The notes under the pieces are model-generated. The model saw nothing but the letters and a program-made list of their open reading frames with translations, was not told the origin of the DNA and searched no databases. Below are positions 1 to 64,000 of a stretch of 64,000 nucleotides of DNA, in pieces; position 1 is the stretch's first letter; the number at the start of each line of letters is the position of its first letter. Location: IMG/VR virus record IMGVR_UViG_3300032303_001800, positions 1-64,000 of that record; one strand, 5' to 3'. The stretch is from a virus. Lineage: Duplodnaviria; Caudoviricetes. The position numbers and the translations under genes are program-made.

Positions 1-139
1 TCTGGGCCATTGCGCGCTGATACATTTTCTCATCAGAAAAACTTCACGAATACCGCAGCAGGTTGAGTCAGGCGCACCCATGCACGATAGACCGACCGTC
101 TGGGGTTAGAAAATAGTTCTAAACCAATCGGCTTGCGCG

Positions 140-331
140 CTAGTCACGCTCACCTCGGATTTCCAACACCGCATTATAAACGATACCGCGCACTTCTTCC
201 TCTACGGCATCCCAATCTAACTCTCGGCAAGCCTTCTCGATTTCCGACTCGGTGATTTCTTCGATGTTATCGTACTCGGCAAAGACTTGTAGGTCTTTTG
301 CCCCGACAATGAACTTAATGGCCATCGGCAC
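140..331 (-). CDS. Small acidic hypothetical protein
   Basis: 63-aa ORF co-oriented with neighbours; no motif recognised. Confidence 0.6.
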   Translation of the reverse strand: MPMAIKFIVGAKDLQVFAEYDNIEEITESEIEKACRELDWDAVEEEVRGIVYNAVLEIRGERD

Positions 332-532
332 GATTTTACTCCTTGTTTAAGTTTTGTAGTGCTGTCAAAAGGGTGCTGTAAATCTCGGCATCTACTTCTG
401 CGATTGACATCATCGCCTCATGTCCGTACTTTTCGTAAGTCTCGGCGTCATAGACCCCCTCAGATGGGTCGCTGTCGGCATACCAATGACCGGTCTCTGA
501 GTTGTAAATAACCGCGAACTGATGGAGTGGCA

Positions 533-877
533 TTAGAACGCCTCGTCGCATTTGTCGCAGATACCGGCTAGAAAGTCCTCGCCATCCATCCGCGTAATGG
601 GGTGGTAGTTGTCCGGCACTACTTCGCCCATACAACCGGCGCAAAGCATTGTCGGTACTTTCCCACAACCGTAGGTACAATAACCATCATCCTGACAATC
701 ATAACTAAAGTATCCTACCACCTCGCCGTTTAGCCACTCGTTTATTACATCGTAGGCCGTTTCGGGGTCATCCATCAGCAGATTAGAAAGTTCTTCAGGG
801 AGTTTCGTGAAATCGAACATAAGCAGTCCGTTCGCGTCACCCCAACTACCATCGCTGGCTAGAAAAGTTTTCGACAT
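533..877 (-). CDS. Hypothetical protein with Cys-rich C-terminus
   Basis: 114 aa, GGAGAA RBS; CxxC pairs (CAGC, CDKC) near C-terminus. Confidence 0.7.
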   Translation of the reverse strand: MSKTFLASDGSWGDANGLLMFDFTKLPEELSNLLMDDPETAYDVINEWLNGEVVGYFSYDCQDDGYCTYGCGKVPTMLCAGCMGEVVPDNYHPITRMDGEDFLAGICDKCDEAF

Positions 878-879
878 TG

Positions 880-1086
880 TTATTCTCCTTGTTCTTTCTT
901 ACCGGTCACATGGTAGCCCTTTTCGATGACAAACACATCGTCATACCAACCGTCAATCCAATCGGGGCTGTTTTCGTCAGGTTCGGGCATGGTCTCGTAA
1001 AGAAACGCCCAACCTTCCTCAAAACTGTCAAACTCCTTAGCATCGAACATAATGTTGTCTGCCCAATCTCTAATCAGATACTTCAT
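880..1086 (-). CDS. Small acidic hypothetical protein
   Basis: 68 aa, D/E-rich, stop/start coupled with neighbours. Confidence 0.7.
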   Translation of the reverse strand: MKYLIRDWADNIMFDAKEFDSFEEGWAFLYETMPEPDENSPDWIDGWYDDVFVIEKGYHVTGKKEQGE

Positions 1087-1337
1087 TATTCACTCGCTTT
1101 CGTTAAATCGGTGTTTAGGTTATTCTGTTGCCAAAAGTCGAAGGTCAAACCGTTCAGATACTCCTGAAAGTAGTAGGCGTGTATTCCGTCATCGCAAAAG
1201 GTGATGCTCGCTGGCTTGTAGTCAGCGTGGGTGTTATCGGGCTCGATAAGTCCGATAGTGATAGTCACCTTGTTCTCGTTGGCATCGTCATCCCAAACCT
1301 CGGTGACGGTGATTTCGTACTTCGTTGTTGTTTCCAT
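1086..1337 (-). CDS. Hypothetical protein
   Basis: 83 aa, GAAGGT RBS, coupled to the 880..1086 gene. Confidence 0.7.
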   Translation of the reverse strand: METTTKYEITVTEVWDDDANENKVTITIGLIEPDNTHADYKPASITFCDDGIHAYYFQEYLNGLTFDFWQQNNLNTDLTKASE

Positions 1338-1509
1338 TACATACCTTCTTTCTCAAAGAAATCGCGGGCTTCTTCTAACCCATCGTAAATCATTTCGTAC
1401 TCATCTTCGGTAAAAGCGTCACTAAGTCCGGACTGCTCAATGTCTTGTATCAAACAATGGATAGAGTTCAGCCGGTCGGCAAGTGTAACCATTTTGTACT
1501 TCGCTTCCA

Positions 1510-1755
1510 TTATTCCCCCTCGGTGTAAAACTCTAGGTCAATGCTGTCAGCCATCAAAATCCTAGTTTCGTCGTTTTTGTAATAAAGCAAAGCGGTGTGT
1601 CCGTAGTCATCCGTAAAGTGCGCTTCCACATTAGCGAAATCCTCGGCACACAAAGGCTCATAAGTGTCGCCTTCTTCGACCTCGCTTGTATCAAGCGCAT
1701 AAATAGTATCGAACCCTACATCACTACGCAACCGCACTTTTATTTTCGTTTCCAT
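1510..1755 (-). CDS. Acidic hypothetical protein
   Basis: Start refined to METKIK after GAGGAA RBS. Confidence 0.65.
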   Translation of the reverse strand: METKIKVRLRSDVGFDTIYALDTSEVEEGDTYEPLCAEDFANVEAHFTDDYGHTALLYYKNDETRILMADSIDLEFYTEGE

Positions 1756-1756
1756 T

Positions 1757-2068
1757 TTATTCCTCGCTTTCGTCGGCAAACTGTGGAATCAAATCGCAAA
1801 ATCCCTCGTTAGGGTTTTCCTTGACGGTTCTAACGGAGTTAATAAAGCGCAGACTACAACTGTTCTCGTACCACTCCTGAAGGGTGGTAAGAATCTTGTC
1901 TTGATTGCTCGCATTAACCGGCAAAATGGGGTCATAACCGTAGTCGGTCATTGTTGCGACTTGCTCATCATCCATTAACACATAAATCTTGTGGCACTCA
2001 TCCCAAGTCACAGCCTTAGCGTCGCACAAAGCGTATTCTACGCTCTCCCAAGTTTCTTCCATTGTCAT
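1757..2068 (-). CDS. Hypothetical phage protein
   Basis: Start refined to MTMEETW after GAAGGTAG RBS; TTGACA-17-TATCGT promoter-like sequence upstream. Confidence 0.7.
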   Translation of the reverse strand: MTMEETWESVEYALCDAKAVTWDECHKIYVLMDDEQVATMTDYGYDPILPVNASNQDKILTTLQEWYENSCSLRFINSVRTVKENPNEGFCDLIPQFADESEE

Positions 2069-2684
2069 TTTACTACCTTCTTTCATCTAGGTACTATGAC
2101 GATACACACTCTATCGGGTCATGTCAAGTCATACCTTCCGATTTTTTTTCGGGGGGGGCAAAAGTACCTTCTAGGTCATAGCACTCGACAGGATAGCCCT
2201 AAGTCAAGGCACTAGGATACACCCCTCATAGCCCCATACGAGTCATCAACATAGTAACCATAGAGAGAGAGGATACTAAGGATAGAAAGCATTAGATAGG
2301 TATCTAAAGGGGTATGGAGAGATGCCATACTCGATGCGGTAGCACAATGGCAGTCAGATGTCAAATACATTGTTATTGGATAATGAGTTAAAAGCAGTTG
2401 TGAAGTCATCGTAAAGTCACGCTACCACGCCCTCGTCTGCCTCGCGTACGCGCACGATGCACCACCAATGCACCATTATTCTATTCTATTTTCATCGAAT
2501 ACATTGTTTCATCAGAAAGTTTCCACGAAAAATGGGCGGTTTCCCCGCAAGCGTAACGAAAAAGAAAAGTTTGCGCGATGACCCCCTAAATAGCGGCAAA
2601 TCGCGCAAGTGCGCGATGCTCCAAAACAAGCCAAAAGAAAAGCCCCCACCAGCCAAAGCCGATAGGGGCAAATCTAGGGGATGC

Positions 2685-2978
2685 TTACTTATTGCCTCTG
2701 ATGAGGTGACTGATTGCTGTACCGCCCTTACCTGTCATTACTTGCTTGATAGGCTTAGAGGTGATGTAGCGGAAACCTTCGAGAGCATCTAGGGCGTGAG
2801 TCTTTTTTAACGCCCATTGACGGATGCCCTTGATGTCCCCATCTTCCTTCATCGTTTCGTACTCCGCCTGTTCTTCGGGTGTCATCGTATCAACATCGAA
2901 AAGCACCATACCAAACGCTTCTCCGGTGTTCCCATTGTTGTCAATGTAGAACATACGATTATTAACTACTGTTGCCAT
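2685..2978 (-). CDS. Hypothetical protein
   Basis: 97 aa, GGAAT RBS, CGCG palindrome upstream at 3048. Confidence 0.65.
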   Translation of the reverse strand: MATVVNNRMFYIDNNGNTGEAFGMVLFDVDTMTPEEQAEYETMKEDGDIKGIRQWALKKTHALDALEGFRYITSKPIKQVMTGKGGTAISHLIRGNK

Positions 2979-3268
2979 TGTTATTCCTATCTATGTGTTG
3001 TAAATCCTTACCCCAGAACCCTACCAGACCGAAATGAAATCTGTCAAATCGCGCTTGCGCGATACAAAAGTTCATCAGAAAGTTCCCACGAAAACTTCGG
3101 AACTCCGTAGCACACCTGTTTAACTTTGTCAATCATCGCGTATGCGCGATGACGCTATGCGCGATGCTGGGGGGAGAGGTAGCGGGAAACCCACTCACCA
3201 TCCCTTTCGGGGATGATGAGTGGGCGGGCAGAAAGGTGATGCCACTTATTTCCCTGACCTTTTCCCCT

Positions 3269-4672
3269 TTACCGCCTACCGCGTTTGCGGATGGCTTCGA
3301 CCTCACGCCCTACCCTGCCGTAGTAACGCTTATTAACGCTTGCCTTAGCGGGCTGTTTTAGGGCTTCGATAGCCCTTTCGGTGTCCGGCACTTGGATAAT
3401 GCCGTTTCGCCAAAGCATCTTGGCTACGATTTCCGTCAAATCATCGCTACCCCTATCGGTGGAGCCGGTGACTTGTCCATCGCAGACCCAAACAATAGGC
3501 TCGTTGCCCTTCTTGATAGAGATGGCAAAGTCTAGGGCGGGAGCATCTACACCGTTGCCAACATTGGATAGGTTCGCTAGGGCTTCGGGGGCTACCCGCT
3601 TACCATCCCTGACCAACATGAAAGCGTTAGGCTTGTTGGTCTTGTCGTGCGGGAGATGCGAGTAGGCAAAGACGGTGGCATTAGGCGCGTGGTCTAGGAT
3701 GCGGTCTAAGTCATCGCTATCCAAACTCATTGAGCCTGAAATGTCAATCACCACGATACCGCCCTTAGCCTTGCGCTTGATGGCAAAGATGCGCCTTTCG
3801 CTATCGGTGATTAGGCGGGATGGATACCGCACCGCACCGCCACTATTTATCGCCCGCTTCTTGGCATGGATGTTGCCCTTGCTACGGATGCTAAGGGGTA
3901 GGTCTGTTTTCCAAATCAGGGGAGCGAACACATCTGCCCCGCTACCCACTTCGTAGCGAACCCCGCCCTTGCCGTAGAACTCGCCTACCGGCATCTGCGC
4001 TTCGCCTAGTAGGTGCTTTTCTACCTCTTTAGCCAACGCTCCGGTGTGAGCCACAAAACCGTAGGGGGCTTCGATACCGTCATCGCTTAACTCATAAATC
4101 TCACCGTTGGCGAGAGTATCGGCATCGTGCCATTTCCACGACTTTTTCATTTTCGCCTGAATAGCCCGCACTTCGGTTGCCCACTCCGGTTGCCCGCCCG
4201 CCTTAAGCCCTGATGCGAACTTGGCGAACGCCTTAGTACCGGCTAGGGATGCTCCGGTAAGGATGGCTTCATCGTGAGCCTTGCGAGTACCGCGTTCTGC
4301 TAAGTCCTCGCCCGCTTGCTTTTCGTAGCCGGTAACGATTTCGGTAGTGTCAAAACCGCGACCCGATGAAACGCGGTTAAGACGGTACTGCTCTACCGCC
4401 ATTAGGGTCTTTTCCCCTACCCCGCGCTTATCTGCCACAGCCGTAATCGCTTCACTACTAAGGGGCGAGATGTTGGCTCGCACCATCTCACGCCCGCGTA
4501 GTACCCGCGCCGTTTCACCATTAGCGGGTGTGCTAACGGTGCGATTGGCAAAGTTGGTACTGCCTTCGCCATCGCTAACTTTCCAGCCCGCTATTGGCTC
4601 GTAAGTCTGAACATCCCGCCGAACCGCTAAAGCGATTTCGGGGTATGCCACTACTGTCTCTTGCTTTTCCAT
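3269..4672 (-). CDS. VWA (von Willebrand A) domain protein, CobT-like partner of a MoxR ATPase
   Basis: MIDAS-like VVIDISGSMS and VWVCDG motifs in the C-terminal third; adjacent to AAA+ gene; start refined to MEKQET. Confidence 0.85.
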   Translation of the reverse strand: MEKQETVVAYPEIALAVRRDVQTYEPIAGWKVSDGEGSTNFANRTVSTPANGETARVLRGREMVRANISPLSSEAITAVADKRGVGEKTLMAVEQYRLNRVSSGRGFDTTEIVTGYEKQAGEDLAERGTRKAHDEAILTGASLAGTKAFAKFASGLKAGGQPEWATEVRAIQAKMKKSWKWHDADTLANGEIYELSDDGIEAPYGFVAHTGALAKEVEKHLLGEAQMPVGEFYGKGGVRYEVGSGADVFAPLIWKTDLPLSIRSKGNIHAKKRAINSGGAVRYPSRLITDSERRIFAIKRKAKGGIVVIDISGSMSLDSDDLDRILDHAPNATVFAYSHLPHDKTNKPNAFMLVRDGKRVAPEALANLSNVGNGVDAPALDFAISIKKGNEPIVWVCDGQVTGSTDRGSDDLTEIVAKMLWRNGIIQVPDTERAIEALKQPAKASVNKRYYGRVGREVEAIRKRGRR

Positions 4673-4849
4673 GTTCTTACCTTTCATAAGAAACTTAGTC
4701 ATTTAACTAAGTGATGAAACACTACCACATCCCACGCCCACCGATGGGAACATCGCGCGTGCGCGATACCAAAAATCTTGCGCGATGATACCATCATGGG
4801 CGAAATGAAGGGGCGAGGTCTTGCGACCCCGCCCCGACAGTTCGGGCGA

Positions 4850-5572
4850 TTAACTCGCCGATGCTCGCAAGGCATCCACGACAGCCTCACCACGATGCTC
4901 GCCAAAGGAGAGGCGTGCGGCTCGTTCGGTGTCCATCTGCGCTTCGAGAGTAGCGAAAGCGTAGAAGGCTCGGATGGATGCCCTACGGCTTGGCTCGGCG
5001 GTGATTACTGCCGATGCCACGACCCGCAAGCGTTCCGGCAAAGTCATCAGAGCGTTCGGGTGCGGGGCGTTGATTTCGAGAGCCACAGGAAAGCGGTCAC
5101 GCAAAGCCACCGGCAAATCGTCAGGATGTTCGATGTTACTAGTCATCACGACAGAGAAACCATCCAACGGCTTAATGACTTCGCCGGTAGGTAGTTCCAA
5201 AGTTGCCGATGCTTCGCTATCGGTCATCGCCAACAGAAGGGATGAAACATCGCCGGATGCCTTGTCACACTCGTCAATAACGAGGCGTGCGCCCTTAGTT
5301 CCATTACCCATCCATGCCTTCGATGCGTATCCCAAAAGGTACTCAAAGCCACCGTTAGCGTTCGGCATCCATGAGCCGGTTACATCTGCGCTCGTCATTT
5401 CTTCGGAGCAGATAAGACGGTGACTACCGGCTTCGTTGATACCCATAGTAAGACCACCATAGGTCTTTCCGGTTCCGGTTGGACCAAAAAGGATAATACG
5501 GTTAATACCCGCATTGACTACATCCTCAAAGTCCTGCCAGCATTGTGCCATAGGCAAGTTATTGTTTTCCAT
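4850..5572 (-). CDS. MoxR/CobS-like AAA+ ATPase
   Basis: Walker A GPTGTGKT, Walker B LVIDECD, MTSN sensor, ALRDRF arginine finger. Confidence 0.9.
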   Translation of the reverse strand: MENNNLPMAQCWQDFEDVVNAGINRIILFGPTGTGKTYGGLTMGINEAGSHRLICSEEMTSADVTGSWMPNANGGFEYLLGYASKAWMGNGTKGARLVIDECDKASGDVSSLLLAMTDSEASATLELPTGEVIKPLDGFSVVMTSNIEHPDDLPVALRDRFPVALEINAPHPNALMTLPERLRVVASAVITAEPSRRASIRAFYAFATLEAQMDTERAARLSFGEHRGEAVVDALRASAS

Positions 5573-5931
5573 TATTACGACTACCTTTCTAGTAGTTGGC
5601 TTCGGGAGTTTCCCTTAGCCGATGAAACAGTACCACATCTCTTAGCACTTAGCAAATCACTTCGCAAAGAACTTCGATGGGTAGAACCCTACCACATCCG
5701 AAATCAAAATCGAGGCACATCGCGCGTGCGCGATAGAAAAAAAGTTGCGCGATAAGAATGCCCTTCACAAACTTTCCAGAAATCTCCGAGAGTTTTTGCT
5801 TCTACCTCAAAGAAAAACAGAAATCAAGCATCGCGCTTGCGCGATGTACGCACGCGCGATGTTCCTGCGCGATGACGGCGGGGTAGGCAAAAAAATGGAG
5901 CGAGCCGAAGCCCGCCCCATCTTTCCAGCCA

Positions 5932-6357
5932 TTACCACCAACTATCGTAATAGACTTCGTAATCACCGGACATCGCCTTGCGAGCCTCGGCAATAAACTT
6001 GAGGTCATCTTCCCTATCTTCCGGTTGGCTCTCACCGAAGAAAAAGCCTTCAGTAGAGGGTAGTGCCTCGCCCAGCACCGCGCTCTCTAGTTCCTTGAGG
6101 TCATCCCAAGTAAGTCGGATAGGCTGACAGTTAAAGCCCTGCTCCGCATGGTAGCCCTGCGCCGATGCCTTCTGATAGAATAAATCTTCCATCCAGCCCT
6201 GAAGGTTAGGGTGCTTACGCCAATAAGAGATTTGGACATAACTCTCTGTCGTAATCGTGTCGTTCTCACCCACTTGTTCGATGCTCTCACGAACATAGGA
6301 GAAATCGGTGTTTGCCTTGTTAGGGCGTACTGCGTATGCGTATTGGTCAAGACCCAT
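5932..6357 (-). CDS. Conserved phage hypothetical protein (MGLDQY...YWRKH type)
   Basis: MGLDQYAY N-terminus, YWRKHPNLQGWM, GFFFG and YYDSWW end resemble a recurrent phage family; start refined. Confidence 0.75.
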   Translation of the reverse strand: MGLDQYAYAVRPNKANTDFSYVRESIEQVGENDTITTESYVQISYWRKHPNLQGWMEDLFYQKASAQGYHAEQGFNCQPIRLTWDDLKELESAVLGEALPSTEGFFFGESQPEDREDDLKFIAEARKAMSGDYEVYYDSWW

Positions 6358-6468
6358 ACTTTCCTTTCGTCTAGGGAGTTTCCCTATCAACATCCATCTT
6401 ACCAGCCAAACCCCAAATCGGTCAAATCGCGCGTGCGCGATGCCTAAAACCTTGCGCGATACTGCCCC

Positions 6469-6684
6469 CTACTCCTCGATTTCGGTGTAGTTGCTCTGAA
6501 TACTGCGAGCCAGCAAGCGAACTTGGCTGATGGTGTATCTTTCTTGGTCATCACTAAGGTACTCAAACACCTCTGTAATCTCCTGCGCTGGTTCGCTGGT
6601 GGCTCTGCTGTAAGCATTGAGAGCGTGTTGGATAATAGTTAGTTCTTGGCTGGTTAGTTCTACTTTGTATCTCCACATAGTCAT
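6469..6684 (-). CDS. Hypothetical protein
   Basis: 71-aa ORF inside a repeat-bounded cassette. Confidence 0.6.
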   Translation of the reverse strand: MTMWRYKVELTSQELTIIQHALNAYSRATSEPAQEITEVFEYLSDDQERYTISQVRLLARSIQSNYTEIEE

Positions 6685-6784
6685 ACTCTATCTTATCTCA
6701 GCCCGCCGAAAAGAGCATCGCGCGTGCGCGATGTCTTGACAGGGGGCAAAGAAATGGGGGCGAGCCGTAGCCCGCCCCCAAGTC

Positions 6785-7045
6785 TTAGTAGTTGGTCTTA
6801 GCCAACTCGTAATGCTTCGCTACCGCTAGGGCTTTTCGTTGAGCAAGCACCGTCTTGCGCTGTTCGATGAGCAACAGGAACGGATAGACAAACAGATACC
6901 CGATGAGTACCGATGTCGCAACATCCCCATAGTGCCACCACTTATCCAGCGTAATGCCAAGCGTTTCCTGACCGCGAGAGACTACGCCGGTACAGAGCGT
7001 AACCGCCACACAGAGAGCCACTAGAACCTTCATGCGGAACTTCAT
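6785..7045 (-). CDS. Small membrane protein
   Basis: Two hydrophobic stretches; coupled to the 7045..7278 gene. Confidence 0.65.
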   Translation of the reverse strand: MKFRMKVLVALCVAVTLCTGVVSRGQETLGITLDKWWHYGDVATSVLIGYLFVYPFLLLIEQRKTVLAQRKALAVAKHYELAKTNY

Positions 7046-7278
7046 TATTCACCATCCTCATCATCGAAATCGTCATCCTCAAAGCGTTCGCTTTCGAGAG
7101 CGACATCAAACCACTCCATAACGGTACGGAGCAGAGCATCGTAGTCTCCAGCCGTAGCCTCGGCGTGGAACTCACTCCACTCATCGTAGCGACCCGCCCG
7201 CTTCATAGCGGTAGAGCAAGCCCCAAGTATGGAGAAAGCGTTACCATCGCCCAACTCCACTTTCATTTTTTCTGACAT
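7045..7278 (-). CDS. Conserved phage hypothetical protein, acidic tail
   Basis: GNAFSILG...GDYDALL pattern; FEDDDFDDEDGE C-terminus; GAAAGGTAG RBS. Confidence 0.75.
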   Translation of the reverse strand: MSEKMKVELGDGNAFSILGACSTAMKRAGRYDEWSEFHAEATAGDYDALLRTVMEWFDVALESERFEDDDFDDEDGE

Positions 7279-7549
7279 AACTACCTTTCTTGTATGGGTG
7301 TTTCCCTTACGATGAAAACACTACCACAAAACACACCAAACTTTTGACACATCGCGCACGCGCGATAGCAAAAATCTTGCGCGATGACGGTGACACCGGC
7401 AAAGAGAAACCCCCCACCGGTCTGAAAGGGATAAGCGACCAATGGGGGGTGGGGCGGTCGGGGGAAAGAGAGTAACCCCTAACGCCACCTAGAACTTGGA
7501 AAGGTGGGGGGTGAGAAACCTAGTGGAATCCCACCCCCCGATGAAGCGA

Positions 7550-7897
7550 TTAAAACCCTTGTAAAAACTCCTGCGCCTCATCTACGGCATCCTTGATAGC
7601 GATGTCCTCAATGACATGACCGTAGTTCTCATTAAAGAAACTACTAAGCCTACGAAGGATGATTTCGAGGCTAAGCCCCTTAAACCCTACTTCTTGTGGG
7701 ATGTCCTCATGAGCGATACCCTCTACGGCATTAACCATAGCAGAGTGTATCTCCTCTAGCAACTTGACTAGGAAACCTAGTTCGCCCACCTCAAGAGTGA
7801 CATCTATCTTCTCCATAAGAGGAGCATCAACATTACCAAAGTCCTCGTTGATGAACTCAAAGAGAAATGTCTCCTTGTCGTTGTTGTTGTTATCCAT
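7550..7897 (-). CDS. Acidic hypothetical protein
   Basis: Start refined to MDNNNNDK after GAAAGG RBS; the longer ORF call reads through intergenic repeats. Confidence 0.7.
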   Translation of the reverse strand: MDNNNNDKETFLFEFINEDFGNVDAPLMEKIDVTLEVGELGFLVKLLEEIHSAMVNAVEGIAHEDIPQEVGFKGLSLEIILRRLSSFFNENYGHVIEDIAIKDAVDEAQEFLQGF

Positions 7898-8118
7898 CTC
7901 TACTGCCTTTCTTGTCGTATCCCTTACGACAACAATCACTCTACCACACATCGAACCGGAAATGTGGAACATCGCGCGTGCGCGATACAAATGCTCATCA
8001 GAAACTTTCCAGAAATCTTCGAGAAACGCAAGCGTCGCGCATGCGCGATGAAGAAAAACCTGCGCGATGTAAAGGGGAGTTGGCAAGGCGAACACTTGTT
8101 CGCCCCGCCGGTGAATCA

Positions 8119-9021
8119 CTACTCCTCTTCGCCCCACTTCTTGCTTTCGATACCTAGCACTAGGTCGCACGCTTTCTGCGCTCTGCTGGCACTCTTGACC
8201 AAGATTTTCGGGTCATTCTTGAGTACCTTTAGCCACCCTGCGATGTACGCGGTGCTGTTTTCGATAGTGCTAGGAGCGATGCCGGTTTCCGCGCATAGGA
8301 AGGTCGCTGTGAACTCCGCGACTAACTCCTCTTCGCTGTATGTCGCATCGCCAAAGTAGTGCGCTTCGACTACACCTTCGCGTGCTAGTCGGCTCTTGTG
8401 TCCGGTGCTGTGCGCTGTCTCATGGAATAGCGTTGAGTAAAACGCTTCATCGCTTGTGAAACTATCCTGCTTAGGCATCGTCACCGCATCGCTACTAGGT
8501 GAGTAGTAGGCACGCTCTCCGGCAAAGGTAAGGCTAGGCGCTCCGGTGCGGGCGTAGTAGGCATCCACGATGCTCTGCGCTCCTTCGATGATGGCAACAT
8601 CTCCGCGTACCTCTCCGCGCTCCGTTGTCGGCATCTCCTTCTCTACCCACTCCGCTTGCTCCGCGTTAAATACGCTGAAGTAACGCATTACGGCACTCTT
8701 CTTGAGTTTGCCATCCTTGTCGGTAGTCTCTAGTGGTTTCCACAACACTACCGGCGTACTCTTCTCACCCTTCTTGACCTTGCCACCCATCGCTTCTATC
8801 TGCTTGTAAGTTCCCCACCACTTGCTTGTGTATCCACCGGCTATGGTCGCAAACATTAGGAGCATCTTGTTAGTACCGTTGTATGCCTTCTTGCTACTAA
8901 GGCTAGTTGGATACACTCCCGATGTAGTCCACTCCTTACGCCACGCGGGGATGCCACCCTTCTCTAATGCTTCGATGATGCCTTGTGCCACAATCTCGTA
9001 GGGACTCTTTCTCTTTTCCAT
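8119..9021 (-). CDS. ardC: ArdC-like antirestriction ssDNA-binding protein with zincin-like domain
   Basis: N-terminal PAWRKEW...YNGTN...TYKQ...GGKVKKGEK; C-terminal HETAHSTGH, YSEEELVAE, YIAGWL. Confidence 0.92.
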   Translation of the reverse strand: MEKRKSPYEIVAQGIIEALEKGGIPAWRKEWTTSGVYPTSLSSKKAYNGTNKMLLMFATIAGGYTSKWWGTYKQIEAMGGKVKKGEKSTPVVLWKPLETTDKDGKLKKSAVMRYFSVFNAEQAEWVEKEMPTTERGEVRGDVAIIEGAQSIVDAYYARTGAPSLTFAGERAYYSPSSDAVTMPKQDSFTSDEAFYSTLFHETAHSTGHKSRLAREGVVEAHYFGDATYSEEELVAEFTATFLCAETGIAPSTIENSTAYIAGWLKVLKNDPKILVKSASRAQKACDLVLGIESKKWGEEE

Positions 9022-9192
9022 AACTACCTTTCTACCTAGTCACTCTAACTAGGTGCTTTCACCTTACACCCTAGCAGACCGGAACCGGTCGCATCGCGCG
9101 TGCGCGATAACGAAAATCTTGCGCGATGACACCGATGTACCAAAAGAAAAGCGGGGCCGACCTAAGCCGACCCCGCCTCTCGACACCTTCGA

Positions 9193-9351
9193 TTAGATGA
9201 TGTCAAACTCCTTGAGGATGTTGTCAATGTTTCTGTCCAGCAACTCGAAGAGAGCCTTCTTCGACTTCTCATCCAAATGCTCGAAGTCGTACTCGTTGAG
9301 AGCAAGTACGTACTCGTACCACACTCCGTCAATCGTTTCACCCTTTGCCAT
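9193..9351 (-). CDS. 52-aa hypothetical protein (not in ORF track)
   Basis: MAKGETIDGVWYEY...KEFDII; GAAAGGTAG RBS; own cassette. Confidence 0.6.
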   Translation of the reverse strand: MAKGETIDGVWYEYVLALNEYDFEHLDEKSKKALFELLDRNIDNILKEFDII

Positions 9352-9562
9352 TACTACCTTTCATGTTGGCAACCTACCAACTACAACCACATTAGCACAT
9401 CGAACTAACCAAAGAAACGTCGCGCATGCGCGATACAAAAGGTCATCAGAAAGTTTAGGGAAATCTTCCTGAGACACCCGTAACGTGCCACGTGCGCGAT
9501 GAAAATATCGCGCGTTAGACGCATGCGCGATACCCATGCGCGATGACGGCGGGGAATACCCC

Positions 9563-10006
9563 TTATTCCCCCCTCTCGTAGTAGGGGAAGAACTCGAAGG
9601 ATGCGCCCATCTCATCGTGGCTACTCCGCGTGACCCTGAGTGTTCTGTTCTCGAAGTCGTACTCCCAGCGCAGGATGTAGTCTCCGTTGATGCCGAGCAT
9701 GGCTACTAGTCCGTCTGCCGTATCGGTGTGGGCGCTGTCTGCTGTCTGCCGTTGCCATCCCATCCCTTCGGCGTGGATGTAGTAGTAGTCGGTGTCGGTG
9801 AAGTCATCCATCCATCCCTGAACGGTTGTCACGAAGTCGTTGCGGGCGTAGTCCCAGCAGTCTCCATAACACTCCGTAGTGGGCGTAACCGTTACTCCGC
9901 AGGTGTCGCACCTACCGCCGTTCGGTTCGCTGTCGTATCCGACACTACACTCCTCGCACCAATAGCAGGTACAAGTGTTAGTGAGTGTTCCTTTAATCGT
10001 TGCCAT
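9563..10006 (-). CDS. Hypothetical protein with N-terminal Cys cluster
   Basis: CTC, WCEEC, CDTC; GAAAGGAA RBS. Confidence 0.72.
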   Translation of the reverse strand: MATIKGTLTNTCTCYWCEECSVGYDSEPNGGRCDTCGVTVTPTTECYGDCWDYARNDFVTTVQGWMDDFTDTDYYYIHAEGMGWQRQTADSAHTDTADGLVAMLGINGDYILRWEYDFENRTLRVTRSSHDEMGASFEFFPYYERGE

Positions 10007-10163
10007 TGTATTTCCTTTCGTTGGTTGTTACTACAAGTTCCACTCTACACGCTGAGAACTAAAATCGGGGACATCGCGCGTGCGCGATAGCCCCAATCCT
10101 TGCGCGATGCTAGGGGGGGGATACCCCGCGGGGCGAACACTTGTTCGCCCCGCGAGGGTCGGC

Positions 10164-10454
10164 CTAACTCAACTCTTCCAACTCGCTCATCACCGCACGA
10201 ATGTCGGTGGTGATGCTGTCAAGGTCGCTGATGTTGTCGATGTCGCTCTGTGCGCTGTCAAGGTAATCCTTGGCGTGCTCGATGTTTCGCACCGCATCGG
10301 CCAACTCGCTCTGCGCCCCGCTGACATCATCCTCAAGGGATGAGAGGGAGTTCATAATCCCGCCCAATGTTTCACGTGGAACAATCACCACATCCTCACC
10401 CAACAATGCGGGCAACAACTCCAACAACTTCTGTACCGCTTCATCCTTAGTCAT
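10164..10454 (-). CDS. Acidic coiled-coil protein containing an internal parS site
   Basis: Heptad-rich 96 aa; the VPRET peptide is encoded by the parS palindrome. Confidence 0.7.
   Translation of the reverse strand: MTKDEAVQKLLELLPALLGEDVVIVPRETLGGIMNSLSSLEDDVSGAQSELADAVRNIEHAKDYLDSAQSDIDNISDLDSITTDIRAVMSELEELS
10368..10383. promoter_or_regulatory. parS: parS site (ParB binding)
   Basis: TGTTTCACGTGGAACA; matches bacterial parS consensus TGTTNCACGTGAAACA when read on the minus strand. Confidence 0.8.
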
Positions 10455-10600
10455 TATGACCCTTTCCGCTAGGTGCTTTACCTAACAGTTACAACTTACC
10501 AGAAAATCTACGAGGTGTGTCACATCGCGCACGCGCGATAGCCGAAAACCTTGCGCGATGGGGGGAGATTGGGATGGGGGTCGCCCCCCACCCCGCTCCC

Positions 10601-10990
10601 CTACATACTCGTAACCGTGAACCCGATGTAGTCTTCGATGTCAAGGTTAGGGATGAAGATGCGCTTCTTGTAGTCCAACAAGTAGGCGATGGTTTCATCG
10701 TCTAATCCAAGAGTCTCGCCTTCGTCATCCGTTCCACCGGTGATGACGATGTTACCCACCGTGACATCGGTGAGGCCGTAGGAGTCGGACCAAAGAGCGG
10801 TACCGTAGGAGTTTTGCTCCAACCCGTTCAGTTTGCCTTCTTCATTGACCCACATCTCAATACCGGTAGCGGGGAGTCTTACGCACTCAATCCATCCACC
10901 GACACCCTCTTTAAGCATCTCGTAGCAGTTGGAGTTATCGAACTCCACTACCTCGAACACTCCATCGGTGCTGACCTTAATAGCCTTCAT
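10601..10990 (-). CDS. DUF3846-like protein
   Basis: VGGWIECV, MWVNEEGKLNGLEQN, GNIVITG motifs; start refined to MKAIKV. Confidence 0.8.
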   Translation of the reverse strand: MKAIKVSTDGVFEVVEFDNSNCYEMLKEGVGGWIECVRLPATGIEMWVNEEGKLNGLEQNSYGTALWSDSYGLTDVTVGNIVITGGTDDEGETLGLDDETIAYLLDYKKRIFIPNLDIEDYIGFTVTSM

Positions 10991-11195
10991 ACTTACCTTT
11001 CCGCTAGTGAGTTTCACTAACAGCAATCATTGTAGCAGGTAAAAATCCAAACCGCTATTTTTTTTGCGCGATGAATACAAATCCTCCTCAGAGAGTTTTT
11101 GGAAATCTCCACACAGTCAAGCGTCACGCGTGCGCGATGCCGCTATCGCGCACCTGACTTATGCGCGATGACGATGGGGTAAAAAAAAATCAGAG

Positions 11196-11215
11196 TTATC
11201 CACAGGTTATCCACA
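11196..11215 (+). promoter_or_regulatory. Two tandem perfect DnaA boxes
   Basis: TTATCCACA at 11196-11204 and 11207-11215. Confidence 0.8.
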
Positions 11216-11241
11216 GGGCGGGGTTTCCCCCACCCTGCGGA

Positions 11242-11257
11242 TGTTCCACGTGAAACA
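11242..11257. promoter_or_regulatory. parS: parS site (ParB binding)
   Basis: TGTTCCACGTGAAACA, matches consensus; intergenic, 26 bp from the DnaA boxes. Confidence 0.85.
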
Positions 11258-11258
11258 T

Positions 11259-11546
11259 CTACTCCGCTGATGCCAGCAGAGCATTGTAGGTTTCGACTGC
11301 CCACGCCAGCGCCTTTTTACGCCCTGACACCCCGCGCCCAAAGGTGAGCCCGCTGATGTTTTCCGCGCCCTTGAGAGCGGTAAGGTGGCGGGACATCTTC
11401 ATCCCTGGGAACTTGATTTCCATCTCCAGCATGGAGATAACCATCTTTAGGCGGTAGGCATCCATCGCCATTTCGCCGGATACTACGCGGATGCCCGTTT
11501 CATCCTGCTCGACTTGCGAGCCATCGGGGAAGACTACGTTACTCAT
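11259..11546 (-). CDS. Hypothetical protein
   Basis: Start refined to MSNVVF after GAAAGGG RBS. Confidence 0.7.
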   Translation of the reverse strand: MSNVVFPDGSQVEQDETGIRVVSGEMAMDAYRLKMVISMLEMEIKFPGMKMSRHLTALKGAENISGLTFGRGVSGRKKALAWAVETYNALLASAE

Positions 11547-11756
11547 AATGCCCTTTCCGTTCGGTGATTTACCTAACAGGTACATAATACAGAAATTTTT
11601 TGATTGAGGGGTCTATCGCGCACGCGCGATGAAGAAAATCTTGCGCGATGACGGGTTAATATTGTTAAGTCAAGTCGAATCTTGCGCGATGACGTAAGAG
11701 GCAAGGGAAAAGGGAGCGAACAGACGTTCGCCCCCTAGTCCTTGTTGCCCGTTCTG

Positions 11757-11867
11757 CTACTCGCAGTCTAGGCAAGCCATGACCGGCATGAGCCGGTTTG
11801 TGTCCTTAGACCAGACACGGATGACGGTAAGAAAACTACCGACGTAACCACAGATGTCGCACTTCAT
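11757..11867 (-). CDS. 36-aa zinc-ribbon micro-protein (not in ORF track)
   Basis: MKCDICG...ACLDCE; own TTGACT-17-TATTGT promoter and GAAAGGGG RBS. Confidence 0.65.
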   Translation of the reverse strand: MKCDICGYVGSFLTVIRVWSKDTNRLMPVMACLDCE

Positions 11868-11893
11868 TTTACCCCCTTTCCCTTTCTGCTACC

Positions 11894-11922
11894 ACAATAC
11901 CCCGCCCACCAAAAAAAGTCAA
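11894..11922 (-). promoter_or_regulatory. Sigma-A type promoter
   Basis: TTGACT-17-TATTGT with a CGCG half-site just upstream of -35. Confidence 0.75.
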
Positions 11923-12024
11923 GTCGGTTTTTGCGCGATAGGGGAGAAATCTTGCGCGATAATGGCAACTTGACCGGCAGAATGCGGGGGATGCGCCCGC
12001 ATCCCCCGCATCTAGTCTAGAGAG

Positions 12025-12291
12025 TTACCTCTCTAGCACTACGGCATCCGGCGAAAGGGTAAAGCCGGAAAGCCCCTGACGAATAAACGTCTGATGGCGT
12101 GACGTTGTTTGACTGTAATACTGATTGTTGAGATGCGTAACGCTCTCGCCCTTTACTACTGCCATGAGAGTAGAGTACGAATACACGCGGTATTCCCCAT
12201 CGCCCCACATCTCGCCCCGCATTGTGTTAGCGGTGAATGGCTTACGGCTTGCGATGTATTCGCTTGCCTTTTTGTTTGTTACCTGTGGCAT
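12025..12291 (-). CDS. Hypothetical phage protein
   Basis: Start refined to MPQVTN; YRVYSY...YYSQTTSRHQ pattern. Confidence 0.7.
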   Translation of the reverse strand: MPQVTNKKASEYIASRKPFTANTMRGEMWGDGEYRVYSYSTLMAVVKGESVTHLNNQYYSQTTSRHQTFIRQGLSGFTLSPDAVVLER

Positions 12292-12447
12292 GTTTTGCCC
12301 TTTCTCTTTCGATAGTGAAACCTTACCAGAAAATCTAACCAAAAGTAGCATCGCGCATGCGCGATAGACCAAAATGATTGTTTTTTGTTGCGCGATGTGG
12401 TATAGGGAAGTTTCAGGCGGGGTCTCCCCCGCCCTACTCCCTACCGG

Positions 12448-12606
12448 CTAAAGAAACTCAAACGGGTCTCTATCCTCAAACATCTCCTCAAACGCCACGT
12501 AGGGCATCAGCGTAATGTCTCCGTACTCCGCTTCCGCGTCGAGCATGTTCTGAAGGATGCGCTCGTTTTGCTCGCGCTCCCCTTGGCTAATCTCTTTCTT
12601 TGGCAT
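12448..12606 (-). CDS. Small acidic hypothetical protein
   Basis: Start refined to MPKKEI after AAAGGAGG RBS. Confidence 0.65.
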   Translation of the reverse strand: MPKKEISQGEREQNERILQNMLDAEAEYGDITLMPYVAFEEMFEDRDPFEFL

Positions 12607-12756
12607 ATTGCCTCCTTTGCTTGTACTGCTTGATGTGTCCACAATAGCACCCTAATCTTAAATTTTAAAGCATCGCGCGTGCGCGATACAACAATGTGCG
12701 CGATACAACAATGGGGCATTGGGGGATGGGGCGCCCGCACCCATCCCCCCGCGCTC

Positions 12757-12954
12757 CTAATGATGCCAGCGCGTATCTGACACCTTGCGCCGAGTCTCCT
12801 TGTAGGTCTCAATGCGGGTCTCCCAGAAACCAACGGTATCCGATGCGAACCGGTTAGCGATTTCGAGCATCTCCGTAAGGCGGAGGATTTCGGCATCGAG
12901 CCCCGACAGGATGGCTAGTCCCATTTCCTTTGTAAGCGTTAGTGAATCATTCAT
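12757..12954 (-). CDS. Hypothetical protein
   Basis: 65 aa, GAAAGGGG RBS, own cassette. Confidence 0.65.
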   Translation of the reverse strand: MNDSLTLTKEMGLAILSGLDAEILRLTEMLEIANRFASDTVGFWETRIETYKETRRKVSDTRWHH

Positions 12955-13142
12955 TTCGTACCCCTTTCTTAAGGTACCCCTACCTTACTACCTGAAAACT
13001 ACAATAGAAACGTCGCGCATGCGCGATGACGTTAGTCCTAGCAGATTAAAAAAGTTAAGTCAAGTCAATCCTTGCGCGATGGACTCGGTGAGCGACAAAA
13101 AAGCGGGGCGGACATTACGCCCGCCCCGCCCGTTTGATTTGG

Positions 13143-13295
13143 CTAGCCTCGCCTAGCGTTGATGAAGTAGGCATTAGGGAAGATAGAGCGCCCCATTGCA
13201 ATTGCTTGTGGCAGGTCATCCGCCCCCACAAAAAAGTAAGACGAGAAATCTATCTCGCCGATGATGATGGCGTATTCCACCCTGTAAGTTTTCAC
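13143..13295 (-). CDS. 50-aa hypothetical protein (not in ORF track)
   Basis: GTG start, MKTYRVEY..., GAAAGGGG RBS. Confidence 0.55.
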   Translation of the reverse strand: MKTYRVEYAIIIGEIDFSSYFFVGADDLPQAIAMGRSIFPNAYFINARRG

Positions 13296-13418
13296 TTAAG
13301 CCCCTTTCATTTGGCTAAGACCACTTTAGCAGATTTTTTGAGGTAAAGAAACGTCGCGCGTGCGCGATGGTACCAACCCCAGAAAAAGCGGGGCAGGTTT
13401 TACCCTACCCCGCCCCTC

Positions 13419-13577
13419 TTAGTATTGCTTCTCTACTACCTTGACAACCGCCGAAAACGGCGCGTACTCAATACGGCACGCCGTTTCGATGGCAGTTTCG
13501 GCATCGGTAGATGGTGTGGTTATGGTGATGGTGTGACCACCATCCCGCTTGAGGGTAATCTCGAAAATGCTAATCAT
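13419..13577 (-). CDS. 52-aa hypothetical protein (not in ORF track)
   Basis: MISIFEITLKRDGG...EKQY, GAAAGGGG RBS. Confidence 0.6.
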   Translation of the reverse strand: MISIFEITLKRDGGHTITITTPSTDAETAIETACRIEYAPFSAVVKVVEKQY

Positions 13578-13804
13578 TGTAGGCCCCTTTCATTGGACTA
13601 GGACTATTGTAGCAGGTTTTGAGCAGTCTGGAAGCATCGCGCACGCGCGATACATAAGCCCGTCAGAAAATTCCCAGAAATCTTCGAGACAACTCCCCTA
13701 CGCATGCGCGATTATGTCTGCGCGATATGACGCACGTGTATTCGTGCGCGATGCCGACCGGATTAAAAAACTGAGAGCGAGCCGATTTCTCGACCCGCCC
13801 CGTT

Positions 13805-13918
13805 TCAGTTTTTACGCTTCAGAAACTTTTCGATGCACGCTGTGCAAAAGTCTCCGGCTGTGCTCCGGTTTGCTCCGCATCCCTTGCACTTGTGTTTTTT
13901 GTATCCCTTCGCTGGCAT
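13805..13918 (-). CDS. 37-aa zinc-ribbon micro-protein (not in ORF track)
   Basis: CKGC...CTAC, basic; GAAAGGGG RBS. Confidence 0.62.
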   Translation of the reverse strand: MPAKGYKKHKCKGCGANRSTAGDFCTACIEKFLKRKN

Positions 13919-14068
13919 CTTCGCCCCTTTCATTTGGCTGACTCCATTGTAGGCAGATTTGCCGAAAAAAAGCAAGTTTCGCGCATGCGCGATGGGGGAA
14001 AAGTCTGTTACACTTTGCGCGATGAGGGGGCTGGGTTTGGAGCGGGGGTTTCCCCCCGCCCCGCGCCT

Positions 14069-14239
14069 CTAGTCCTCCTCTTCTTCGATGCTGTCCTCGT
14101 ACTCGACTACGCCGATTTGGTAGGCGATGGGGTCGCAGTCAAAAAGGATTTGGCTGGGGTAAAAGGTCATTGAGCCGATGGAGTAAGTGGGGTAGCACTC
14201 ATCCAGCATTTCGTCGAATCCTTCGTGTCGCTGTGTCAT
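14069..14239 (-). CDS. 56-aa acidic hypothetical protein (not in ORF track)
   Basis: FDEMLDECYP...PSQIL..CDPIAYQIG...EEEED; GAAAGGT RBS. Confidence 0.68.
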   Translation of the reverse strand: MTQRHEGFDEMLDECYPTYSIGSMTFYPSQILFDCDPIAYQIGVVEYEDSIEEEED

Positions 14240-14400
14240 TTTCTTACCTTTCGTTTTTCGGTTTTCCCGATGCTTCTATTGTAACAGAAAAATCTAACTA
14301 ATCAACTATCGCGCATGCGCGATGGCCAAAAACTGTGTTATTGTTTGCGCGATGACGTAGGGGGTCGGGTTTAGGGGCGGGCTCACGCCCGCCCCCGCCC

Positions 14401-14598
14401 CTACTTTCTAAGTTTGAGGATGATGAGCGCCGTAGCGAACGATGCCACCACTCCTAGAGCAAGTGAAACCAACCACACCAGAGCGGGCGCGGTCAAGTCA
14501 CCTACTGCCTTAGTGCTGGCGATGTAGGCAAACGCATAGACGATTACCCCCATGAGCAGAGCGAACAACTTTTCGCCCCTAGTACCTTCGCGTGTCAT
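14401..14598 (-). CDS. Small two-TM membrane protein
   Basis: Two hydrophobic helices; TTGACT-16-TATGCT promoter at 14637-14664; start refined. Confidence 0.68.
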   Translation of the reverse strand: MTREGTRGEKLFALLMGVIVYAFAYIASTKAVGDLTAPALVWLVSLALGVVASFATALIILKLRK

Positions 14599-15081
14599 TG
14601 TTACCTTTCCGTAGGGCGTTTGCCCTAACAATGAACAGCATAACAGGATGAGCGATTAAGTCAAGTATTTTTTTGCGCGATGGATACAAAAGCCCCTCGG
14701 AAAGTTCCCAGAAATCTTTGGGAGAACCTGGCTACGCATGCGCGATTGTATGTGCGCGATTACATGTGCGCGATGCTCGGCGCAGGGGCAAAGCAAAAGG
14801 GGCGGGCTTGCGCCCGCCCCCCTGCCGGTGGCTACTGCCAGAGTTTCCACCAGACCCACCCGCCCCCGATTTGGGCGCGGTCAGAGAAATGCGAGGTGAT
14901 GCGACGGATAAGAGGGCGAACTGCCTTCATTTTAACCCCTTTCAGTTGGTTAGTTACATTGTAGCAGATTTTTTAGACTTTGGAAGCATCGCGCGTGCGC
15001 GATGGACAAAAACTGTGCTAAACTTTGCGCGATGTTAGGGGGGGAGTTGGGGGCGAACACTTGTTCGCCCCGCTCCGCGCC

Positions 15082-15204
15082 CTAGAGCCACACCTCCGCA
15101 ACCTCGCAGGGAGCGCACGCCTCAAGCGTGACGCACGAACGCGAGGCGGGTGAATACACCTCGACCTCGACCGTGGGGGCATCGGCCCCGCAAAAATCGC
15201 ACAT
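15082..15204 (-). CDS. 40-aa zinc-binding micro-protein (not in ORF track)
   Basis: MCDFCG...EACAPCE; GGAAGGG RBS. Confidence 0.6.
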   Translation of the reverse strand: MCDFCGADAPTVEVEVYSPASRSCVTLEACAPCEVAEVWL

Positions 15205-15344
15205 AATAACCCTTCCGCGGGGGAGCATCCACCGCTAGAACCACAATAGCAGGAAAACGCCGAGGTGGGGAAAATCGCGCATGCGCGATGACTTGACACG
15301 GGGCAAAAGAAGAGGGGCGGGTTTCCCCGCCCCTCCCCCGCGTG

Positions 15345-15524
15345 CTACATGTAGTCGCACGCCTCGTTTTCCGCGCCGTGCGTGGATGGGGTGCCCCAAA
15401 CGATTTCGGTGGGGGTGCCATCGTAGAACGGTTCGATGTGACCGCAGGCGGAACAGCGAACGGAAAGCACATCCGAGATGGGGCAAAGGCGTGCGCCCTC
15501 GTCCCCGCAAAATGAACACTTCAT
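15345..15524 (-). CDS. 59-aa zinc-ribbon micro-protein (not in ORF track)
   Basis: MKCSFCG...RCSACGH; GAAAGGGA RBS; TTGCTT-17-TAGACT promoter upstream. Confidence 0.65.
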   Translation of the reverse strand: MKCSFCGDEGARLCPISDVLSVRCSACGHIEPFYDGTPTEIVWGTPSTHGAENEACDYM

Positions 15525-15811
15525 AAATCCCTTTCGTTTTATCGGCTTCGTTACCGATAGGAGAGAGTCTAGTCAGACTATTTAGGGAAAGCAACTATTT
15601 TTTTGCGCGATACAAAAAAGATACAGAAACTTCACAGAAACTTTTCCAGAAAGTTTAGTGCGCGTGCGCGATTGCGTGTGCGCGATGATTTCCGGACAGA
15701 GAGTTTCCCAGAAATCGCGCACGCGGGAGACAATACCGTGCGCGATGGACTCGGCGGGCAAAAAAAAGAGGGGCAGGGCTCACGCCCCGCCCCCCCCTCA
15801 AAGGCTCCCCC

Positions 15812-16030
15812 CTAAAACCATCGGGAGATGCCCGCCCAAAGGCGTAGGGCATCCTCTCGGGTGCGGTAGAGGTGTCCGTCATCGCTCAACGGCTTACCAT
15901 CGGCGCCAAACAGGGTAAGCGTGAAGAAAGAGCCGTGGTCAAACTCATGGCTCGGGTTGTAGTGGCGGTTGATGGTCGCCGTGACCTCACCCGCGGGCGA
16001 AGTGAGAGTGTCAGTCAGTTCGTAAATCAT
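15812..16030 (-). CDS. Hypothetical protein
   Basis: 72 aa; GAAAGGGA RBS; strong promoter upstream. Confidence 0.7.
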   Translation of the reverse strand: MIYELTDTLTSPAGEVTATINRHYNPSHEFDHGSFFTLTLFGADGKPLSDDGHLYRTREDALRLWAGISRWF

Positions 16031-16075
16031 TGTAAATCCCTTTCGTACTCACCGGCATTGTTGCCGATGGTACAG

Positions 16076-16104
16076 AGTTTAGTGAGCGTTTTTTAGAAAG
16101 TCAA
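16076..16104 (-). promoter_or_regulatory. Sigma-A type promoter abutting CGCG palindrome
   Basis: TTGACT-17-TAAACT; the palindrome at 16107-16122 ends 2 bp upstream of -35. Confidence 0.78.
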
Positions 16105-16203
16105 GCATCGCGCGTGCGCGATAGGGGAAAACCCCGATAAACTTTGCGCGATGACGTAGGGTTTGGTTTGGGGGCGAACACTTGTTCGCCCCCGCCCCTT
16201 GCC

Positions 16204-16482
16204 TTAGTCATCCTCTCGCGGGTTGGTGTGGGTGAGTAGGAGTTCGACTAGTGCGGTGTAGGCATCCTCGCTAGGGGAGCACCACGCTAGGCGGGTGTGG
16301 GCTAGGGCGTTCGCCCGCACCGCTTCCGCTTCCGTGGCGTACCAAAAGGCGAACAGGGAGAAATAGCGTTCGCCGTCAGATGCGCTGACCTGAACGCCGA
16401 AATAGGGGTGGGTGTCCTCGGCGTACCAACCCCAATGACGGGGTTCGTTGGTCAAGGTAACTTGGGCGGAAGTGTAAATCAT
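16204..16482 (-). CDS. Hypothetical protein
   Basis: Start refined to MIYTSA; TTGCTT-17-TAGGCT promoter upstream. Confidence 0.68.
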   Translation of the reverse strand: MIYTSAQVTLTNEPRHWGWYAEDTHPYFGVQVSASDGERYFSLFAFWYATEAEAVRANALAHTRLAWCSPSEDAYTALVELLLTHTNPREDD

Positions 16483-16828
16483 TGTAAAACCCTTTCGGTT
16501 GGTGTCGGTATTGTTACCGATGGTACTGAGCCTAGTGAGCAAAAAAGTAAAAAGCAACTATTTTTTTGCGCGATACATTTGTTCGTCAGAATGTTTTCAG
16601 AAATCTCAGCGGGGGCGTTGGGTTACGTGCGCGATGGATTTTGTGCGCGATACATTTGTTTGTCAGAAAGTTTTCCAGAAACATCGCGCAGGGGTTTCCG
16701 TATGCGTGCGCGATACATTTTCTCCTCAGAAAGTTTCCAGAAATCCTCGGAGCGCGCAGGGGTTACGTGCGCGATGCCGATGGCGAACAAGTGTTCGCCG
16801 CAAAAAAGCGAACATTTGTTCGCTTTAG

Positions 16829-16873
16829 TTATCCACAGACTTATCCACAGGCTGTGGTTTATTCTGTGGGTTA
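16829..16873. promoter_or_regulatory. DnaA-box cluster
   Basis: Perfect TTATCCACA at 16829-16837 and 16841-16849; two inverted 2-mismatch boxes at 16853-16861 and 16865-16873. Confidence 0.78.
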
Positions 16874-17055
16874 TTGGATGGCGAACGCTTGTTCGTTTTC
16901 TCCTATTCCTGACTAGTTAAGTCATGTTTCGGGCGGGCGTGCGGGGGTATGCGTTTTTATGCGTGGAGATGTGTTTTTAATCATCGGGCTAGATGTGCGC
17001 GATGTGGCGCGTAGGGCGCGGGATGTGATAACATCCCGCGCCCATCGTGGCGCGT

Positions 17056-17083
17056 GCGTGATGCGTGATGCGTGATGCGTGAT
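17056..17083 (+). repeat. Tandem (GCGTGAT)x4
   Basis: Four perfect 7-bp units. Confidence 0.95.
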
Positions 17084-17088
17084 GCGTT

Positions 17089-17123
17089 GCGATAGGCGCG
17101 GGCGTGATGCCCGCGCCTATCGC
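17089..17123 (-). terminator. Perfect 15-bp-stem hairpin after the 17134..18018 gene
   Basis: GCGATAGGCGCGGGC-GTGAT-GCCCGCGCCTATCGC; no clear U-tract. Confidence 0.55.
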
Positions 17124-17133
17124 GTGCGATGCG

Positions 17134-18018
17134 TTACAACGCTACCGCGTGACCGCGCTTTACCACACGCGATGTCCAATCTTCGACATCTTCGATGTCA
17201 TCCCATAGACCGGCGATGTCTGAGCGATGCGCAATACGCTGTCGAACATCGTTCGACATCGTAACGCTCTCATCGTGGCGGGCAAGGATGGACTCAGCGA
17301 GTGACCGCGCACCGGTAGCGATACCGCGAGACTCCAGATTATCCAGATGCCCTACGGGGTCGCGCCACAATACAGGGCAACCACAAACGCGCACCGCGAG
17401 AAACTTTCGTTCCTCGTTGATGTGCGCGACTGTCTCGCTTTCATCGCGACTCCATGCCGTCATTGGAGCCAACAACATCATCGCGTTGTTATCGTGACCG
17501 CCTGACGCGTAGAGCAGACTGTTTAGCAACAGTCCATCGGCGTTAATAGTGATGATGTTCCATGCGCTCTGCGAATGTTGCGCGTTGCGAATGATAAGAA
17601 CGCCACCATTCGTTAGGAACGATGTCATCTCTGCCAACGATGCGAAAGTGCCACTAGTCGCGATGACATCATCCATGAGCGCGCTTAGCACCTTGTCGCG
17701 CTTAGTGCGTGTTGCCATCTTCACGCGAACATCGTTCGCGGGCGTGATGACATTGACACCCTCGCGCTTTTTGTCTTTCGTGACATTGTCAGAAAGTTGC
17801 GCGATGACTGATGCGATGAACGCGTTAGCGCGATTGTAAGTAGTCATCGCTCCATGAGTGATAACACCACCATCACTAGGCGCGATGTTCGTTCGACAAA
17901 TGTGTCGCTCTGCTATCTCATCGGCGATGTGTGATGCGATGCCGTTAGCGCGTGCCATGTCTCCAATCAGTTTGCGCGTACGGTCGCGGTCTTTCGTGTT
18001 GTTGTTGATGCGTGTCAT
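17134..18018 (-). CDS. Hypothetical protein
   Basis: 294 aa from MTRINNN after GAAAGGT RBS; no motif recognised. Confidence 0.72.
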   Translation of the reverse strand: MTRINNNTKDRDRTRKLIGDMARANGIASHIADEIAERHICRTNIAPSDGGVITHGAMTTYNRANAFIASVIAQLSDNVTKDKKREGVNVITPANDVRVKMATRTKRDKVLSALMDDVIATSGTFASLAEMTSFLTNGGVLIIRNAQHSQSAWNIITINADGLLLNSLLYASGGHDNNAMMLLAPMTAWSRDESETVAHINEERKFLAVRVCGCPVLWRDPVGHLDNLESRGIATGARSLAESILARHDESVTMSNDVRQRIAHRSDIAGLWDDIEDVEDWTSRVVKRGHAVAL

Positions 18019-18208
18019 GTTGTTACCTTTCGTTGAGTGGCGAACGCGGGCGCGCTCTTTAACCACACTCAAACAATACACCAACCATTACACGCAAGCA
18101 GCCATTGGGACCAATGCAGTGCCCACACGTCTGAATTTTACACCTCCTATATAAGAACATATGTTCAAACCGTAGACAGGCTACAAAAAGTATGCTATGC
18201 TATCACAC

Positions 18209-18982
18209 ATGGAGAATATTACCTATATTGACAATGACGGCTCGTATCGGTCGGCCAAGGCCTACCAATTGCTCGGGCAGCGGGACTTCGCGGTGAACCA
18301 GGAGCGGATTCGGGCATTATTTACCAATAGTAGGGTCAATGTCTCCATCACGCCTGGTGGAGTCAAGGTTACCTGGCCCAAGGGTCAGAAGATTATCTTC
18401 ACTGGTGAATTTTTTTTCCGGGGGGAAGATGGAGAACTCGAGTCAGTACCAGAGTTCAGCATTATCGACCCACTCAAAGCCCTCAAGGACGCCTGGGGTG
18501 CAACAAGCAGCGCTGCTGCTGTTAATAGGTTTAAGGGGCTAGAATCGAACCTCAGAGGCCTCTACGACCATTCTGTTGGCGCAGTTAGGAACATTCGGGA
18601 AGACATTAACCAGTACTTCCATGTTACTAGTGATTTCGGGGGTGCTATGTTGCTCCAGGGGCCTTCTAAGGAGGACGAGGAGTTGATGCGTCACGAAGAT
18701 TTGGCTGATGTGTTCAAGGTAGGGAAGTGTTGGGAAGAAAAGGATACTAGGGCGTTATTCTCATTTTTTTCTCAGACAAATTCCGGGGGGATTACTCCAG
18801 TTGTGAACGTGACACACCGTTACACTGGCTCACTTGACAATTGCTCCCTTAAAAGCCTATATATCTACGCATACGGCTTTGACGAAGGAGTCAACGTCTT
18901 CCCTAACGACGTAATAGTGCGTTACAATAATAAGTACACAATTATTCGTAATGTTGTCCGTGAAGATAAGCACGTCGATTAA
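18209..18982 (+). CDS. Hypothetical protein, probably leaderless and LexA-controlled
   Basis: TAGACA-17-(TG)TATGCT promoter puts the TSS at about the ATG 18209; SOS box at 18155. Confidence 0.72.
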   Translation: MENITYIDNDGSYRSAKAYQLLGQRDFAVNQERIRALFTNSRVNVSITPGGVKVTWPKGQKIIFTGEFFFRGEDGELESVPEFSIIDPLKALKDAWGATSSAAAVNRFKGLESNLRGLYDHSVGAVRNIREDINQYFHVTSDFGGAMLLQGPSKEDEELMRHEDLADVFKVGKCWEEKDTRALFSFFSQTNSGGITPVVNVTHRYTGSLDNCSLKSLYIYAYGFDEGVNVFPNDVIVRYNNKYTIIRNVVREDKHVD

Positions 18983-19190
18983 TCCTTTGCGATAGCAAAG
19001 ACCCAATAACCCAAATTTTAAGAAAAATTTTTGATGCGCCGTTGGCGCGCGGGCAAAAAATTTTTTAGGCCTATGCCCAGAATTTTTTTAGGTGTTTCTA
19101 CTGTTATGAACAAATGTTCAGAGGGGCCCTTAAATAAATAGAATGTGTCTTGCGTATTTTGGCAAAGCAGGTCAAACTAGACAGAAAGTT

Positions 19191-19427
19191 CTATAAATCT
19201 AGGTAGGGGGTTCCGCGGTCGAGCGCGGCCCGGATTTCGGCGGCCGCGGCGTCGGCCTCGGCGCGAGTGGCGTATTCGGCCAACGGAACGCGCAAGTACC
19301 GAAAGGGAACGGTTTCGCTACTCGAGGTGCACGCCATAAGAATGTAGGTTTCCCCTACGGCCCTGCATTGCTCCTTCTGGCGCGGGATGTCCCAGTCGGG
19401 TTTGCCCATCACAAGAATGCTAATCAT
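19191..19427 (-). CDS. Hypothetical protein
   Basis: 78 aa directly downstream of the tRNA cluster. Confidence 0.55.
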   Translation of the reverse strand: MISILVMGKPDWDIPRQKEQCRAVGETYILMACTSSSETVPFRYLRVPLAEYATRAEADAAAAEIRAALDRGTPYLDL

Positions 19428-19463
19428 TTTACCCCCAAAATTGGCCGTTCAGCCACGTTTCCT

Positions 19464-19551
19464 TGGAGGAAGTGGAGGGATTCGAACCCCCGGAGGCTCT
19501 CACCTCTCCTGTTTTCAAGACAGGTACCATAAACCGCTCGGTCACACTTCC
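19464..19551 (-). tRNA. tRNA-Ser (TGA)
   Basis: GGAAGTG/CACTTCC acceptor, CCTGT-CTTGAAA-ACAGG anticodon arm, long variable arm, GGTTCGAATC T-arm, encoded CCA. Confidence 0.93.
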
Positions 19552-19556
19552 GTTAG

Positions 19557-19623
19557 CGCAGGCGGTAGGACTTGCACCCACACCGAGACCCGAAGGTCCC
19601 TGCTACTTTTACACCACGCCTGC
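19557..19623 (-). ncRNA. tRNA-like RNA with anticodon loop replaced by a C(UUCG)G tetraloop
   Basis: Perfect 7-bp acceptor GCAGGCG/CGCCTGC, D-like arm, GGGACC-TTCG-GGTCTC hairpin, T-arm GTGGG-TGCAAGT-CCTAC; lies between two real tRNAs. Confidence 0.7.
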
Positions 19624-19624
19624 T

Positions 19625-19710
19625 TGGTTGCACGAGAGGGATTCGAACCCCCGAACTCAAAAGAGGGATGGTTTACAGCCATCAGCGTTTGACCACTTCG
19701 CTATCGTGCA
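19625..19710 (-). tRNA. tRNA-Tyr (GTA)
   Basis: TGCACGA/TCGTGCA acceptor, GATGG-CTGTAAA-CCATC anticodon arm, long variable arm, A discriminator plus CCA. Confidence 0.92.
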
Positions 19711-19844
19711 ATGTTGAGGGCCCCAGGCGTATCGCAATTTTCCCTAGAGCCATTCCCGCACTCATATGATTCGCGTTATCATACAAAGTACACGTACCCC
19801 CGTTGTACACCGGGCGGTACGTTTAAATTACGACGGGTATCAGA

Positions 19845-20300
19845 TTACAGCGAGGCCTGGAGTTGCCAGTTCCACTTCTGATGAGCGTCAAGACGCTCGG
19901 CAATGAAGTTGGCAATACCTTGCTGATTGGCTGAAGAAGCAACGCGGAACGCAGCGTTCAGTGAAACTATTACGCCAGTATTGGTAGCCAACAAATCTTC
20001 GACCAATGTTCTTGCACTGAAGTTGGCGGCGTTTTCGTCGTCAACCGTGGCATGCTCGGAAAGGTCCCAGAGACAAAACGGTGCAACTGAGCCCATCTTG
20101 CGAATGTTCTCTGCAAAAGGGTCAAGGCTACCGTAGACATCTTCATAGATTTCGGCAAATTTATCGTGCCACTGTGGAAAATCGGGGTCCACAACATTCC
20201 AGTGAAAACCGTGCGCGCGGTGATACATAATCGTAGCATTAGCCAGAACTGGCATCAGCGCATCTGCGACTGACTTCATGCTTTCATCTTGAGTAATCAT
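19845..20300 (-). CDS. dps: Dps (DNA protection during starvation) ferritin-like protein
   Basis: YHRAHGFHWNV, WHDKFAEIYEDV, DPFAENIRKMG and KWNWQL Dps signatures. Confidence 0.92.
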   Translation of the reverse strand: MITQDESMKSVADALMPVLANATIMYHRAHGFHWNVVDPDFPQWHDKFAEIYEDVYGSLDPFAENIRKMGSVAPFCLWDLSEHATVDDENAANFSARTLVEDLLATNTGVIVSLNAAFRVASSANQQGIANFIAERLDAHQKWNWQLQASL

Positions 20301-20489
20301 TTACTCCTCTTCCTCTTTGGGGATTAGATTGATAGTAAGTTCGTAGCGCCCATCTTCCACAAAATTCCACGGGTCAGTCATTTCAACCTCGCCGTAGATA
20401 TTTGTGTGTTCGACGGTGATAATATCAGGATTTGACTCCTGGCGCTGCATCACTAACTTGATTTGAAAATTCATTTCAAAATTATTCAT
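20301..20489 (-). CDS. Hypothetical protein
   Basis: 62 aa between tRNA-Asn and dps. Confidence 0.6.
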   Translation of the reverse strand: MNNFEMNFQIKLVMQRQESNPDIITVEHTNIYGEVEMTDPWNFVEDGRYELTINLIPKEEEE

Positions 20490-20499
20490 AATTTCCTTG

Positions 20500-20571
20500 C
20501 TGCTCGGGAGGGACTCGAACCTTCAACCTTTGCATTAACAGTGCACTACTCTGCCATTGAGTTACCGAGCA
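20500..20571 (-). tRNA. tRNA-Asn (GTT)
   Basis: TGCTCGG/CCGAGCA acceptor, TGCA-CTGTTAA-TGCA anticodon arm, GGTTCGAGTC T-arm, G discriminator; CCA not encoded. Confidence 0.9.
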
Positions 20572-20579
20572 AAATCCGG

Positions 20580-20909
20580 CTACTTGACCTGACGAGTCTT
20601 AGCCGCCGGAGCGGCCTTCTTGGTGGCAGTCTTCTTGACAGCCTTTTTAGCCGGAGTACCATCCGATGCAACGGGGATGGTGAGAGACATTGGTTCTGGC
20701 TTTTGAAGCGCAGAAATAGCCTTAGTGACATCCTTGGAAATCTTGTCGATTTCTTCAAGAATCGTGTCTACATCATCGGTCACCTGAACAAGCATAGTCT
20801 GAACTTGTGTTTCAAAGTTCTTGGCCTGCCTAACAAAAGCGGCGACGCTACTACCGATGCTACCGGCAAAGCCGACTGCTACGGTGATGAGGGTGGGCAT
20901 TGAAGACAT
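20580..20909 (-). CDS. Hypothetical protein with hydrophobic N-terminus, coiled coil and histone-H1-like PAKK tail
   Basis: C-terminus PAKKAVKKTATKKAAPAAK. Confidence 0.72.
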   Translation of the reverse strand: MSSMPTLITVAVGFAGSIGSSVAAFVRQAKNFETQVQTMLVQVTDDVDTILEEIDKISKDVTKAISALQKPEPMSLTIPVASDGTPAKKAVKKTATKKAAPAAKTRQVK

Positions 20910-21158
20910 CTGGGTTCCTCCAGTTAGATTTAGTTGCAGGTCAAGTGTACAGCATCACATGCAACCTGTCAAGAGTTACAGCAGAATTTTCTGTAGATGA
21001 TATGTAGTATTAGTTAATATATATTATTATATATAGGGTGGTAACTGGCTGCCACCCCAAAGTTTCAAGAGAAACGCCCATTTACCCTGGTCAAATACCT
21101 GGCAACTGGCTGCCACCCATACCCTTGCTTATTGTACCACCTCTGGTACAATTAATTT

Positions 21159-21362
21159 ATGGCAACCCCCAGCGAAAAAGAGCGCATGACTGCGATTATG
21201 GACCGGATGAATATCATTTACGGTCTTGAGGGGGTCAACCCAATTCTTATTGATGTATTGGACGCAATAACGCTTGACGTGGAGTGGCTGTATGATAGAC
21301 TGAACTCTGCATGGTCAACCGTTGAGGTTTACCAGCAGGAATTAAGACAAATTTACCGATAG
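21159..21362 (+). CDS. Hypothetical protein
   Basis: First gene of the plus-strand block, 67 aa. Confidence 0.62.
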   Translation: MATPSEKERMTAIMDRMNIIYGLEGVNPILIDVLDAITLDVEWLYDRLNSAWSTVEVYQQELRQIYR

Positions 21363-21379
21363 TCCTAATTGGAGGAACA

Positions 21380-21601
21380 ATGAACTGGCTGCTATGGATT
21401 CTGGCATTTTATCTGGGGATTGGCCTGTTGATTGCGGGTCGCCTTCACTATGTTTTGGTCAAGTTGTCCCGCGAACTTGCTGTACGGGCAATTGCTATTC
21501 GTAAACGCAATTTCATTAAAACTGTAATTTTTGACGGCCTCAGTTGGCCCTACTACGTGCTCTGGTACGGACTTAAGGATTTTTTCCAGGACATCAAGTA
21601 A
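21380..21601 (+). CDS. Small membrane protein
   Basis: Hydrophobic N-terminus, GGAGG RBS. Confidence 0.68.
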   Translation: MNWLLWILAFYLGIGLLIAGRLHYVLVKLSRELAVRAIAIRKRNFIKTVIFDGLSWPYYVLWYGLKDFFQDIK

Positions 21602-22140
21602 TGCTTATTGGACTTTGCGGTTACGCGCAATCTGGCAAGGACACGCTTGGCGCACTATTAGTTCGCCACAACGCATTTGAGCGTCGCGCTTTTGCTGACC
21701 CCATGCGCCAAATGCTTTATGCCATGAACCCGTTTGTGTTGACTTACGAAGAAACTGGTCAGCCCAATCTAAAGCGTGTCCGCGCTATTGTTGACACCTA
21801 TGGGTGGGAATATGCCAAGAAACACTCCGAGGTCCGCGACCTTCTTCAACGACTGGGGACCGAGGGTGGTCGCGACATCCTTGGTGATGACGTTTGGGTC
21901 GAAGCACTTTTCCACAGACCCTATGAAGACCTAGTCATTACTGACGTGCGTTTTCAAAATGAGGCGGATGCTATTCATGCCCGCGGCGGTACAATTTTGC
22001 GAGTTGTCCGCGATGGGGTGTCGGCCGCAAATAGCCACATCTCTGAGTTTTCCTATAACGACCAAGACCACATTATTTTCAATGACGGCACAATCTTTGA
22101 TTTACACGAAAAGTTCCTGGAGATGTTCAGACTAGTATGA
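21601..22140 (+). CDS. Deoxynucleoside monophosphate kinase
   Basis: IGLCGYAQSGKDT P-loop, AFADP, LLQRLGTE, VITDVRFQNEA. Confidence 0.92.
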   Translation: MLIGLCGYAQSGKDTLGALLVRHNAFERRAFADPMRQMLYAMNPFVLTYEETGQPNLKRVRAIVDTYGWEYAKKHSEVRDLLQRLGTEGGRDILGDDVWVEALFHRPYEDLVITDVRFQNEADAIHARGGTILRVVRDGVSAANSHISEFSYNDQDHIIFNDGTIFDLHEKFLEMFRLV

Positions 22141-22472
22141 GTAAAGCCCGCGCTAAAGGAACCAAGTTTGAAACGGATATTGTCAATTTCCTAAAAGAAA
22201 ATGGCTATCCGGATGCAGAACGTTGGGGCAGTAGCAATATGGACCTCGGAGACATTCGTGGAGTTCCCATGGTTCTAGAGGCAAAGGACCAGAAGACCAT
22301 GACGCTTGCTGAGTGGTGCAAGCAGGCGGCGGTATCCGCTCTTAAGGCAAACAAACTCTGGGCAGTTATCCACAAGCGCGCCCGCAAGGGGACTGGCGAG
22401 GCATATGTCACAATGTCTCTTGAACAGTTTGTTGTTTTAATGCGCGCGTATGAAAAAAGTTTAAACACTTGA
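22137..22472 (+). CDS. Holliday junction resolvase (Hjc-like PD-(D/E)XK)
   Basis: KAKGT.FE N-terminus, GDI, VLEAK motifs. Confidence 0.85.
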   Translation: MSKARAKGTKFETDIVNFLKENGYPDAERWGSSNMDLGDIRGVPMVLEAKDQKTMTLAEWCKQAAVSALKANKLWAVIHKRARKGTGEAYVTMSLEQFVVLMRAYEKSLNT

Positions 22473-22539
22473 CACAGGGTTATTTTTGTGATAGACATAT
22501 TGCTATAAATGGCAACTAGTGCCCCAAATAGAGGAACTG

Positions 22540-23118
22540 ATGGCTACTAAGTTAAGCAGAAAAGGCGAACAGCGACTACGTCGTTTGTCCGAAGGCCTGG
22601 AACATATTTCCCAACTGGTTAACAGAGTAAGTCTTGAAGAGATGAGCGAATTGCTTCGTCGTTCAGAAATACGCATTGACCCCAGTAGTATTTCTGGCGG
22701 AAGTGTTATTCAGGCACGCACCAATTCAGACCCATCATCCTCCCCTGTAGAACGAGCAGTAATGGCCCGGTTGGACGGTCGCGCAATGCGTGACCCCCTG
22801 ACTGAATTGGTCCGAGAAATTGAAAAGTTAATTATAGAAGCCGAGGGCGCTTTAGCACAGGCTCACCGAAATATCCATCTCATTAAAAACCCGCTCGAGA
22901 AAACTCCAGTCCGGAAAACACCAACGCCGTGTGACTCCTGCCTTATTTTCCCAGCAGTACGTACTGGTTTTTGCGTTGAGTGCTATGGGGAGTGGGTTGA
23001 TGCGGGTTCACCCGACAGGCAGCGTTGGGTCGCCTTTAAGCGTCAACTGACCTCTAGCGATGGTCAAGTTTTGGTTGAGCATCAGCCACCCCCGCGCCCC
23101 GGCATTCGAAACACTTGA
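22540..23118 (+). CDS. Hypothetical protein with CxxC-CxxC zinc site (possible late regulator)
   Basis: CDSC...CVEC; GAGGAA RBS; lies before the packaging genes. Confidence 0.68.
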   Translation: MATKLSRKGEQRLRRLSEGLEHISQLVNRVSLEEMSELLRRSEIRIDPSSISGGSVIQARTNSDPSSSPVERAVMARLDGRAMRDPLTELVREIEKLIIEAEGALAQAHRNIHLIKNPLEKTPVRKTPTPCDSCLIFPAVRTGFCVECYGEWVDAGSPDRQRWVAFKRQLTSSDGQVLVEHQPPPRPGIRNT

Positions 23119-23130
23119 CATTTAGAAAAT

Positions 23131-23319
23131 GTGATGTATATTATGTGTAAGGATAGGGAAAAGTCTGCTCCGACAGATGACGAACTAATCTATCTTGGTT
23201 TTGAGCAGTGGCAAATTTCTGCAATGCGGAGATTGCCCAGTGGCTCTCAATGGATTATCCACGACGAATTTATACGTCGAATAATGTCCGGTGAAGATGT
23301 TGATGGATTCCAACTGTAG
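23131..23319 (+). CDS. Hypothetical protein
   Basis: 62-aa ORF; TTGACA promoter at 23115 suggests a later start. Confidence 0.5.
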   Translation: MMYIMCKDREKSAPTDDELIYLGFEQWQISAMRRLPSGSQWIIHDEFIRRIMSGEDVDGFQL

Positions 23320-23327
23320 GGGCTACA

Positions 23328-23591
23328 ATGTCTGAAGAATGGGATAAAAGTTTTGAGGAACTCGTTGCCAAAATTAATGGTGATGACCCCGAAAAGTCCG
23401 CTCAGGATAATGCTCTGAGGGAAGAAGAAATTGCCTTCAACCGTTTGGGCGTAATTCTTTCTCTTGAGAAGGAAAAGTCTCAGATTACCTATCTGCAGGT
23501 TTTGGCCTCGTTGCAAAAAACATCCTCCCGCGTTATTGCGGTTGTAGGGGTTCTTTCAGTTATGTGGTCTTTTTACTTCTGGTTGTCATAA
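23328..23591 (+). CDS. Hypothetical protein with C-terminal TM helix
   Basis: 87 aa, stop overlaps terminase start. Confidence 0.62.
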   Translation: MSEEWDKSFEELVAKINGDDPEKSAQDNALREEEIAFNRLGVILSLEKEKSQITYLQVLASLQKTSSRVIAVVGVLSVMWSFYFWLS

Positions 23592-25111
23592 TGGCAAGTT
23601 TTGCAGATTTTATTTCCAATTCTGTTGTACCGCCAATGGTCGATGCTTTTGCCGCAATGGGGTACACCCCCACTGAACGGCAGCAAGTTTTTCACGAATC
23701 CTCACGGAATCGCGTCGATGCCATCCTTTATGGTGGTGCGGCCGGTGGTGGTAAATCTTGTGCGTTCCTAATGGACGCTATTTGGCACGCTGCCAATATC
23801 CCTGGTATGAAGATTGGCTGTTTTCGCCGCTCGTATCCAGAACTTGAAGAGTCATTCTTGGCCGAACTCGGTCGCCGCGGCTATGCCCGCGACCTCGGCG
23901 CAAAATGGAACTCCACCAACAAGGTGTTGAAGTTTGCCAATGGCTCTGTTATTAATTTTTCTTACGCAGAAAACCTTGTTGACGCATCCCGAATCCTCGG
24001 TGGTGAGTACCAGGCTTTCTACATTGACGAAGCAAGCCTCATGCTCCCTGCTGTTATTCAGCACATTGAGGAGCGTCTTCGTTCCGGTAACAAACTTGTT
24101 CCGGTTATTGGCCTTCGACTTGCAACGAACCCCGGTGGTGTCGGTCACAAGTATTTGAAGGACCGTTTCATCAATCCCACCAAGCGCGGCAAGGAAATCT
24201 ACATTGAAACTGTAGATGGTTCCAAGGTTGCCCGTAAGGTTGCCTTCATTCAGGCCAAAGCGTCAGACAATCCTCACCTTAACGAAGGTTATGACGCAGT
24301 CCTTAACTCCATTCCCGACCCCGCCCGCCGTGCAGCAATGCGTGATGGTGACTGGGACGCGATGGTTGGACAGTTTTTTGAACAATGGCAATACTCCAAG
24401 CATGTCGTACGTTCTTTCCCAATTCCGAAAGAATGGCCTCGTTACGCTGGTATTGACTATGGCTACGCCGCCCCCTGGGCCGTTGTCTGGCTTGCCCAAG
24501 ATAACGACGGTCGCATTTGGGTTTACCGCGAAATTTACTCGACAAAGGTCAATGCCGACGGTCAAGCCAGAAACATTTTAGAGACCGAACGAAGCGCTGG
24601 CGAGTTCGAAGTTGTGCGCGTTGCTGACCCCTCAATGTGGGGACACCGTGGAACACCACTCTCTATTGCAGATATTTATGGTCTTGAAGGTTGCGGTATT
24701 ATGCCCGCCGACAACGACCGAATTAACGGATGGTCACGCGTTCACCATTATCTAAATAATGGTCCTGCCTGCGAAATCCACCGTTTAGAGGGCAAGGATA
24801 CTTGCCCTATGCTTCACGTTTTTGAGGACAAATGCCCGATGTTCATTGAGACCATCCCGGCATTGCCAAGAAATTCTGCCAAGCCAGACGATGCTGAAAC
24901 TCGTAACGTAGAGGACCACATCGCCGACGCGCTAAGATATGTAATTATGGCAGTAGGAACTTACGCACGTCCCGTTATTTACGACGAAGACCCCAGCATG
25001 CGTAGCGGACTCCCAGACACGATGGTTTCGGTCGGGGAAGAGGCTGCGGGTAGAAAATTACCGATGTTCGGTGGTTTGTTTGTAGGGGACCTAAACATTA
25101 GCCCCTTTTAA
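23591..25111 (+). CDS. terL: Terminase large subunit
   Basis: YGGAAGGGKS Walker A, FYIDEA Walker B, ATNPGG, GIDYG and DHIADALRY nuclease motifs. Confidence 0.96.
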   Translation: MASFADFISNSVVPPMVDAFAAMGYTPTERQQVFHESSRNRVDAILYGGAAGGGKSCAFLMDAIWHAANIPGMKIGCFRRSYPELEESFLAELGRRGYARDLGAKWNSTNKVLKFANGSVINFSYAENLVDASRILGGEYQAFYIDEASLMLPAVIQHIEERLRSGNKLVPVIGLRLATNPGGVGHKYLKDRFINPTKRGKEIYIETVDGSKVARKVAFIQAKASDNPHLNEGYDAVLNSIPDPARRAAMRDGDWDAMVGQFFEQWQYSKHVVRSFPIPKEWPRYAGIDYGYAAPWAVVWLAQDNDGRIWVYREIYSTKVNADGQARNILETERSAGEFEVVRVADPSMWGHRGTPLSIADIYGLEGCGIMPADNDRINGWSRVHHYLNNGPACEIHRLEGKDTCPMLHVFEDKCPMFIETIPALPRNSAKPDDAETRNVEDHIADALRYVIMAVGTYARPVIYDEDPSMRSGLPDTMVSVGEEAAGRKLPMFGGLFVGDLNISPF

Positions 25112-25123
25112 GGAAATAGACGA

Positions 25124-26704
25124 ATGGCTATTACATCTTTTAGAAGGGGAATCGAGGAAATGCTCGCGCAACCTGTCGACGAAAGCATCGTCGAAGGTCG
25201 TCAGCGCACCACCGAGAAGCGTACAGGTTACGCTGTTGGTATCCCCGTAGGCGGAAGCACCGAGATTAACGCTGGCGGAAATGTCAGCGCCAGCACTCTT
25301 GACCGCCCCACTTTTATGCTGCAGTTGCTGCAGGCGTACCTTTCGTGCACCTGGTCCTCTGCTTGTATTGACGTAATTGCCCGAACCTGCACAGCAGGCG
25401 GCATCGATGTTGTTTACATCAGCGGTGTCGACAGCGACGCTGTTATGCCAGAACCACCTCCAGAGGTGGCAAAGGTCCAGCAGTTGCTTGCATACGTTAA
25501 CCCGCACGACGATATTCGTCAACTTATGCGGGCCATGATTACTGACCTTATGATTTTTGGCGACGCCTTCTTGGAAGTTGTCTGGGTCATGGGCGAGCCT
25601 GCTGCTCTTTATCCTTTAGACCCGACAACGATGACCGTCATTGCTGATGAACACGGCGTTGTCAAGGGTTACTTCCAAAAGACGCAGACCAACCGCCAAG
25701 CGCGTTTTAAGCCGCGCGAGGTTATTCACGTCAAGTTTGACTCCCCAGGAGACACCCTTTACGGTGTCTCCCCTACGCAAAAGAACATCCTGCCGATTAC
25801 GTCGTGGTTATTCACCGCTGCGCTCATCAAGGAAACGATGAAGCGTGGAGACCCAATGCGTGCTCACGTTGACTGGCCTATCGCTCTTCCGGAATCGGAA
25901 ATGAAGCGTCTCCAGCAGCAGTACGCAACCCGCAACCTTGGTGCTAAAAACATTGGAAACTTGTTCGAGACCAAGGGTGGCGCTGTTGTTAACGAAATGG
26001 GAACAAACCAGATTAATAACTGGCTCAGCACCCTTCAGCAACGCCGCGATGAAATTCTTTCAGGTTACGGTGTCCCGCCGTCAAAGGTGGGCGTTATCGA
26101 GGCAGGAAACCTCGGTGGTGGAACCGGAACCCAACAGGACAAGACGTTCCGCGTCAACACCTGTGGTCCTATTCAGGAACTCCTTCTTGAAAAGTTGACC
26201 TTCGCTATTTTGTATCAAGCATATGGCCTCACTGACTGGATTTTCAAGTTCGGTGCAGTCGACTGGCGAGACGACGAAGTTATCGAAAAGATTCGCGACA
26301 TGCGTATCCGAAACGGTACTTGGACTCTCAACCGAGGTCGTGCAGACATCGGAGAGCCAGCCGTCGATGGCGGTGACAACCCAATCCTGGTTGACCGACA
26401 GAACATGGTTCTTTGGTCAGACCTTGAGGAACTATCACACGCCAACCTCGATGCTGTTAAATTCAAGGGCGAACCTAAAAATTCTATGCAGATGGGGCAA
26501 ACAAACCCCGATGCAACAGTCAGCGACCGTCAGCAGGCGTCGAGTCTTAAGACTCCCGCCAAGAACGTTCGCCCCACGGAATCAGCACGTGGCCCCGAAG
26601 ACGAATCTTCCGCTCTTGAGGGTGCCTGGAATAAGGCATACCAAAAGCGTCGCAAAGAAGTCCTAAAGGAACTGCCCCATCTAGAGGTAGGCGATGCCGA
26701 ATAG
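25124..26704 (+). CDS. Portal protein (HK97-like)
   Basis: Follows TerL; DLMIFGDAF, LYPLDP, EVIHVK, LYGVSP, YGVPP motifs. Confidence 0.93.
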   Translation: MAITSFRRGIEEMLAQPVDESIVEGRQRTTEKRTGYAVGIPVGGSTEINAGGNVSASTLDRPTFMLQLLQAYLSCTWSSACIDVIARTCTAGGIDVVYISGVDSDAVMPEPPPEVAKVQQLLAYVNPHDDIRQLMRAMITDLMIFGDAFLEVVWVMGEPAALYPLDPTTMTVIADEHGVVKGYFQKTQTNRQARFKPREVIHVKFDSPGDTLYGVSPTQKNILPITSWLFTAALIKETMKRGDPMRAHVDWPIALPESEMKRLQQQYATRNLGAKNIGNLFETKGGAVVNEMGTNQINNWLSTLQQRRDEILSGYGVPPSKVGVIEAGNLGGGTGTQQDKTFRVNTCGPIQELLLEKLTFAILYQAYGLTDWIFKFGAVDWRDDEVIEKIRDMRIRNGTWTLNRGRADIGEPAVDGGDNPILVDRQNMVLWSDLEELSHANLDAVKFKGEPKNSMQMGQTNPDATVSDRQQASSLKTPAKNVRPTESARGPEDESSALEGAWNKAYQKRRKEVLKELPHLEVGDAE

Positions 26705-26828
26705 CATTCCAGAAGACGAGCCTATGGGTGGCGCTCTAAACTCCTCAGAGCGCACAGGCACCTATGTTGCCTTTCCTGGGCAAACCGCTGAAAAAGTTTG
26801 GATGCTCGTTAACAAGCAGGTTGACTAA
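26694..26828 (+). CDS. 44-aa hypothetical protein (not in ORF track)
   Basis: GAGGTAGG RBS; fills the gap and overlaps both neighbours. Confidence 0.5.
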   Translation: MPNSIPEDEPMGGALNSSERTGTYVAFPGQTAEKVWMLVNKQVD

Positions 26829-27313
26829 TGGCTAGTAGTTACTTAGCATCTGCAGCCGCTTACCGCATGCACAAGCGTTATCCTGCTGGACAACAGACCG
26901 CTGCTCAGTTAAAAGCCCAACGCGAAAACCTCAAAAAAGCGCGTGCTGCACGTGGTCTTGTGCACCACACAAACAGTACTCGCTACCACGGCCTTCGTCG
27001 TTCTAGCGCAAAAAGTCGCGCCAGCAGTGCATCCGCGAGGATGTATTACGGTCGTGATTTGCGACTCAATAAACCTAGACCCCTTGGTTCAAGGTATATG
27101 ACTTTTAGGTCGACGGTACGTTTTAAACGTCCGCGCATTAACGGTATCAACAAGCGTTTCCGAAGCCGTGTTTCCCCAGGTGGTTACTACAAAAGAACCG
27201 GGTGGGGCGCATCCCGAGGACATGGTTTCCGCAAGCGCCTAGTTAAGCGTTCGCGTCGATTCCGTCAACAGTCTCACTGGAAGCAAAGGGGAAAGCGATA
27301 CACTCCGAGATAG
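26828..27313 (+). CDS. Arg/Lys-rich basic protein (putative DNA-condensing virion core protein)
   Basis: Very R/K-rich with almost no acidic residues; in the head module. Confidence 0.72.
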   Translation: MASSYLASAAAYRMHKRYPAGQQTAAQLKAQRENLKKARAARGLVHHTNSTRYHGLRRSSAKSRASSASARMYYGRDLRLNKPRPLGSRYMTFRSTVRFKRPRINGINKRFRSRVSPGGYYKRTGWGASRGHGFRKRLVKRSRRFRQQSHWKQRGKRYTPR

Positions 27314-27501
27314 CAATTTACGCACGCTCCTCTTTTGCGAACGGGTATGCGAAATACACAGATTTAGTAACCGACGAAGCCAAATCCGATTGCATTACTG
27401 CTATGCAATATGCGATTGAACACGTTGATAACGAAAACGTAATGAAAATTGTCGAGCAGATGGGCTCCCTTGCGGGACTCAAGGCATTTTCAAGTAAATA
27501 A
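27289..27501 (+). other. Putative -1 programmed frameshift extension of the Arg-rich protein
   Basis: G GGA AAG heptamer at 27289-27295; -1 frame open to TAA 27499-27501. Confidence 0.55.
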
Positions 27502-27503
27502 TA

Positions 27504-29813
27504 ATGGCTACCAATTTTTCACCTCCCGAACAAGTACGCAAGAACGCTGCACGTTCCCTGGAATTACGCAGGAAACACGGACGCGGCATGACCGCCGTCG
27601 GCGTTGCCCGCGCTCGTGACTTGTCTAATGGCAAAAACATACCTGCAGACACCATTAGGCGTATGCACTCGTATTTTGCACGACACGAAGTAGACAAGAA
27701 GGGGAAAGATTGGGCTAACCAGTCAAACCCTTCTGCTGGATATATCGCCTGGCTTGGCTGGGGCGGTGACGCAGGTCGTTCTTGGGTTAACGGGATTATT
27801 AAAAAGTTGGATGCCAAAGAATCCGAAGGGACTTTAAATATGGCTTCAACAAAGTCAGCCATTATCCGTGGCATCTTTATCCGACCCGGTGTCTCCAAGA
27901 ATCGACGCTTGTACACGCGTGAAAATATTGGCAAAGCCATTGAGCGTATGAAAACTCAATTGGCCAGTGGCGAAGGCATGCCCATCAGCATGGCTACAAG
28001 TCACGGAGCCGCATTCAACGACGATGCTCTTGCAACCGTTGGACGTATCACGCACGTTGTGCAACTCCCCGATGGCTCCGGTCAATTCGAGGCAGAGATT
28101 GCCAACACCTCCCAGGGCCGCGACATCGCAGCGCTGACAGTTGGTCGATTTATTAAGGGGGTCTCCATCCGCGGTGAGTGGATGGGAAACCTAGACACTG
28201 TTGCGCACAGCGATGGCGAAGAGGCGATGACCGCTCACGACCTGAGAATTCTCGGCGTCGACTTCACTCACAGCCCCGGCGTTGATGGCGCCGAAGTACA
28301 GTACGCTGTACTGGCCGAATCCTACACTGCAAGTCCCTACAATATTGTAGAGTCAATTGAGCAGGTAGAGGTTATCGAGCGTGATGAGTCACTCATTGCT
28401 AACGAAGCCGAAGAACTTATTCGCGCGGCGGTCGAAGATGTTGTCTCATCCATCATGGAAAAAGACTCATCTAAGCCGTACGGTAGCGTTACTTATGCGG
28501 ACCCTGGATACCAGGCCGACAAAAAGAAGCGCTACCCGGTTGATACCGCAAAGCACGTTCGCGCCGCTTGGTCATATATTAACCAAGCCGGTAACGCGTC
28601 CGTTTACAGTGCCGCTCAACTACGACGCATTAAGTCAAAGATAAAGTCCGCTGCCAAGAAATTTGGCATTGATATTCAAGAAGAATACAGTGGTCTTATC
28701 TCTGATTTGCGTGATGCTATTGAAACGCAAAACTTTTTAGACACCGCTAAGTCAAGCGAAATTGCCGCTCGCCTTGCCCACATTACCCTTATAAACGCAG
28801 ATGAAGGTCACGTAATGCTTAATGCTCGCGGAGAAGACTTAGCAACAATTCTTAGGCACGACGCCGGTCACGACGACTGGCATGCTAAGCACGGCGACCC
28901 GCCCTGCAAATCACCGGAAGACTGCGCCCGTATGGCCGCAGCCTACGAAGAAGAAGAAAATAACTTGGACATGTCAAACGAGGGTGGCATGTCCGACGAC
29001 CCAAACATGGAATGCCATGAATGCGGGACTGAGTGTCGTGACGGTGCGGCTTATTGCCACGCTTGCGGGGCAAATCTTCCCACGGAAATGCATGCAGATG
29101 TTTGTGGAAATTGTGGCGCAGAATCTATGGATAGCGCTATGTATTGCCCCACATGCGGGCACCCCGTACCACAAGCCGAGTCAACCGACGACGCTCTAAC
29201 TCAAACTAAGGAGAATGTCCAAGTGGATGAGAACATCACCGCCGCTGAGACTTCAGCCGAAGAGTCGGGGCACGCGCCCGTTGAGGCTCGAACGCTGAAC
29301 GACGCGGACCTAAAGGCACTTGCCGCGATGGTTATCGCTGGCTTGAAGCCAACCGAAAATGCCCCTGAAGCCGAAGTTGAGGCCGAAGTTGAAGCACACG
29401 CCGAAGAAGTTGAGGCTCCAGTAGCCGACGCTGAAGAGGTAGTTGCTGACGCTGAAGTTTCAAACGAGGAAGCAGAGGCCGAGACACCACAGGAGAATAC
29501 CGTGGAATCAAACCTTTTCACCGCCGAGCAAGTTGCTGCTATGATTTCCGAGGCTGCCTCTAAGGCCGCTACGGAAGCCGTTGCCGCTACGCGCAAGGAA
29601 GCCGTTGAGTCGTACCGTTCAACTGGTGGGGGCCGCAAGGGCCTCGTCAGCGGTTCTGCCGGCACCGACGCATCGGACCTATCAGAGTCCGAAATTACCT
29701 CAGAGTCATTGGCCGAGATGAACTCGTCCGATTTCCGCAAGGTCCAAGCAGAAGTTTGGGGAAACACCAACTTCTTTTCAACCAAGTTCGCTCAAGCGGA
29801 CCGCGGTTTCTAA
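27504..29813 (+). CDS. Multi-domain capsid maturation protease/scaffold
   Basis: Protease-like GVSKNRRLYT...GVSIRG...VDFTHSPG; KPYGSVTYADPG..RYPVDT (DUF6582-like); double zinc ribbon; E/A-rich scaffold tail; directly before MCP. Confidence 0.85.
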   Translation: MATNFSPPEQVRKNAARSLELRRKHGRGMTAVGVARARDLSNGKNIPADTIRRMHSYFARHEVDKKGKDWANQSNPSAGYIAWLGWGGDAGRSWVNGIIKKLDAKESEGTLNMASTKSAIIRGIFIRPGVSKNRRLYTRENIGKAIERMKTQLASGEGMPISMATSHGAAFNDDALATVGRITHVVQLPDGSGQFEAEIANTSQGRDIAALTVGRFIKGVSIRGEWMGNLDTVAHSDGEEAMTAHDLRILGVDFTHSPGVDGAEVQYAVLAESYTASPYNIVESIEQVEVIERDESLIANEAEELIRAAVEDVVSSIMEKDSSKPYGSVTYADPGYQADKKKRYPVDTAKHVRAAWSYINQAGNASVYSAAQLRRIKSKIKSAAKKFGIDIQEEYSGLISDLRDAIETQNFLDTAKSSEIAARLAHITLINADEGHVMLNARGEDLATILRHDAGHDDWHAKHGDPPCKSPEDCARMAAAYEEEENNLDMSNEGGMSDDPNMECHECGTECRDGAAYCHACGANLPTEMHADVCGNCGAESMDSAMYCPTCGHPVPQAESTDDALTQTKENVQVDENITAAETSAEESGHAPVEARTLNDADLKALAAMVIAGLKPTENAPEAEVEAEVEAHAEEVEAPVADAEEVVADAEVSNEEAEAETPQENTVESNLFTAEQVAAMISEAASKAATEAVAATRKEAVESYRSTGGGRKGLVSGSAGTDASDLSESEITSESLAEMNSSDFRKVQAEVWGNTNFFSTKFAQADRGF

Positions 29814-29849
29814 CAATCCTTCAACCCTAATTCATAGGAGAATATAATC

Positions 29850-31349
29850 ATGGCTAATGATTTGCAAGAAGCCCTGACTGCTGCGGGTGCTGCTGCACTC
29901 GTACAAAAGCAGATTGACCCAGTTTTGCTTGAGTACCAGCGTCGCTATGCGCCGCTCGTTCGCTCGCTTCCCTCGGTCAAGTGGGGCTCAACCGTTTACT
30001 ATTTCAACAAGCGTACGTCGCTGCCTTCTGGTGGTTTCGTAACCGACGGCGGTGCTCGCACTGTCTCGACCTCTAACTACGCCCAGGAGAACTTCCAGAT
30101 TCGTCTGCTCCAGAGCGTCGGTGCGGTCACCGGTTACTCACAGGCTGTTACGCAGGACCTGATTGGCGACCTCCGGGCTCGCGAAATCGAAGGTGCTGCT
30201 CGCGGTCTCTACTGGGACATCGAAAACGCCCTTATCTGGGGTAACGAAGCCGCCACCAAGAACGGCGCTTACCCGCAGTTCGACGGTCTCGACACTATCG
30301 TTGCTTCATTCACCTCTGGCTCAGCGCTTCCCGCTTGGCAGTCCGGTGGTGCTATTGACAACTACGGTGGCGCTCAGGGCGCTAACGGCTGGGGTACTGA
30401 ACTTTCATCAGCGGGCGTGCCTAACGCTTACACGCCTTGGACCGATGGTGTAGACCAGAACGCTATTGACGCGGCTGGCGCAACCCTTTCACTCGCTTAC
30501 CTCGACCAACTCATCGACATGGTTGAATCCAACGTCGCCGAGCCAATCGACAACTCCGAGTGGAACTTCGTAATGTCACCTACCGCCAACAGCAAGTTGG
30601 CCCAGTTGCTCACCAACCAGCAGCGTTTCGTTGACCAGGTTGAAGTTGCAGCCGGTTTGATTGTTCCCACCTACCGTGGCGTTCCAATCATCAAGTCGTC
30701 GTTCCTGTCACCTCGTTCCAACGTTATGGGCGCAGTGACCGCAGCAACGACCACCACCGGTGGTTCAATTGGTGCAAGCACGACGTACCACTACCGTGTG
30801 TCGGCTGTAATCGCCCGCTTCGGTGAAATTCAGGCTTCTGCCACCGTTTCACAGGCGAGCGGTTCAGGCACCTCCACGAACACCGTGGTTCTGTCCTTCT
30901 CGGTTCCTACGGGTCCTGACGGCGCTCAGCCTACGCACTACAAGGTGTACCGCGGTACGTCTTCAAGCAACCACACTCTTCTGGGTTGTGTTGACGCTTC
31001 GTTGGTTGACTCCAGCGGTTCGCTCTACAACACCATCAAGATTACTGACACTGGTGGCGCTTTGGTTCCCGGCAACGGCGCGAATGTTCCTGCCATTGCT
31101 CCTTCAGCGTACTACTACACGAACACCGGCTTGAAGCCTCTGGACGCCGGTTCACAAAGCATCTTCTTGATGTCACGTGACCCCAACTACATCGTACGTC
31201 CTTACGTTCGTGAGATGCAGCCAATCAACGTGTACCCAACCACTGCTTCGCCTGACAGCCTGCCATTCGCCTTCGTTGCGGACACCACGCTGGCAGTTCG
31301 CGGTCCCAAGTTCTTGGGCCGTCTTGCGAACATTGTTGCGGCACTGTAG
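29850..31349 (+). CDS. Major capsid protein with inserted beta-sandwich domain
   Basis: Position after scaffold, strong AGGAG RBS, biased codons; insert YHYRVSAV...HYKVYRG. Confidence 0.88.
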   Translation: MANDLQEALTAAGAAALVQKQIDPVLLEYQRRYAPLVRSLPSVKWGSTVYYFNKRTSLPSGGFVTDGGARTVSTSNYAQENFQIRLLQSVGAVTGYSQAVTQDLIGDLRAREIEGAARGLYWDIENALIWGNEAATKNGAYPQFDGLDTIVASFTSGSALPAWQSGGAIDNYGGAQGANGWGTELSSAGVPNAYTPWTDGVDQNAIDAAGATLSLAYLDQLIDMVESNVAEPIDNSEWNFVMSPTANSKLAQLLTNQQRFVDQVEVAAGLIVPTYRGVPIIKSSFLSPRSNVMGAVTAATTTTGGSIGASTTYHYRVSAVIARFGEIQASATVSQASGSGTSTNTVVLSFSVPTGPDGAQPTHYKVYRGTSSSNHTLLGCVDASLVDSSGSLYNTIKITDTGGALVPGNGANVPAIAPSAYYYTNTGLKPLDAGSQSIFLMSRDPNYIVRPYVREMQPINVYPTTASPDSLPFAFVADTTLAVRGPKFLGRLANIVAAL

Positions 31350-31391
31350 TAATTGCTGTAAATTCGCTGCAAAATAATTTGTAGCCCCGTT

Positions 31392-31441
31392 CAGATGGGG
31401 GTGGGTGGTTCCCTCGTTCCTCCCCACCCGCCCCCCATCTG
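31392..31441 (+). terminator. GC-rich hairpin after the capsid gene
   Basis: CAGATGGGGGTGGG...CCCGCCCCCCATCTG inverted repeat. Confidence 0.55.
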
Positions 31442-31465
31442 TCTTAAGATTTGAAAGGCTTTACT

Positions 31466-31753
31466 ATGGGCGTTTTCCTCGCCAAAACAGAAGTCAATGG
31501 TGAGACCACCATTGCAGGCGTTGCGTGGACTAAGGCTGGCGCTGAAGGCGCTCAAGAGGTACACCCTCGCCTTGCACACGAATTAATGCTTATCTCCGGC
31601 GACCACTTCTTCGTCGTTGAAGCCCCTGCCAAGAAGGCAAAGGCTGAAGAGCCCAAGGTTGAAGAACCCGAGGCAGAAGAGGCACCAGTCGAAGAGACTG
31701 TTGTTGCTGAAGAAAAGCCAGCCCCCAAGCGTCGCACAACCCCCAAGGAGTAG
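31466..31753 (+). CDS. Hypothetical virion-associated protein with E/P/K-rich tail
   Basis: GAAAGG RBS; position after MCP. Confidence 0.72.
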   Translation: MGVFLAKTEVNGETTIAGVAWTKAGAEGAQEVHPRLAHELMLISGDHFFVVEAPAKKAKAEEPKVEEPEAEEAPVEETVVAEEKPAPKRRTTPKE

Positions 31754-31756
31754 CCA

Positions 31757-32443
31757 ATGACCAAGCCGGTGTCTCAATACAATGACCCGGTAGCATTGGC
31801 CACGGTCGAGGACTTTAAACGTCGCTACCCCGAGTTGACTGTTAATATCGACGACAGTCTCATTGCGGACATCTTGGTTGAGGCTACGTCTCACCTTGAA
31901 GACCGCACCGGTCGCCGTCTTGCCCCGTTCACAGGGCACATCTACGAAGACCGACTTTTCGGCATTGACCCATCTGAGTATGGTAATAATGCCGACCTTC
32001 CAGTTGACATCTATGCGTCACTGGGAATGTCATTTTCTATTGCACTTGGTTCTTCCAACCTTGTGCGCCATTTTTGGCTGGACCAGTTCGCGCCGGTATA
32101 CCCGGAGTTGTGGACATACGACATCCAGTCAATTACGCTTTACCGTACCTACGGCGACTACCAGCCAATTGACTTCCGCAATGGCGGAATCCGTGGCCCT
32201 TCTATTACCGACGGTCACTGCTGGCTCCGTTTGGGTACTTTTGCTCCCGAAGGCTCTCGAGTCCGCGTTGTTTACAATGGCGGATACACAAACGGCATTC
32301 CGCCCTCGTTGCGGCGTGCCTGTCTTTTTATGGCAGCAAAGTTCATTATTCTTGAATTTGAACCTCAGTTGCGCGCATCTATGGACTTAAAGGAGATAGA
32401 CGAGCAGGTTGATAACCTAATCGCCTCCTGGATTCGAGGCTAA
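31757..32443 (+). CDS. Head-to-tail adaptor
   Basis: ALATVEDFK N-terminus, VRVVYNGGY..IPPSLRRACL C-terminus. Confidence 0.8.
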   Translation: MTKPVSQYNDPVALATVEDFKRRYPELTVNIDDSLIADILVEATSHLEDRTGRRLAPFTGHIYEDRLFGIDPSEYGNNADLPVDIYASLGMSFSIALGSSNLVRHFWLDQFAPVYPELWTYDIQSITLYRTYGDYQPIDFRNGGIRGPSITDGHCWLRLGTFAPEGSRVRVVYNGGYTNGIPPSLRRACLFMAAKFIILEFEPQLRASMDLKEIDEQVDNLIASWIRG

Positions 32444-32445
32444 AC

Positions 32446-33954
32446 ATGGCCACATCCCGCAAACCCACTGGGTCAAAATCTACCCAGCCGCGGTTATCTA
32501 ATGGTCGATTTGCGTCCAACAAAAAGGTAACCCCCAAAAAGGTCGCTGCTAAAAAAGCAGCGCCTAAAAAGGTTCAGGCCAAAAGAGCGCCTACTAAAAA
32601 AACTGCCGCTGCGCGCGTGGCTTCTTCATCCAAGTCTCTCTCTAAGAGGTCAGCGCCTAAAAAGGCAGCACCCAAAAAGGCCGCTGTTAAAAAGGCTGTT
32701 GCTAAAAAGGCCGCGCCTAAAAAGAAGGCCCCTATTAAAAGGGCTCCAATAGCGCGTGCGTCAGTTAAGCGTAAAATGGACCCAAGTATGGTCCCGCAGT
32801 CAAAAGACTTTAAAAGTTCCGTTGTCACAGACAATGGCGGTCTTTCGTACTACTTAGAGTTGGTTTACCAACGTGCCAAGACTCCGCAGGTGCTTTATAA
32901 GCAGATTGCGGCAGAGTTTGCCAACATGTTGGCTGAGCGTTTTAAAAACTCCGGCCCTGCCCCTTCATACGGGGTTAAGGGTAAGTGGAAGGCGCTTAGT
33001 ACTAACACCTATGGCGCAACAAGTGCAGGCCGTCGCCCGTTAAACCGTTACGGTCATTTATATCATGCTGCTACGCACCCAAAGATTGCCTTTTTAGGCG
33101 GCATGGGTATGACTATTGAAATTGACCCGCGTAATGCTAAACCGGCTCCCGGAAGTGCTTATTCGCGAGGCCAAAATTATGCTACTTTCCATCAAACCGG
33201 AAGCGGCAGTACGCCTAAACGTGAAATTGTCCCAAAGATTGTACCAGGAAGCGGCTTTGGCCTGCTTGTTGGCCAAATGGCCAAGAACTACTTTATACCC
33301 AGTAAACGGCAGGCTAAATTGCCTTCCGAAAGGGGTCATAGAGTAGAGCACGCTCCACCCAGCAGTCGTGCACTTCAGCAAAAACGTCAAGCAAGAACTC
33401 GCCGCGATAAACGTAGTGCTGAGATTAAGTCTGAAAAATTTGCTCGCCAGCAACGTTCGGCTGAACGCTCCAAGGTTGCCAAAGCCCGTCGTGATGACAT
33501 GGCCATTAAGCAGGCTCAAAAACTTGAAGACCGCCTAGCCAAGCAGGCCGCTCGAGAGCGGATAGCCGAATCTAAGAAGAAAATCGGCACTGCTAAGACT
33601 ATGGACCGAAGTACCTATATGGGTATGGACGCCAAGGCTAAGGCTAAAAAGGTCGAAGAAGCGGCAATTGCCAAAGAGGCTAGTTTTGCTGAACATGTTT
33701 TTGAGTCAGATGCAAAGGTCCGTTTTGCTAAGCACATGGGCCGCGTCGACGCAAAGATAACGACCAAAGAACACTTGGCTAAAGTTCAACATTTTAATAC
33801 CCACGATACCAAGTATCGTAAAGCGGCGATTGAAACCCACCCGGCTGAATACGTACCACCAGGTACTAGGATGCCACTTGGTGAATATAAAAAATACCGA
33901 GGTCTGGCTAAAAACTGGGCACGTCGCGAAACGTTTGACCGTGGTCGTGGGTAA
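32446..33954 (+). CDS. Neck/virion morphogenesis protein fused to histone-H1-like PKKAA repeats
   Basis: N-terminal AKP-rich repeats; central YATFHQTG..TPKREI resembles Mu gpG-type motif; basic coiled C-terminus. Confidence 0.65.
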   Translation: MATSRKPTGSKSTQPRLSNGRFASNKKVTPKKVAAKKAAPKKVQAKRAPTKKTAAARVASSSKSLSKRSAPKKAAPKKAAVKKAVAKKAAPKKKAPIKRAPIARASVKRKMDPSMVPQSKDFKSSVVTDNGGLSYYLELVYQRAKTPQVLYKQIAAEFANMLAERFKNSGPAPSYGVKGKWKALSTNTYGATSAGRRPLNRYGHLYHAATHPKIAFLGGMGMTIEIDPRNAKPAPGSAYSRGQNYATFHQTGSGSTPKREIVPKIVPGSGFGLLVGQMAKNYFIPSKRQAKLPSERGHRVEHAPPSSRALQQKRQARTRRDKRSAEIKSEKFARQQRSAERSKVAKARRDDMAIKQAQKLEDRLAKQAARERIAESKKKIGTAKTMDRSTYMGMDAKAKAKKVEEAAIAKEASFAEHVFESDAKVRFAKHMGRVDAKITTKEHLAKVQHFNTHDTKYRKAAIETHPAEYVPPGTRMPLGEYKKYRGLAKNWARRETFDRGRG

Positions 33955-33973
33955 TTGAACAACGAGGATTCTT

Positions 33974-34639
33974 ATGGCTAGAGCATGGTGGACAGACTGG
34001 AACTTATCGTATCTCGATGATGCTTTTGGCCCCCTTTACGGTGGACATTCAGTCCAAGAGGCTTTTTACAAGACACTCGAGAAGAATCTTCCGGCTTACG
34101 TCGAACAATTTAATCGCAACCTCGGTTCCGAAGTCTTGATGCTCCCATATGAGTATCGGCATCGACCCGAGTACCGCACTCTTCCTAAGGTTGCCGCCGC
34201 GGCAGTCTTGGTAGAAGTGCCATCTACTACAGGCCACCCAGAAACCTACCAGTCCGGTATTCGTACCAACTGGATGGTTGAAGTCATAGTTTACGTTTAC
34301 GGAACTCAGGACTGGCAAGAGACTCAGGCTTTGACGCAAGCGTACGCTGCATGTGTACGCGCTTGCATTATCCAAAACCGAGGCCTCGGTGGTCTTGCAG
34401 AAACTACCATCTGGGATGGTGAGCAGTACCTCGAAGGCGAACACAGTGGTACACGTACCACTGGAATAGCCCACATTAGTTTTACCGTCACGGTTGGAAA
34501 CGCCATGAACATGAACGGCGGACTGCCATTGCCTCAATTTGCACCAACAGGTGCGGTTGTGGCTCCTTCTACGCAGCCAGCAACTCAAGTTCCACGCGTG
34601 ACCAACCCCAACGTAACAATCATTAAGGAACAATTGTGA
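33974..34639 (+). CDS. Tail terminator/completion protein
   Basis: Position before sheath; 221 aa alpha/beta. Confidence 0.6.
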   Translation: MARAWWTDWNLSYLDDAFGPLYGGHSVQEAFYKTLEKNLPAYVEQFNRNLGSEVLMLPYEYRHRPEYRTLPKVAAAAVLVEVPSTTGHPETYQSGIRTNWMVEVIVYVYGTQDWQETQALTQAYAACVRACIIQNRGLGGLAETTIWDGEQYLEGEHSGTRTTGIAHISFTVTVGNAMNMNGGLPLPQFAPTGAVVAPSTQPATQVPRVTNPNVTIIKEQL

Positions 34640-34899
34640 GTAAGAAAGTCACAGTTGTCGTGCAGTGCGCCCATGTGCTGCAAGACATCGATGGCAATTT
34701 AATGAACCAGTGGGAATACCACGTGGTAGAGTTAAACGAGCACATCGAACAATATATTTCTGATGGTCATTTGATTGTCTTAGATTCCGAGGAAGAGGTT
34801 GAAGAAACCCCGGCCGAGGATGAAGTCAAGAAGACGACCCCCGTAACCAATAAATCCAACAAGCAGGCAACTGCTTCTGTTCAACAGGAGAACGTATAA
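34636..34899 (+). CDS. Hypothetical protein
   Basis: 87 aa, AAGGA RBS, coupled to sheath. Confidence 0.65.
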   Translation: MSKKVTVVVQCAHVLQDIDGNLMNQWEYHVVELNEHIEQYISDGHLIVLDSEEEVEETPAEDEVKKTTPVTNKSNKQATASVQQENV

Positions 34900-36539
34900 T
34901 GGCTAGTTCAGCCCCCGGCGTTAACATCACCGTCAGCGCCTCCGCCGCAAGCCCCCGTAGCGTAAGCCCTACCGGTGTCTGGTTCGTAGCCGGCACCGCC
35001 AATGGTCCCTCTGGTATTGCCGTTCCGATTACTTCGATGAGCGACTTTACCACGTACTTTGGAGCCGTTGTCAACTCTCAGTTGACTGGCCGCTACTCAA
35101 TTGCTGCGTCAATCGCTTCCGGTGGTACTGCATTCAATATCACCAGCAACACCCTGTACGATTCACTGGACCTTTTCTTCCGCGAAGGCGGAGTTCAGGC
35201 CTACGTAAGCCGTATGGTTTCTTCAACCGCTACCAACGTCCAGAACGCCAAGGCGACCATTACTAGCGGTAAGATTACTCTTACGGCTATCAGCGGTGGT
35301 TCGTGGGCTAACGTTCCTGGTACGCTTCCCTCGAGTGGACCGGTTCCCGGCCTTCGTCTTACCGTTTCCGCGCCAGTTAACAGCGTCTACTACGCAAGCA
35401 TTGCATTAAACGGCACCACCATTGCCAACTCACCCGGATTGGGTAACGAGCAGGACATTGTTAACTGGGTTAACTCACTGCCTGCCTACCAGTCCCTCTG
35501 CGTTGCAACTTTTGTCTCTGGCGGTACCTCAAACATCTCAAGTGGTGTAACAATTTCGCTGGCTGCTGGTACGGACTTTGCACCAGTTGACGCCGACCTC
35601 AACCTCACCCTCTCCGTGTTTACAGCGGACCTTGGCGTTGGCCAGATGTCGTACCCCGGTGGTACCTCAACTGCCAACTATTCAATGTTGACTGCCTATT
35701 CTCAGTTGACAAACCGAATCGCCGTTCTTGACGCTGTCGACACGGCAACTGCTTCAACGATGACCACTGCGGTCAACGCTCTGGCCACCACTTTGGGCTC
35801 TGTTACAACGCTCCTTGGTGCTGTAAATCAGATTGACGCATCGTACGCTGGTATGTACGCTCCCTGGATGAAGGTTCCTGGAATCACCCAGACCAACCCC
35901 AACCAGGTTACCGGACTTGTTTTTCAGCGCACTGTTCCTCCCTCCGCCTTGGCCGCTGCCAAGATGGCTCAGAACGACCAGGCCAATGACTGCAACGTCC
36001 CTGCCGCCGGTGTCGGTCCAGGTGCTTCGTTCTACGCTACGGGTGTTACCCAGACGTACAACGATACGGACCGTGCAAGCCTGAATAATGGTGGTGTCAA
36101 CGTCGTCCGTCTTATCCCGAACGTCAACCAGATTGTTATCTACGGCTCACGCTCTTGCTCAAGCGACGCCAACTGGGTCTACCTGAACAACTGCCGTTTC
36201 CGTATGCAGGTTATCCGTGAACTCGACCTTATTGCCGAAAACTTCACGTTTGACCAAATTGACGGTCGCGGACAAATCTTTGCTCGACTGAATGGCGCCC
36301 TTGCCGGACAGTTGCAGACCTACTGGATTCGCCGTAGCATCTACGGCGCCAACCCAAGCGACGCGTTCCAGGTTAACACTGGCACCACTGTCAACACCCC
36401 AGCAACTATTGCTGCAGGTCAGATGAACGCTCAGGTCGGTCTCCGTATGTCCCCATTTGGTGAATTCGTCAACGTCAGCGTCACTAAGTACGCTACGAAC
36501 GCGTCTCTGCCTAACTACACCAACAACTTCGTACTCTAG
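34899..36539 (+). CDS. Tail sheath protein
   Basis: APGVNI N-terminus; YAPW, VPPS..AA, LNNGGVNVVR, IYGSRS, YLNNCR sheath C-terminal motifs. Confidence 0.92.
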   Translation: MASSAPGVNITVSASAASPRSVSPTGVWFVAGTANGPSGIAVPITSMSDFTTYFGAVVNSQLTGRYSIAASIASGGTAFNITSNTLYDSLDLFFREGGVQAYVSRMVSSTATNVQNAKATITSGKITLTAISGGSWANVPGTLPSSGPVPGLRLTVSAPVNSVYYASIALNGTTIANSPGLGNEQDIVNWVNSLPAYQSLCVATFVSGGTSNISSGVTISLAAGTDFAPVDADLNLTLSVFTADLGVGQMSYPGGTSTANYSMLTAYSQLTNRIAVLDAVDTATASTMTTAVNALATTLGSVTTLLGAVNQIDASYAGMYAPWMKVPGITQTNPNQVTGLVFQRTVPPSALAAAKMAQNDQANDCNVPAAGVGPGASFYATGVTQTYNDTDRASLNNGGVNVVRLIPNVNQIVIYGSRSCSSDANWVYLNNCRFRMQVIRELDLIAENFTFDQIDGRGQIFARLNGALAGQLQTYWIRRSIYGANPSDAFQVNTGTTVNTPATIAAGQMNAQVGLRMSPFGEFVNVSVTKYATNASLPNYTNNFVL

Positions 36540-36558
36540 TACCCGACAAGGAAAATAA

Positions 36559-36996
36559 ATGCCTACTCAAGTTTCTAACCATTTTTACGGCTCAGAGCAG
36601 CAGTGGCTTGCTACCCTGACTGTGAACGGCGTCGATTACGGCGTGTTTGACCGCTTTAGCGGTGGTGACGTATCTGCCGCCGTCAACAAGCACCGTCCTG
36701 GTGGCATGGGCCCAGAAATCAGTTACCTCTCGCTGCCGACCTATTCGGATGTTTCGTTGACCAAGGTCTACGAAACCCAGCGTGACCACGACCGCGTCGC
36801 TACCCTGCACACTCTCGTTGGCAAGGCCCTCGCCTCTGTCACACTTCAGCCTTTGGACGACAATGGCTCACCTTGGGGTACTCCTCGTACCTACCAGGGT
36901 CGCCTCGTCGCTGTAAAGGACGGCGGCACTGACTCGCAGTCAAATGCTGCTAGAATGTTCGAAGTAGACCTTTCGGTCGAGACCGTAACAAACTAA
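36559..36996 (+). CDS. Tail tube protein
   Basis: 145 aa after sheath; FDRFSGG, KHRPGGMG, YSDVSLTK. Confidence 0.85.
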   Translation: MPTQVSNHFYGSEQQWLATLTVNGVDYGVFDRFSGGDVSAAVNKHRPGGMGPEISYLSLPTYSDVSLTKVYETQRDHDRVATLHTLVGKALASVTLQPLDDNGSPWGTPRTYQGRLVAVKDGGTDSQSNAARMFEVDLSVETVTN

Positions 36997-37025
36997 CAAC
37001 TCACTACAAACCATAGGAGGAACCA

Positions 37026-37565
37026 ATGGTTGAATTTAATATCACCAATGAAGAGGGAAGCGGTTTTCCACAGGACGAGACGGTGGCGGTGTTTTCTAAC
37101 ACGGAAATCACCCCACTCGTCTCCCTGCGAAACCGTCGTGAAGAGATTGTCAGCAATCTTTTTATTGACATCAAAGTCCCACGCTGGGAAGACCCGGAAA
37201 TTTTTGTCCGGTTCAAGCCAGTGTCGGCAACCCGACTTAACTCTGCTATCGAAAAGCGCCGTAAGCAAAAGAGTGACGACTGGTCGCTCCTTGCTAACGC
37301 CGACATGCTTGTCGATTCATGCGTTGGTATTTATGGCGTTATTGATGGGGACAAGGACAACAAGTTGTCCCTCCGCATCGGTGACCCAAATGGCTCACTT
37401 ACAAAGTTCGACCCCGAACTTGGTGCCGCTCTTGGCGTAGACGCTCAACGTGCCGTTGACGTTTGCACCTCACTCTACTTGACCGAAGGCGACCTCCTTG
37501 AAGTTGCCAACCGTCTTTTCCAGTGGAGTGGCGTAGCATCAGATGAGGCTGACGAAACTTTTTAA
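37026..37565 (+). CDS. Tail assembly chaperone
   Basis: Between tube and TMP; ends at a T TTT TAA slip site. Confidence 0.8.
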   Translation: MVEFNITNEEGSGFPQDETVAVFSNTEITPLVSLRNRREEIVSNLFIDIKVPRWEDPEIFVRFKPVSATRLNSAIEKRRKQKSDDWSLLANADMLVDSCVGIYGVIDGDKDNKLSLRIGDPNGSLTKFDPELGAALGVDAQRAVDVCTSLYLTEGDLLEVANRLFQWSGVASDEADETF

Positions 37566-37789
37566 CAAGCCTGGGGACAGATGATTTCGTAGAGAGCGCT
37601 TCATACGCACTCACAATGGGTATGAACCCCTACGATTTTCTGTCCCAAGGCAAAGAAGATTACCTTATTAGCATTGCAATAATACAAAAAGCCCTTCAAA
37701 TCAGCAACGAACGAAAGTCAGAGGAAATTAAAGTTCTTGCAGAATTGACTGGGCTCGAAGTAGCGAAGGTAATCGCTAACATCTTCTAG
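37559..37789 (+). other. -1 frameshift extension of tail assembly chaperone (G/GT-type)
   Basis: -1 frame open from TTT 37559 to TAG 37787-37789 (FLTSLGTDDF...VIANIF). Confidence 0.75.
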
Positions 37790-37816
37790 TCCGTCTTATA
37801 TTAGGCGGCGACTTAA

Positions 37817-37851
37817 GCCGCTATCTCCTGCCCGGAGGTAGCGGTTTTTCT
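37817..37851 (+). terminator. Intrinsic terminator upstream of the tape measure gene
   Basis: 12-bp stem GCCGCTATCTCC/GGAGGTAGCGGT followed by TTTTCTC. Confidence 0.65.
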
Positions 37852-37866
37852 CTTGAGGCAAACTAT

Positions 37867-40800
37867 ATGGCAGATGTAGAAAGATTAGGACTAGAACTAG
37901 TCACCAATGCGGGTGGTTCGTATCCTCGTGATGTAATGCGAGGCAAGGAAGCCACCGACGCACTCAGCGGTTCAGTCGAGCGCGTTGCAGTTTCTGCCGA
38001 TGCTATGTCCGCGTCTGTTGCTGGTGCTGCCGATTCTACCGCGGCACTAGCCGCCGAGGCCGGAGCCGCGACTAAAGCGTGGCAGATGTACCTCAGCGGT
38101 AATCCGCAAAATGTGGCAGCGCTCAATGCAACCGCTGGTGCCGCCACCCACGCTGCTGATTCAACAGCCGCTGCAGCCGGTGCTACTGTTGAGTATGCCG
38201 AGGCTTTGCGCCTTGCCAGTGCCTCCTCATCAGAGTTTGTTGCCGCCTCGGAGAGAGTTGCGGCAGCCGAAGCGCAGCGTTCAATGCAAATGGCTTCGTC
38301 GTCTGTCAGCATTGCTGCGGCCGAAGCCAATCTGGGCAGATACTACAAAACCTTCTCCAAATTGGAGAAGATGGGAACCCCCGCCATTATGAAGGCGGGG
38401 ACTTGGACTGCCCTGGGTTCGGCCGGATTGATTTACTCATCCGTTCATCAATTTACCGAACTTAACGCTAAGATGATTCAGATTACCACCCAGGCGGGTA
38501 TTGCAAAAGCCTGGCTTCCCGACCTGCAAAAAGAAGTTATTAGAATCGGCAAAGAAACCGGTCAAAACTTCAATGACATTGCCGACTCTATGTACCGAGT
38601 TGCTTCTGGTACCGCTTCCTGGACTCACACTCTGAAGGACGGAACCAAGGCCGCTGGTGCTAGTAAAAAGCAAATCATGGAACTTACCGATGCTGTTTCC
38701 AAGTTGAACTTGCTTGGAAACGTCCCCGGTGGAGTGCAAACTGAACAGACCAGTCGTATTATGACGGTTATGCTCAACGCCGGTCTTAGAGACATCGGCA
38801 CGGACCCCAAGAAAGCGCTGCGACTTCTAAACGCTGGTGCTGGTGCGGGTGACGTTCGACTTGGTGGTTTGATTTCTGGTTTGGGTCGAGGCGTGCTTGC
38901 GTCCGCCAGTGCAACTGGCCTTACAGCCACAGACGCACTTTCCTGGATGGACTTGATGACCTCGATGGGTACTACGGAATCTGTCGCCGGTACCTACGTC
39001 CGTAGTGCTATTATTAACCTTGCCGCCTCGGGTGGTAAGGGTCAAAAGAGCCTTGCCATGTTGGGCATTAAGCCTGGAGAACTCCAGGGCTTGATGGCTG
39101 GCAAGGGTGGGCTTATCTCTGCTGCCCAGCGTCTTAAGACGGGACTCCAAAAGTGGGACCCCCTTCCAACCTTCCCTAAGTTCAAGGGCAAGACCGGCGT
39201 TGCGGCTGCTAGGGAGCAGTTGCAAGCCTGGGGTGCAAACAGTCTTGACCCCGAGTTGTTGTCAAACTGGTCTAAGGGCAAGTTAACCGACAAGCAAAAA
39301 GAATACATCAAGGTATTTATGCTCGCCAATGCTTTTGGTGGAGCAAAGCAATTGACCCCTATTCTCACCCTTATTCAAAGTACATCCGTTAAGGGCGACC
39401 ATGCCCAGCGTGAAGACACCATTGAGGGTATTCACAAGGCAATTACAGACCACGCAACTGATGCAAACGTTAAGCGTAGCCTTAAATTAGCCACAGACCA
39501 GCCACAGACTCAGTTCCGCATTCTTAAACAAACACTTAGGGCTGACCTTGTTCAAATTGGTCAGACTATTACTCCTGCTGTTTTGAGCATTTCTAAAGCA
39601 CTTGTTCACTTCATTGACAAGATTGCCAAGATGAAGTCGGTCATTATTCCGCTGACTCTGGCGGTAAGCGGTTTTATTGCTGTTGCCGGTCTGGCAAAAC
39701 TTGGCTCACTAGCCAAGGGTATGTATGCTCCGCTAGGCAAGGCCTACGGAATTACCGATAAACTGTGGGGCGGACTGTCCCACATCCCGGGACTTGGCTG
39801 GACTAAGAATTTTGTAGGCAAGGGTGGAGGTCGCTTCCGCGATGCTGCCTTGACCAGCGACCGCACAGCACTTAAAGAGGCTGGAGACACGCTTACTAAG
39901 GCCGGCATGGGGCTTATGGGCGCCGCTGAAGCCATTGAACGAGCCGCCTATATGGGTGGTGGTGCTGGCGGCCGTGGCGGCCGTGGCGGCCGTGGTGGCG
40001 GTGGCGTGCACCCAGGCGCTTCTGGCATGGGCGGTGGCGGCCGTGGCGGCCGTGGCGTGCACCCAGGCGTTTCTGGCATGGGCAAGGGTATTACCGGCTC
40101 CCACGCAGGCATTGGCAAGGGCAGTGAAGGTTATTACAACCTCATGGGTAACATGAAGAAGGACCCTCGTTACGCCTACTACGCTATGCATGATAACATC
40201 GGCTCGGCTATGAAGGTTGAAGAAAAGGTAGCCAAACGCGGCCTCTTTAGCCGCATGTTTGGACGCACCACCCCTACCGGCTTTAGCGGTAAATCACGGA
40301 TGTCTGGCCCCATGATGGGTGGCGCTCGTGGGTTAATAGCAAGCATGGCCCTGAACTTTGCCGCCTTGCGTGGACCTCGAGGCAAAACTGCCTACGAACG
40401 CCGCGGCGCAGCCGAACCCACCTCTATGTACATTGGTGACATTATTGGGGGTCCCGGCAAAGTCAAGAAGGTAAACCCTCGCAAGATGAAGGGTGTTTCC
40501 AGGTACGGAAGCCGTGGCTTGACTAAGATGTTAAGCAAGGCGGACATTGCCGAAGAAGCAGCCGCTAAATTACGTATGCCTCACGGTTTGCCTCGCAGCA
40601 AATACGCCGGCTCTGCCGTTAAGAGCGTCGAGAGCAAGGCACTTGGACTTGCAGGACGCATGGCCGGTAAGGCCGGCATTGTTGGCAAACTTGGCAGTAT
40701 AGCCGCAAAGGTTGGCGGCGGCAGTATTATGAAAACGGCCGCGGGCGGTCTTGCCAGGTTTGGCGGCACCGCTGCCCTTGGTGGTATAGCATCGGCTGCC

Positions 40801-41979
40801 GGAGGAACCGCTCTTGGTTCTATCGCCGGAGGAGCCCTTGGTATGCTTGGTGGCCCACTTGGTATGATAGCCATGTCGGCCCTCATGCCCATAGCAATGC
40901 CTTACATTATGAAGGGCATGGGCGGTATTGGCAACTTTGTTGGTGGACTTTTTGGCAACAAACCCACCCCCAAGGTTACCGGCCCAACTGCCGTCACCAC
41001 TCAGGGCAAAAAAATTGCAGCCAAACTCACCCAGCAAGAAAAGCAACTTGCCAAGGACGAAAAAGAACTTGCTAAGCGCATTAAAAATGGTGGTAACACT
41101 GACGAAGTTCTTCGTTGGATTAATCGCGATAAACGTAACATTGCCGGCCTTAACAAAAACATGGGCAACGTCGACAACGCTAAGTCTTTCAAAAAGATTT
41201 ACGACAAGACAAACGCTATGGAGAGCGTCCGCAACGCCATCGCACATCACAAGAAAATTAATCTTGCGGATGTAAAAAAGTTGCCAAAAGAAGTGCGAAT
41301 GCAGATTTTTGGCAAAGATAACGTTAAAGAGTACGATGTAGGCAAGTACGTCAAGGGCTCAAAATGGTACACCGGTGCAAACGAACGCTACCTGAAGAGG
41401 CAAGTTGGTGCTTACGAAAAGTATATGGGCGGCAAAGAGGGCTCCCAGTATCTTAATAAGATTGACAAGAACTACTTTGCTCGTCGTGAGGCTTCCAATG
41501 CTATTGGCGGGGACGCATTGAATCGTCTCAACAAGGACCAGAAGGCAACGTTGCGAGAAGGCGAAGGCCACTTCCGCAACAACCTGACTAAGACTGAAGC
41601 CCAGGGCAAGTACATGAAGATTGAGCAGATGGCCGGTACGCTGGTTGCTCAAGCCGCAGATTTCCGTAAAAAGGCTGCCGCCACCACCTCAACTTTTGCC
41701 AAAACGCAATACAAAGCAGAGGCAGTTCGTCTTGAGACTAAGGCCAAGCAGATGGAAGGCAACGCTAAGAAATTGGCAGCCAAATTCCACCTTGAAAAAG
41801 CAACAATTACCGATTTGGCATCTGCGATAGCAACCGCCAACAAAACCATGTATACTTCAATGGGACTTACCAAGCAGGGTTACATCGACGCATTTACTGC
41901 CGCCATGAACGGCAGCGGTGGACAGGGGCTTGCAGCAGCCGTTGCCAAGGCAATGGGCAACTCACAAGCCTTCTCATAG
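37867..41979 (+). CDS. Tape measure protein
   Basis: 1370 aa, Ala/Gly-rich helical; position after chaperone; RGG repeats near 39960-40080. Confidence 0.92.
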   Translation: MADVERLGLELVTNAGGSYPRDVMRGKEATDALSGSVERVAVSADAMSASVAGAADSTAALAAEAGAATKAWQMYLSGNPQNVAALNATAGAATHAADSTAAAAGATVEYAEALRLASASSSEFVAASERVAAAEAQRSMQMASSSVSIAAAEANLGRYYKTFSKLEKMGTPAIMKAGTWTALGSAGLIYSSVHQFTELNAKMIQITTQAGIAKAWLPDLQKEVIRIGKETGQNFNDIADSMYRVASGTASWTHTLKDGTKAAGASKKQIMELTDAVSKLNLLGNVPGGVQTEQTSRIMTVMLNAGLRDIGTDPKKALRLLNAGAGAGDVRLGGLISGLGRGVLASASATGLTATDALSWMDLMTSMGTTESVAGTYVRSAIINLAASGGKGQKSLAMLGIKPGELQGLMAGKGGLISAAQRLKTGLQKWDPLPTFPKFKGKTGVAAAREQLQAWGANSLDPELLSNWSKGKLTDKQKEYIKVFMLANAFGGAKQLTPILTLIQSTSVKGDHAQREDTIEGIHKAITDHATDANVKRSLKLATDQPQTQFRILKQTLRADLVQIGQTITPAVLSISKALVHFIDKIAKMKSVIIPLTLAVSGFIAVAGLAKLGSLAKGMYAPLGKAYGITDKLWGGLSHIPGLGWTKNFVGKGGGRFRDAALTSDRTALKEAGDTLTKAGMGLMGAAEAIERAAYMGGGAGGRGGRGGRGGGGVHPGASGMGGGGRGGRGVHPGVSGMGKGITGSHAGIGKGSEGYYNLMGNMKKDPRYAYYAMHDNIGSAMKVEEKVAKRGLFSRMFGRTTPTGFSGKSRMSGPMMGGARGLIASMALNFAALRGPRGKTAYERRGAAEPTSMYIGDIIGGPGKVKKVNPRKMKGVSRYGSRGLTKMLSKADIAEEAAAKLRMPHGLPRSKYAGSAVKSVESKALGLAGRMAGKAGIVGKLGSIAAKVGGGSIMKTAAGGLARFGGTAALGGIASAAGGTALGSIAGGALGMLGGPLGMIAMSALMPIAMPYIMKGMGGIGNFVGGLFGNKPTPKVTGPTAVTTQGKKIAAKLTQQEKQLAKDEKELAKRIKNGGNTDEVLRWINRDKRNIAGLNKNMGNVDNAKSFKKIYDKTNAMESVRNAIAHHKKINLADVKKLPKEVRMQIFGKDNVKEYDVGKYVKGSKWYTGANERYLKRQVGAYEKYMGGKEGSQYLNKIDKNYFARREASNAIGGDALNRLNKDQKATLREGEGHFRNNLTKTEAQGKYMKIEQMAGTLVAQAADFRKKAAATTSTFAKTQYKAEAVRLETKAKQMEGNAKKLAAKFHLEKATITDLASAIATANKTMYTSMGLTKQGYIDAFTAAMNGSGGQGLAAAVAKAMGNSQAFS

Positions 41980-41996
41980 GATATAGGATATAACAC

Positions 41997-42773
41997 ATGC
42001 CCGCTAGTTTTGCACATTCAGCACCAACTATCGTTACCATTTCGCCGGTTGCCATACCTGCCACTAATGCAAAGTACAGTCCGATTTCTCTTGGTCTTCT
42101 TGGGAGCGCGGAGTACGGCATTATTGGTCAGGGTGGTTGGCAAATTATTGACCGGCCCAAAATGGTTGCGGCTACTCAGTGGTTTGACCGCTCTCCATAT
42201 TCCCTGAAGTTTTCAGCAATAATTGACCACTCCATCACGGCACCCGTTACTCCGGGCGCCCCAATTTTGTCAACGTCGACTTCGGTGGAAAACGACTGTG
42301 AACAACTTGAACTTTGGCTGGAAAAAGTAGACGCTACTTACTCGCCTCCCGTTCTTTCGATTACAGGGCCAGTTCCAGGCATTAAACGGCTGTACGTTCT
42401 TTACGGCCTCTCTTTCCGCGATGCACTTCGCGACCAGGAGGCCGGGTATAGAATTCAACAAACTGTTGACATCACGCTTTATGAGTATAGCCCACCACTA
42501 GGCAATACTCTAAATCAATATTCATATGCACCATCGCAAACATTTGCAGAGCAACAGAACAGTTCGGACATAACGGGTACACAACAGTTTATCATTTACA
42601 CCGTTAAAGACGGCGATACACTGACAAGCATCTCTAATAATTTTTACGGCAACCCAAGTATGACCCAACAGATTAAAACCTTTAACGGCATACGAGATGA
42701 TTCGGTTCTTTCCATCATGTCCGGTCAGGTTTTGAAAATGCCTAGACTGACTGCAACGGGAGCGTTCCAATGA
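41997..42773 (+). CDS. Baseplate/tube-initiator protein with LysM domain
   Basis: C-terminal YTVKDGDTLTSIS..FYG...IKTFNGI...GQVLKMP LysM. Confidence 0.85.
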   Translation: MPASFAHSAPTIVTISPVAIPATNAKYSPISLGLLGSAEYGIIGQGGWQIIDRPKMVAATQWFDRSPYSLKFSAIIDHSITAPVTPGAPILSTSTSVENDCEQLELWLEKVDATYSPPVLSITGPVPGIKRLYVLYGLSFRDALRDQEAGYRIQQTVDITLYEYSPPLGNTLNQYSYAPSQTFAEQQNSSDITGTQQFIIYTVKDGDTLTSISNNFYGNPSMTQQIKTFNGIRDDSVLSIMSGQVLKMPRLTATGAFQ

Positions 42774-43738
42774 CAACTGCAGGATTTGGTCCTTTTGACC
42801 TAAACCAGATTACCATCAACGGTGCGGCTCTTGACCCCGACTACAAACGCGCTGTAACTAACATTTTGATTCAACGTAGCAACATGGGTTCTTCACTGTT
42901 GACCATGCAGTTGACCGACCCTGAGCGTCAAATTATTCAAAAAGTGGCAAAGCAAGGTGCCACATTAAAAATTGACGGTCTCTCATACACGTTAAGTCAA
43001 TTTGTAAAAGCATCGGACCAGGTTCAGTTGATTTTTGAGTCTAGCGGTGTATATGCTCTTCGCGGGCAACGTAAGCCTACCAAGGCCCAAACCGGAAACC
43101 AATATGTAACGCCTTTTATGAAGTCGCTAGTTTGGGCAATTAGAGGCATGACGTATGTGGGCCCAGATTACGCTGCCACTTACCCTCAACTAATTGCTCT
43201 GAAGGCAAACAAGGGGATTACTTTAAAAACTGTCCCGCCTTTTGCCGTGGGTCGAGGCAGCGGTGCTACTACTGACACCAACGAAGATTCTTGGACATGT
43301 CTGTCTCGTATTGCGTCCACTATTGGATGGCGATTGTGGGAAAGCGGCAACGTAGTTTACTGCGGACCAGACGAATATTGGTTAGGTAAATTGCCCGGTC
43401 AAAAGGGAATTCCTCCAGTTAACAAAGCAGTTTCTAATAGCAAAATTCCTGACTTAAAAGAATTTACACGAACCACTCAGTTGATTGACTTTGACTGGAA
43501 CGTCAACAAACCTCTTGGTCAAGCAAGCGTTACCTGCATGCTGGATGGTTTTTCTTACAACATTGGTCAGATAGTCAACCTTCAAGGCGTTGGTATTGCA
43601 AACGGTCATTGGATGGTCTCCTCTATTCAAAGAAACATGTTTATGCCCACTGCGGCGATGGTGCTCAATGTTCCAATGCCGCTTGCAACTTACGTCAATC
43701 CAACCTCGCTTCCGCTCAGCGCCTTCCCCCTTAAGTAA
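42770..43738 (+). CDS. Baseplate hub protein (gp27/late control D-like)
   Basis: Position after LysM gene; EDSWTCLSRIA..IGWRLW, GHWMVSSI. Confidence 0.72.
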   Translation: MTTAGFGPFDLNQITINGAALDPDYKRAVTNILIQRSNMGSSLLTMQLTDPERQIIQKVAKQGATLKIDGLSYTLSQFVKASDQVQLIFESSGVYALRGQRKPTKAQTGNQYVTPFMKSLVWAIRGMTYVGPDYAATYPQLIALKANKGITLKTVPPFAVGRGSGATTDTNEDSWTCLSRIASTIGWRLWESGNVVYCGPDEYWLGKLPGQKGIPPVNKAVSNSKIPDLKEFTRTTQLIDFDWNVNKPLGQASVTCMLDGFSYNIGQIVNLQGVGIANGHWMVSSIQRNMFMPTAAMVLNVPMPLATYVNPTSLPLSAFPLK

Positions 43739-43747
43739 AGACACTTT

Positions 43748-45754
43748 ATGAGAACTACAGACCCCAACGTACTTCTCCAGTCATTTTTCCGTTATTCACA
43801 CGGTCAAATTTTAGCAACTAGCCCTATGGGTCAGGGTGTCTATTACGGTACAGTTATCGAGACTAACGCAACTAACACTAGCCTTGCCGCTGGTTACATG
43901 CGCGTCAGCATTCCGTATCTCATTGCAGACGAAGTGTACGCAGAAATTCCATTTGCGGGAACAACTGCTCCCCCCAATGGGACTACCGCTGTTGTTGGGT
44001 TTTCCCCCGACGGCAATCTTATTTCGCTTGGTTTCATTGGATGGGAATCATCCGGCGGCGGCGGCGCGGGAACACAGGGTCCACAGGGTTTTCAGGGCAA
44101 CGCCGGGGCTAACGGCTCTCGGGGTTACCAGGGTTACCAGGGCACCGCTGGTGGACAGGGTGCCGGTGGAGCACTCGGCTACTGGGGTTCTTTTTACGAT
44201 ACCACCACACAATCTTGCGCCACAACCAACACGGCGTACGGGGTGCTTTGTAACACTACTGCTGGCTCTAACGGAGTCAACGTTGACCCGGTTATAAAAA
44301 GTCGCCTTATTTTTGACCACTCTGGTGTTTATAACTTGCAATTTTCGTCGCAGTTTGAAAATCAGGGCGGTGGCGGTAGCGGAACAACAGTTCGGATTTG
44401 GCTTCGCGTAAATGGGACTAACATAGTAGAGTCCGCGGGTAGTGTTGACGTTAACAACAATAGCCCACTCGTAGTGAGTTCTTGGAACTATGTTCTGCAA
44501 TTATACGCCAACGACTATGTAGAATTAATGTGGGCAACCACAAACACCCACATTGTCATGTTGCACAACACAACTGCAACACCGGCACCAGGCACTCCAT
44601 CGGTTATTTTTACCGCTACCCAGGTAATGTACACCCAAGAAGGTCCCCAGGGGTTTAGTGGTGCACAAGGCTACCAGGGAAATCAGGGCTCGACCGGAAT
44701 CTTTGAAGGTGCTACGCCCCCAGGCGATGTTACTCTTGTCTGGGCAGACACCTCGAGCCCCTACCAGGTTGGCCCGCAGGGTTATCAAGGTTATCAAGGC
44801 GCTGGCTACCAGGGTTCGCAAGGCTCGCAGGGTTACCAGGGTGTAACTGGCGTTTACGTCAATGCCACCGCTCCGTCTAACACGTCTCTTGTTTGGGCCG
44901 ATACCTCAACTGCCTTTTCCGTGGGCCCGCAAGGTTACCAGGGCGCCACTGGTTCGCAGGGAAATCAAGGTTCCACCGGTCCCCAGGGTTCGCAAGGAAC
45001 GCAAGGTACAAATGGCTCGCAAGGCTCAACTGGAACCCAAGGTTTGCAGGGATATCAAGGCTATCAGGGTTATCAAGGCAAAACTGGCGTTTACGTTAAC
45101 GCCACGGCGCCCACCGATACCTCTCTTGTGTGGGCTGACACTTCAACTGCTTTTTCCGTTGGTCCACAGGGTTATCAAGGAAATCAGGGAAATCAAGGCG
45201 CTGGCTATCAGGGGGTTCAGGGTGCAACTGGCTCACAGGGTTATCAGGGAAACCAAGGTTTAACAGGTGCAGGTACGCAGGGTAGCCAGGGCGCATCAGG
45301 CTCTCAGGGAAACCAGGGTGCTCAAGGTGCTGCTGGTTCCGCGCCAAATGCTTGGACCACTGGTCAATACACTACTAACGTTACAATTTCCAGTACAAAT
45401 GTTAACGCCGTTAACCCCGGCTCCCAAAACGTAACTGTTAGTGGGTTTACCACTTATTTTGTTATTTATAACTGTAACGAATCTGCTAACGCATCAACCA
45501 CTGGTCGCGCTATTAACTTGTACTTTATTGCAACTGGAGGCTCAATTACTGGAGTTGGTAGCACTAGTAGTAACGTCCTTATTTTGGGCAACACCAACAA
45601 CGTTACGGGTGTTCGTGCAAACCACGCCGGTTCGACTATCATAACTACGTCAACAACTGGTTCTGTAACGTTTACACCTTGGATGTACCTTGGTGGTACA
45701 ACTGACACAGTTTCAATGGCTCTCTTTTCAATGCAAGTAATAGGAATCCGATAA
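43748..45754 (+). CDS. Baseplate spike-like N-terminal domain fused to collagen-like fibre
   Basis: N-terminal GVYYGTV...MRVSIP...PPNGTTAVVGF (gpV/gp5 OB-like); C1q-like beta domain; G-X-Q collagen runs; three VWADTS blocks. Confidence 0.75.
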   Translation: MRTTDPNVLLQSFFRYSHGQILATSPMGQGVYYGTVIETNATNTSLAAGYMRVSIPYLIADEVYAEIPFAGTTAPPNGTTAVVGFSPDGNLISLGFIGWESSGGGGAGTQGPQGFQGNAGANGSRGYQGYQGTAGGQGAGGALGYWGSFYDTTTQSCATTNTAYGVLCNTTAGSNGVNVDPVIKSRLIFDHSGVYNLQFSSQFENQGGGGSGTTVRIWLRVNGTNIVESAGSVDVNNNSPLVVSSWNYVLQLYANDYVELMWATTNTHIVMLHNTTATPAPGTPSVIFTATQVMYTQEGPQGFSGAQGYQGNQGSTGIFEGATPPGDVTLVWADTSSPYQVGPQGYQGYQGAGYQGSQGSQGYQGVTGVYVNATAPSNTSLVWADTSTAFSVGPQGYQGATGSQGNQGSTGPQGSQGTQGTNGSQGSTGTQGLQGYQGYQGYQGKTGVYVNATAPTDTSLVWADTSTAFSVGPQGYQGNQGNQGAGYQGVQGATGSQGYQGNQGLTGAGTQGSQGASGSQGNQGAQGAAGSAPNAWTTGQYTTNVTISSTNVNAVNPGSQNVTVSGFTTYFVIYNCNESANASTTGRAINLYFIATGGSITGVGSTSSNVLILGNTNNVTGVRANHAGSTIITTSTTGSVTFTPWMYLGGTTDTVSMALFSMQVIGIR

Positions 45755-46287
45755 TGACCGTATTAAGACAATACAATTCAGGAACAGGAACATGGGACGC
45801 AGTAATTTCGGGGGTTCAGGGGGCACAGGGCAGTCCAATGTCGACCAACGCCTCTTTTACGGCACCATTTGAAACATTTTCGGTTGTCTCAAGCGCCTAT
45901 AGTGGTTCCAGCGCCGCAACGGTTGCTTTGGCGACCTCAAGTATTTATGTAAATACAGCCGGCTCTACCGCCAATTATGCTCTTAACATCACAGGTGCTC
46001 CGACTACGGTTGGTCAATCGGTTACGGCAGTTGTTGCGGTTAACGAAGGCGCATCAGCCTTCCTTCCAAACACAATCACAATTAACACGTATGCCACGGC
46101 GGCATCTGGCCTGCCAGCCAATGCTTCTACCTACACGCCTAGTGGCGGACCAACTTTTAAGAATTTTTGGCAGGGCGCGGCCGCACCTTCATCGGCCTAT
46201 GTGAGTACTCTTGCTACATACAGCATTACAATTATGTGCGTTGCCACTAACAGTTACTACGTTTTGTATTCTCTTGTAGGTTTCTAA
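45754..46287 (+). CDS. Minor tail/fibre protein
   Basis: Ser/Thr-rich beta protein with short GVQGAQG; WQGAAAPS motif. Confidence 0.65.
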   Translation: MTVLRQYNSGTGTWDAVISGVQGAQGSPMSTNASFTAPFETFSVVSSAYSGSSAATVALATSSIYVNTAGSTANYALNITGAPTTVGQSVTAVVAVNEGASAFLPNTITINTYATAASGLPANASTYTPSGGPTFKNFWQGAAAPSSAYVSTLATYSITIMCVATNSYYVLYSLVGF

Positions 46288-46288
46288 A

Positions 46289-47284
46289 ATGCCTTTAACT
46301 GGAACAATCGGAAGTTCGTCTTCGCGTGCGTATGGTGAATTTCTAAAAAATAGATTTGCTGTAGTTAACGGCTATACTTTTACTGGTAATGATGGGTATG
46401 CGTACGCCGTTTTTAATACCCCTACCTCTGCGGGTTCTCTTTCTGTTGCTGGAAGCGGCCTAGCCCTTGAATACATAGTTATTGGTGGCGGCGGTGGTGG
46501 GGCCTACGGTCCCTACCTACGCACTGGTACTAACCTTTCCAACTATGCCTACTATTCCGGTGGTGGTGGTGGTGGTGGAGCGGGACAGTTGCTATACGGC
46601 ACTCTCAGTTCCGTTTCTGGCACAATTTCCGGAATTACCGTTGGAACTGCTGGCTCTGGAAATGACACGCAGGGCAGCAACGGCGGCAACAGCGTTTTAA
46701 GTTCAATCACTTCTATTGGTGGCGGCGGTGGTGGTGGGTACACCGGAACCTCCCCAACGGAAAGTTCTGCAAATGGTCTTACCGGCGGTTCTGGCGGTGG
46801 TGGTTCAGGTGAGGCTACAACCGGTGGTGGGGCCTACGGCGGTTCTGCGGGAACTGGGGCAAATGTTTATGCCGGTGGTCAGGGTGCATTTGGTGGCGGT
46901 GGTGGCGGTGGTGCTACTACGGCTGGTACTCCAGGTTTCTCCTTTACGGGTACTTCCTCTGCCGGTGGTAACGGAATATCGACTTACTCCACTTGGTACG
47001 TTTCGCCTTCAACAACGCTTGGTGCCGTCTGCGGCGGTGGCGGTGGGTCTGCCGCTCAGTGGGTAGACAGTGGAGGGTGGTCTGCCTACACCGGGGGTCC
47101 CGGCGGTTCTGGCGGTGGCGGCAGAGGGGCCTATACGAGTAGCGGTCTTACTGCCGGTAATGGTACCGCATACGGTGCGGCCGGTGGTGGAGGTTGTCAA
47201 AGTGTCCCGGGCCACGGCAGCCTTCTCTATGGCAACGGTTATAGCGGTCTTGTAATTGTTCGCGTACCAGTGTCGTCTTTGTAA
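46289..47284 (+). CDS. Glycine-rich virion protein
   Basis: YIVIGGGGGG, GGSGGGG repeats, GYSGLVIVR end. Confidence 0.8.
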   Translation: MPLTGTIGSSSSRAYGEFLKNRFAVVNGYTFTGNDGYAYAVFNTPTSAGSLSVAGSGLALEYIVIGGGGGGAYGPYLRTGTNLSNYAYYSGGGGGGGAGQLLYGTLSSVSGTISGITVGTAGSGNDTQGSNGGNSVLSSITSIGGGGGGGYTGTSPTESSANGLTGGSGGGGSGEATTGGGAYGGSAGTGANVYAGGQGAFGGGGGGGATTAGTPGFSFTGTSSAGGNGISTYSTWYVSPSTTLGAVCGGGGGSAAQWVDSGGWSAYTGGPGGSGGGGRGAYTSSGLTAGNGTAYGAAGGGGCQSVPGHGSLLYGNGYSGLVIVRVPVSSL

Positions 47285-47323
47285 TTACTTGCTATACTTG
47301 CTATAATTATAGCGAGGAGTGCC

Positions 47324-48556
47324 TTGATTACTGTCTTCACGCCCAGCCATAATCCCAGATACCTAGATGAGTGTTACGCATCTCTTGCCGCTCAAACTTA
47401 CGCAGACTGGGAATGGGTCGTTTTGTTGAACGGCAGAGTAGAATGGTCTTGCGACGACAAACGCGTTATTGTTAGTTACGCCAAACCTAACGTTAAAGGT
47501 GTGGGGGCTCTCAAAAAGGAAGCCGTTAATCGTGCAAGCGGAGAAATTCTAGTCGAACTAGACCACGACGATTTACTTCTGCCTAATGCGCTCAATGAAA
47601 TTTACGCTGCTTTTGGCCGCTGGGGCGATGTTGGCTTTGTATACTCAGACACCATTCAGATTAATGAAGATGGCTCGCCTAACACCTCTCGTTATGATGA
47701 GCGATTTGGCTGGGAATATTACAACTACAACGAATACATTGTTCCGCGTACGTTTGAACCACATCCTCAAAATGTTTCCCATATTTGGTTTGCCCCCAAT
47801 CACGTAAGAGCCTTTAGGCGCTCTGTTTATGACCTGGTTGGTGGTTACGACCAAGCCTTAGACGTTCTTGACGACCAAGATTTAATGTGCAAAATGTATC
47901 AAGTCACGGAATTCCGTAAAATTGGTACACCTCTTTACAAACAGCGTATTCATCAAAAAAATACTCAGCATGTTCCCGAAATCAATGCACGCATTCAAAC
48001 GGAAACAGTTGAAATTGCCGATAAATATATAATGGGCAACATTCTTGCTTGGGCATCAAGGAACAAACTCTTAGCCCTAGACCTTGGCGCGGCACATGAT
48101 AAGCCAGCAGGGTTCTTGGGGGTTGATTTACGCGAGCGCCCAGGGGTGGACATCGTTGGCGATTTTCTTGCGCTTGACTTGCCGGAAAGTTCTGTTGGCG
48201 TTATTCGTGCCTCCGACTTTCTTGAACACATTGCAGACAAAACGGCTGTAATGGAAAAGATTTACTATTTGCTCGCAGATGGTGGAATGCTTTTATCCAT
48301 GACTCCAAGCACGGACGGCCGCGGTGCCTTTCAAGACCCAACTCACGTTTCGTACTGGAATGAAAATTCGTTTTGGTATTACACCCGCGCGCAAACTGCC
48401 GCTTACATTGATTCACAACTTCGTTTTCAAGTTTCGCGTCTCCGAACGTTTTTTCCATCGGAGTGGCACGAGCACAACAACATTTCGTACGTTCAGGCCA
48501 ACTTGATTGCCATCAAGGAACCGGGCAGAAAGTACGGCGGAATTTTAGAGATATAG
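47324..48556 (+). CDS. GT2 glycosyltransferase fused to SAM-dependent methyltransferase-like domain
   Basis: VFTPSHN, ELDHDD (DxD), DDQDL; C-terminal LDLGA, DFLEHI, AFQDPTHVSYWNENSF. Confidence 0.88.
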   Translation: MITVFTPSHNPRYLDECYASLAAQTYADWEWVVLLNGRVEWSCDDKRVIVSYAKPNVKGVGALKKEAVNRASGEILVELDHDDLLLPNALNEIYAAFGRWGDVGFVYSDTIQINEDGSPNTSRYDERFGWEYYNYNEYIVPRTFEPHPQNVSHIWFAPNHVRAFRRSVYDLVGGYDQALDVLDDQDLMCKMYQVTEFRKIGTPLYKQRIHQKNTQHVPEINARIQTETVEIADKYIMGNILAWASRNKLLALDLGAAHDKPAGFLGVDLRERPGVDIVGDFLALDLPESSVGVIRASDFLEHIADKTAVMEKIYYLLADGGMLLSMTPSTDGRGAFQDPTHVSYWNENSFWYYTRAQTAAYIDSQLRFQVSRLRTFFPSEWHEHNNISYVQANLIAIKEPGRKYGGILEI

Positions 48557-48562
48557 GTCAAC

Positions 48563-49240
48563 ATGGCTGAGCCAGTTACAAATTTTAATCTTACGTGGGG
48601 CCAAAACGTTGGCATTACCGCGTCTTGGACTGCCGCGGAGGATGTGACAACTAATTCGTACTATTTGCTTTACATTTTTGACCAAAATTTGACTTATCCA
48701 AACTATATGTTTTGGAAAAAAATAGTTCCTTTTGCACAAAAGGTGTCAGGTCAAGCCGGATACGTGCTGCAACCGCCGTCAACTGTTTACCTTTTGCCCT
48801 GGTCCGATGTTCTTAATTTTGGCAAAAATAATCGAGCACCCGCTGCTATTTCTATGAAAATAATTCATGTAGACAGCACAGAAGCATTTAGCGACCCCGT
48901 GAGCGATACCGCCTACCCAAGGGCAGTTTCAAATTTTATTGGGGCCCCTCATCTCAACAATTACTTTGATTTTGACAGTTTTGGCCAGGCAAGAGTCACC
49001 CCACAAGATTCGTACGAAGAAATTTCAGACAACGTCAAAATGCTTCTTGACACCCCACTTGGTTCGCGTACTGCTGTTCCCGGTTATGGAACTGAAGATA
49101 CGCCACTTACCACGATTAACACCCAAATGATAGAAACCTCTATTCGCCAATGGGAAACTCGCGCCAATCCAATTGTAACCGTCACTTATGACGATGACAA
49201 TAATGCATCACTTAACGTCTTTATAAAAACTAATAATTAA
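48563..49240 (+). CDS. Baseplate wedge protein, gp25/W-like C-terminus
   Basis: LLDTPLGSRTAVPGYG, IRQWETR. Confidence 0.82.
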   Translation: MAEPVTNFNLTWGQNVGITASWTAAEDVTTNSYYLLYIFDQNLTYPNYMFWKKIVPFAQKVSGQAGYVLQPPSTVYLLPWSDVLNFGKNNRAPAAISMKIIHVDSTEAFSDPVSDTAYPRAVSNFIGAPHLNNYFDFDSFGQARVTPQDSYEEISDNVKMLLDTPLGSRTAVPGYGTEDTPLTTINTQMIETSIRQWETRANPIVTVTYDDDNNASLNVFIKTNN

Positions 49241-49249
49241 GGAAAGTAA

Positions 49250-51901
49250 ATGGCTACCAGTACCGGATACATTCAGTTACCAATCACAACTGACGTCGAT
49301 GCACTCATCCAGACTTCACTTCAGAACATTTCAAAAAACCTTACCGGCTGGGTACCAAGAGAAGGTAACCTTGAAGTTTTGCTAATAGAGCAATTTGCCT
49401 ACATGGTTGCTGAGGCGGCCAACGTTGCGTCCGACGTGCCAAAATCTATTTTTCGTTACTTTGGCAATCTAGTCGGCATTACGCCCAAAGACGGAACCAA
49501 GTCTCAGTTGAAGGCTGCCTGGACCCTTGTCAACCCAGCCCCTACCGGTGGACAGTTTATTGCCGCGGGTTCGGTTGCGGGATTTTACTACCAAGGAAAC
49601 GCTTACCAATTTCTTACAATTTCAGATGTTACAATTGCAGCGGGAGAACGCTCGGCAGAAATTGTTATGGAGGCCTCAGAAGCGGGAATTGGTTACAATA
49701 TTGACAGTTTAACTGGCTTTACAGCAGTTGGAACATACCTAACGCCTACGCCCAACAACCCACTTTTAAGCCAAGTTGCTATTACGGGTACTCCTGCTAG
49801 TAATAGCAGTTTGCTTTCTGGTGTTGACCCTGAAACTGACGCAGCATATCTTGACCGCTTGTCCGCCGAACTACAGTACTTGACTCCTCGTCCTATTACC
49901 GCAAATGACTACGCTCAGATTTCTACGAATGTTGATGGAGTATACCGCTCGGCTGTTTTGGACGGATTTAACCCTTTTGCTAATCGTTTTCACGTTCAAG
50001 ATGCCTACACGGGCCCAACTACGACTACACCAGTTGCATCATGGGGCGTTGTAGGTAACGGTACCAACTTCCCCTCCATTGCCGCCCCCACTTCAAGTGT
50101 GCCACTGACCATCACTACGTCATCGGTTGCCCTGGGTTCCACTTACATTACAACAGCAACCACCGCTGGTGCCACCACCCTTAATGTTAAGGGTCAGATT
50201 GTGCTGTCCGCCACAACCTCGACGCCTGTTTTTATCCTTATTGAAGAAGCGGGCGCCCAAGAAATTGCTATGGTTACCGCAGTGGCATCAGTTGGTTCCG
50301 GTGGCAGCACTACCTACAACCTTACTATTGGCGGTAGCGGGCTGGTGTATCCTCACGCAGCCGCATCTTCAGGAACTTACGTTACCGCCCTACAAGGAGT
50401 TAAGACCCCCACTGTCACTGGTTTGGCTGCCAATACCGATTGGTACCAATTAGGCGCACAGGTTAAGTGTGGAACTGGAACAACCAACACGGCAAGCGTT
50501 TACGTTGCTGGACTGGCTACTTACAACGACAATACCAAGCGTGTTTTTAGTTCTGCACCAATAAGCGGTCCTGCTCTGTTTGACCACACTAATCAAGTTA
50601 AAACTATTTTTTGCCCCGTAGACTCGCATGGAAGTTCCTCTCTAGCAAATGCTGCTTCAAGCGCTTTTACTGGAATTAAACAAAACATTTCTTCGCTACA
50701 GGCATATGTGCTCATTAAAACTACGGAACTTTCCAGAACTCACTTCATTTATACTGCTGGTTTAATGCAAACGCCGTTTAACTTTTCCGCTGGTGGCAAC
50801 GAAGACTTAAACAATTCTAACTCTAAATACAACTTTTTGCCCGACGCCACATTCAGTAGTTATAACGCAACTTCATTTTCTTCTTGGTATGTGCCCCCGT
50901 CTTCTAACCTTGTTGTTCTTCCTGGGATTGGATTGCAATTAGTTGGCACGGGCAGTGCGTCAGTTGCTGACGTTACTGTGCCTTCACAATTTTTTACATT
51001 AAGTAATATTGCAACATCAGGCACAGCAACCACTTCGCGTCAATATACTGTTTTTGCCAACATCGACACAACTTACTGTGGTGCAACGTATGACAAAATT
51101 GCTTTAGAAATTATTGATGCAGGCTCTAACTCAATATTGGCTACCGTTAGTCCTACTAATAACAGTATTCAGACTGTAGTAGCAACTTTTACACTTGCAA
51201 GTGCGCCAGCAACCGTTTTTGTTCGTTTAAATTTTCAAACAGGTTTAAATGTTATTAACGGTTCAAGCATTATTATTTCTCAAATTGGCCTTCTTTCCGG
51301 TTCCCTTTCTACCGCTCAATTGCCAAGTAAGTATCAGGCTGGGTATACGTGGTCTCCTGGTGACCAATACGTTACAAACGCATATGTTGCCCCAAGGAGC
51401 GTTGCATTAGTTCCGGTCGACCAAAGCGGTCTGGCTGTTAACACTGCCGTGAACAAAACGCTTGTGGACTACCTAGAAACTTACCGAGAAATTAATTTTA
51501 ACGTTTACTCGTTGAGCCCAAATTACGTTCCTATCGATGTTGTGTGGACCGGGACGGTTAATCCTGGTTACGCTGTAGGAGACGTGCAAACTGCAGGCAA
51601 CGCAGCAATTCGTAAATTCCTGTCTCCCGCCAACTGGGGTGGGGGGGACCAAAGCCCTCCCAAATGGGATATAACACAAACCAATTTAACTATTCTGGAC
51701 ATTGCCGGTGTTTTGAGTATTGTTCCTGGTATTGCAAACATAACGTCAATTAAAATTGCAGTAACCAGCACAACGCTTTTCCCAACAACCGTTGGAACCG
51801 GGAATGTAGGAATGACTGGTGTTGCACCATTGCCAATTGCCAACAACGTTGTTGGAACCGTTTACTCCAATAGTTCTGACGTAGCACTGGGAAGTGTATA
51901 A
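49250..51901 (+). CDS. Baseplate J-like wedge protein with large insert
   Basis: GVDPETDAAYLDRL, RPITANDY J-like motifs; 883 aa. Confidence 0.85.
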   Translation: MATSTGYIQLPITTDVDALIQTSLQNISKNLTGWVPREGNLEVLLIEQFAYMVAEAANVASDVPKSIFRYFGNLVGITPKDGTKSQLKAAWTLVNPAPTGGQFIAAGSVAGFYYQGNAYQFLTISDVTIAAGERSAEIVMEASEAGIGYNIDSLTGFTAVGTYLTPTPNNPLLSQVAITGTPASNSSLLSGVDPETDAAYLDRLSAELQYLTPRPITANDYAQISTNVDGVYRSAVLDGFNPFANRFHVQDAYTGPTTTTPVASWGVVGNGTNFPSIAAPTSSVPLTITTSSVALGSTYITTATTAGATTLNVKGQIVLSATTSTPVFILIEEAGAQEIAMVTAVASVGSGGSTTYNLTIGGSGLVYPHAAASSGTYVTALQGVKTPTVTGLAANTDWYQLGAQVKCGTGTTNTASVYVAGLATYNDNTKRVFSSAPISGPALFDHTNQVKTIFCPVDSHGSSSLANAASSAFTGIKQNISSLQAYVLIKTTELSRTHFIYTAGLMQTPFNFSAGGNEDLNNSNSKYNFLPDATFSSYNATSFSSWYVPPSSNLVVLPGIGLQLVGTGSASVADVTVPSQFFTLSNIATSGTATTSRQYTVFANIDTTYCGATYDKIALEIIDAGSNSILATVSPTNNSIQTVVATFTLASAPATVFVRLNFQTGLNVINGSSIIISQIGLLSGSLSTAQLPSKYQAGYTWSPGDQYVTNAYVAPRSVALVPVDQSGLAVNTAVNKTLVDYLETYREINFNVYSLSPNYVPIDVVWTGTVNPGYAVGDVQTAGNAAIRKFLSPANWGGGDQSPPKWDITQTNLTILDIAGVLSIVPGIANITSIKIAVTSTTLFPTTVGTGNVGMTGVAPLPIANNVVGTVYSNSSDVALGSV

Positions 51902-52734
51902 TGACTGTCGTTTTAACTTCGGACATGGACCCTTTAACATCCTTTCCTAGTTATAGTACCAATCAAGTTTATGGTGCCGTCCCTGGATTTATTCGTAAAT
52001 GGGACTCGAGCAATTACTTCATGTTGTACTACTTCCTTTTTGGAGCCGCCCAAATTATTGACATTATTGACTCATATAGTCGAGACAATATTGGCGTAGA
52101 TGGTGTTAGGGACGTTGTTAATTACCCTAATGCTCAAGGGTGGTCGCAAATTCTGGACACAGGATTGACGGTAAACGGTGTAGTCGAAAAACCAAACCGT
52201 GTGCCGGAAGCGGCGTTGCCTTGGCTCGGGCAATTTGTTGGGGTTCGTCTTGACCCTGCCTCCACCGCGCCTAAGTCGGATAAAATTAACAAAATTCAAA
52301 CGCACTCGTCTTTTCAACGTGGGACAGTATCGGCACTTATTTCATCTTTAATTGCGGCTTTAAATGCCCAATTAAAAAGTAGAGGTTTATCCGTAGCAAT
52401 GAAACAAGTTATTGTTATGGAGCAAACGCAATACGTCGACAGCGGTTACAACCATGCCGATTATGCATTTACTATTTTGTTGCCTAGATATTGTTTTAAT
52501 CTTTTTTCGTATCAACAATTAGAAACCATAGCAGATACTCAAGATATTAACGGAAATATCACCTACAACACTCGATATAGCGACGTTGAAACTTACGTTC
52601 AAAGTATTGGTGGCGCCTCTGGTTCCTATTCAGGGTTGAACCCCAGCACCACCCCAACGACAAACTCAAAAGTAACATCGTACATTTACCGTTACCGGCC
52701 AGCCGGTTTGATTATTTATATCGGAGGATATTAA
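51901..52734 (+). CDS. Baseplate wedge/tail protein I-like
   Basis: ALPWLGQFVGV, RGTVSAL, YRPAG end; follows J. Confidence 0.75.
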   Translation: MTVVLTSDMDPLTSFPSYSTNQVYGAVPGFIRKWDSSNYFMLYYFLFGAAQIIDIIDSYSRDNIGVDGVRDVVNYPNAQGWSQILDTGLTVNGVVEKPNRVPEAALPWLGQFVGVRLDPASTAPKSDKINKIQTHSSFQRGTVSALISSLIAALNAQLKSRGLSVAMKQVIVMEQTQYVDSGYNHADYAFTILLPRYCFNLFSYQQLETIADTQDINGNITYNTRYSDVETYVQSIGGASGSYSGLNPSTTPTTNSKVTSYIYRYRPAGLIIYIGGY

Positions 52735-53694
52735 ATGAACCACACTTCACGACTTAACATTCCATACCCCGCCACTACGGACCAGGCAAACATCTCTAGC
52801 GACATGGGCAACATTGCCTTGGCTATTGACGGCGCGACCATTTATCATCAAACCGCCAGCGGGGCAACCACCCCCTCTGGGGCCATTGGCGACATTTGGT
52901 GGTGCAGCGACCTTACAAACACCAACGGTTACTACGGTTTGAACTATTACGACGGGACCTCGTGGCGTAACCTTGGGCCCGATGTTGTCTCATCGTCAAC
53001 AACTCCAAGTGCACCTTTCCCGGGTTTGGTTTGGATTAACCCTAATGGCACCATCCAGGTATATCAGTCTGGTGCGTGGACCAACCTTATTGCTTATAAA
53101 ATTCCGCTTGCAACAACAGATGGTCAGTTTCTTCAGTACAGTTCGGGACTTGGTGCGCTTCAGTGGGCTACTATCAGTACTGTTCCTACTGGTGCAACCG
53201 CCGGGCAAATACTTCAATATAATGGTTCTGCAAATGCTTGGCGCAACCCACCCGCCATTGTTGCGGGGTATGTTGCTACCGCAGGCGTTAACATTTCTAC
53301 AAGTGGTGCCACGCTTGTGCCATCATCCTCTATGAGCGGGACGCTTACTGGATTTACTCAATATCTATTGTCTGTCAATTTTGACACCAATGGCGGCACC
53401 TACACCACACAAATCCAGGCAGGTCAACCCTCAGTGCAGGCCGGCACCAAACCCACGGTAAACGGTGCGGTGATTGTTGACTTTGCCGCCACGCCAACGG
53501 GTGGCGGGGCAGTTATTCAAGAACGTGCTTTTGCTGGTACTTTTATTGCAAATATTGATAGCGGTGGCACTGCAACAGCAGTTATTAACACGGCCATCTC
53601 TACAACGGTTTATGCATTTAGCGTCCTCGCTGCTACCACCGTCGGCAGTATGATAGTTAAAAACGGTCAATTCAGCGTTACCGGAATCAAGTAA
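52735..53694 (+). CDS. Tail fibre/minor tail protein
   Basis: TSRLNIPYP N-terminus, PSGAIGDIWW, GQILQYNG repeats. Confidence 0.72.
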   Translation: MNHTSRLNIPYPATTDQANISSDMGNIALAIDGATIYHQTASGATTPSGAIGDIWWCSDLTNTNGYYGLNYYDGTSWRNLGPDVVSSSTTPSAPFPGLVWINPNGTIQVYQSGAWTNLIAYKIPLATTDGQFLQYSSGLGALQWATISTVPTGATAGQILQYNGSANAWRNPPAIVAGYVATAGVNISTSGATLVPSSSMSGTLTGFTQYLLSVNFDTNGGTYTTQIQAGQPSVQAGTKPTVNGAVIVDFAATPTGGGAVIQERAFAGTFIANIDSGGTATAVINTAISTTVYAFSVLAATTVGSMIVKNGQFSVTGIK

Positions 53695-53704
53695 GGAATA
53701 ATTT

Positions 53705-54256
53705 ATGCCTATTTTAAAACCCGACATGCGCGCCAATATTGTGCAAACTGCTCGTATTATGGCCGCCAACAAAGGCGGCGGTCACATGCATTACACCCAG
53801 GACCTGTCTAAGCGCATGGCTTTTGAGCATTTAAATCAATTGGTTTGGCCCATTGAAACCGACTGTTCAGGCTGGTACACAATGCTTTATTACGTCAATG
53901 GCTGCCTTGACCCCAATAAGGCCGGCTACCGTGGATGGGGTAACACCGCTACGTTAATCACCGGCGGTAAGCAAATCCCGATGGCCAAGGTTCGCCCCGG
54001 TGATGCTGTTATTTACGGTCCCGGTGGCGGAGACCACGTTGCTATTGTTGTTGAAGTACATGGCACCAATATCATGACGCTCTCCCACGGTAAAGAAGGC
54101 GACCCCAGTTATGTTTGGGTTAACAAGCCAACCGGACTTATTCTTCCTCAAAATCAGGGCGTTAAGGCCGTTGACGGGCGTACCCCGCAGCGTTTCTTTA
54201 CATACGACACTATCCAGCGCCGACCCAAAGTTGGTTTGCCTCCCATGAAGGCATAG
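53705..54256 (+). CDS. NlpC/P60-family peptidoglycan peptidase (endolysin candidate)
   Basis: TDCSG catalytic Cys, PGDAVIYG, DHVAIV. Confidence 0.85.
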   Translation: MPILKPDMRANIVQTARIMAANKGGGHMHYTQDLSKRMAFEHLNQLVWPIETDCSGWYTMLYYVNGCLDPNKAGYRGWGNTATLITGGKQIPMAKVRPGDAVIYGPGGGDHVAIVVEVHGTNIMTLSHGKEGDPSYVWVNKPTGLILPQNQGVKAVDGRTPQRFFTYDTIQRRPKVGLPPMKA

Positions 54257-54262
54257 TGCGTT

Positions 54263-54652
54263 ATGTTAGCAAATTTGCTTAACTCAGCAAACTTTTGGTT
54301 TACATTTATTTCGTCAATTTTTCTGGTATGCGGTGGTGTGTGGGGTCTTGTTAAGGGCTACCACCAATTTGTTGCTCACATTGTTGAACAACGCAGGCAT
54401 GAACAAGAATTGACCAGTAATATTCATCAACTTCAAACGGAACAAACTCAACTCAGGACAGAACTGCATACCATTAGCAAGGACATTACTCCCAACGGTA
54501 AAAATACTCAACGACTTGGCGACATTGTTGCTCGGTCTGAGGAAAAAATTGACAATTTGACGGACTTTATAACCCGCTATGCGGAAAAAGTTGACAGTCT
54601 TGAACAAAAATTAGCCAAGCATATTGGTTATCACGAAGGCGCAGACCTTTAA
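54263..54652 (+). CDS. Single-TM coiled-coil membrane protein (holin-region)
   Basis: N-terminal TM then coiled coil with PNG..LGD motif; in lysis cassette. Confidence 0.62.
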   Translation: MLANLLNSANFWFTFISSIFLVCGGVWGLVKGYHQFVAHIVEQRRHEQELTSNIHQLQTEQTQLRTELHTISKDITPNGKNTQRLGDIVARSEEKIDNLTDFITRYAEKVDSLEQKLAKHIGYHEGADL

Positions 54653-54686
54653 CAATGGCATTAAATAAAAGGCTGGAGGCCAAATA

Positions 54687-55409
54687 ATGCAACGTACTGC
54701 AGGGATGAAGGGAATGGAAGTAGGGGACCCAATTGCCATTGGCACCCTGCAGGAATACGTAAGAGGCTCATTAATTGTGCCGCCGCAATCGTTTGATTAC
54801 GCCAAGAAAGTAAAAAACTTTCCTTTAGCGTTAAACGATGTCTTAAACAACTGCACTATTGCCAGTGCCATACACCTACTACAATTGGCTTACGCTGAAG
54901 TTAGCGAAATTTTTGAATACCCCGGCGACGATGTTGTTGCAGAAACTTATCGCAATCTTGCCGTTGACGGTAACGGGCTTGTTGAGCGAATTGTTCTTGA
55001 CCATTGGATGCGTCAGGGACTTTTTAACACAAAAATTATTGCATATGCCCCGGTTGATATTAAAAACCGAAAAGAAATGACCGCCGCAATTTATGCTTTT
55101 GGCGGTTTGCTATTGGGCGTTCACATGACCGAGGAAACCGAACGTCAATTTACGACTGGGAATGCTATTAGTTTAACCGGCAAGGAACAAGGAATTATTG
55201 GCGGTCACGCTATGGTTGCCACTGGCGCCAGCCCCTCCGGAATGGGCGTTGTCACCTGGGGGCACAAAGAACATATGACCTGGGACTGGTGGGACAAATA
55301 TGCCCACGAAGCCTGGGCAATTATACCTGAAGTTTTTGTCGAGGCTGACCACGGTCCAATATGGAACGTTGACATTCTTGGACTGCGACATGATTTGGAG
55401 AACTTATGA
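54687..55409 (+). CDS. Papain-like cysteine peptidase
   Basis: NDVLNNCTIAS Cys, GGHAMV His, VTWG. Confidence 0.78.
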   Translation: MQRTAGMKGMEVGDPIAIGTLQEYVRGSLIVPPQSFDYAKKVKNFPLALNDVLNNCTIASAIHLLQLAYAEVSEIFEYPGDDVVAETYRNLAVDGNGLVERIVLDHWMRQGLFNTKIIAYAPVDIKNRKEMTAAIYAFGGLLLGVHMTEETERQFTTGNAISLTGKEQGIIGGHAMVATGASPSGMGVVTWGHKEHMTWDWWDKYAHEAWAIIPEVFVEADHGPIWNVDILGLRHDLENL

Positions 55410-55924
55410 TTAAAAACTCTAGCATTCGTCCTGGTGATGCCGTTTTTGCACACACCCGCAATGTTTACGGTGTTGTTATTCGCTTTGGCCAAGCACTTCG
55501 TTGGTGGAAATACCGTTCTTGGAACCACATGGCCATTGTCAGCAAAATTGACTCCAACGGTCAAATTTGGGTAATTCAAATGGCTCGTCGTTGCGAAGAA
55601 GTAAAACTTGAAGACGTAGCACCCAAGGGCAAACTAAAATTTGTAGAAATACCCGAAGAAGTTAGCCGTATTAACTCTGTAGAATATGCTTACAAAAAAC
55701 TGGGCACAAAGTATGGCATACTTACTATTGTTAGCATTGCCATTAATCTTGCTTTACCCAAGCAAATTGTGTTTGATGTTCGCAGCAAAGGAACTCTTAT
55801 TTGCTCAGCCCTTGTAGCAAAAGCCTGGGAACATGGAAACTGGGATTGCCCGGTGGACTCTGGACAAATTACTCCAGCCGAATTTGACGGAATCATGGGC
55901 GGCGTAGGTAACGAACTCCGATGA
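55406..55924 (+). CDS. Permuted papain-like NlpC/P60 (YiiX/YebB-like) enzyme
   Basis: PGDAVF, WNHMAIV His before LICSALV Cys. Confidence 0.82.
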   Translation: MIKNSSIRPGDAVFAHTRNVYGVVIRFGQALRWWKYRSWNHMAIVSKIDSNGQIWVIQMARRCEEVKLEDVAPKGKLKFVEIPEEVSRINSVEYAYKKLGTKYGILTIVSIAINLALPKQIVFDVRSKGTLICSALVAKAWEHGNWDCPVDSGQITPAEFDGIMGGVGNELR

Positions 55925-56577
55925 GCCAACCAGTTGATTTTACAATCGTACAAACACCTGCAATGGGTGTAAAAATTGCAACATTTCCCCTTGAAAGTCA
56001 CTCTATGTATATGCGTCCGCCTTATCAGTTCCCTCAAGGTACCAAATTCCGCATCAAAGTATCTCCTCCGTTTACTGATGCTAACGGCATGCCTGTAACT
56101 CCAGACAAGGTAAAATTAGGGTTTCAAGTTAATGACGACCCGGCTACTCTTACCACGTTTACCTATACACAGGGAACCGGTGACCCAACCAACACCATCA
56201 TTAAGCCAACCTTTACCGGCACTTTGACTAAGAATTCTAATCTTATTACCAATGTTTCCGATATTTCTGGCGGTGTAACGGGTGCCATTATTACTTGTGG
56301 TCAAAGTGGTTTTGTTAGCGGTTCCGTAGTGACAAGTTGCAACTATAACCCTAACACTATTGAACTATCTCAAGTTTACTTAGGAACAACCATTAACAGC
56401 GTTTCCTTTGGCACAGTAGGAGTTTACTACGCCGATATTGACACATCTTTGTATACTGCTGGTTCGTGGAATGTTTCAGTTGCTTGCACCAATGTAACCG
56501 GTGGCGCTGATGCCAGCAAGACAAAAACTCGTCAAAATTTTAGCCTAACAGTCCTAAACAATCCATTTGTGCTATAA
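55921..56577 (+). CDS. Hypothetical beta-rich protein
   Basis: 218 aa, GVYYADIDT..AGSW Ig-like stretch. Confidence 0.68.
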   Translation: MSQPVDFTIVQTPAMGVKIATFPLESHSMYMRPPYQFPQGTKFRIKVSPPFTDANGMPVTPDKVKLGFQVNDDPATLTTFTYTQGTGDPTNTIIKPTFTGTLTKNSNLITNVSDISGGVTGAIITCGQSGFVSGSVVTSCNYNPNTIELSQVYLGTTINSVSFGTVGVYYADIDTSLYTAGSWNVSVACTNVTGGADASKTKTRQNFSLTVLNNPFVL

Positions 56578-56585
56578 TTCTTAGC

Positions 56586-56822
56586 ATGAAGGGAACGGTG
56601 ATGGTCAAGGTTGATTTGTCTGAATTTATTCGAGTAAAAAAATGTTTGGTTGGTTCGTTAGAACTATCCGAAGAACAATGGAAAAAACTGAACGCCGCAT
56701 TGGCGTATGCAGTTGAGGAAATTCCTACAACTGAAATTATGAGAGTTCTTGGGACGTGGGGCTTTAAAGTAAAGCGGACCACGCTATCCGAGCACCGGAG
56801 GCAGGTTTGTTGTTGTGAGTGA
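56586..56822 (+). CDS. Hypothetical protein
   Basis: 78 aa, Cys/His residues, overlaps next gene. Confidence 0.62.
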   Translation: MKGTVMVKVDLSEFIRVKKCLVGSLELSEEQWKKLNAALAYAVEEIPTTEIMRVLGTWGFKVKRTTLSEHRRQVCCCE

Positions 56823-57972
56823 TGTAAGCGAATTTGTAAGCGGTGCTAAAAAGAAAAAGGCTACTCTCGAGCAGATTGCCGGTATTCTTGAGCGCAATGG
56901 TATTGACATTGAGGACATTGGCTCCGTAAGCCGCATTAATATTACGGAAAAGTTGACTAAGGGTCAAGACGGTGAGGTTGTTCAGTCTGCCTCTCATTCC
57001 ATTACTCTTAGCCCCAAGTGGGAAGAGGGTCCGGCATGGCCAACCATTCAGCAGGCTAAACCAACCGTAATTAAATTCTCATCAGCAAAGTCCACGAAAA
57101 CCACAGGCGCCAAGACAACCGTAATACTTCCAGATACTCAGATTGGTTACCTTCGCACCACCGACGGTGAATTGATTCCGATGCACGACGAAGATGCAAT
57201 GGCTGTAGGTATCGAGATAGTCAAGGCAATGAAGCCTGACGTGATTATCAACCTTGGCGACTACCTTGACATGAGCGAGTGGTCTTCTAAGTTCACCGTT
57301 TACCCAGAGTTTGTATTGACGACACAGGCCGCCTTAGACCGCGGCCACGAATACCTTGCCGAACAGCGTGCCGCCGTTGGCCCCGATGCCGAAATTTATC
57401 TTCTTGGTGGCAACCACGACAATCGGCTTGAACTGGCAGTCGCAAGAAACACAATGTCTGCATTGCGTCTTCGACAGGCCAAGGCCCCTGAATCATGGCC
57501 GGTTCTCTCCATACCTTTTCTGCTTCGCCTGCAGGACTTAAGCGTTACCTATGTTGGTTCATACCCAGCAGGCCGCATCAAGTTGGCTGAGGCGCACGGC
57601 GAACAGACTCCCCTGTACGCTTTGCACGGTGAGAAGTTGGACATGAAGAAGCAAGCAAATTCAGAACGTCAAAGCACCATCCAGGGCCACACACACCACG
57701 TTTCCATGCATTGTGAAACTTACGAAATCGATGGGCAGGCTCAACAAGTTCAATCTTGGACCCTTGGCTGTCTTTGCCGCATTGACGGTGCCGTACCCTC
57801 TACTAGAGGCGGTATGGATGAATTTGGACGCCCTTATAAGCGTCAAGAATCATGGCAACATGCAGTAGGCGTTCTCACGGAAACCGAAGATGGTTGGTGG
57901 ATTGAACCCATCATGGTCCACGATGGTGTAGCATTGTTCCGTGGAAAAAAATACAGCGCTCATGGGGCGTAG
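56815..57972 (+). CDS. Calcineurin-like metallophosphoesterase
   Basis: PDTQ, LGDYLD, GNHD, HG, GHTH motifs. Confidence 0.9.
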   Translation: MSDVSEFVSGAKKKKATLEQIAGILERNGIDIEDIGSVSRINITEKLTKGQDGEVVQSASHSITLSPKWEEGPAWPTIQQAKPTVIKFSSAKSTKTTGAKTTVILPDTQIGYLRTTDGELIPMHDEDAMAVGIEIVKAMKPDVIINLGDYLDMSEWSSKFTVYPEFVLTTQAALDRGHEYLAEQRAAVGPDAEIYLLGGNHDNRLELAVARNTMSALRLRQAKAPESWPVLSIPFLLRLQDLSVTYVGSYPAGRIKLAEAHGEQTPLYALHGEKLDMKKQANSERQSTIQGHTHHVSMHCETYEIDGQAQQVQSWTLGCLCRIDGAVPSTRGGMDEFGRPYKRQESWQHAVGVLTETEDGWWIEPIMVHDGVALFRGKKYSAHGA

Positions 57973-58219
57973 AAAAAAAGAACTACCGCCTACAGACAAC
58001 ACGTCAGTAATGGCGACAATGCAAAGACGTGAACCTGACAATCAGTTTGCCGTTTGCCCCGTATGCAACCAATGGGCGTTGCTCTGGGACCTAGACGGTA
58101 AGGTAAACTTCTACTCAGATATGCACCCAATGGGGTGCTGGGACTCTGTGGCGGGAAGAAAAGTTTTATCAGACAACAAGCGCACCGGAGCGGCAAAGAC
58201 TAACGTCAGTCTTTTTTAA
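57962..58219 (+). CDS. Hypothetical protein
   Basis: CPVC...H..GC; last plus-strand gene of the block. Confidence 0.55.
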   Translation: MGRRKKELPPTDNTSVMATMQRREPDNQFAVCPVCNQWALLWDLDGKVNFYSDMHPMGCWDSVAGRKVLSDNKRTGAAKTNVSLF

Positions 58220-58529
58220 ATTCCTGCCAAGCATCGTCCTCTGAAGTACCTGATGAAAGCCATTTTTTACGGTCTTCCTGCGAGGCTCCGCCCCAGATAC
58301 CATATTCGACTTTGTTCTCCAGAGCGTATTTAAAACATACGTCCTGTACGGGGCAAGTATTGCAGAGTGCTACCGCCTTCTTAGCGAGGTGAGATTTCCC
58401 CTGACCGGGGAAGAAGTTTTCCAGACCGCTATCAAGACAAAGTCCATCAAAATAAAACGAGGGCCTCATGCTGTCGACAAGGCGCATGAACATCAGCATC
58501 TCGTATTCTTCAAATGAACTAGCGCGCAT
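58206..58529 (-). CDS. whiB: WhiB-family transcription factor
   Basis: C...FFP...C.TCPV...C..YAL....GIWGG Fe-S motif. Confidence 0.93.
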   Translation of the reverse strand: MRASSFEEYEMLMFMRLVDSMRPSFYFDGLCLDSGLENFFPGQGKSHLAKKAVALCNTCPVQDVCFKYALENKVEYGIWGGASQEDRKKWLSSGTSEDDAWQEFKKD

Positions 58530-58673
58530 GTTAAGCAGCGTAGCGTTCTACAATATGAAGGTGTGCCTGCACTCTTGCTTCATTCTGGGATTCTATTTTC
58601 TTCGACCAGTAGCAAGAGCATGCTACTTCGAACCCACCCTTCATTAAGGGTGTTATTTGAACGTAATGAACTT

Positions 58674-59060
58674 TCATTCCCATGACCATTTTCTAAATCC
58701 TCGTCTATGCGCTTCTTGCGGGTAATTGTCTATCTGCATGTGACAATAACGGCATACCGCTAGGTATTCGCTTTCGTCACCACCAACTATCTTGCCGCCA
58801 GCGCTTCGCGGTTTAATCTCGTGGACATCGACAGACCTTTCAAAACAATTGTTATTCCAATAAACTTGGCATAACGGGTGTTCCGATAAAAACTTTTCTA
58901 CAAAGGGCCGACGCTCTTTATAAATTTGCTCCATTTTTTTGGAGCGGGGCTTGAGCGCACTACGCGTCTTGAGCCCTTTTTTGCTTTTCAGCGACGTTCG
59001 CGACTGAAGCGGGGTCTTGGTCTTTAGGGCCTTGCCCCGCTTCAGCGGTGAACGCTTCAC
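58674..59060 (-). CDS. HNH endonuclease-like protein
   Basis: C..C, VDVHEIKPRSAGG, AVCRYCH; basic N-terminus. Confidence 0.8.
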   Translation of the reverse strand: MKRSPLKRGKALKTKTPLQSRTSLKSKKGLKTRSALKPRSKKMEQIYKERRPFVEKFLSEHPLCQVYWNNNCFERSVDVHEIKPRSAGGKIVGGDESEYLAVCRYCHMQIDNYPQEAHRRGFRKWSWE

Positions 59061-59218
59061 TAGAGATAATAGTGAATGAGTTGTTCTTGAAGAACTGAAA
59101 TCTGCCGATGAGCATCCGACAGTTGGGAACGAAGACTTATCACTTCATCTTTCAAGTTGTCAACCCACAAATAAAGTTCGTGAAGTTCAACCTCTAGTTC
59201 ATGTGCGTAATCGCCCAT
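59060..59218 (-). CDS. 52-aa coiled-coil protein (not in ORF track)
   Basis: MGDYAHELEVEL...HYYL, overlaps HNH start. Confidence 0.55.
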   Translation of the reverse strand: MGDYAHELEVELHELYLWVDNLKDEVISLRSQLSDAHRQISVLQEQLIHYYL

Positions 59219-59237
59219 TGCATCATCATAGGACATT

Positions 59238-59621
59238 TCAGCCTCCTGATTCTCGGTACGAAGCCATAAGGCTACGTAGTGACTCTTGGTTACTGCGTGC
59301 AGTCAAAATAGCCTGCTTAGTAGCATCGTGCTCTGCCCGCAAACCCTCGGCTTTACGCCGAAATTCTACAGTTGCCATTACAGCGATGTCTTCTGCCATG
59401 TCTGCTGTTACCTTCATGCCGTGTTCACCACTAACGCGAGCCTCATAGCGTGCTATGTGAAAGTTGGCTTTGTGGTCGGCTTCGGCGGCTGACATGTCTC
59501 TCGCAAGTTCAGCAAGGCGCTCAGTCATTGACTCCTGATGGTTCATAAGACGAATCATTTCGTTTTCGATGTCAACGTAACTAAGCGTCTTGCCAGACTT
59601 TGCTTGGCTTTGTAGGCCCAT
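59238..59621 (-). CDS. Helical hypothetical protein
   Basis: 127 aa coiled coil, coupled to ssb. Confidence 0.68.
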   Translation of the reverse strand: MGLQSQAKSGKTLSYVDIENEMIRLMNHQESMTERLAELARDMSAAEADHKANFHIARYEARVSGEHGMKVTADMAEDIAVMATVEFRRKAEGLRAEHDATKQAILTARSNQESLRSLMASYRESGG

Positions 59622-60025
59622 TAGAAGGGTTCGTACGAACTTCCACCGGAGTTACCACCACGGGCGCCAGCGCCAGCGGTAGCACGTTCGGTCTTAATGA
59701 CACTAGCGCGGTCAAAGCGGAGCGATACGCCCACTTCATCTGCAATAACTTCTACTGAAGTTCCGGGCGTGCCATCCTTCTTTTCGTAACTGCGGACCTC
59801 AAGGCGACCAGAGACGGTAGCGCGGTTGCCACGGGTGAGCGTGTTTGCCACGTTCTCAGCCATACCGCCGAAAGTAACAACGTCATAGAAAGACGTGCGT
59901 TCTTCACCGCTCTTATCCTTGTGATTTACGGCTACGGCAAATCGTGCAACCTGCATACCGCTGTCCGTAAAACGGATTTCTGGGTCGCGGGTCAAATTGC
60001 CTGCAATTGTGATGTGTGAATTCAT
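59621..60025 (-). CDS. ssb: Single-stranded DNA-binding protein
   Basis: ITIAGNLTRDPEIRFT, VSGRLEVRSY, acidic-aromatic EPF tail. Confidence 0.95.
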   Translation of the reverse strand: MNSHITIAGNLTRDPEIRFTDSGMQVARFAVAVNHKDKSGEERTSFYDVVTFGGMAENVANTLTRGNRATVSGRLEVRSYEKKDGTPGTSVEVIADEVGVSLRFDRASVIKTERATAGAGARGGNSGGSSYEPF

Positions 60026-60034
60026 TATAACTCC

Positions 60035-60889
60035 TTACTGAAGTGACTTAAAGTGTTCGATGAGAATCTTGGCTTCATCCATCGACAGGTCGGTCAACTT
60101 GTCCGAGCGACGGTGGATAACTGCGTCAATCGCATCCCACATCTGGGGGTCGTCCATGCTGAGACCCTTGTGTGTGATTGCCCAAATAGCGCGGGTTTGC
60201 GCTTCTGATGCCATCTTGCCACCACCACCGACCGATACGGCCTGTGTTGGCTTGCCGGCAGCCGCACGCACGGTGTCACTAAGACTCTGTGGCGCCTGCT
60301 TGCGTACCGGCTCTTGGTAAGAACTGTAGGACTGCTCCTCGTGAGAAGCATCTGGGTCTTCGTCTCCCGTAGGAATCCAGAAGAACTGCTTAAAGAAATA
60401 CTTAGCCGCGGTAGCAAGAGCCTTGTTCATCGCCTTGTCTGCGGTGTCTGAAGCCTCTCCGACCATCGTAGAGACAATAGTGTCACCGGCGGGACCGACA
60501 ATGGTGTATTCCACCACTACGGTTGCAAAGTGAGCAATGGTTGCCTTGCCGGAAGAGTTCACACCCTCACGGTCGTAAGCACTCTGGCTAATGATGTTCG
60601 GGTAGATGGTAAGACCGTTCTTGATAAGAGCGGGCTGTACCTCTGCAGTAATGGCTTCGATGCCGAGAAACTTGTAACGCTGATTCTCGTTGTAGCCATT
60701 CTTGGCGATAAAACCAACGTCTTCCATAGCCCCACGCACCGCTTCGTAAACGGTAGGCAGTCCACTGTTGGATGCTGTCATGTTGTTTGTTCCTTCCTCA
60801 TATTCGGTCATATCGACCTCTTCAAATGAAATGTTAGCCGCTTCCAAGAGTTGTGTCAAGTCTGGCGGGGTAATTTTTGCGGCGGTCAT
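60035..60889 (-). CDS. ERF-family ssDNA annealing recombinase
   Basis: YKFLGIE, GEASDTADKAMNKA..AAKY, IPTGDEDPD. Confidence 0.9.
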   Translation of the reverse strand: MTAAKITPPDLTQLLEAANISFEEVDMTEYEEGTNNMTASNSGLPTVYEAVRGAMEDVGFIAKNGYNENQRYKFLGIEAITAEVQPALIKNGLTIYPNIISQSAYDREGVNSSGKATIAHFATVVVEYTIVGPAGDTIVSTMVGEASDTADKAMNKALATAAKYFFKQFFWIPTGDEDPDASHEEQSYSSYQEPVRKQAPQSLSDTVRAAAGKPTQAVSVGGGGKMASEAQTRAIWAITHKGLSMDDPQMWDAIDAVIHRRSDKLTDLSMDEAKILIEHFKSLQ

Positions 60890-61908
60890 TACTTCACTCC
60901 TCTAAGTGTGCGAGAACTGGGGCGGAACTTCTTGAACTGCTCAAAGATTTCGGGGGCCTCACGCCTCAAACGGTCGGTGTCCAAAGATTCTACCTCTTTA
61001 CCAGCCTTGTAAGTCAGAATAACGTTCCCGTCCACAGTAGCGTACTCGGCGTTACCGACTACTTCAATAATCTTGGCACGAAGACCCTTGCGGACTTTAT
61101 CGGCCTCTTCTGCGGCCACCTTGGCGGCACTGAATTCCTCCCAGAGCGACTTCAGTTCCATGCCACCCTCAAGGCCCTTGCCGGCTTCGTGGCGAGGGTA
61201 ACGGGCTGCTTGCGCTGCTTCTGTGGCATCAGAACCGTCGACTTCGGGTGCAGTGTTGGTCTGAACAAGGTCCCAAAACTGTTGCTCAATGATAACTAGG
61301 TTTTCCGCGAGTTCTTCGTCCCAAGCAAGGTGACGAACCTGCAAACCCGTTGGCGGCAAAAGCGCCGCAAAGATAATCTCGTGAACGCCTGTGACAATTC
61401 CGTAGTGAACGGTTTGCAAAACGTAACTTTGAGGGATGGAATTGTTCGACCACTGGTGCACGGTGCCGGGGCTGGCAATGCCCGAGGTCTTGACTTCAAG
61501 GATTGCCTTGACCCCCGCTGGCTCAATGTTGTTCTTCCAGTCGGTTACAACGCCGACAGGGAAATCCGGGGTGGGCTCGACAATCCAAAAGTCGATATTG
61601 GCGAACATAAAGTCATTCTTTTCTGATACAAGAATGACCGGCCATGCCACGACGGCCTGCTTGTGGTCGTGGGCGTACTTCTCTGCAATAACGCGCTCTA
61701 GTCGGTGGCCCCAATCGGTAGCCTCATTGCCTACGTTTTCACGTTCAATAAGGTTGGTACGTTCAGCCCACAAAGCGTAGGCAGACTTGTACTTGTTGAC
61801 ACCACAAACGGTACCGGCGTCAGAACCGCCGAGACCATTGGCGCGGTAGGCCAACCACTCTTCTTCGGGCATGTCCCACGTTGGGATGATTGCTTTGAAC
61901 TTATTCAT
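60889..61908 (-). CDS. YqaJ/lambda-exonuclease-like recombination nuclease
   Basis: WLAYRANGLGGSD, WGHRLE, ANID, LEVKT, Y..Q..HY. Confidence 0.93.
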   Translation of the reverse strand: MNKFKAIIPTWDMPEEEWLAYRANGLGGSDAGTVCGVNKYKSAYALWAERTNLIERENVGNEATDWGHRLERVIAEKYAHDHKQAVVAWPVILVSEKNDFMFANIDFWIVEPTPDFPVGVVTDWKNNIEPAGVKAILEVKTSGIASPGTVHQWSNNSIPQSYVLQTVHYGIVTGVHEIIFAALLPPTGLQVRHLAWDEELAENLVIIEQQFWDLVQTNTAPEVDGSDATEAAQAARYPRHEAGKGLEGGMELKSLWEEFSAAKVAAEEADKVRKGLRAKIIEVVGNAEYATVDGNVILTYKAGKEVESLDTDRLRREAPEIFEQFKKFRPSSRTLRGVK

Positions 61909-62131
61909 TGTTACTTTCCTTTATCTTAATAGTGCGAGCGACATTGTCCTCAAACTCGAGGGTCCCACTCTCTCGCAACTCCTGACACACATTATACACA
62001 GTTCCGAGCGATAGTCCAGTCAATTTTGCAAGGTCTCTAAAACTAGGACCATACTTGTGACTGGAGTACCAAGAAACAACCGCCTCCCTGACGGCAACCG
62101 TGTTAGAAACTCTAGTATTAAATGTCGTCAT
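61901..62131 (-). CDS. LexA-like winged-helix DNA-binding domain only (no peptidase domain)
   Basis: [18 protein letters not shown]...L...G.L....ARTIKI aligns with the LexA N-domain PPSVREI...RAIRI; 76 aa; overlaps the recA stop. Confidence 0.78.
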
Positions 62132-63152
62132 CTTCAACAACCTCTTCGACCTCAACAACTCCGATGGTTTCCATCACGCGGTTATAAATTTCTTGATACA
62201 ACGCTGGGTCTTCCTTTAGACGCTTTTTGGTTTTTTCTTTACCCTGACCAATGTTTTCGCCTTCATAGTTGAAGTACGCACCGGCACGGCGCAAAATCCC
62301 CAAGTCAGTAGCGCAATCAATAAGCACACCATACCTAGAAACGCCAACACCGTACTCAAGGTCAAACTCTGCCTGACGGAAAGGTGGTGCTACCTTGTTT
62401 TTGGCAACCTTGACGCGGGTGCGGTTAGCAGTTGATTCCTCGCCGGTTTTAATGGTCTGAATACGACGAATGTCAAGACGGACTGACGAGTAGTAAGGCA
62501 GGGCTTTGCCACCGGGGGTGTACTCGCTAGGCCCATACATCACACCAATCTTTTCACGCAATTGATTGATGAAAATAACCAACGTGTTGTTAATGGACGC
62601 GGCGTGGGTCATCTTGCGAAGTGCCTGACCCATAATTCGAGGCATGAGCCCGACGTGATGGTCGCCCATCTCGCCTTCAATTTCGGCACGGGGGACCAAT
62701 GCGGCTACGGAGTCAATGACAACAAGGGCCACCTCGCCGGACTCGATAACCCGAATGGCGGTCTCTAAACCCTGCTCCGCGTTGGCGGGCTGGGAGAGAA
62801 TAAGAGACTGAACATCAATGCCAATAGCCTGTGCGTACACAGGGTCAAAAGTGTGTTCAGCGTCAATGTAGACACAGGTCAAACCGAGCGATTGTGCAGA
62901 TGCAATAGCGTGCTGAGCAACGGTTGACTTGCCCGACGAAGTGGGGCCGAAGAACTCGACAATACGGCCTCGGGGCAAGCCACCAACGCCCAAAGCCATG
63001 TCCAACGGCAAAATGCCGGTAGAAATAGTTTCTACGGGGACAATATCTGAGTTGTCAAGGCGCATGATTGCACCTGCACCAAACTGCTGATTGATGGAGT
63101 CAATGACGGATGCGAGGCTTCCACCGCGCGGGGCTGAGGTTTTCTTAGCCAT
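62118..63152 (-). CDS. recA: RecA recombinase
   Basis: [68 protein letters not shown]. Confidence 0.97.
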
Positions 63153-63240
63153 ACCAATCCTTTCTTAGATTGAACATCAGTATAGCAACTTTGCTGTACA
63201 TCCGTTCATTTACATGTTAAGATTACCAGTAAGGAGGATT

Positions 63241-64000
63241 ATGCAACTTTCGTATAACTACGCGTGGCTTGTCGAAGATGAAATTTTTGTGCGTGCCCGT
63301 TTTCAACCAGGGTTTGTAGAGGACTGCCGAGACATTGAGGGTAGGCGCTGGGAGCCAAAAGACAAACTGAATGTCTTCCCTACCTCGCAGGCAGTTTCCG
63401 TTAAGGCGCTCGCAGACAAATGGAAGGTTATGCTTTCACCGGAAGTGTACGCGCTTCTATCCGTTTCGGAAGACGAACTGTCAATGCCAGCCGGGGAATT
63501 CAACCTGGATGTAGAAGAAGGTGAAGTAGTAGTTCGCTTTCCCTACAATCCACGACTCATTAATACCATTAAATCTATGGTCCCCGGTTGTAAATGGAAT
63601 AACGAAAAAAAATTTTGGCAAATTCCACAGTCAAATTACGTTAATCTCCTAGAGTTTGCTACCGCAAACACCTTTACGTCATCTGAAGAATTTTTGATTC
63701 TTATGAATGACACAGTGAAACTCATTGATGAACAACGTACAGCGTCATCTGCGTTAGATGCAGACATAGTTATTCCGAACATGGTAGGCGAGTTGATGCC
63801 GTATCAGCGTGCTGGGGTTGCGTACTTAAAAAAGGCTAGGAAGGCAATCCTCGGCGACCAGCCCGGACTTGGAAAAACCGTCCAAGCACTCGCGACTATT
63901 GCGTCGGAGGACGCGTGGCCGGTGGTTATCGTGTGCCCGAACACCCTGAAGTATAACTGGATGCGGGAGACCGCCCGTTTCTTTCCCCATCTCAATGTGG
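63241..64000 (+). CDS. SNF2/SMARCAL1-like helicase with HARP-like N-terminus (truncated by window end)
   Basis: GGAGG RBS; open frame to the end; LMPYQRAGV, LGDQPGLGKTVQAL, VIVCP. Confidence 0.88.
   Translation, partial: MQLSYNYAWLVEDEIFVRARFQPGFVEDCRDIEGRRWEPKDKLNVFPTSQAVSVKALADKWKVMLSPEVYALLSVSEDELSMPAGEFNLDVEEGEVVVRFPYNPRLINTIKSMVPGCKWNNEKKFWQIPQSNYVNLLEFATANTFTSSEEFLILMNDTVKLIDEQRTASSALDADIVIPNMVGELMPYQRAGVAYLKKARKAILGDQPGLGKTVQALATIASEDAWPVVIVCPNTLKYNWMRETARFFPHLNV

Follow-up and report, generated by a model that had tools for sequence, protein, structure and literature searches.

Phages are known to sense the SOS system of their hosts through LexA boxes. In the genome of a freshwater actinobacterial phage, the end of recA is overlapped by a small gene whose product resembles the DNA-binding head of LexA. 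The locus raises the questions of whether this protein, here called mini-LexA, is a LexA homologue, which DNA it reads and what it would do beside RecA. The window analysed comprises 64,000 nucleotides (positions 1 to 64,000 of IMG/VR record IMGVR_UViG_3300032303_001800) of a DTR genome of 78,430 bp, which falls within an ~80-kb tailed actinophage lineage.

Mini-LexA is the second gene of a recombination operon

The recA gene (63152-62118, minus strand) encodes 344 residues that match Pfam RecA with 364 bits and RecA_C with 67 bits, and its product is 57.6% identical to RecA of Mycobacterium phage Kumao. Before recA ends, the 76-codon reading frame of mini-LexA begins on the same strand (61901..62131; coding 62131-61904, with the ATG at 62131 and a TAA stop at 61901-61903), and the two genes share 14 nt (ATGACGACATTTAA, 62118-62131). 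A purine-rich AAGAGG lies 9 nt upstream of the mini-LexA ATG. The mini-LexA stop in turn shares 8 nt (ATGAATAA, 61901-61908) with the ATG of a YqaJ/RecE-like exonuclease gene (61908-60889, minus strand; Pfam YqaJ 89 bits, PHROG 434), and the recombination module continues on the minus strand with genes for an ERF annealing protein (60035-60889; Pfam ERF 65 bits) and a single-stranded DNA-binding protein (59621-60025; Pfam SSB 95 bits). In this arrangement mini-LexA is the second gene of the operon, carried on one mRNA with recA and translationally coupled to it. A preliminary description of this DNA had placed a 76-residue winged-helix reading frame at the recA stop region; the overlap and the structural model presented below bear this out.

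The reading frame is confirmed as a real gene. Relatives with 36-83% identity were recovered in 7 protein clusters, at 35 IMG/VR loci and at 27 JGI metagenome loci; they are 71-86 residues long, none is fused to another domain, and an alignment of 23 family sequences has 13 invariant columns. Across ~60 related metagenomic loci the genes follow one another as recA, mini-LexA, exonuclease, ERF, SSB; this holds for all 35 IMG/VR loci and for the 26 JGI loci with a recombination-gene match in their flanks. Among 16 distinct relatives whose reading frames were traced, 14 have a recA/mini-LexA overlap of 8-20 nt. L102, a distant member on a 2.3-kb contig, lacks recA in the 1.5 kb upstream. Single-protein scans for distant relatives among viral and metagenome contigs gave no match, a scan of species genomes returned one spurious partial match and nothing else, and a direct DNA and protein search of 50,697 GenBank phages found no match. 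In Mycobacterium phages Kumao and Bask21, which carry the closest RecA genes from isolated phages, mini-LexA is not found downstream of recA.

Sequence profiles relate mini-LexA to the LexA head

In a direct hmmscan comparison, mini-LexA matches the Pfam family LexA_DNA_bind (PF01726) with 13.4 bits (E 0.068), which is under the curated cut-off of 23.7 bits, so its kinship to LexA rests on profile-level evidence. A six-frame search of the phage genome with PF01726 returned nothing. LexA_DNA_bind is matched at E<=0.1 by 13 of the 23 close relatives, the best at 6.6e-6. The profile of these 23 members gave no significant match to solved structures (best E 0.19) and retrieved, from 1.84 billion representatives, 635 proteins at E<=1e-3; of the 150 best-scoring ones, 122 are no longer than 110 residues. 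Among 128 of these relatives, LexA_DNA_bind is matched at E<=0.01 by 108 (best 2.1e-18) and the runner-up, HTH_24, by 63. When the 128-relative profile was compared with the sequences of solved structures, the top nine matches were all LexA (E 8e-16 to 1.6e-13) and the next followed at 9e-7. Alignment of the family by hhalign to the N-terminal domain of P0155, a two-domain LexA-family protein (LexA_DNA_bind 55 bits, Peptidase_S24 58 bits), covered 64 columns with 97.7% probability and E 1.8e-12. Pairwise identity to P0155 is 31%, and it is low to any LexA. Profile comparison identifies mini-LexA as a stand-alone homologue of the N-terminal winged-helix DNA-binding domain of LexA, and the likeness drawn in the preliminary description holds at this level.

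Mini-LexA ends at residue 76, where the YqaJ exonuclease gene follows, and lacks a linker, a cleavage site and the S24 peptidase/dimerization domain. No match to Peptidase_S24 was present in six frames across the whole 78,430-bp genome, in agreement with the earlier statement that a C-terminal Ser-Lys autoprotease is missing. Because the peptidase domain is absent, RecA*-stimulated self-cleavage is expected to be absent as well, and mini-LexA should be unable to act as a RecA*-cleavable repressor. What had been described as a peptidase-less LexA is no recent truncation; stand-alone LexA-head proteins of ~70 residues form a large clade, mostly from viruses, of which mini-LexA is a member. Of the ten nearest named clusters in the ESM-Atlas, nine are 'LexA DNA binding domain' proteins of ~70 residues, again mostly viral, and of the 128 relatives 85 match PHROG 362 ('transcriptional repressor') and 120 match the unnamed PHROG 3502.

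An AlphaFold2 model (pLDDT 85) comprises helices at residues 3-24, 31-38 and 42-55 and a beta hairpin; the predicted fold is a three-helix winged helix. The model superposes on LexA heads over 66-68 residues with Z 9.7-10.1 and rmsd 1.7-2.3 A. In VIA-align, heads of the IclR/TtgV, Z-alpha, Rrf2, ROK, LexA and DtxR types tie at Z 9.5-11.2, Z-alpha domains scoring 10.8-10.9 and many other winged helices tying likewise, and Foldseek returned nothing at E<=1e-3. As many winged-helix families tie in the fold searches, LexA is not singled out by structure; the model alone neither confirms nor refutes the LexA identity, which was decided by the sequence profiles.

LexA-type boxes in the recA promoter and elsewhere

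A predicted extended -10 element of the recA-operon promoter, TGCTATACT, was read at 63179..63187 (minus strand), and the same type of element aligns in the relatives. Upstream of it lies a degenerate LexA-type box, GAACGGATGTAC (63196..63207, minus strand), the counterpart of an exact GAAC-N4-GTTC box in the promoter spacer of most relatives; it has one core mismatch and stands 8 nt farther from the -10 element than their boxes do. An initial set of 15 distinct loci included 11 with an exact GAAC-N4-GTTC between a TTGACA-like -35 and the extended -10 and 3 with a single core mismatch, as in the window. The exact box also occurs in further members (L088, L096, L101), some of them very divergent (RecA 54-62% identical). 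In the aligned recA promoters the highest information content falls in the box columns, and in nine partial contigs (G006-G014) the recA-promoter GAAC-N4-GTTC is the sole or nearly sole such box.

Other candidate operators lie in the early arm of the window. Three GCGAAC-N4-GTTCG(C) boxes flank two DnaA boxes at 16785..16894, a cluster with conserved counterparts in two relatives (G003 and G005), and could serve host LexA or mini-LexA. A further box, GAACATATGTTC (18155..18166), occupies the divergent intergenic region 18085-18196, and another, GAACAAATGTTC, is found at 19108..19119; no strand is assigned to any of these. Of the eight CGAAC boxes in the early arm of this phage, five form the tips of 10-16-bp GC hairpins (dG -22.7 to -34.2 kcal/mol); they need not be operators and may instead act as terminators. 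The link to SOS-type boxes that had been proposed from this DNA is weakened for these five, but gains support from a feature outside that proposal, the spacer box of the recA promoter in most relatives. Covariation was uninformative about either candidate target: recognition-helix positions 44, 46, 47 and 50 vary among the family, while the cores of both the GAAC box and a CGCG palindrome considered below are constant.

Discussion

The closest known protein is gp6 of GIL01, a temperate tectivirus of Bacillus thuringiensis. This truncated LexA homologue, 44% identical to the head of the host LexA, binds a promoter palindrome of its phage with nM affinity and activates a late promoter; its recognition site is unlike a LexA box (PMC6182141). 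Like gp6, mini-LexA is a small phage protein consisting essentially of the LexA winged-helix head without the peptidase domain, and as a phage-encoded stand-alone head of ~60-85 residues it falls into the gp6-like class of truncated LexA proteins. Palindrome binding at a phage promoter is a property of gp6 itself, and the promoters of its phage also carry LexA boxes. Gp6 is not linked to recA, whereas mini-LexA is translationally coupled to phage recA in a tailed actinophage lineage. With bacterial LexA (PF01726), mini-LexA shares the homologous three-helix winged helix and the association with GAAC-N4-GTTC boxes and recA; it differs in the absence of the Ala-Gly cleavage-site hinge, the S24 Ser-Lys peptidase and the dimerization domain, and in the profile alignment its turn has one residue fewer than that of E. 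coli LexA. The stand-alone phage LexA heads of PHROG 3502 and 362 have the same size and domain and are mostly viral. They include a 'putative LexA-like repressor' of Bacillus phage Wip1 and a 'LexA DNA-binding domain protein' of Bacillus phage 11143. Unlike mini-LexA, these proteins come mostly from the lysogeny or early-control regions of temperate Firmicute phages, and none seen here adjoins recA. The LexA-head class was thus already known from phages; newly seen here is its coupling to recA and to a recombination operon with a LexA-type operator.

We tentatively favour, with somewhat less than even confidence, the view that mini-LexA is an uncleavable LexA-type repressor at GAAC-N4-GTTC boxes, including the one in its own promoter. 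Two mini-LexA heads, pairing on DNA, would bind these palindromes, and the bound sites would include, in most relatives, the box between the -35 and -10 elements of the operon promoter. Repression there would not be inactivated by RecA*, and the recombination operon would come under negative feedback that is independent of the SOS state of the host. Mini-LexA could also hold LexA-type operators of the phage, and possibly of the host, while RecA filaments from either source drive cleavage of host LexA. Isolated N-terminal domains of LexA bind operators specifically and pair on DNA, and natural tandem fusions of two to four LexA-type heads (P0023, P0026, P0028, P0054, P0154) fit action as paired heads. 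By default, however, GAAC boxes are read by host LexA, an equally natural candidate here, and one is usually present in bacterial recA promoters; conservation of the box does not by itself single out mini-LexA. The phages with arrays of the CGCG palindrome (the phage of the window, G002 and G005) also speak against such a repressor, as all keep the gene although their recA-promoter boxes are degenerate. Nor does homology to the LexA head predict target or sign, given that gp6 activates from a site unlike the LexA box.

In a somewhat unlikely alternative, host LexA alone reads GAAC-N4-GTTC, the recombination operon belongs to the host SOS regulon, and mini-LexA represses or activates some other target. 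The boxes fit the Gram-positive/actinobacterial LexA core, which stays constant while the recognition helix of mini-LexA varies; gp6 supplies an example of a LexA-head homologue with a non-LexA target; and the PHROG labels of the broad family are 'transcriptional repressor' or none. Yet no other conserved motif that tracks the mini-LexA gene was found across the relatives, the promoters of the complete genome G004 have no common upstream element, and the box in the gene's own promoter is the sole element that co-occurs with it in nearly all lineages. A separate reading makes mini-LexA a gp6-like activator that would switch on cassettes from the palindrome ATCGCGC-N2-GCGCGAT, which precedes ~25-30 promoters in the early arm (3-18 kb). 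Thirty sites lie within 2 mismatches of this palindrome against 0.3 expected. On the transcribed strand each is followed at a distance of 24-27 nt by an extended -10 (TGnTAnnnT), and the -35 is poorly conserved. Their centre near -44.5 of the predicted promoters resembles that of the palindrome at -43.5 from which gp6 activates, and the mini-LexA promoter is free of the palindrome, so that mini-LexA could come first. The phyletic fit is poor, however. G004, a complete relative, retains the gene at 42% identity but has consensus promoters and no TCGCG...CGCGA palindrome; in G010 the palindrome is shorter (TCGCGTACGCGA), lies in a different phase and precedes full-consensus -35/-10 promoters by 10 nt; and G006 has both N2 and N4 spacings. 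Moreover, the TCGCG half-site is constant while the helix differs in G006 (ALGYLFEIC) and G010 (SLGNVFSAC). The preliminary description had entertained the palindrome as the target and had suggested following the gene and both motifs across phages: the gp6 precedent lends the idea some substance, but it is the GAAC box that accompanies the gene in nearly all lineages, and the palindrome does not track it. We regard the palindrome as a less likely target than the LexA-type boxes, and the activator reading as decidedly unlikely.

A Z-DNA reading of the palindrome was rejected. Z-alpha domains have a conserved Asn/Tyr on helix 3 and a Pro-Pro-x-Trp on the wing; in the mini-LexA family alignment the wing lacks both Trp and Pro-Pro and helix 3 contains no Asn/Tyr pair with the Z-alpha spacing, and most palindromes of G002 have CC, GG, TC or GA centres, which break the alternation of purines and pyrimidines.

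It is very doubtful that mini-LexA is instead an accessory factor of recombination, a winged helix that modulates RecA, the exonuclease, ERF or SSB, or that binds DNA structures rather than sequences. Its strict position between recA and the exonuclease gene, with overlaps on both sides, would suit such a role, as would weak matches to the protein-binding winged helices RPA_C (4 of 23 relatives) and DprA_WH (5 of 128). The positional analogue is recX, which in actinobacteria is a small gene that overlaps the recA stop and is co-transcribed with recA; its product has three tandem three-helix repeats and caps RecA filaments. The likeness is one of position only: a Pfam search at E<=1 gave no RecX match for mini-LexA, no RecX chain appears in the top 50 rows of either structural search, and the model is a single winged helix. 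Furthermore, the features with which LexA heads typically read DNA are present in its sequence, and its homologues act as transcription factors.

An extension of the favoured repressor reading, which we consider unlikely, would make the operon an SOS 'reset' module. Host LexA would hold the recombination operon through the promoter box until UV damage or phage RecA filaments bring about LexA cleavage; uncleavable mini-LexA, made in fixed proportion to RecA, would then take over LexA operators, close its own operon and silence the host SOS regulon for the rest of infection. The host SOS targets under this scheme would be mutagenic repair, division arrest, resident prophages and SOS-triggered defences. 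If true, the phage would swap the global repressor of its host for a damage-blind copy.

In these phages a LexA head is hard-wired to phage RecA, the protein that destroys LexA, inside an operon with a LexA-type promoter operator, and this arrangement is kept across a diverse and abundant lineage of freshwater actinobacterial phages. Should mini-LexA bind elsewhere, it would be one more small phage regulator. If it binds the boxes, 'LexA boxes' in phage genomes would not necessarily be read by the host protein, and the operon would constitute a simple circuit that uncouples the phage, and perhaps its host, from DNA-damage signalling.

A LexA head without a body overlaps the phage recA gene

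On the minus strand, recA (63152-62118; 344 aa; Pfam RecA 364 bits, RecA_C 67 bits) is overlapped by a 76-aa open reading frame, mini-LexA, that runs from an ATG at 62131 to a TAA at 61901-61903. The ATG lies within the last five recA codons, giving a 14-nt overlap (ATGACGACATTTAA), and is preceded 9 nt upstream by a purine-rich AAGAGG; the TAA in turn overlaps the ATG (61908) of a gene for a 339-aa YqaJ/RecE-like exonuclease, 3' of which follow ERF (60035-60889) and SSB (59621-60025), both on the minus strand. The preliminary description had located the frame and its start inside the recA 3' end correctly, and its statement that a Ser-Lys peptidase is missing also holds: the protein comprises 76 aa, and a six-frame search of the 78,430-bp genome found no S24-type repressor. 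On the other side of recA, the divergent SNF2 helicase more probably begins at ATG 63241, which AGGAGG precedes at 63232-63237, than at 63214, where the first ATG lies; an extended -10, TGTTAAGAT, is present at 63215-63223.

Mini-LexA is a real, conserved gene. Seven clusters occur in a 5.8-billion-protein collection, and relatives with 36-83% identity were found at 35 IMG/VR loci and 27 JGI metagenome loci, all 71-86 aa long and none fused to another domain. The gene order (divergent SNF2 helicase, recA, mini-LexA, YqaJ exonuclease, ERF, SSB, a 127-aa protein, an HNH protein and WhiB) is identical in 35/35 IMG/VR loci and in the 26 JGI loci whose flanks contain a recombination-gene match. An 8-20-nt overlap with recA is kept in 14 of 16 distinct loci, and the mini-LexA stop overlaps or abuts the exonuclease start in most. 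No recA match was found upstream of one distant member, L102, on its 2.3-kb contig.

An AlphaFold2 model (pLDDT 85.3) has helices at residues 3-24, 31-38 and 42-55 plus a hairpin, a three-helix winged helix on which LexA heads superpose well (1lea, TM 0.74, rmsd 1.3 Å; 3jsp, Z 10.1). In structural searches, however, IclR/TtgV, Z-alpha, Rrf2, ROK and DtxR heads tie with them, so that the predicted structure bears out the winged helix and leaves LexA level with other HTH heads. Pfam returned generic winged-helix matches (HTH_IclR, 22.4 bits; HTH_36; HTH_24), with LexA_DNA_bind below its cut-off (13.4 versus 23.7 bits), and the family profile had no significant match among solved structures. The LexA identity is settled instead by profile-level sequence evidence. 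From 1.84 billion representatives, the family profile retrieved 635 proteins at E<=1e-3; nearly all stand alone and measure 65-85 aa, and 122 of the best 150 are no longer than 110 aa. LexA_DNA_bind was matched by 108 of 128 relatives from this search (best 2.1e-18), with other families far behind, and the nine best solved-structure sequences for their joint profile are all LexA (8e-16 to 1.6e-13; next 9e-7). A two-domain protein, P0155, carries LexA_DNA_bind (55 bits) and Peptidase_S24 (58 bits); hhalign aligned the 23-member family with it (97.7% probability, E 1.8e-12, 64 columns), mini-LexA residues 10-73 falling on its LexA N-domain. In an independent language-model search, nine of the ten nearest named clusters were ~70-aa 'LexA DNA binding domain' families, mostly viral. 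The resemblance first noticed in the single sequence is thus upheld at the profile level, where mini-LexA is identified as a LexA head without a body. We are highly confident that it is an uncleavable stand-alone head, translationally coupled to the phage recA.

Mini-LexA belongs to an old, large clade of LexA heads (PHROG 3502, PHROG 362) and did not arise by recent truncation of host lexA. One relative, P0044, matches proteins from the Bacillus phages Wip1 and 11143 whose annotations read 'LexA-like repressor' and 'LexA DNA-binding domain', and the distant relatives P0023, P0026, P0028, P0054 and P0154 consist of 2-4 tandem LexA-head domains, other domains being absent. The one studied case of the class is gp6 of the Bacillus thuringiensis tectivirus GIL01, a truncated LexA homologue that activates the late promoter by binding a 14-bp palindrome with its centre at -43.5; at adjoining boxes, host LexA acts together with gp7 as a repressor (PMC6182141). 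Stand-alone LexA heads therefore need not bind LexA boxes or repress.

A LexA-type box in the recA-operon promoter

The SNF2/recA intergenic region was read in relatives L002-L036 and L076-L101 and at 63153-63240 of the window. In most relatives, GAAC-N4-GTTC exactly fills the spacer of a predicted promoter whose -35 is TTGACA-like and whose -10 is extended, and its columns are the most informative in the alignment of recA promoters. Of the 15 distinct loci that were read first, 11 have an exact box, three have a single core mismatch and one, L003, has two mismatches; exact copies also occur in L088, L096 and L101, some much more divergent (RecA 54-62% identical). The window's own box, GAACGGATGTAC at 63196-63207, has one core mismatch. 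On partial contigs, few if any boxes of this type accompany the one in the recA promoter. A box in the promoter spacer is in a repressor position, and the association of a LexA-head gene with an operator of LexA type in the promoter that serves it suggests autoregulation. In the window's phage, where the LexA-type box is degenerate, an AGCAA-N2-TTGCT inverted repeat overlaps the recA-operon -10.

Boxes and palindromes in the early arm

CGAAC-N4-GTTCG occurs exactly eight times in the window, and 10 times with one mismatch allowed (2.5 expected); at 18155 and 19108 there are two further cores, GAAC-N4-GTTC. Five exact boxes (8089, 10134, 11717, 15054 and 16175) are the 14-nt tips of GC-rich hairpins that stand where cassettes end (8076-8115, 10121-10160, 11704-11743, 15041-15080 and 16162-16201; 10-16 bp, dG -22.7 to -34.2 kcal/mol, z -3.9 to -8.2). 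These are terminator-like, mostly without a U-tract, and may be terminators. At the 16809 box, a hairpin is followed by U6 on the minus strand. The remaining three boxes lie on either side of DnaA boxes at 16.8 kb, and the relative G003 has the same layout. Perfect DnaA boxes (TTATCCACA / TGTGGATAA) are conserved beside the box cluster (window 16829-16849; G003 706-748; G002 30827-30870); in G002 they are accompanied by about 20 copies of GCGCGTGG in tandem (30.64-30.82 kb), and GAAC boxes are absent at that place. In L016, a CGAACAGTTGTTC box inside the mini-LexA gene, towards its 5' end (6023-6036; near 8398 in G008), may be chance.

The palindrome ATCGCGC-N2-GCGCGAT is found 30 times within two mismatches (0.3 expected), always in 3.0-17.8 kb. 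Each copy lies 24-27 nt 5' of an extended -10 (TGnTAnnnT) on the minus, transcribed strand, with a T-rich tract upstream, a weak, non-conserved -35, and a GAAAGG ribosome site and small gene downstream; about 25 such predicted activator-style promoter cassettes span 3048-16122 (minus strand). The relatives G002 and G005/G015 have arrays of the same palindrome, with 33 and 16 sites respectively.

Possible roles of mini-LexA

The palindrome centre, near -44.5 of the predicted promoters, resembles the -43.5 placement of the GIL01 gp6 site, as would befit a gp6-like activator and the earlier suggestion that mini-LexA reads the palindrome. However, the gene (42% identity) is retained in the complete relative G004, which has plain consensus promoters and no TCGCG...CGCGA palindrome. 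Variants appear elsewhere: in G010 (the record behind L027) the palindrome is shorter, TCGCGTACGCGA, and lies 10 nt 5' of full consensus -35/-10 promoters (TTGACA-17-TGnTATAGT; 896-6858), and G006 (behind L018) mixes TCGCG-N2-CGCGA with TCGCG-N4-CGCGA (21717-25261); the predicted reading helices of these two differ although the half-site is identical. We consider such an activator distinctly improbable.

In the reading that we tentatively favour, mini-LexA would instead be a LexA-type repressor at GAAC-N4-GTTC boxes, its own promoter included. On operator DNA, LexA heads can pair even in isolation, and the natural fusions of two to four heads would agree with action as paired heads. This reading is limited by the degenerate recA-promoter boxes of the window's phage and two other palindrome-array phages, all of which retain the gene, and by helix positions 44, 46, 47 and 50, which vary while the box is constant. 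A box of this kind is usual in bacterial recA promoters, which makes host LexA the obvious alternative reader; that host LexA reads the boxes and mini-LexA regulates another target seems rather unlikely. The SOS override that the preliminary description proposed for a peptidase-less head beside recA still stands as the boldest of these readings, though it is unlikely, and a recombination accessory, encoded between recA and the exonuclease gene, is very unlikely.

Phage and host

The full virus record (78,430 bp, direct terminal repeats), of which the window covers the first 64 kb, is rated complete in IMG/VR. The phage-encoded WhiB transcription factor (Pfam Whib 63 bits) points to a probable actinobacterial host; the nearest RecA among isolated phages is that of Mycobacterium phage Kumao (57.6% identity). 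A six-frame search found no tyrosine integrase, and nothing indicates a temperate lifestyle. The early arm also encodes, on the minus strand, an ArdC-like anti-restriction protein with a zincin peptidase domain (8119-9021; ArdcN 104 bits, MPTase-PolyVal 128 bits), an AAA_5 ATPase (4850-5572) and a DUF3846 protein (10601-10990).

Proteins of this class are already known. What is new is that a lineage of actinophages conserves the linkage of such a protein to recA and to an operator of LexA type, and this arrangement is easy to test.
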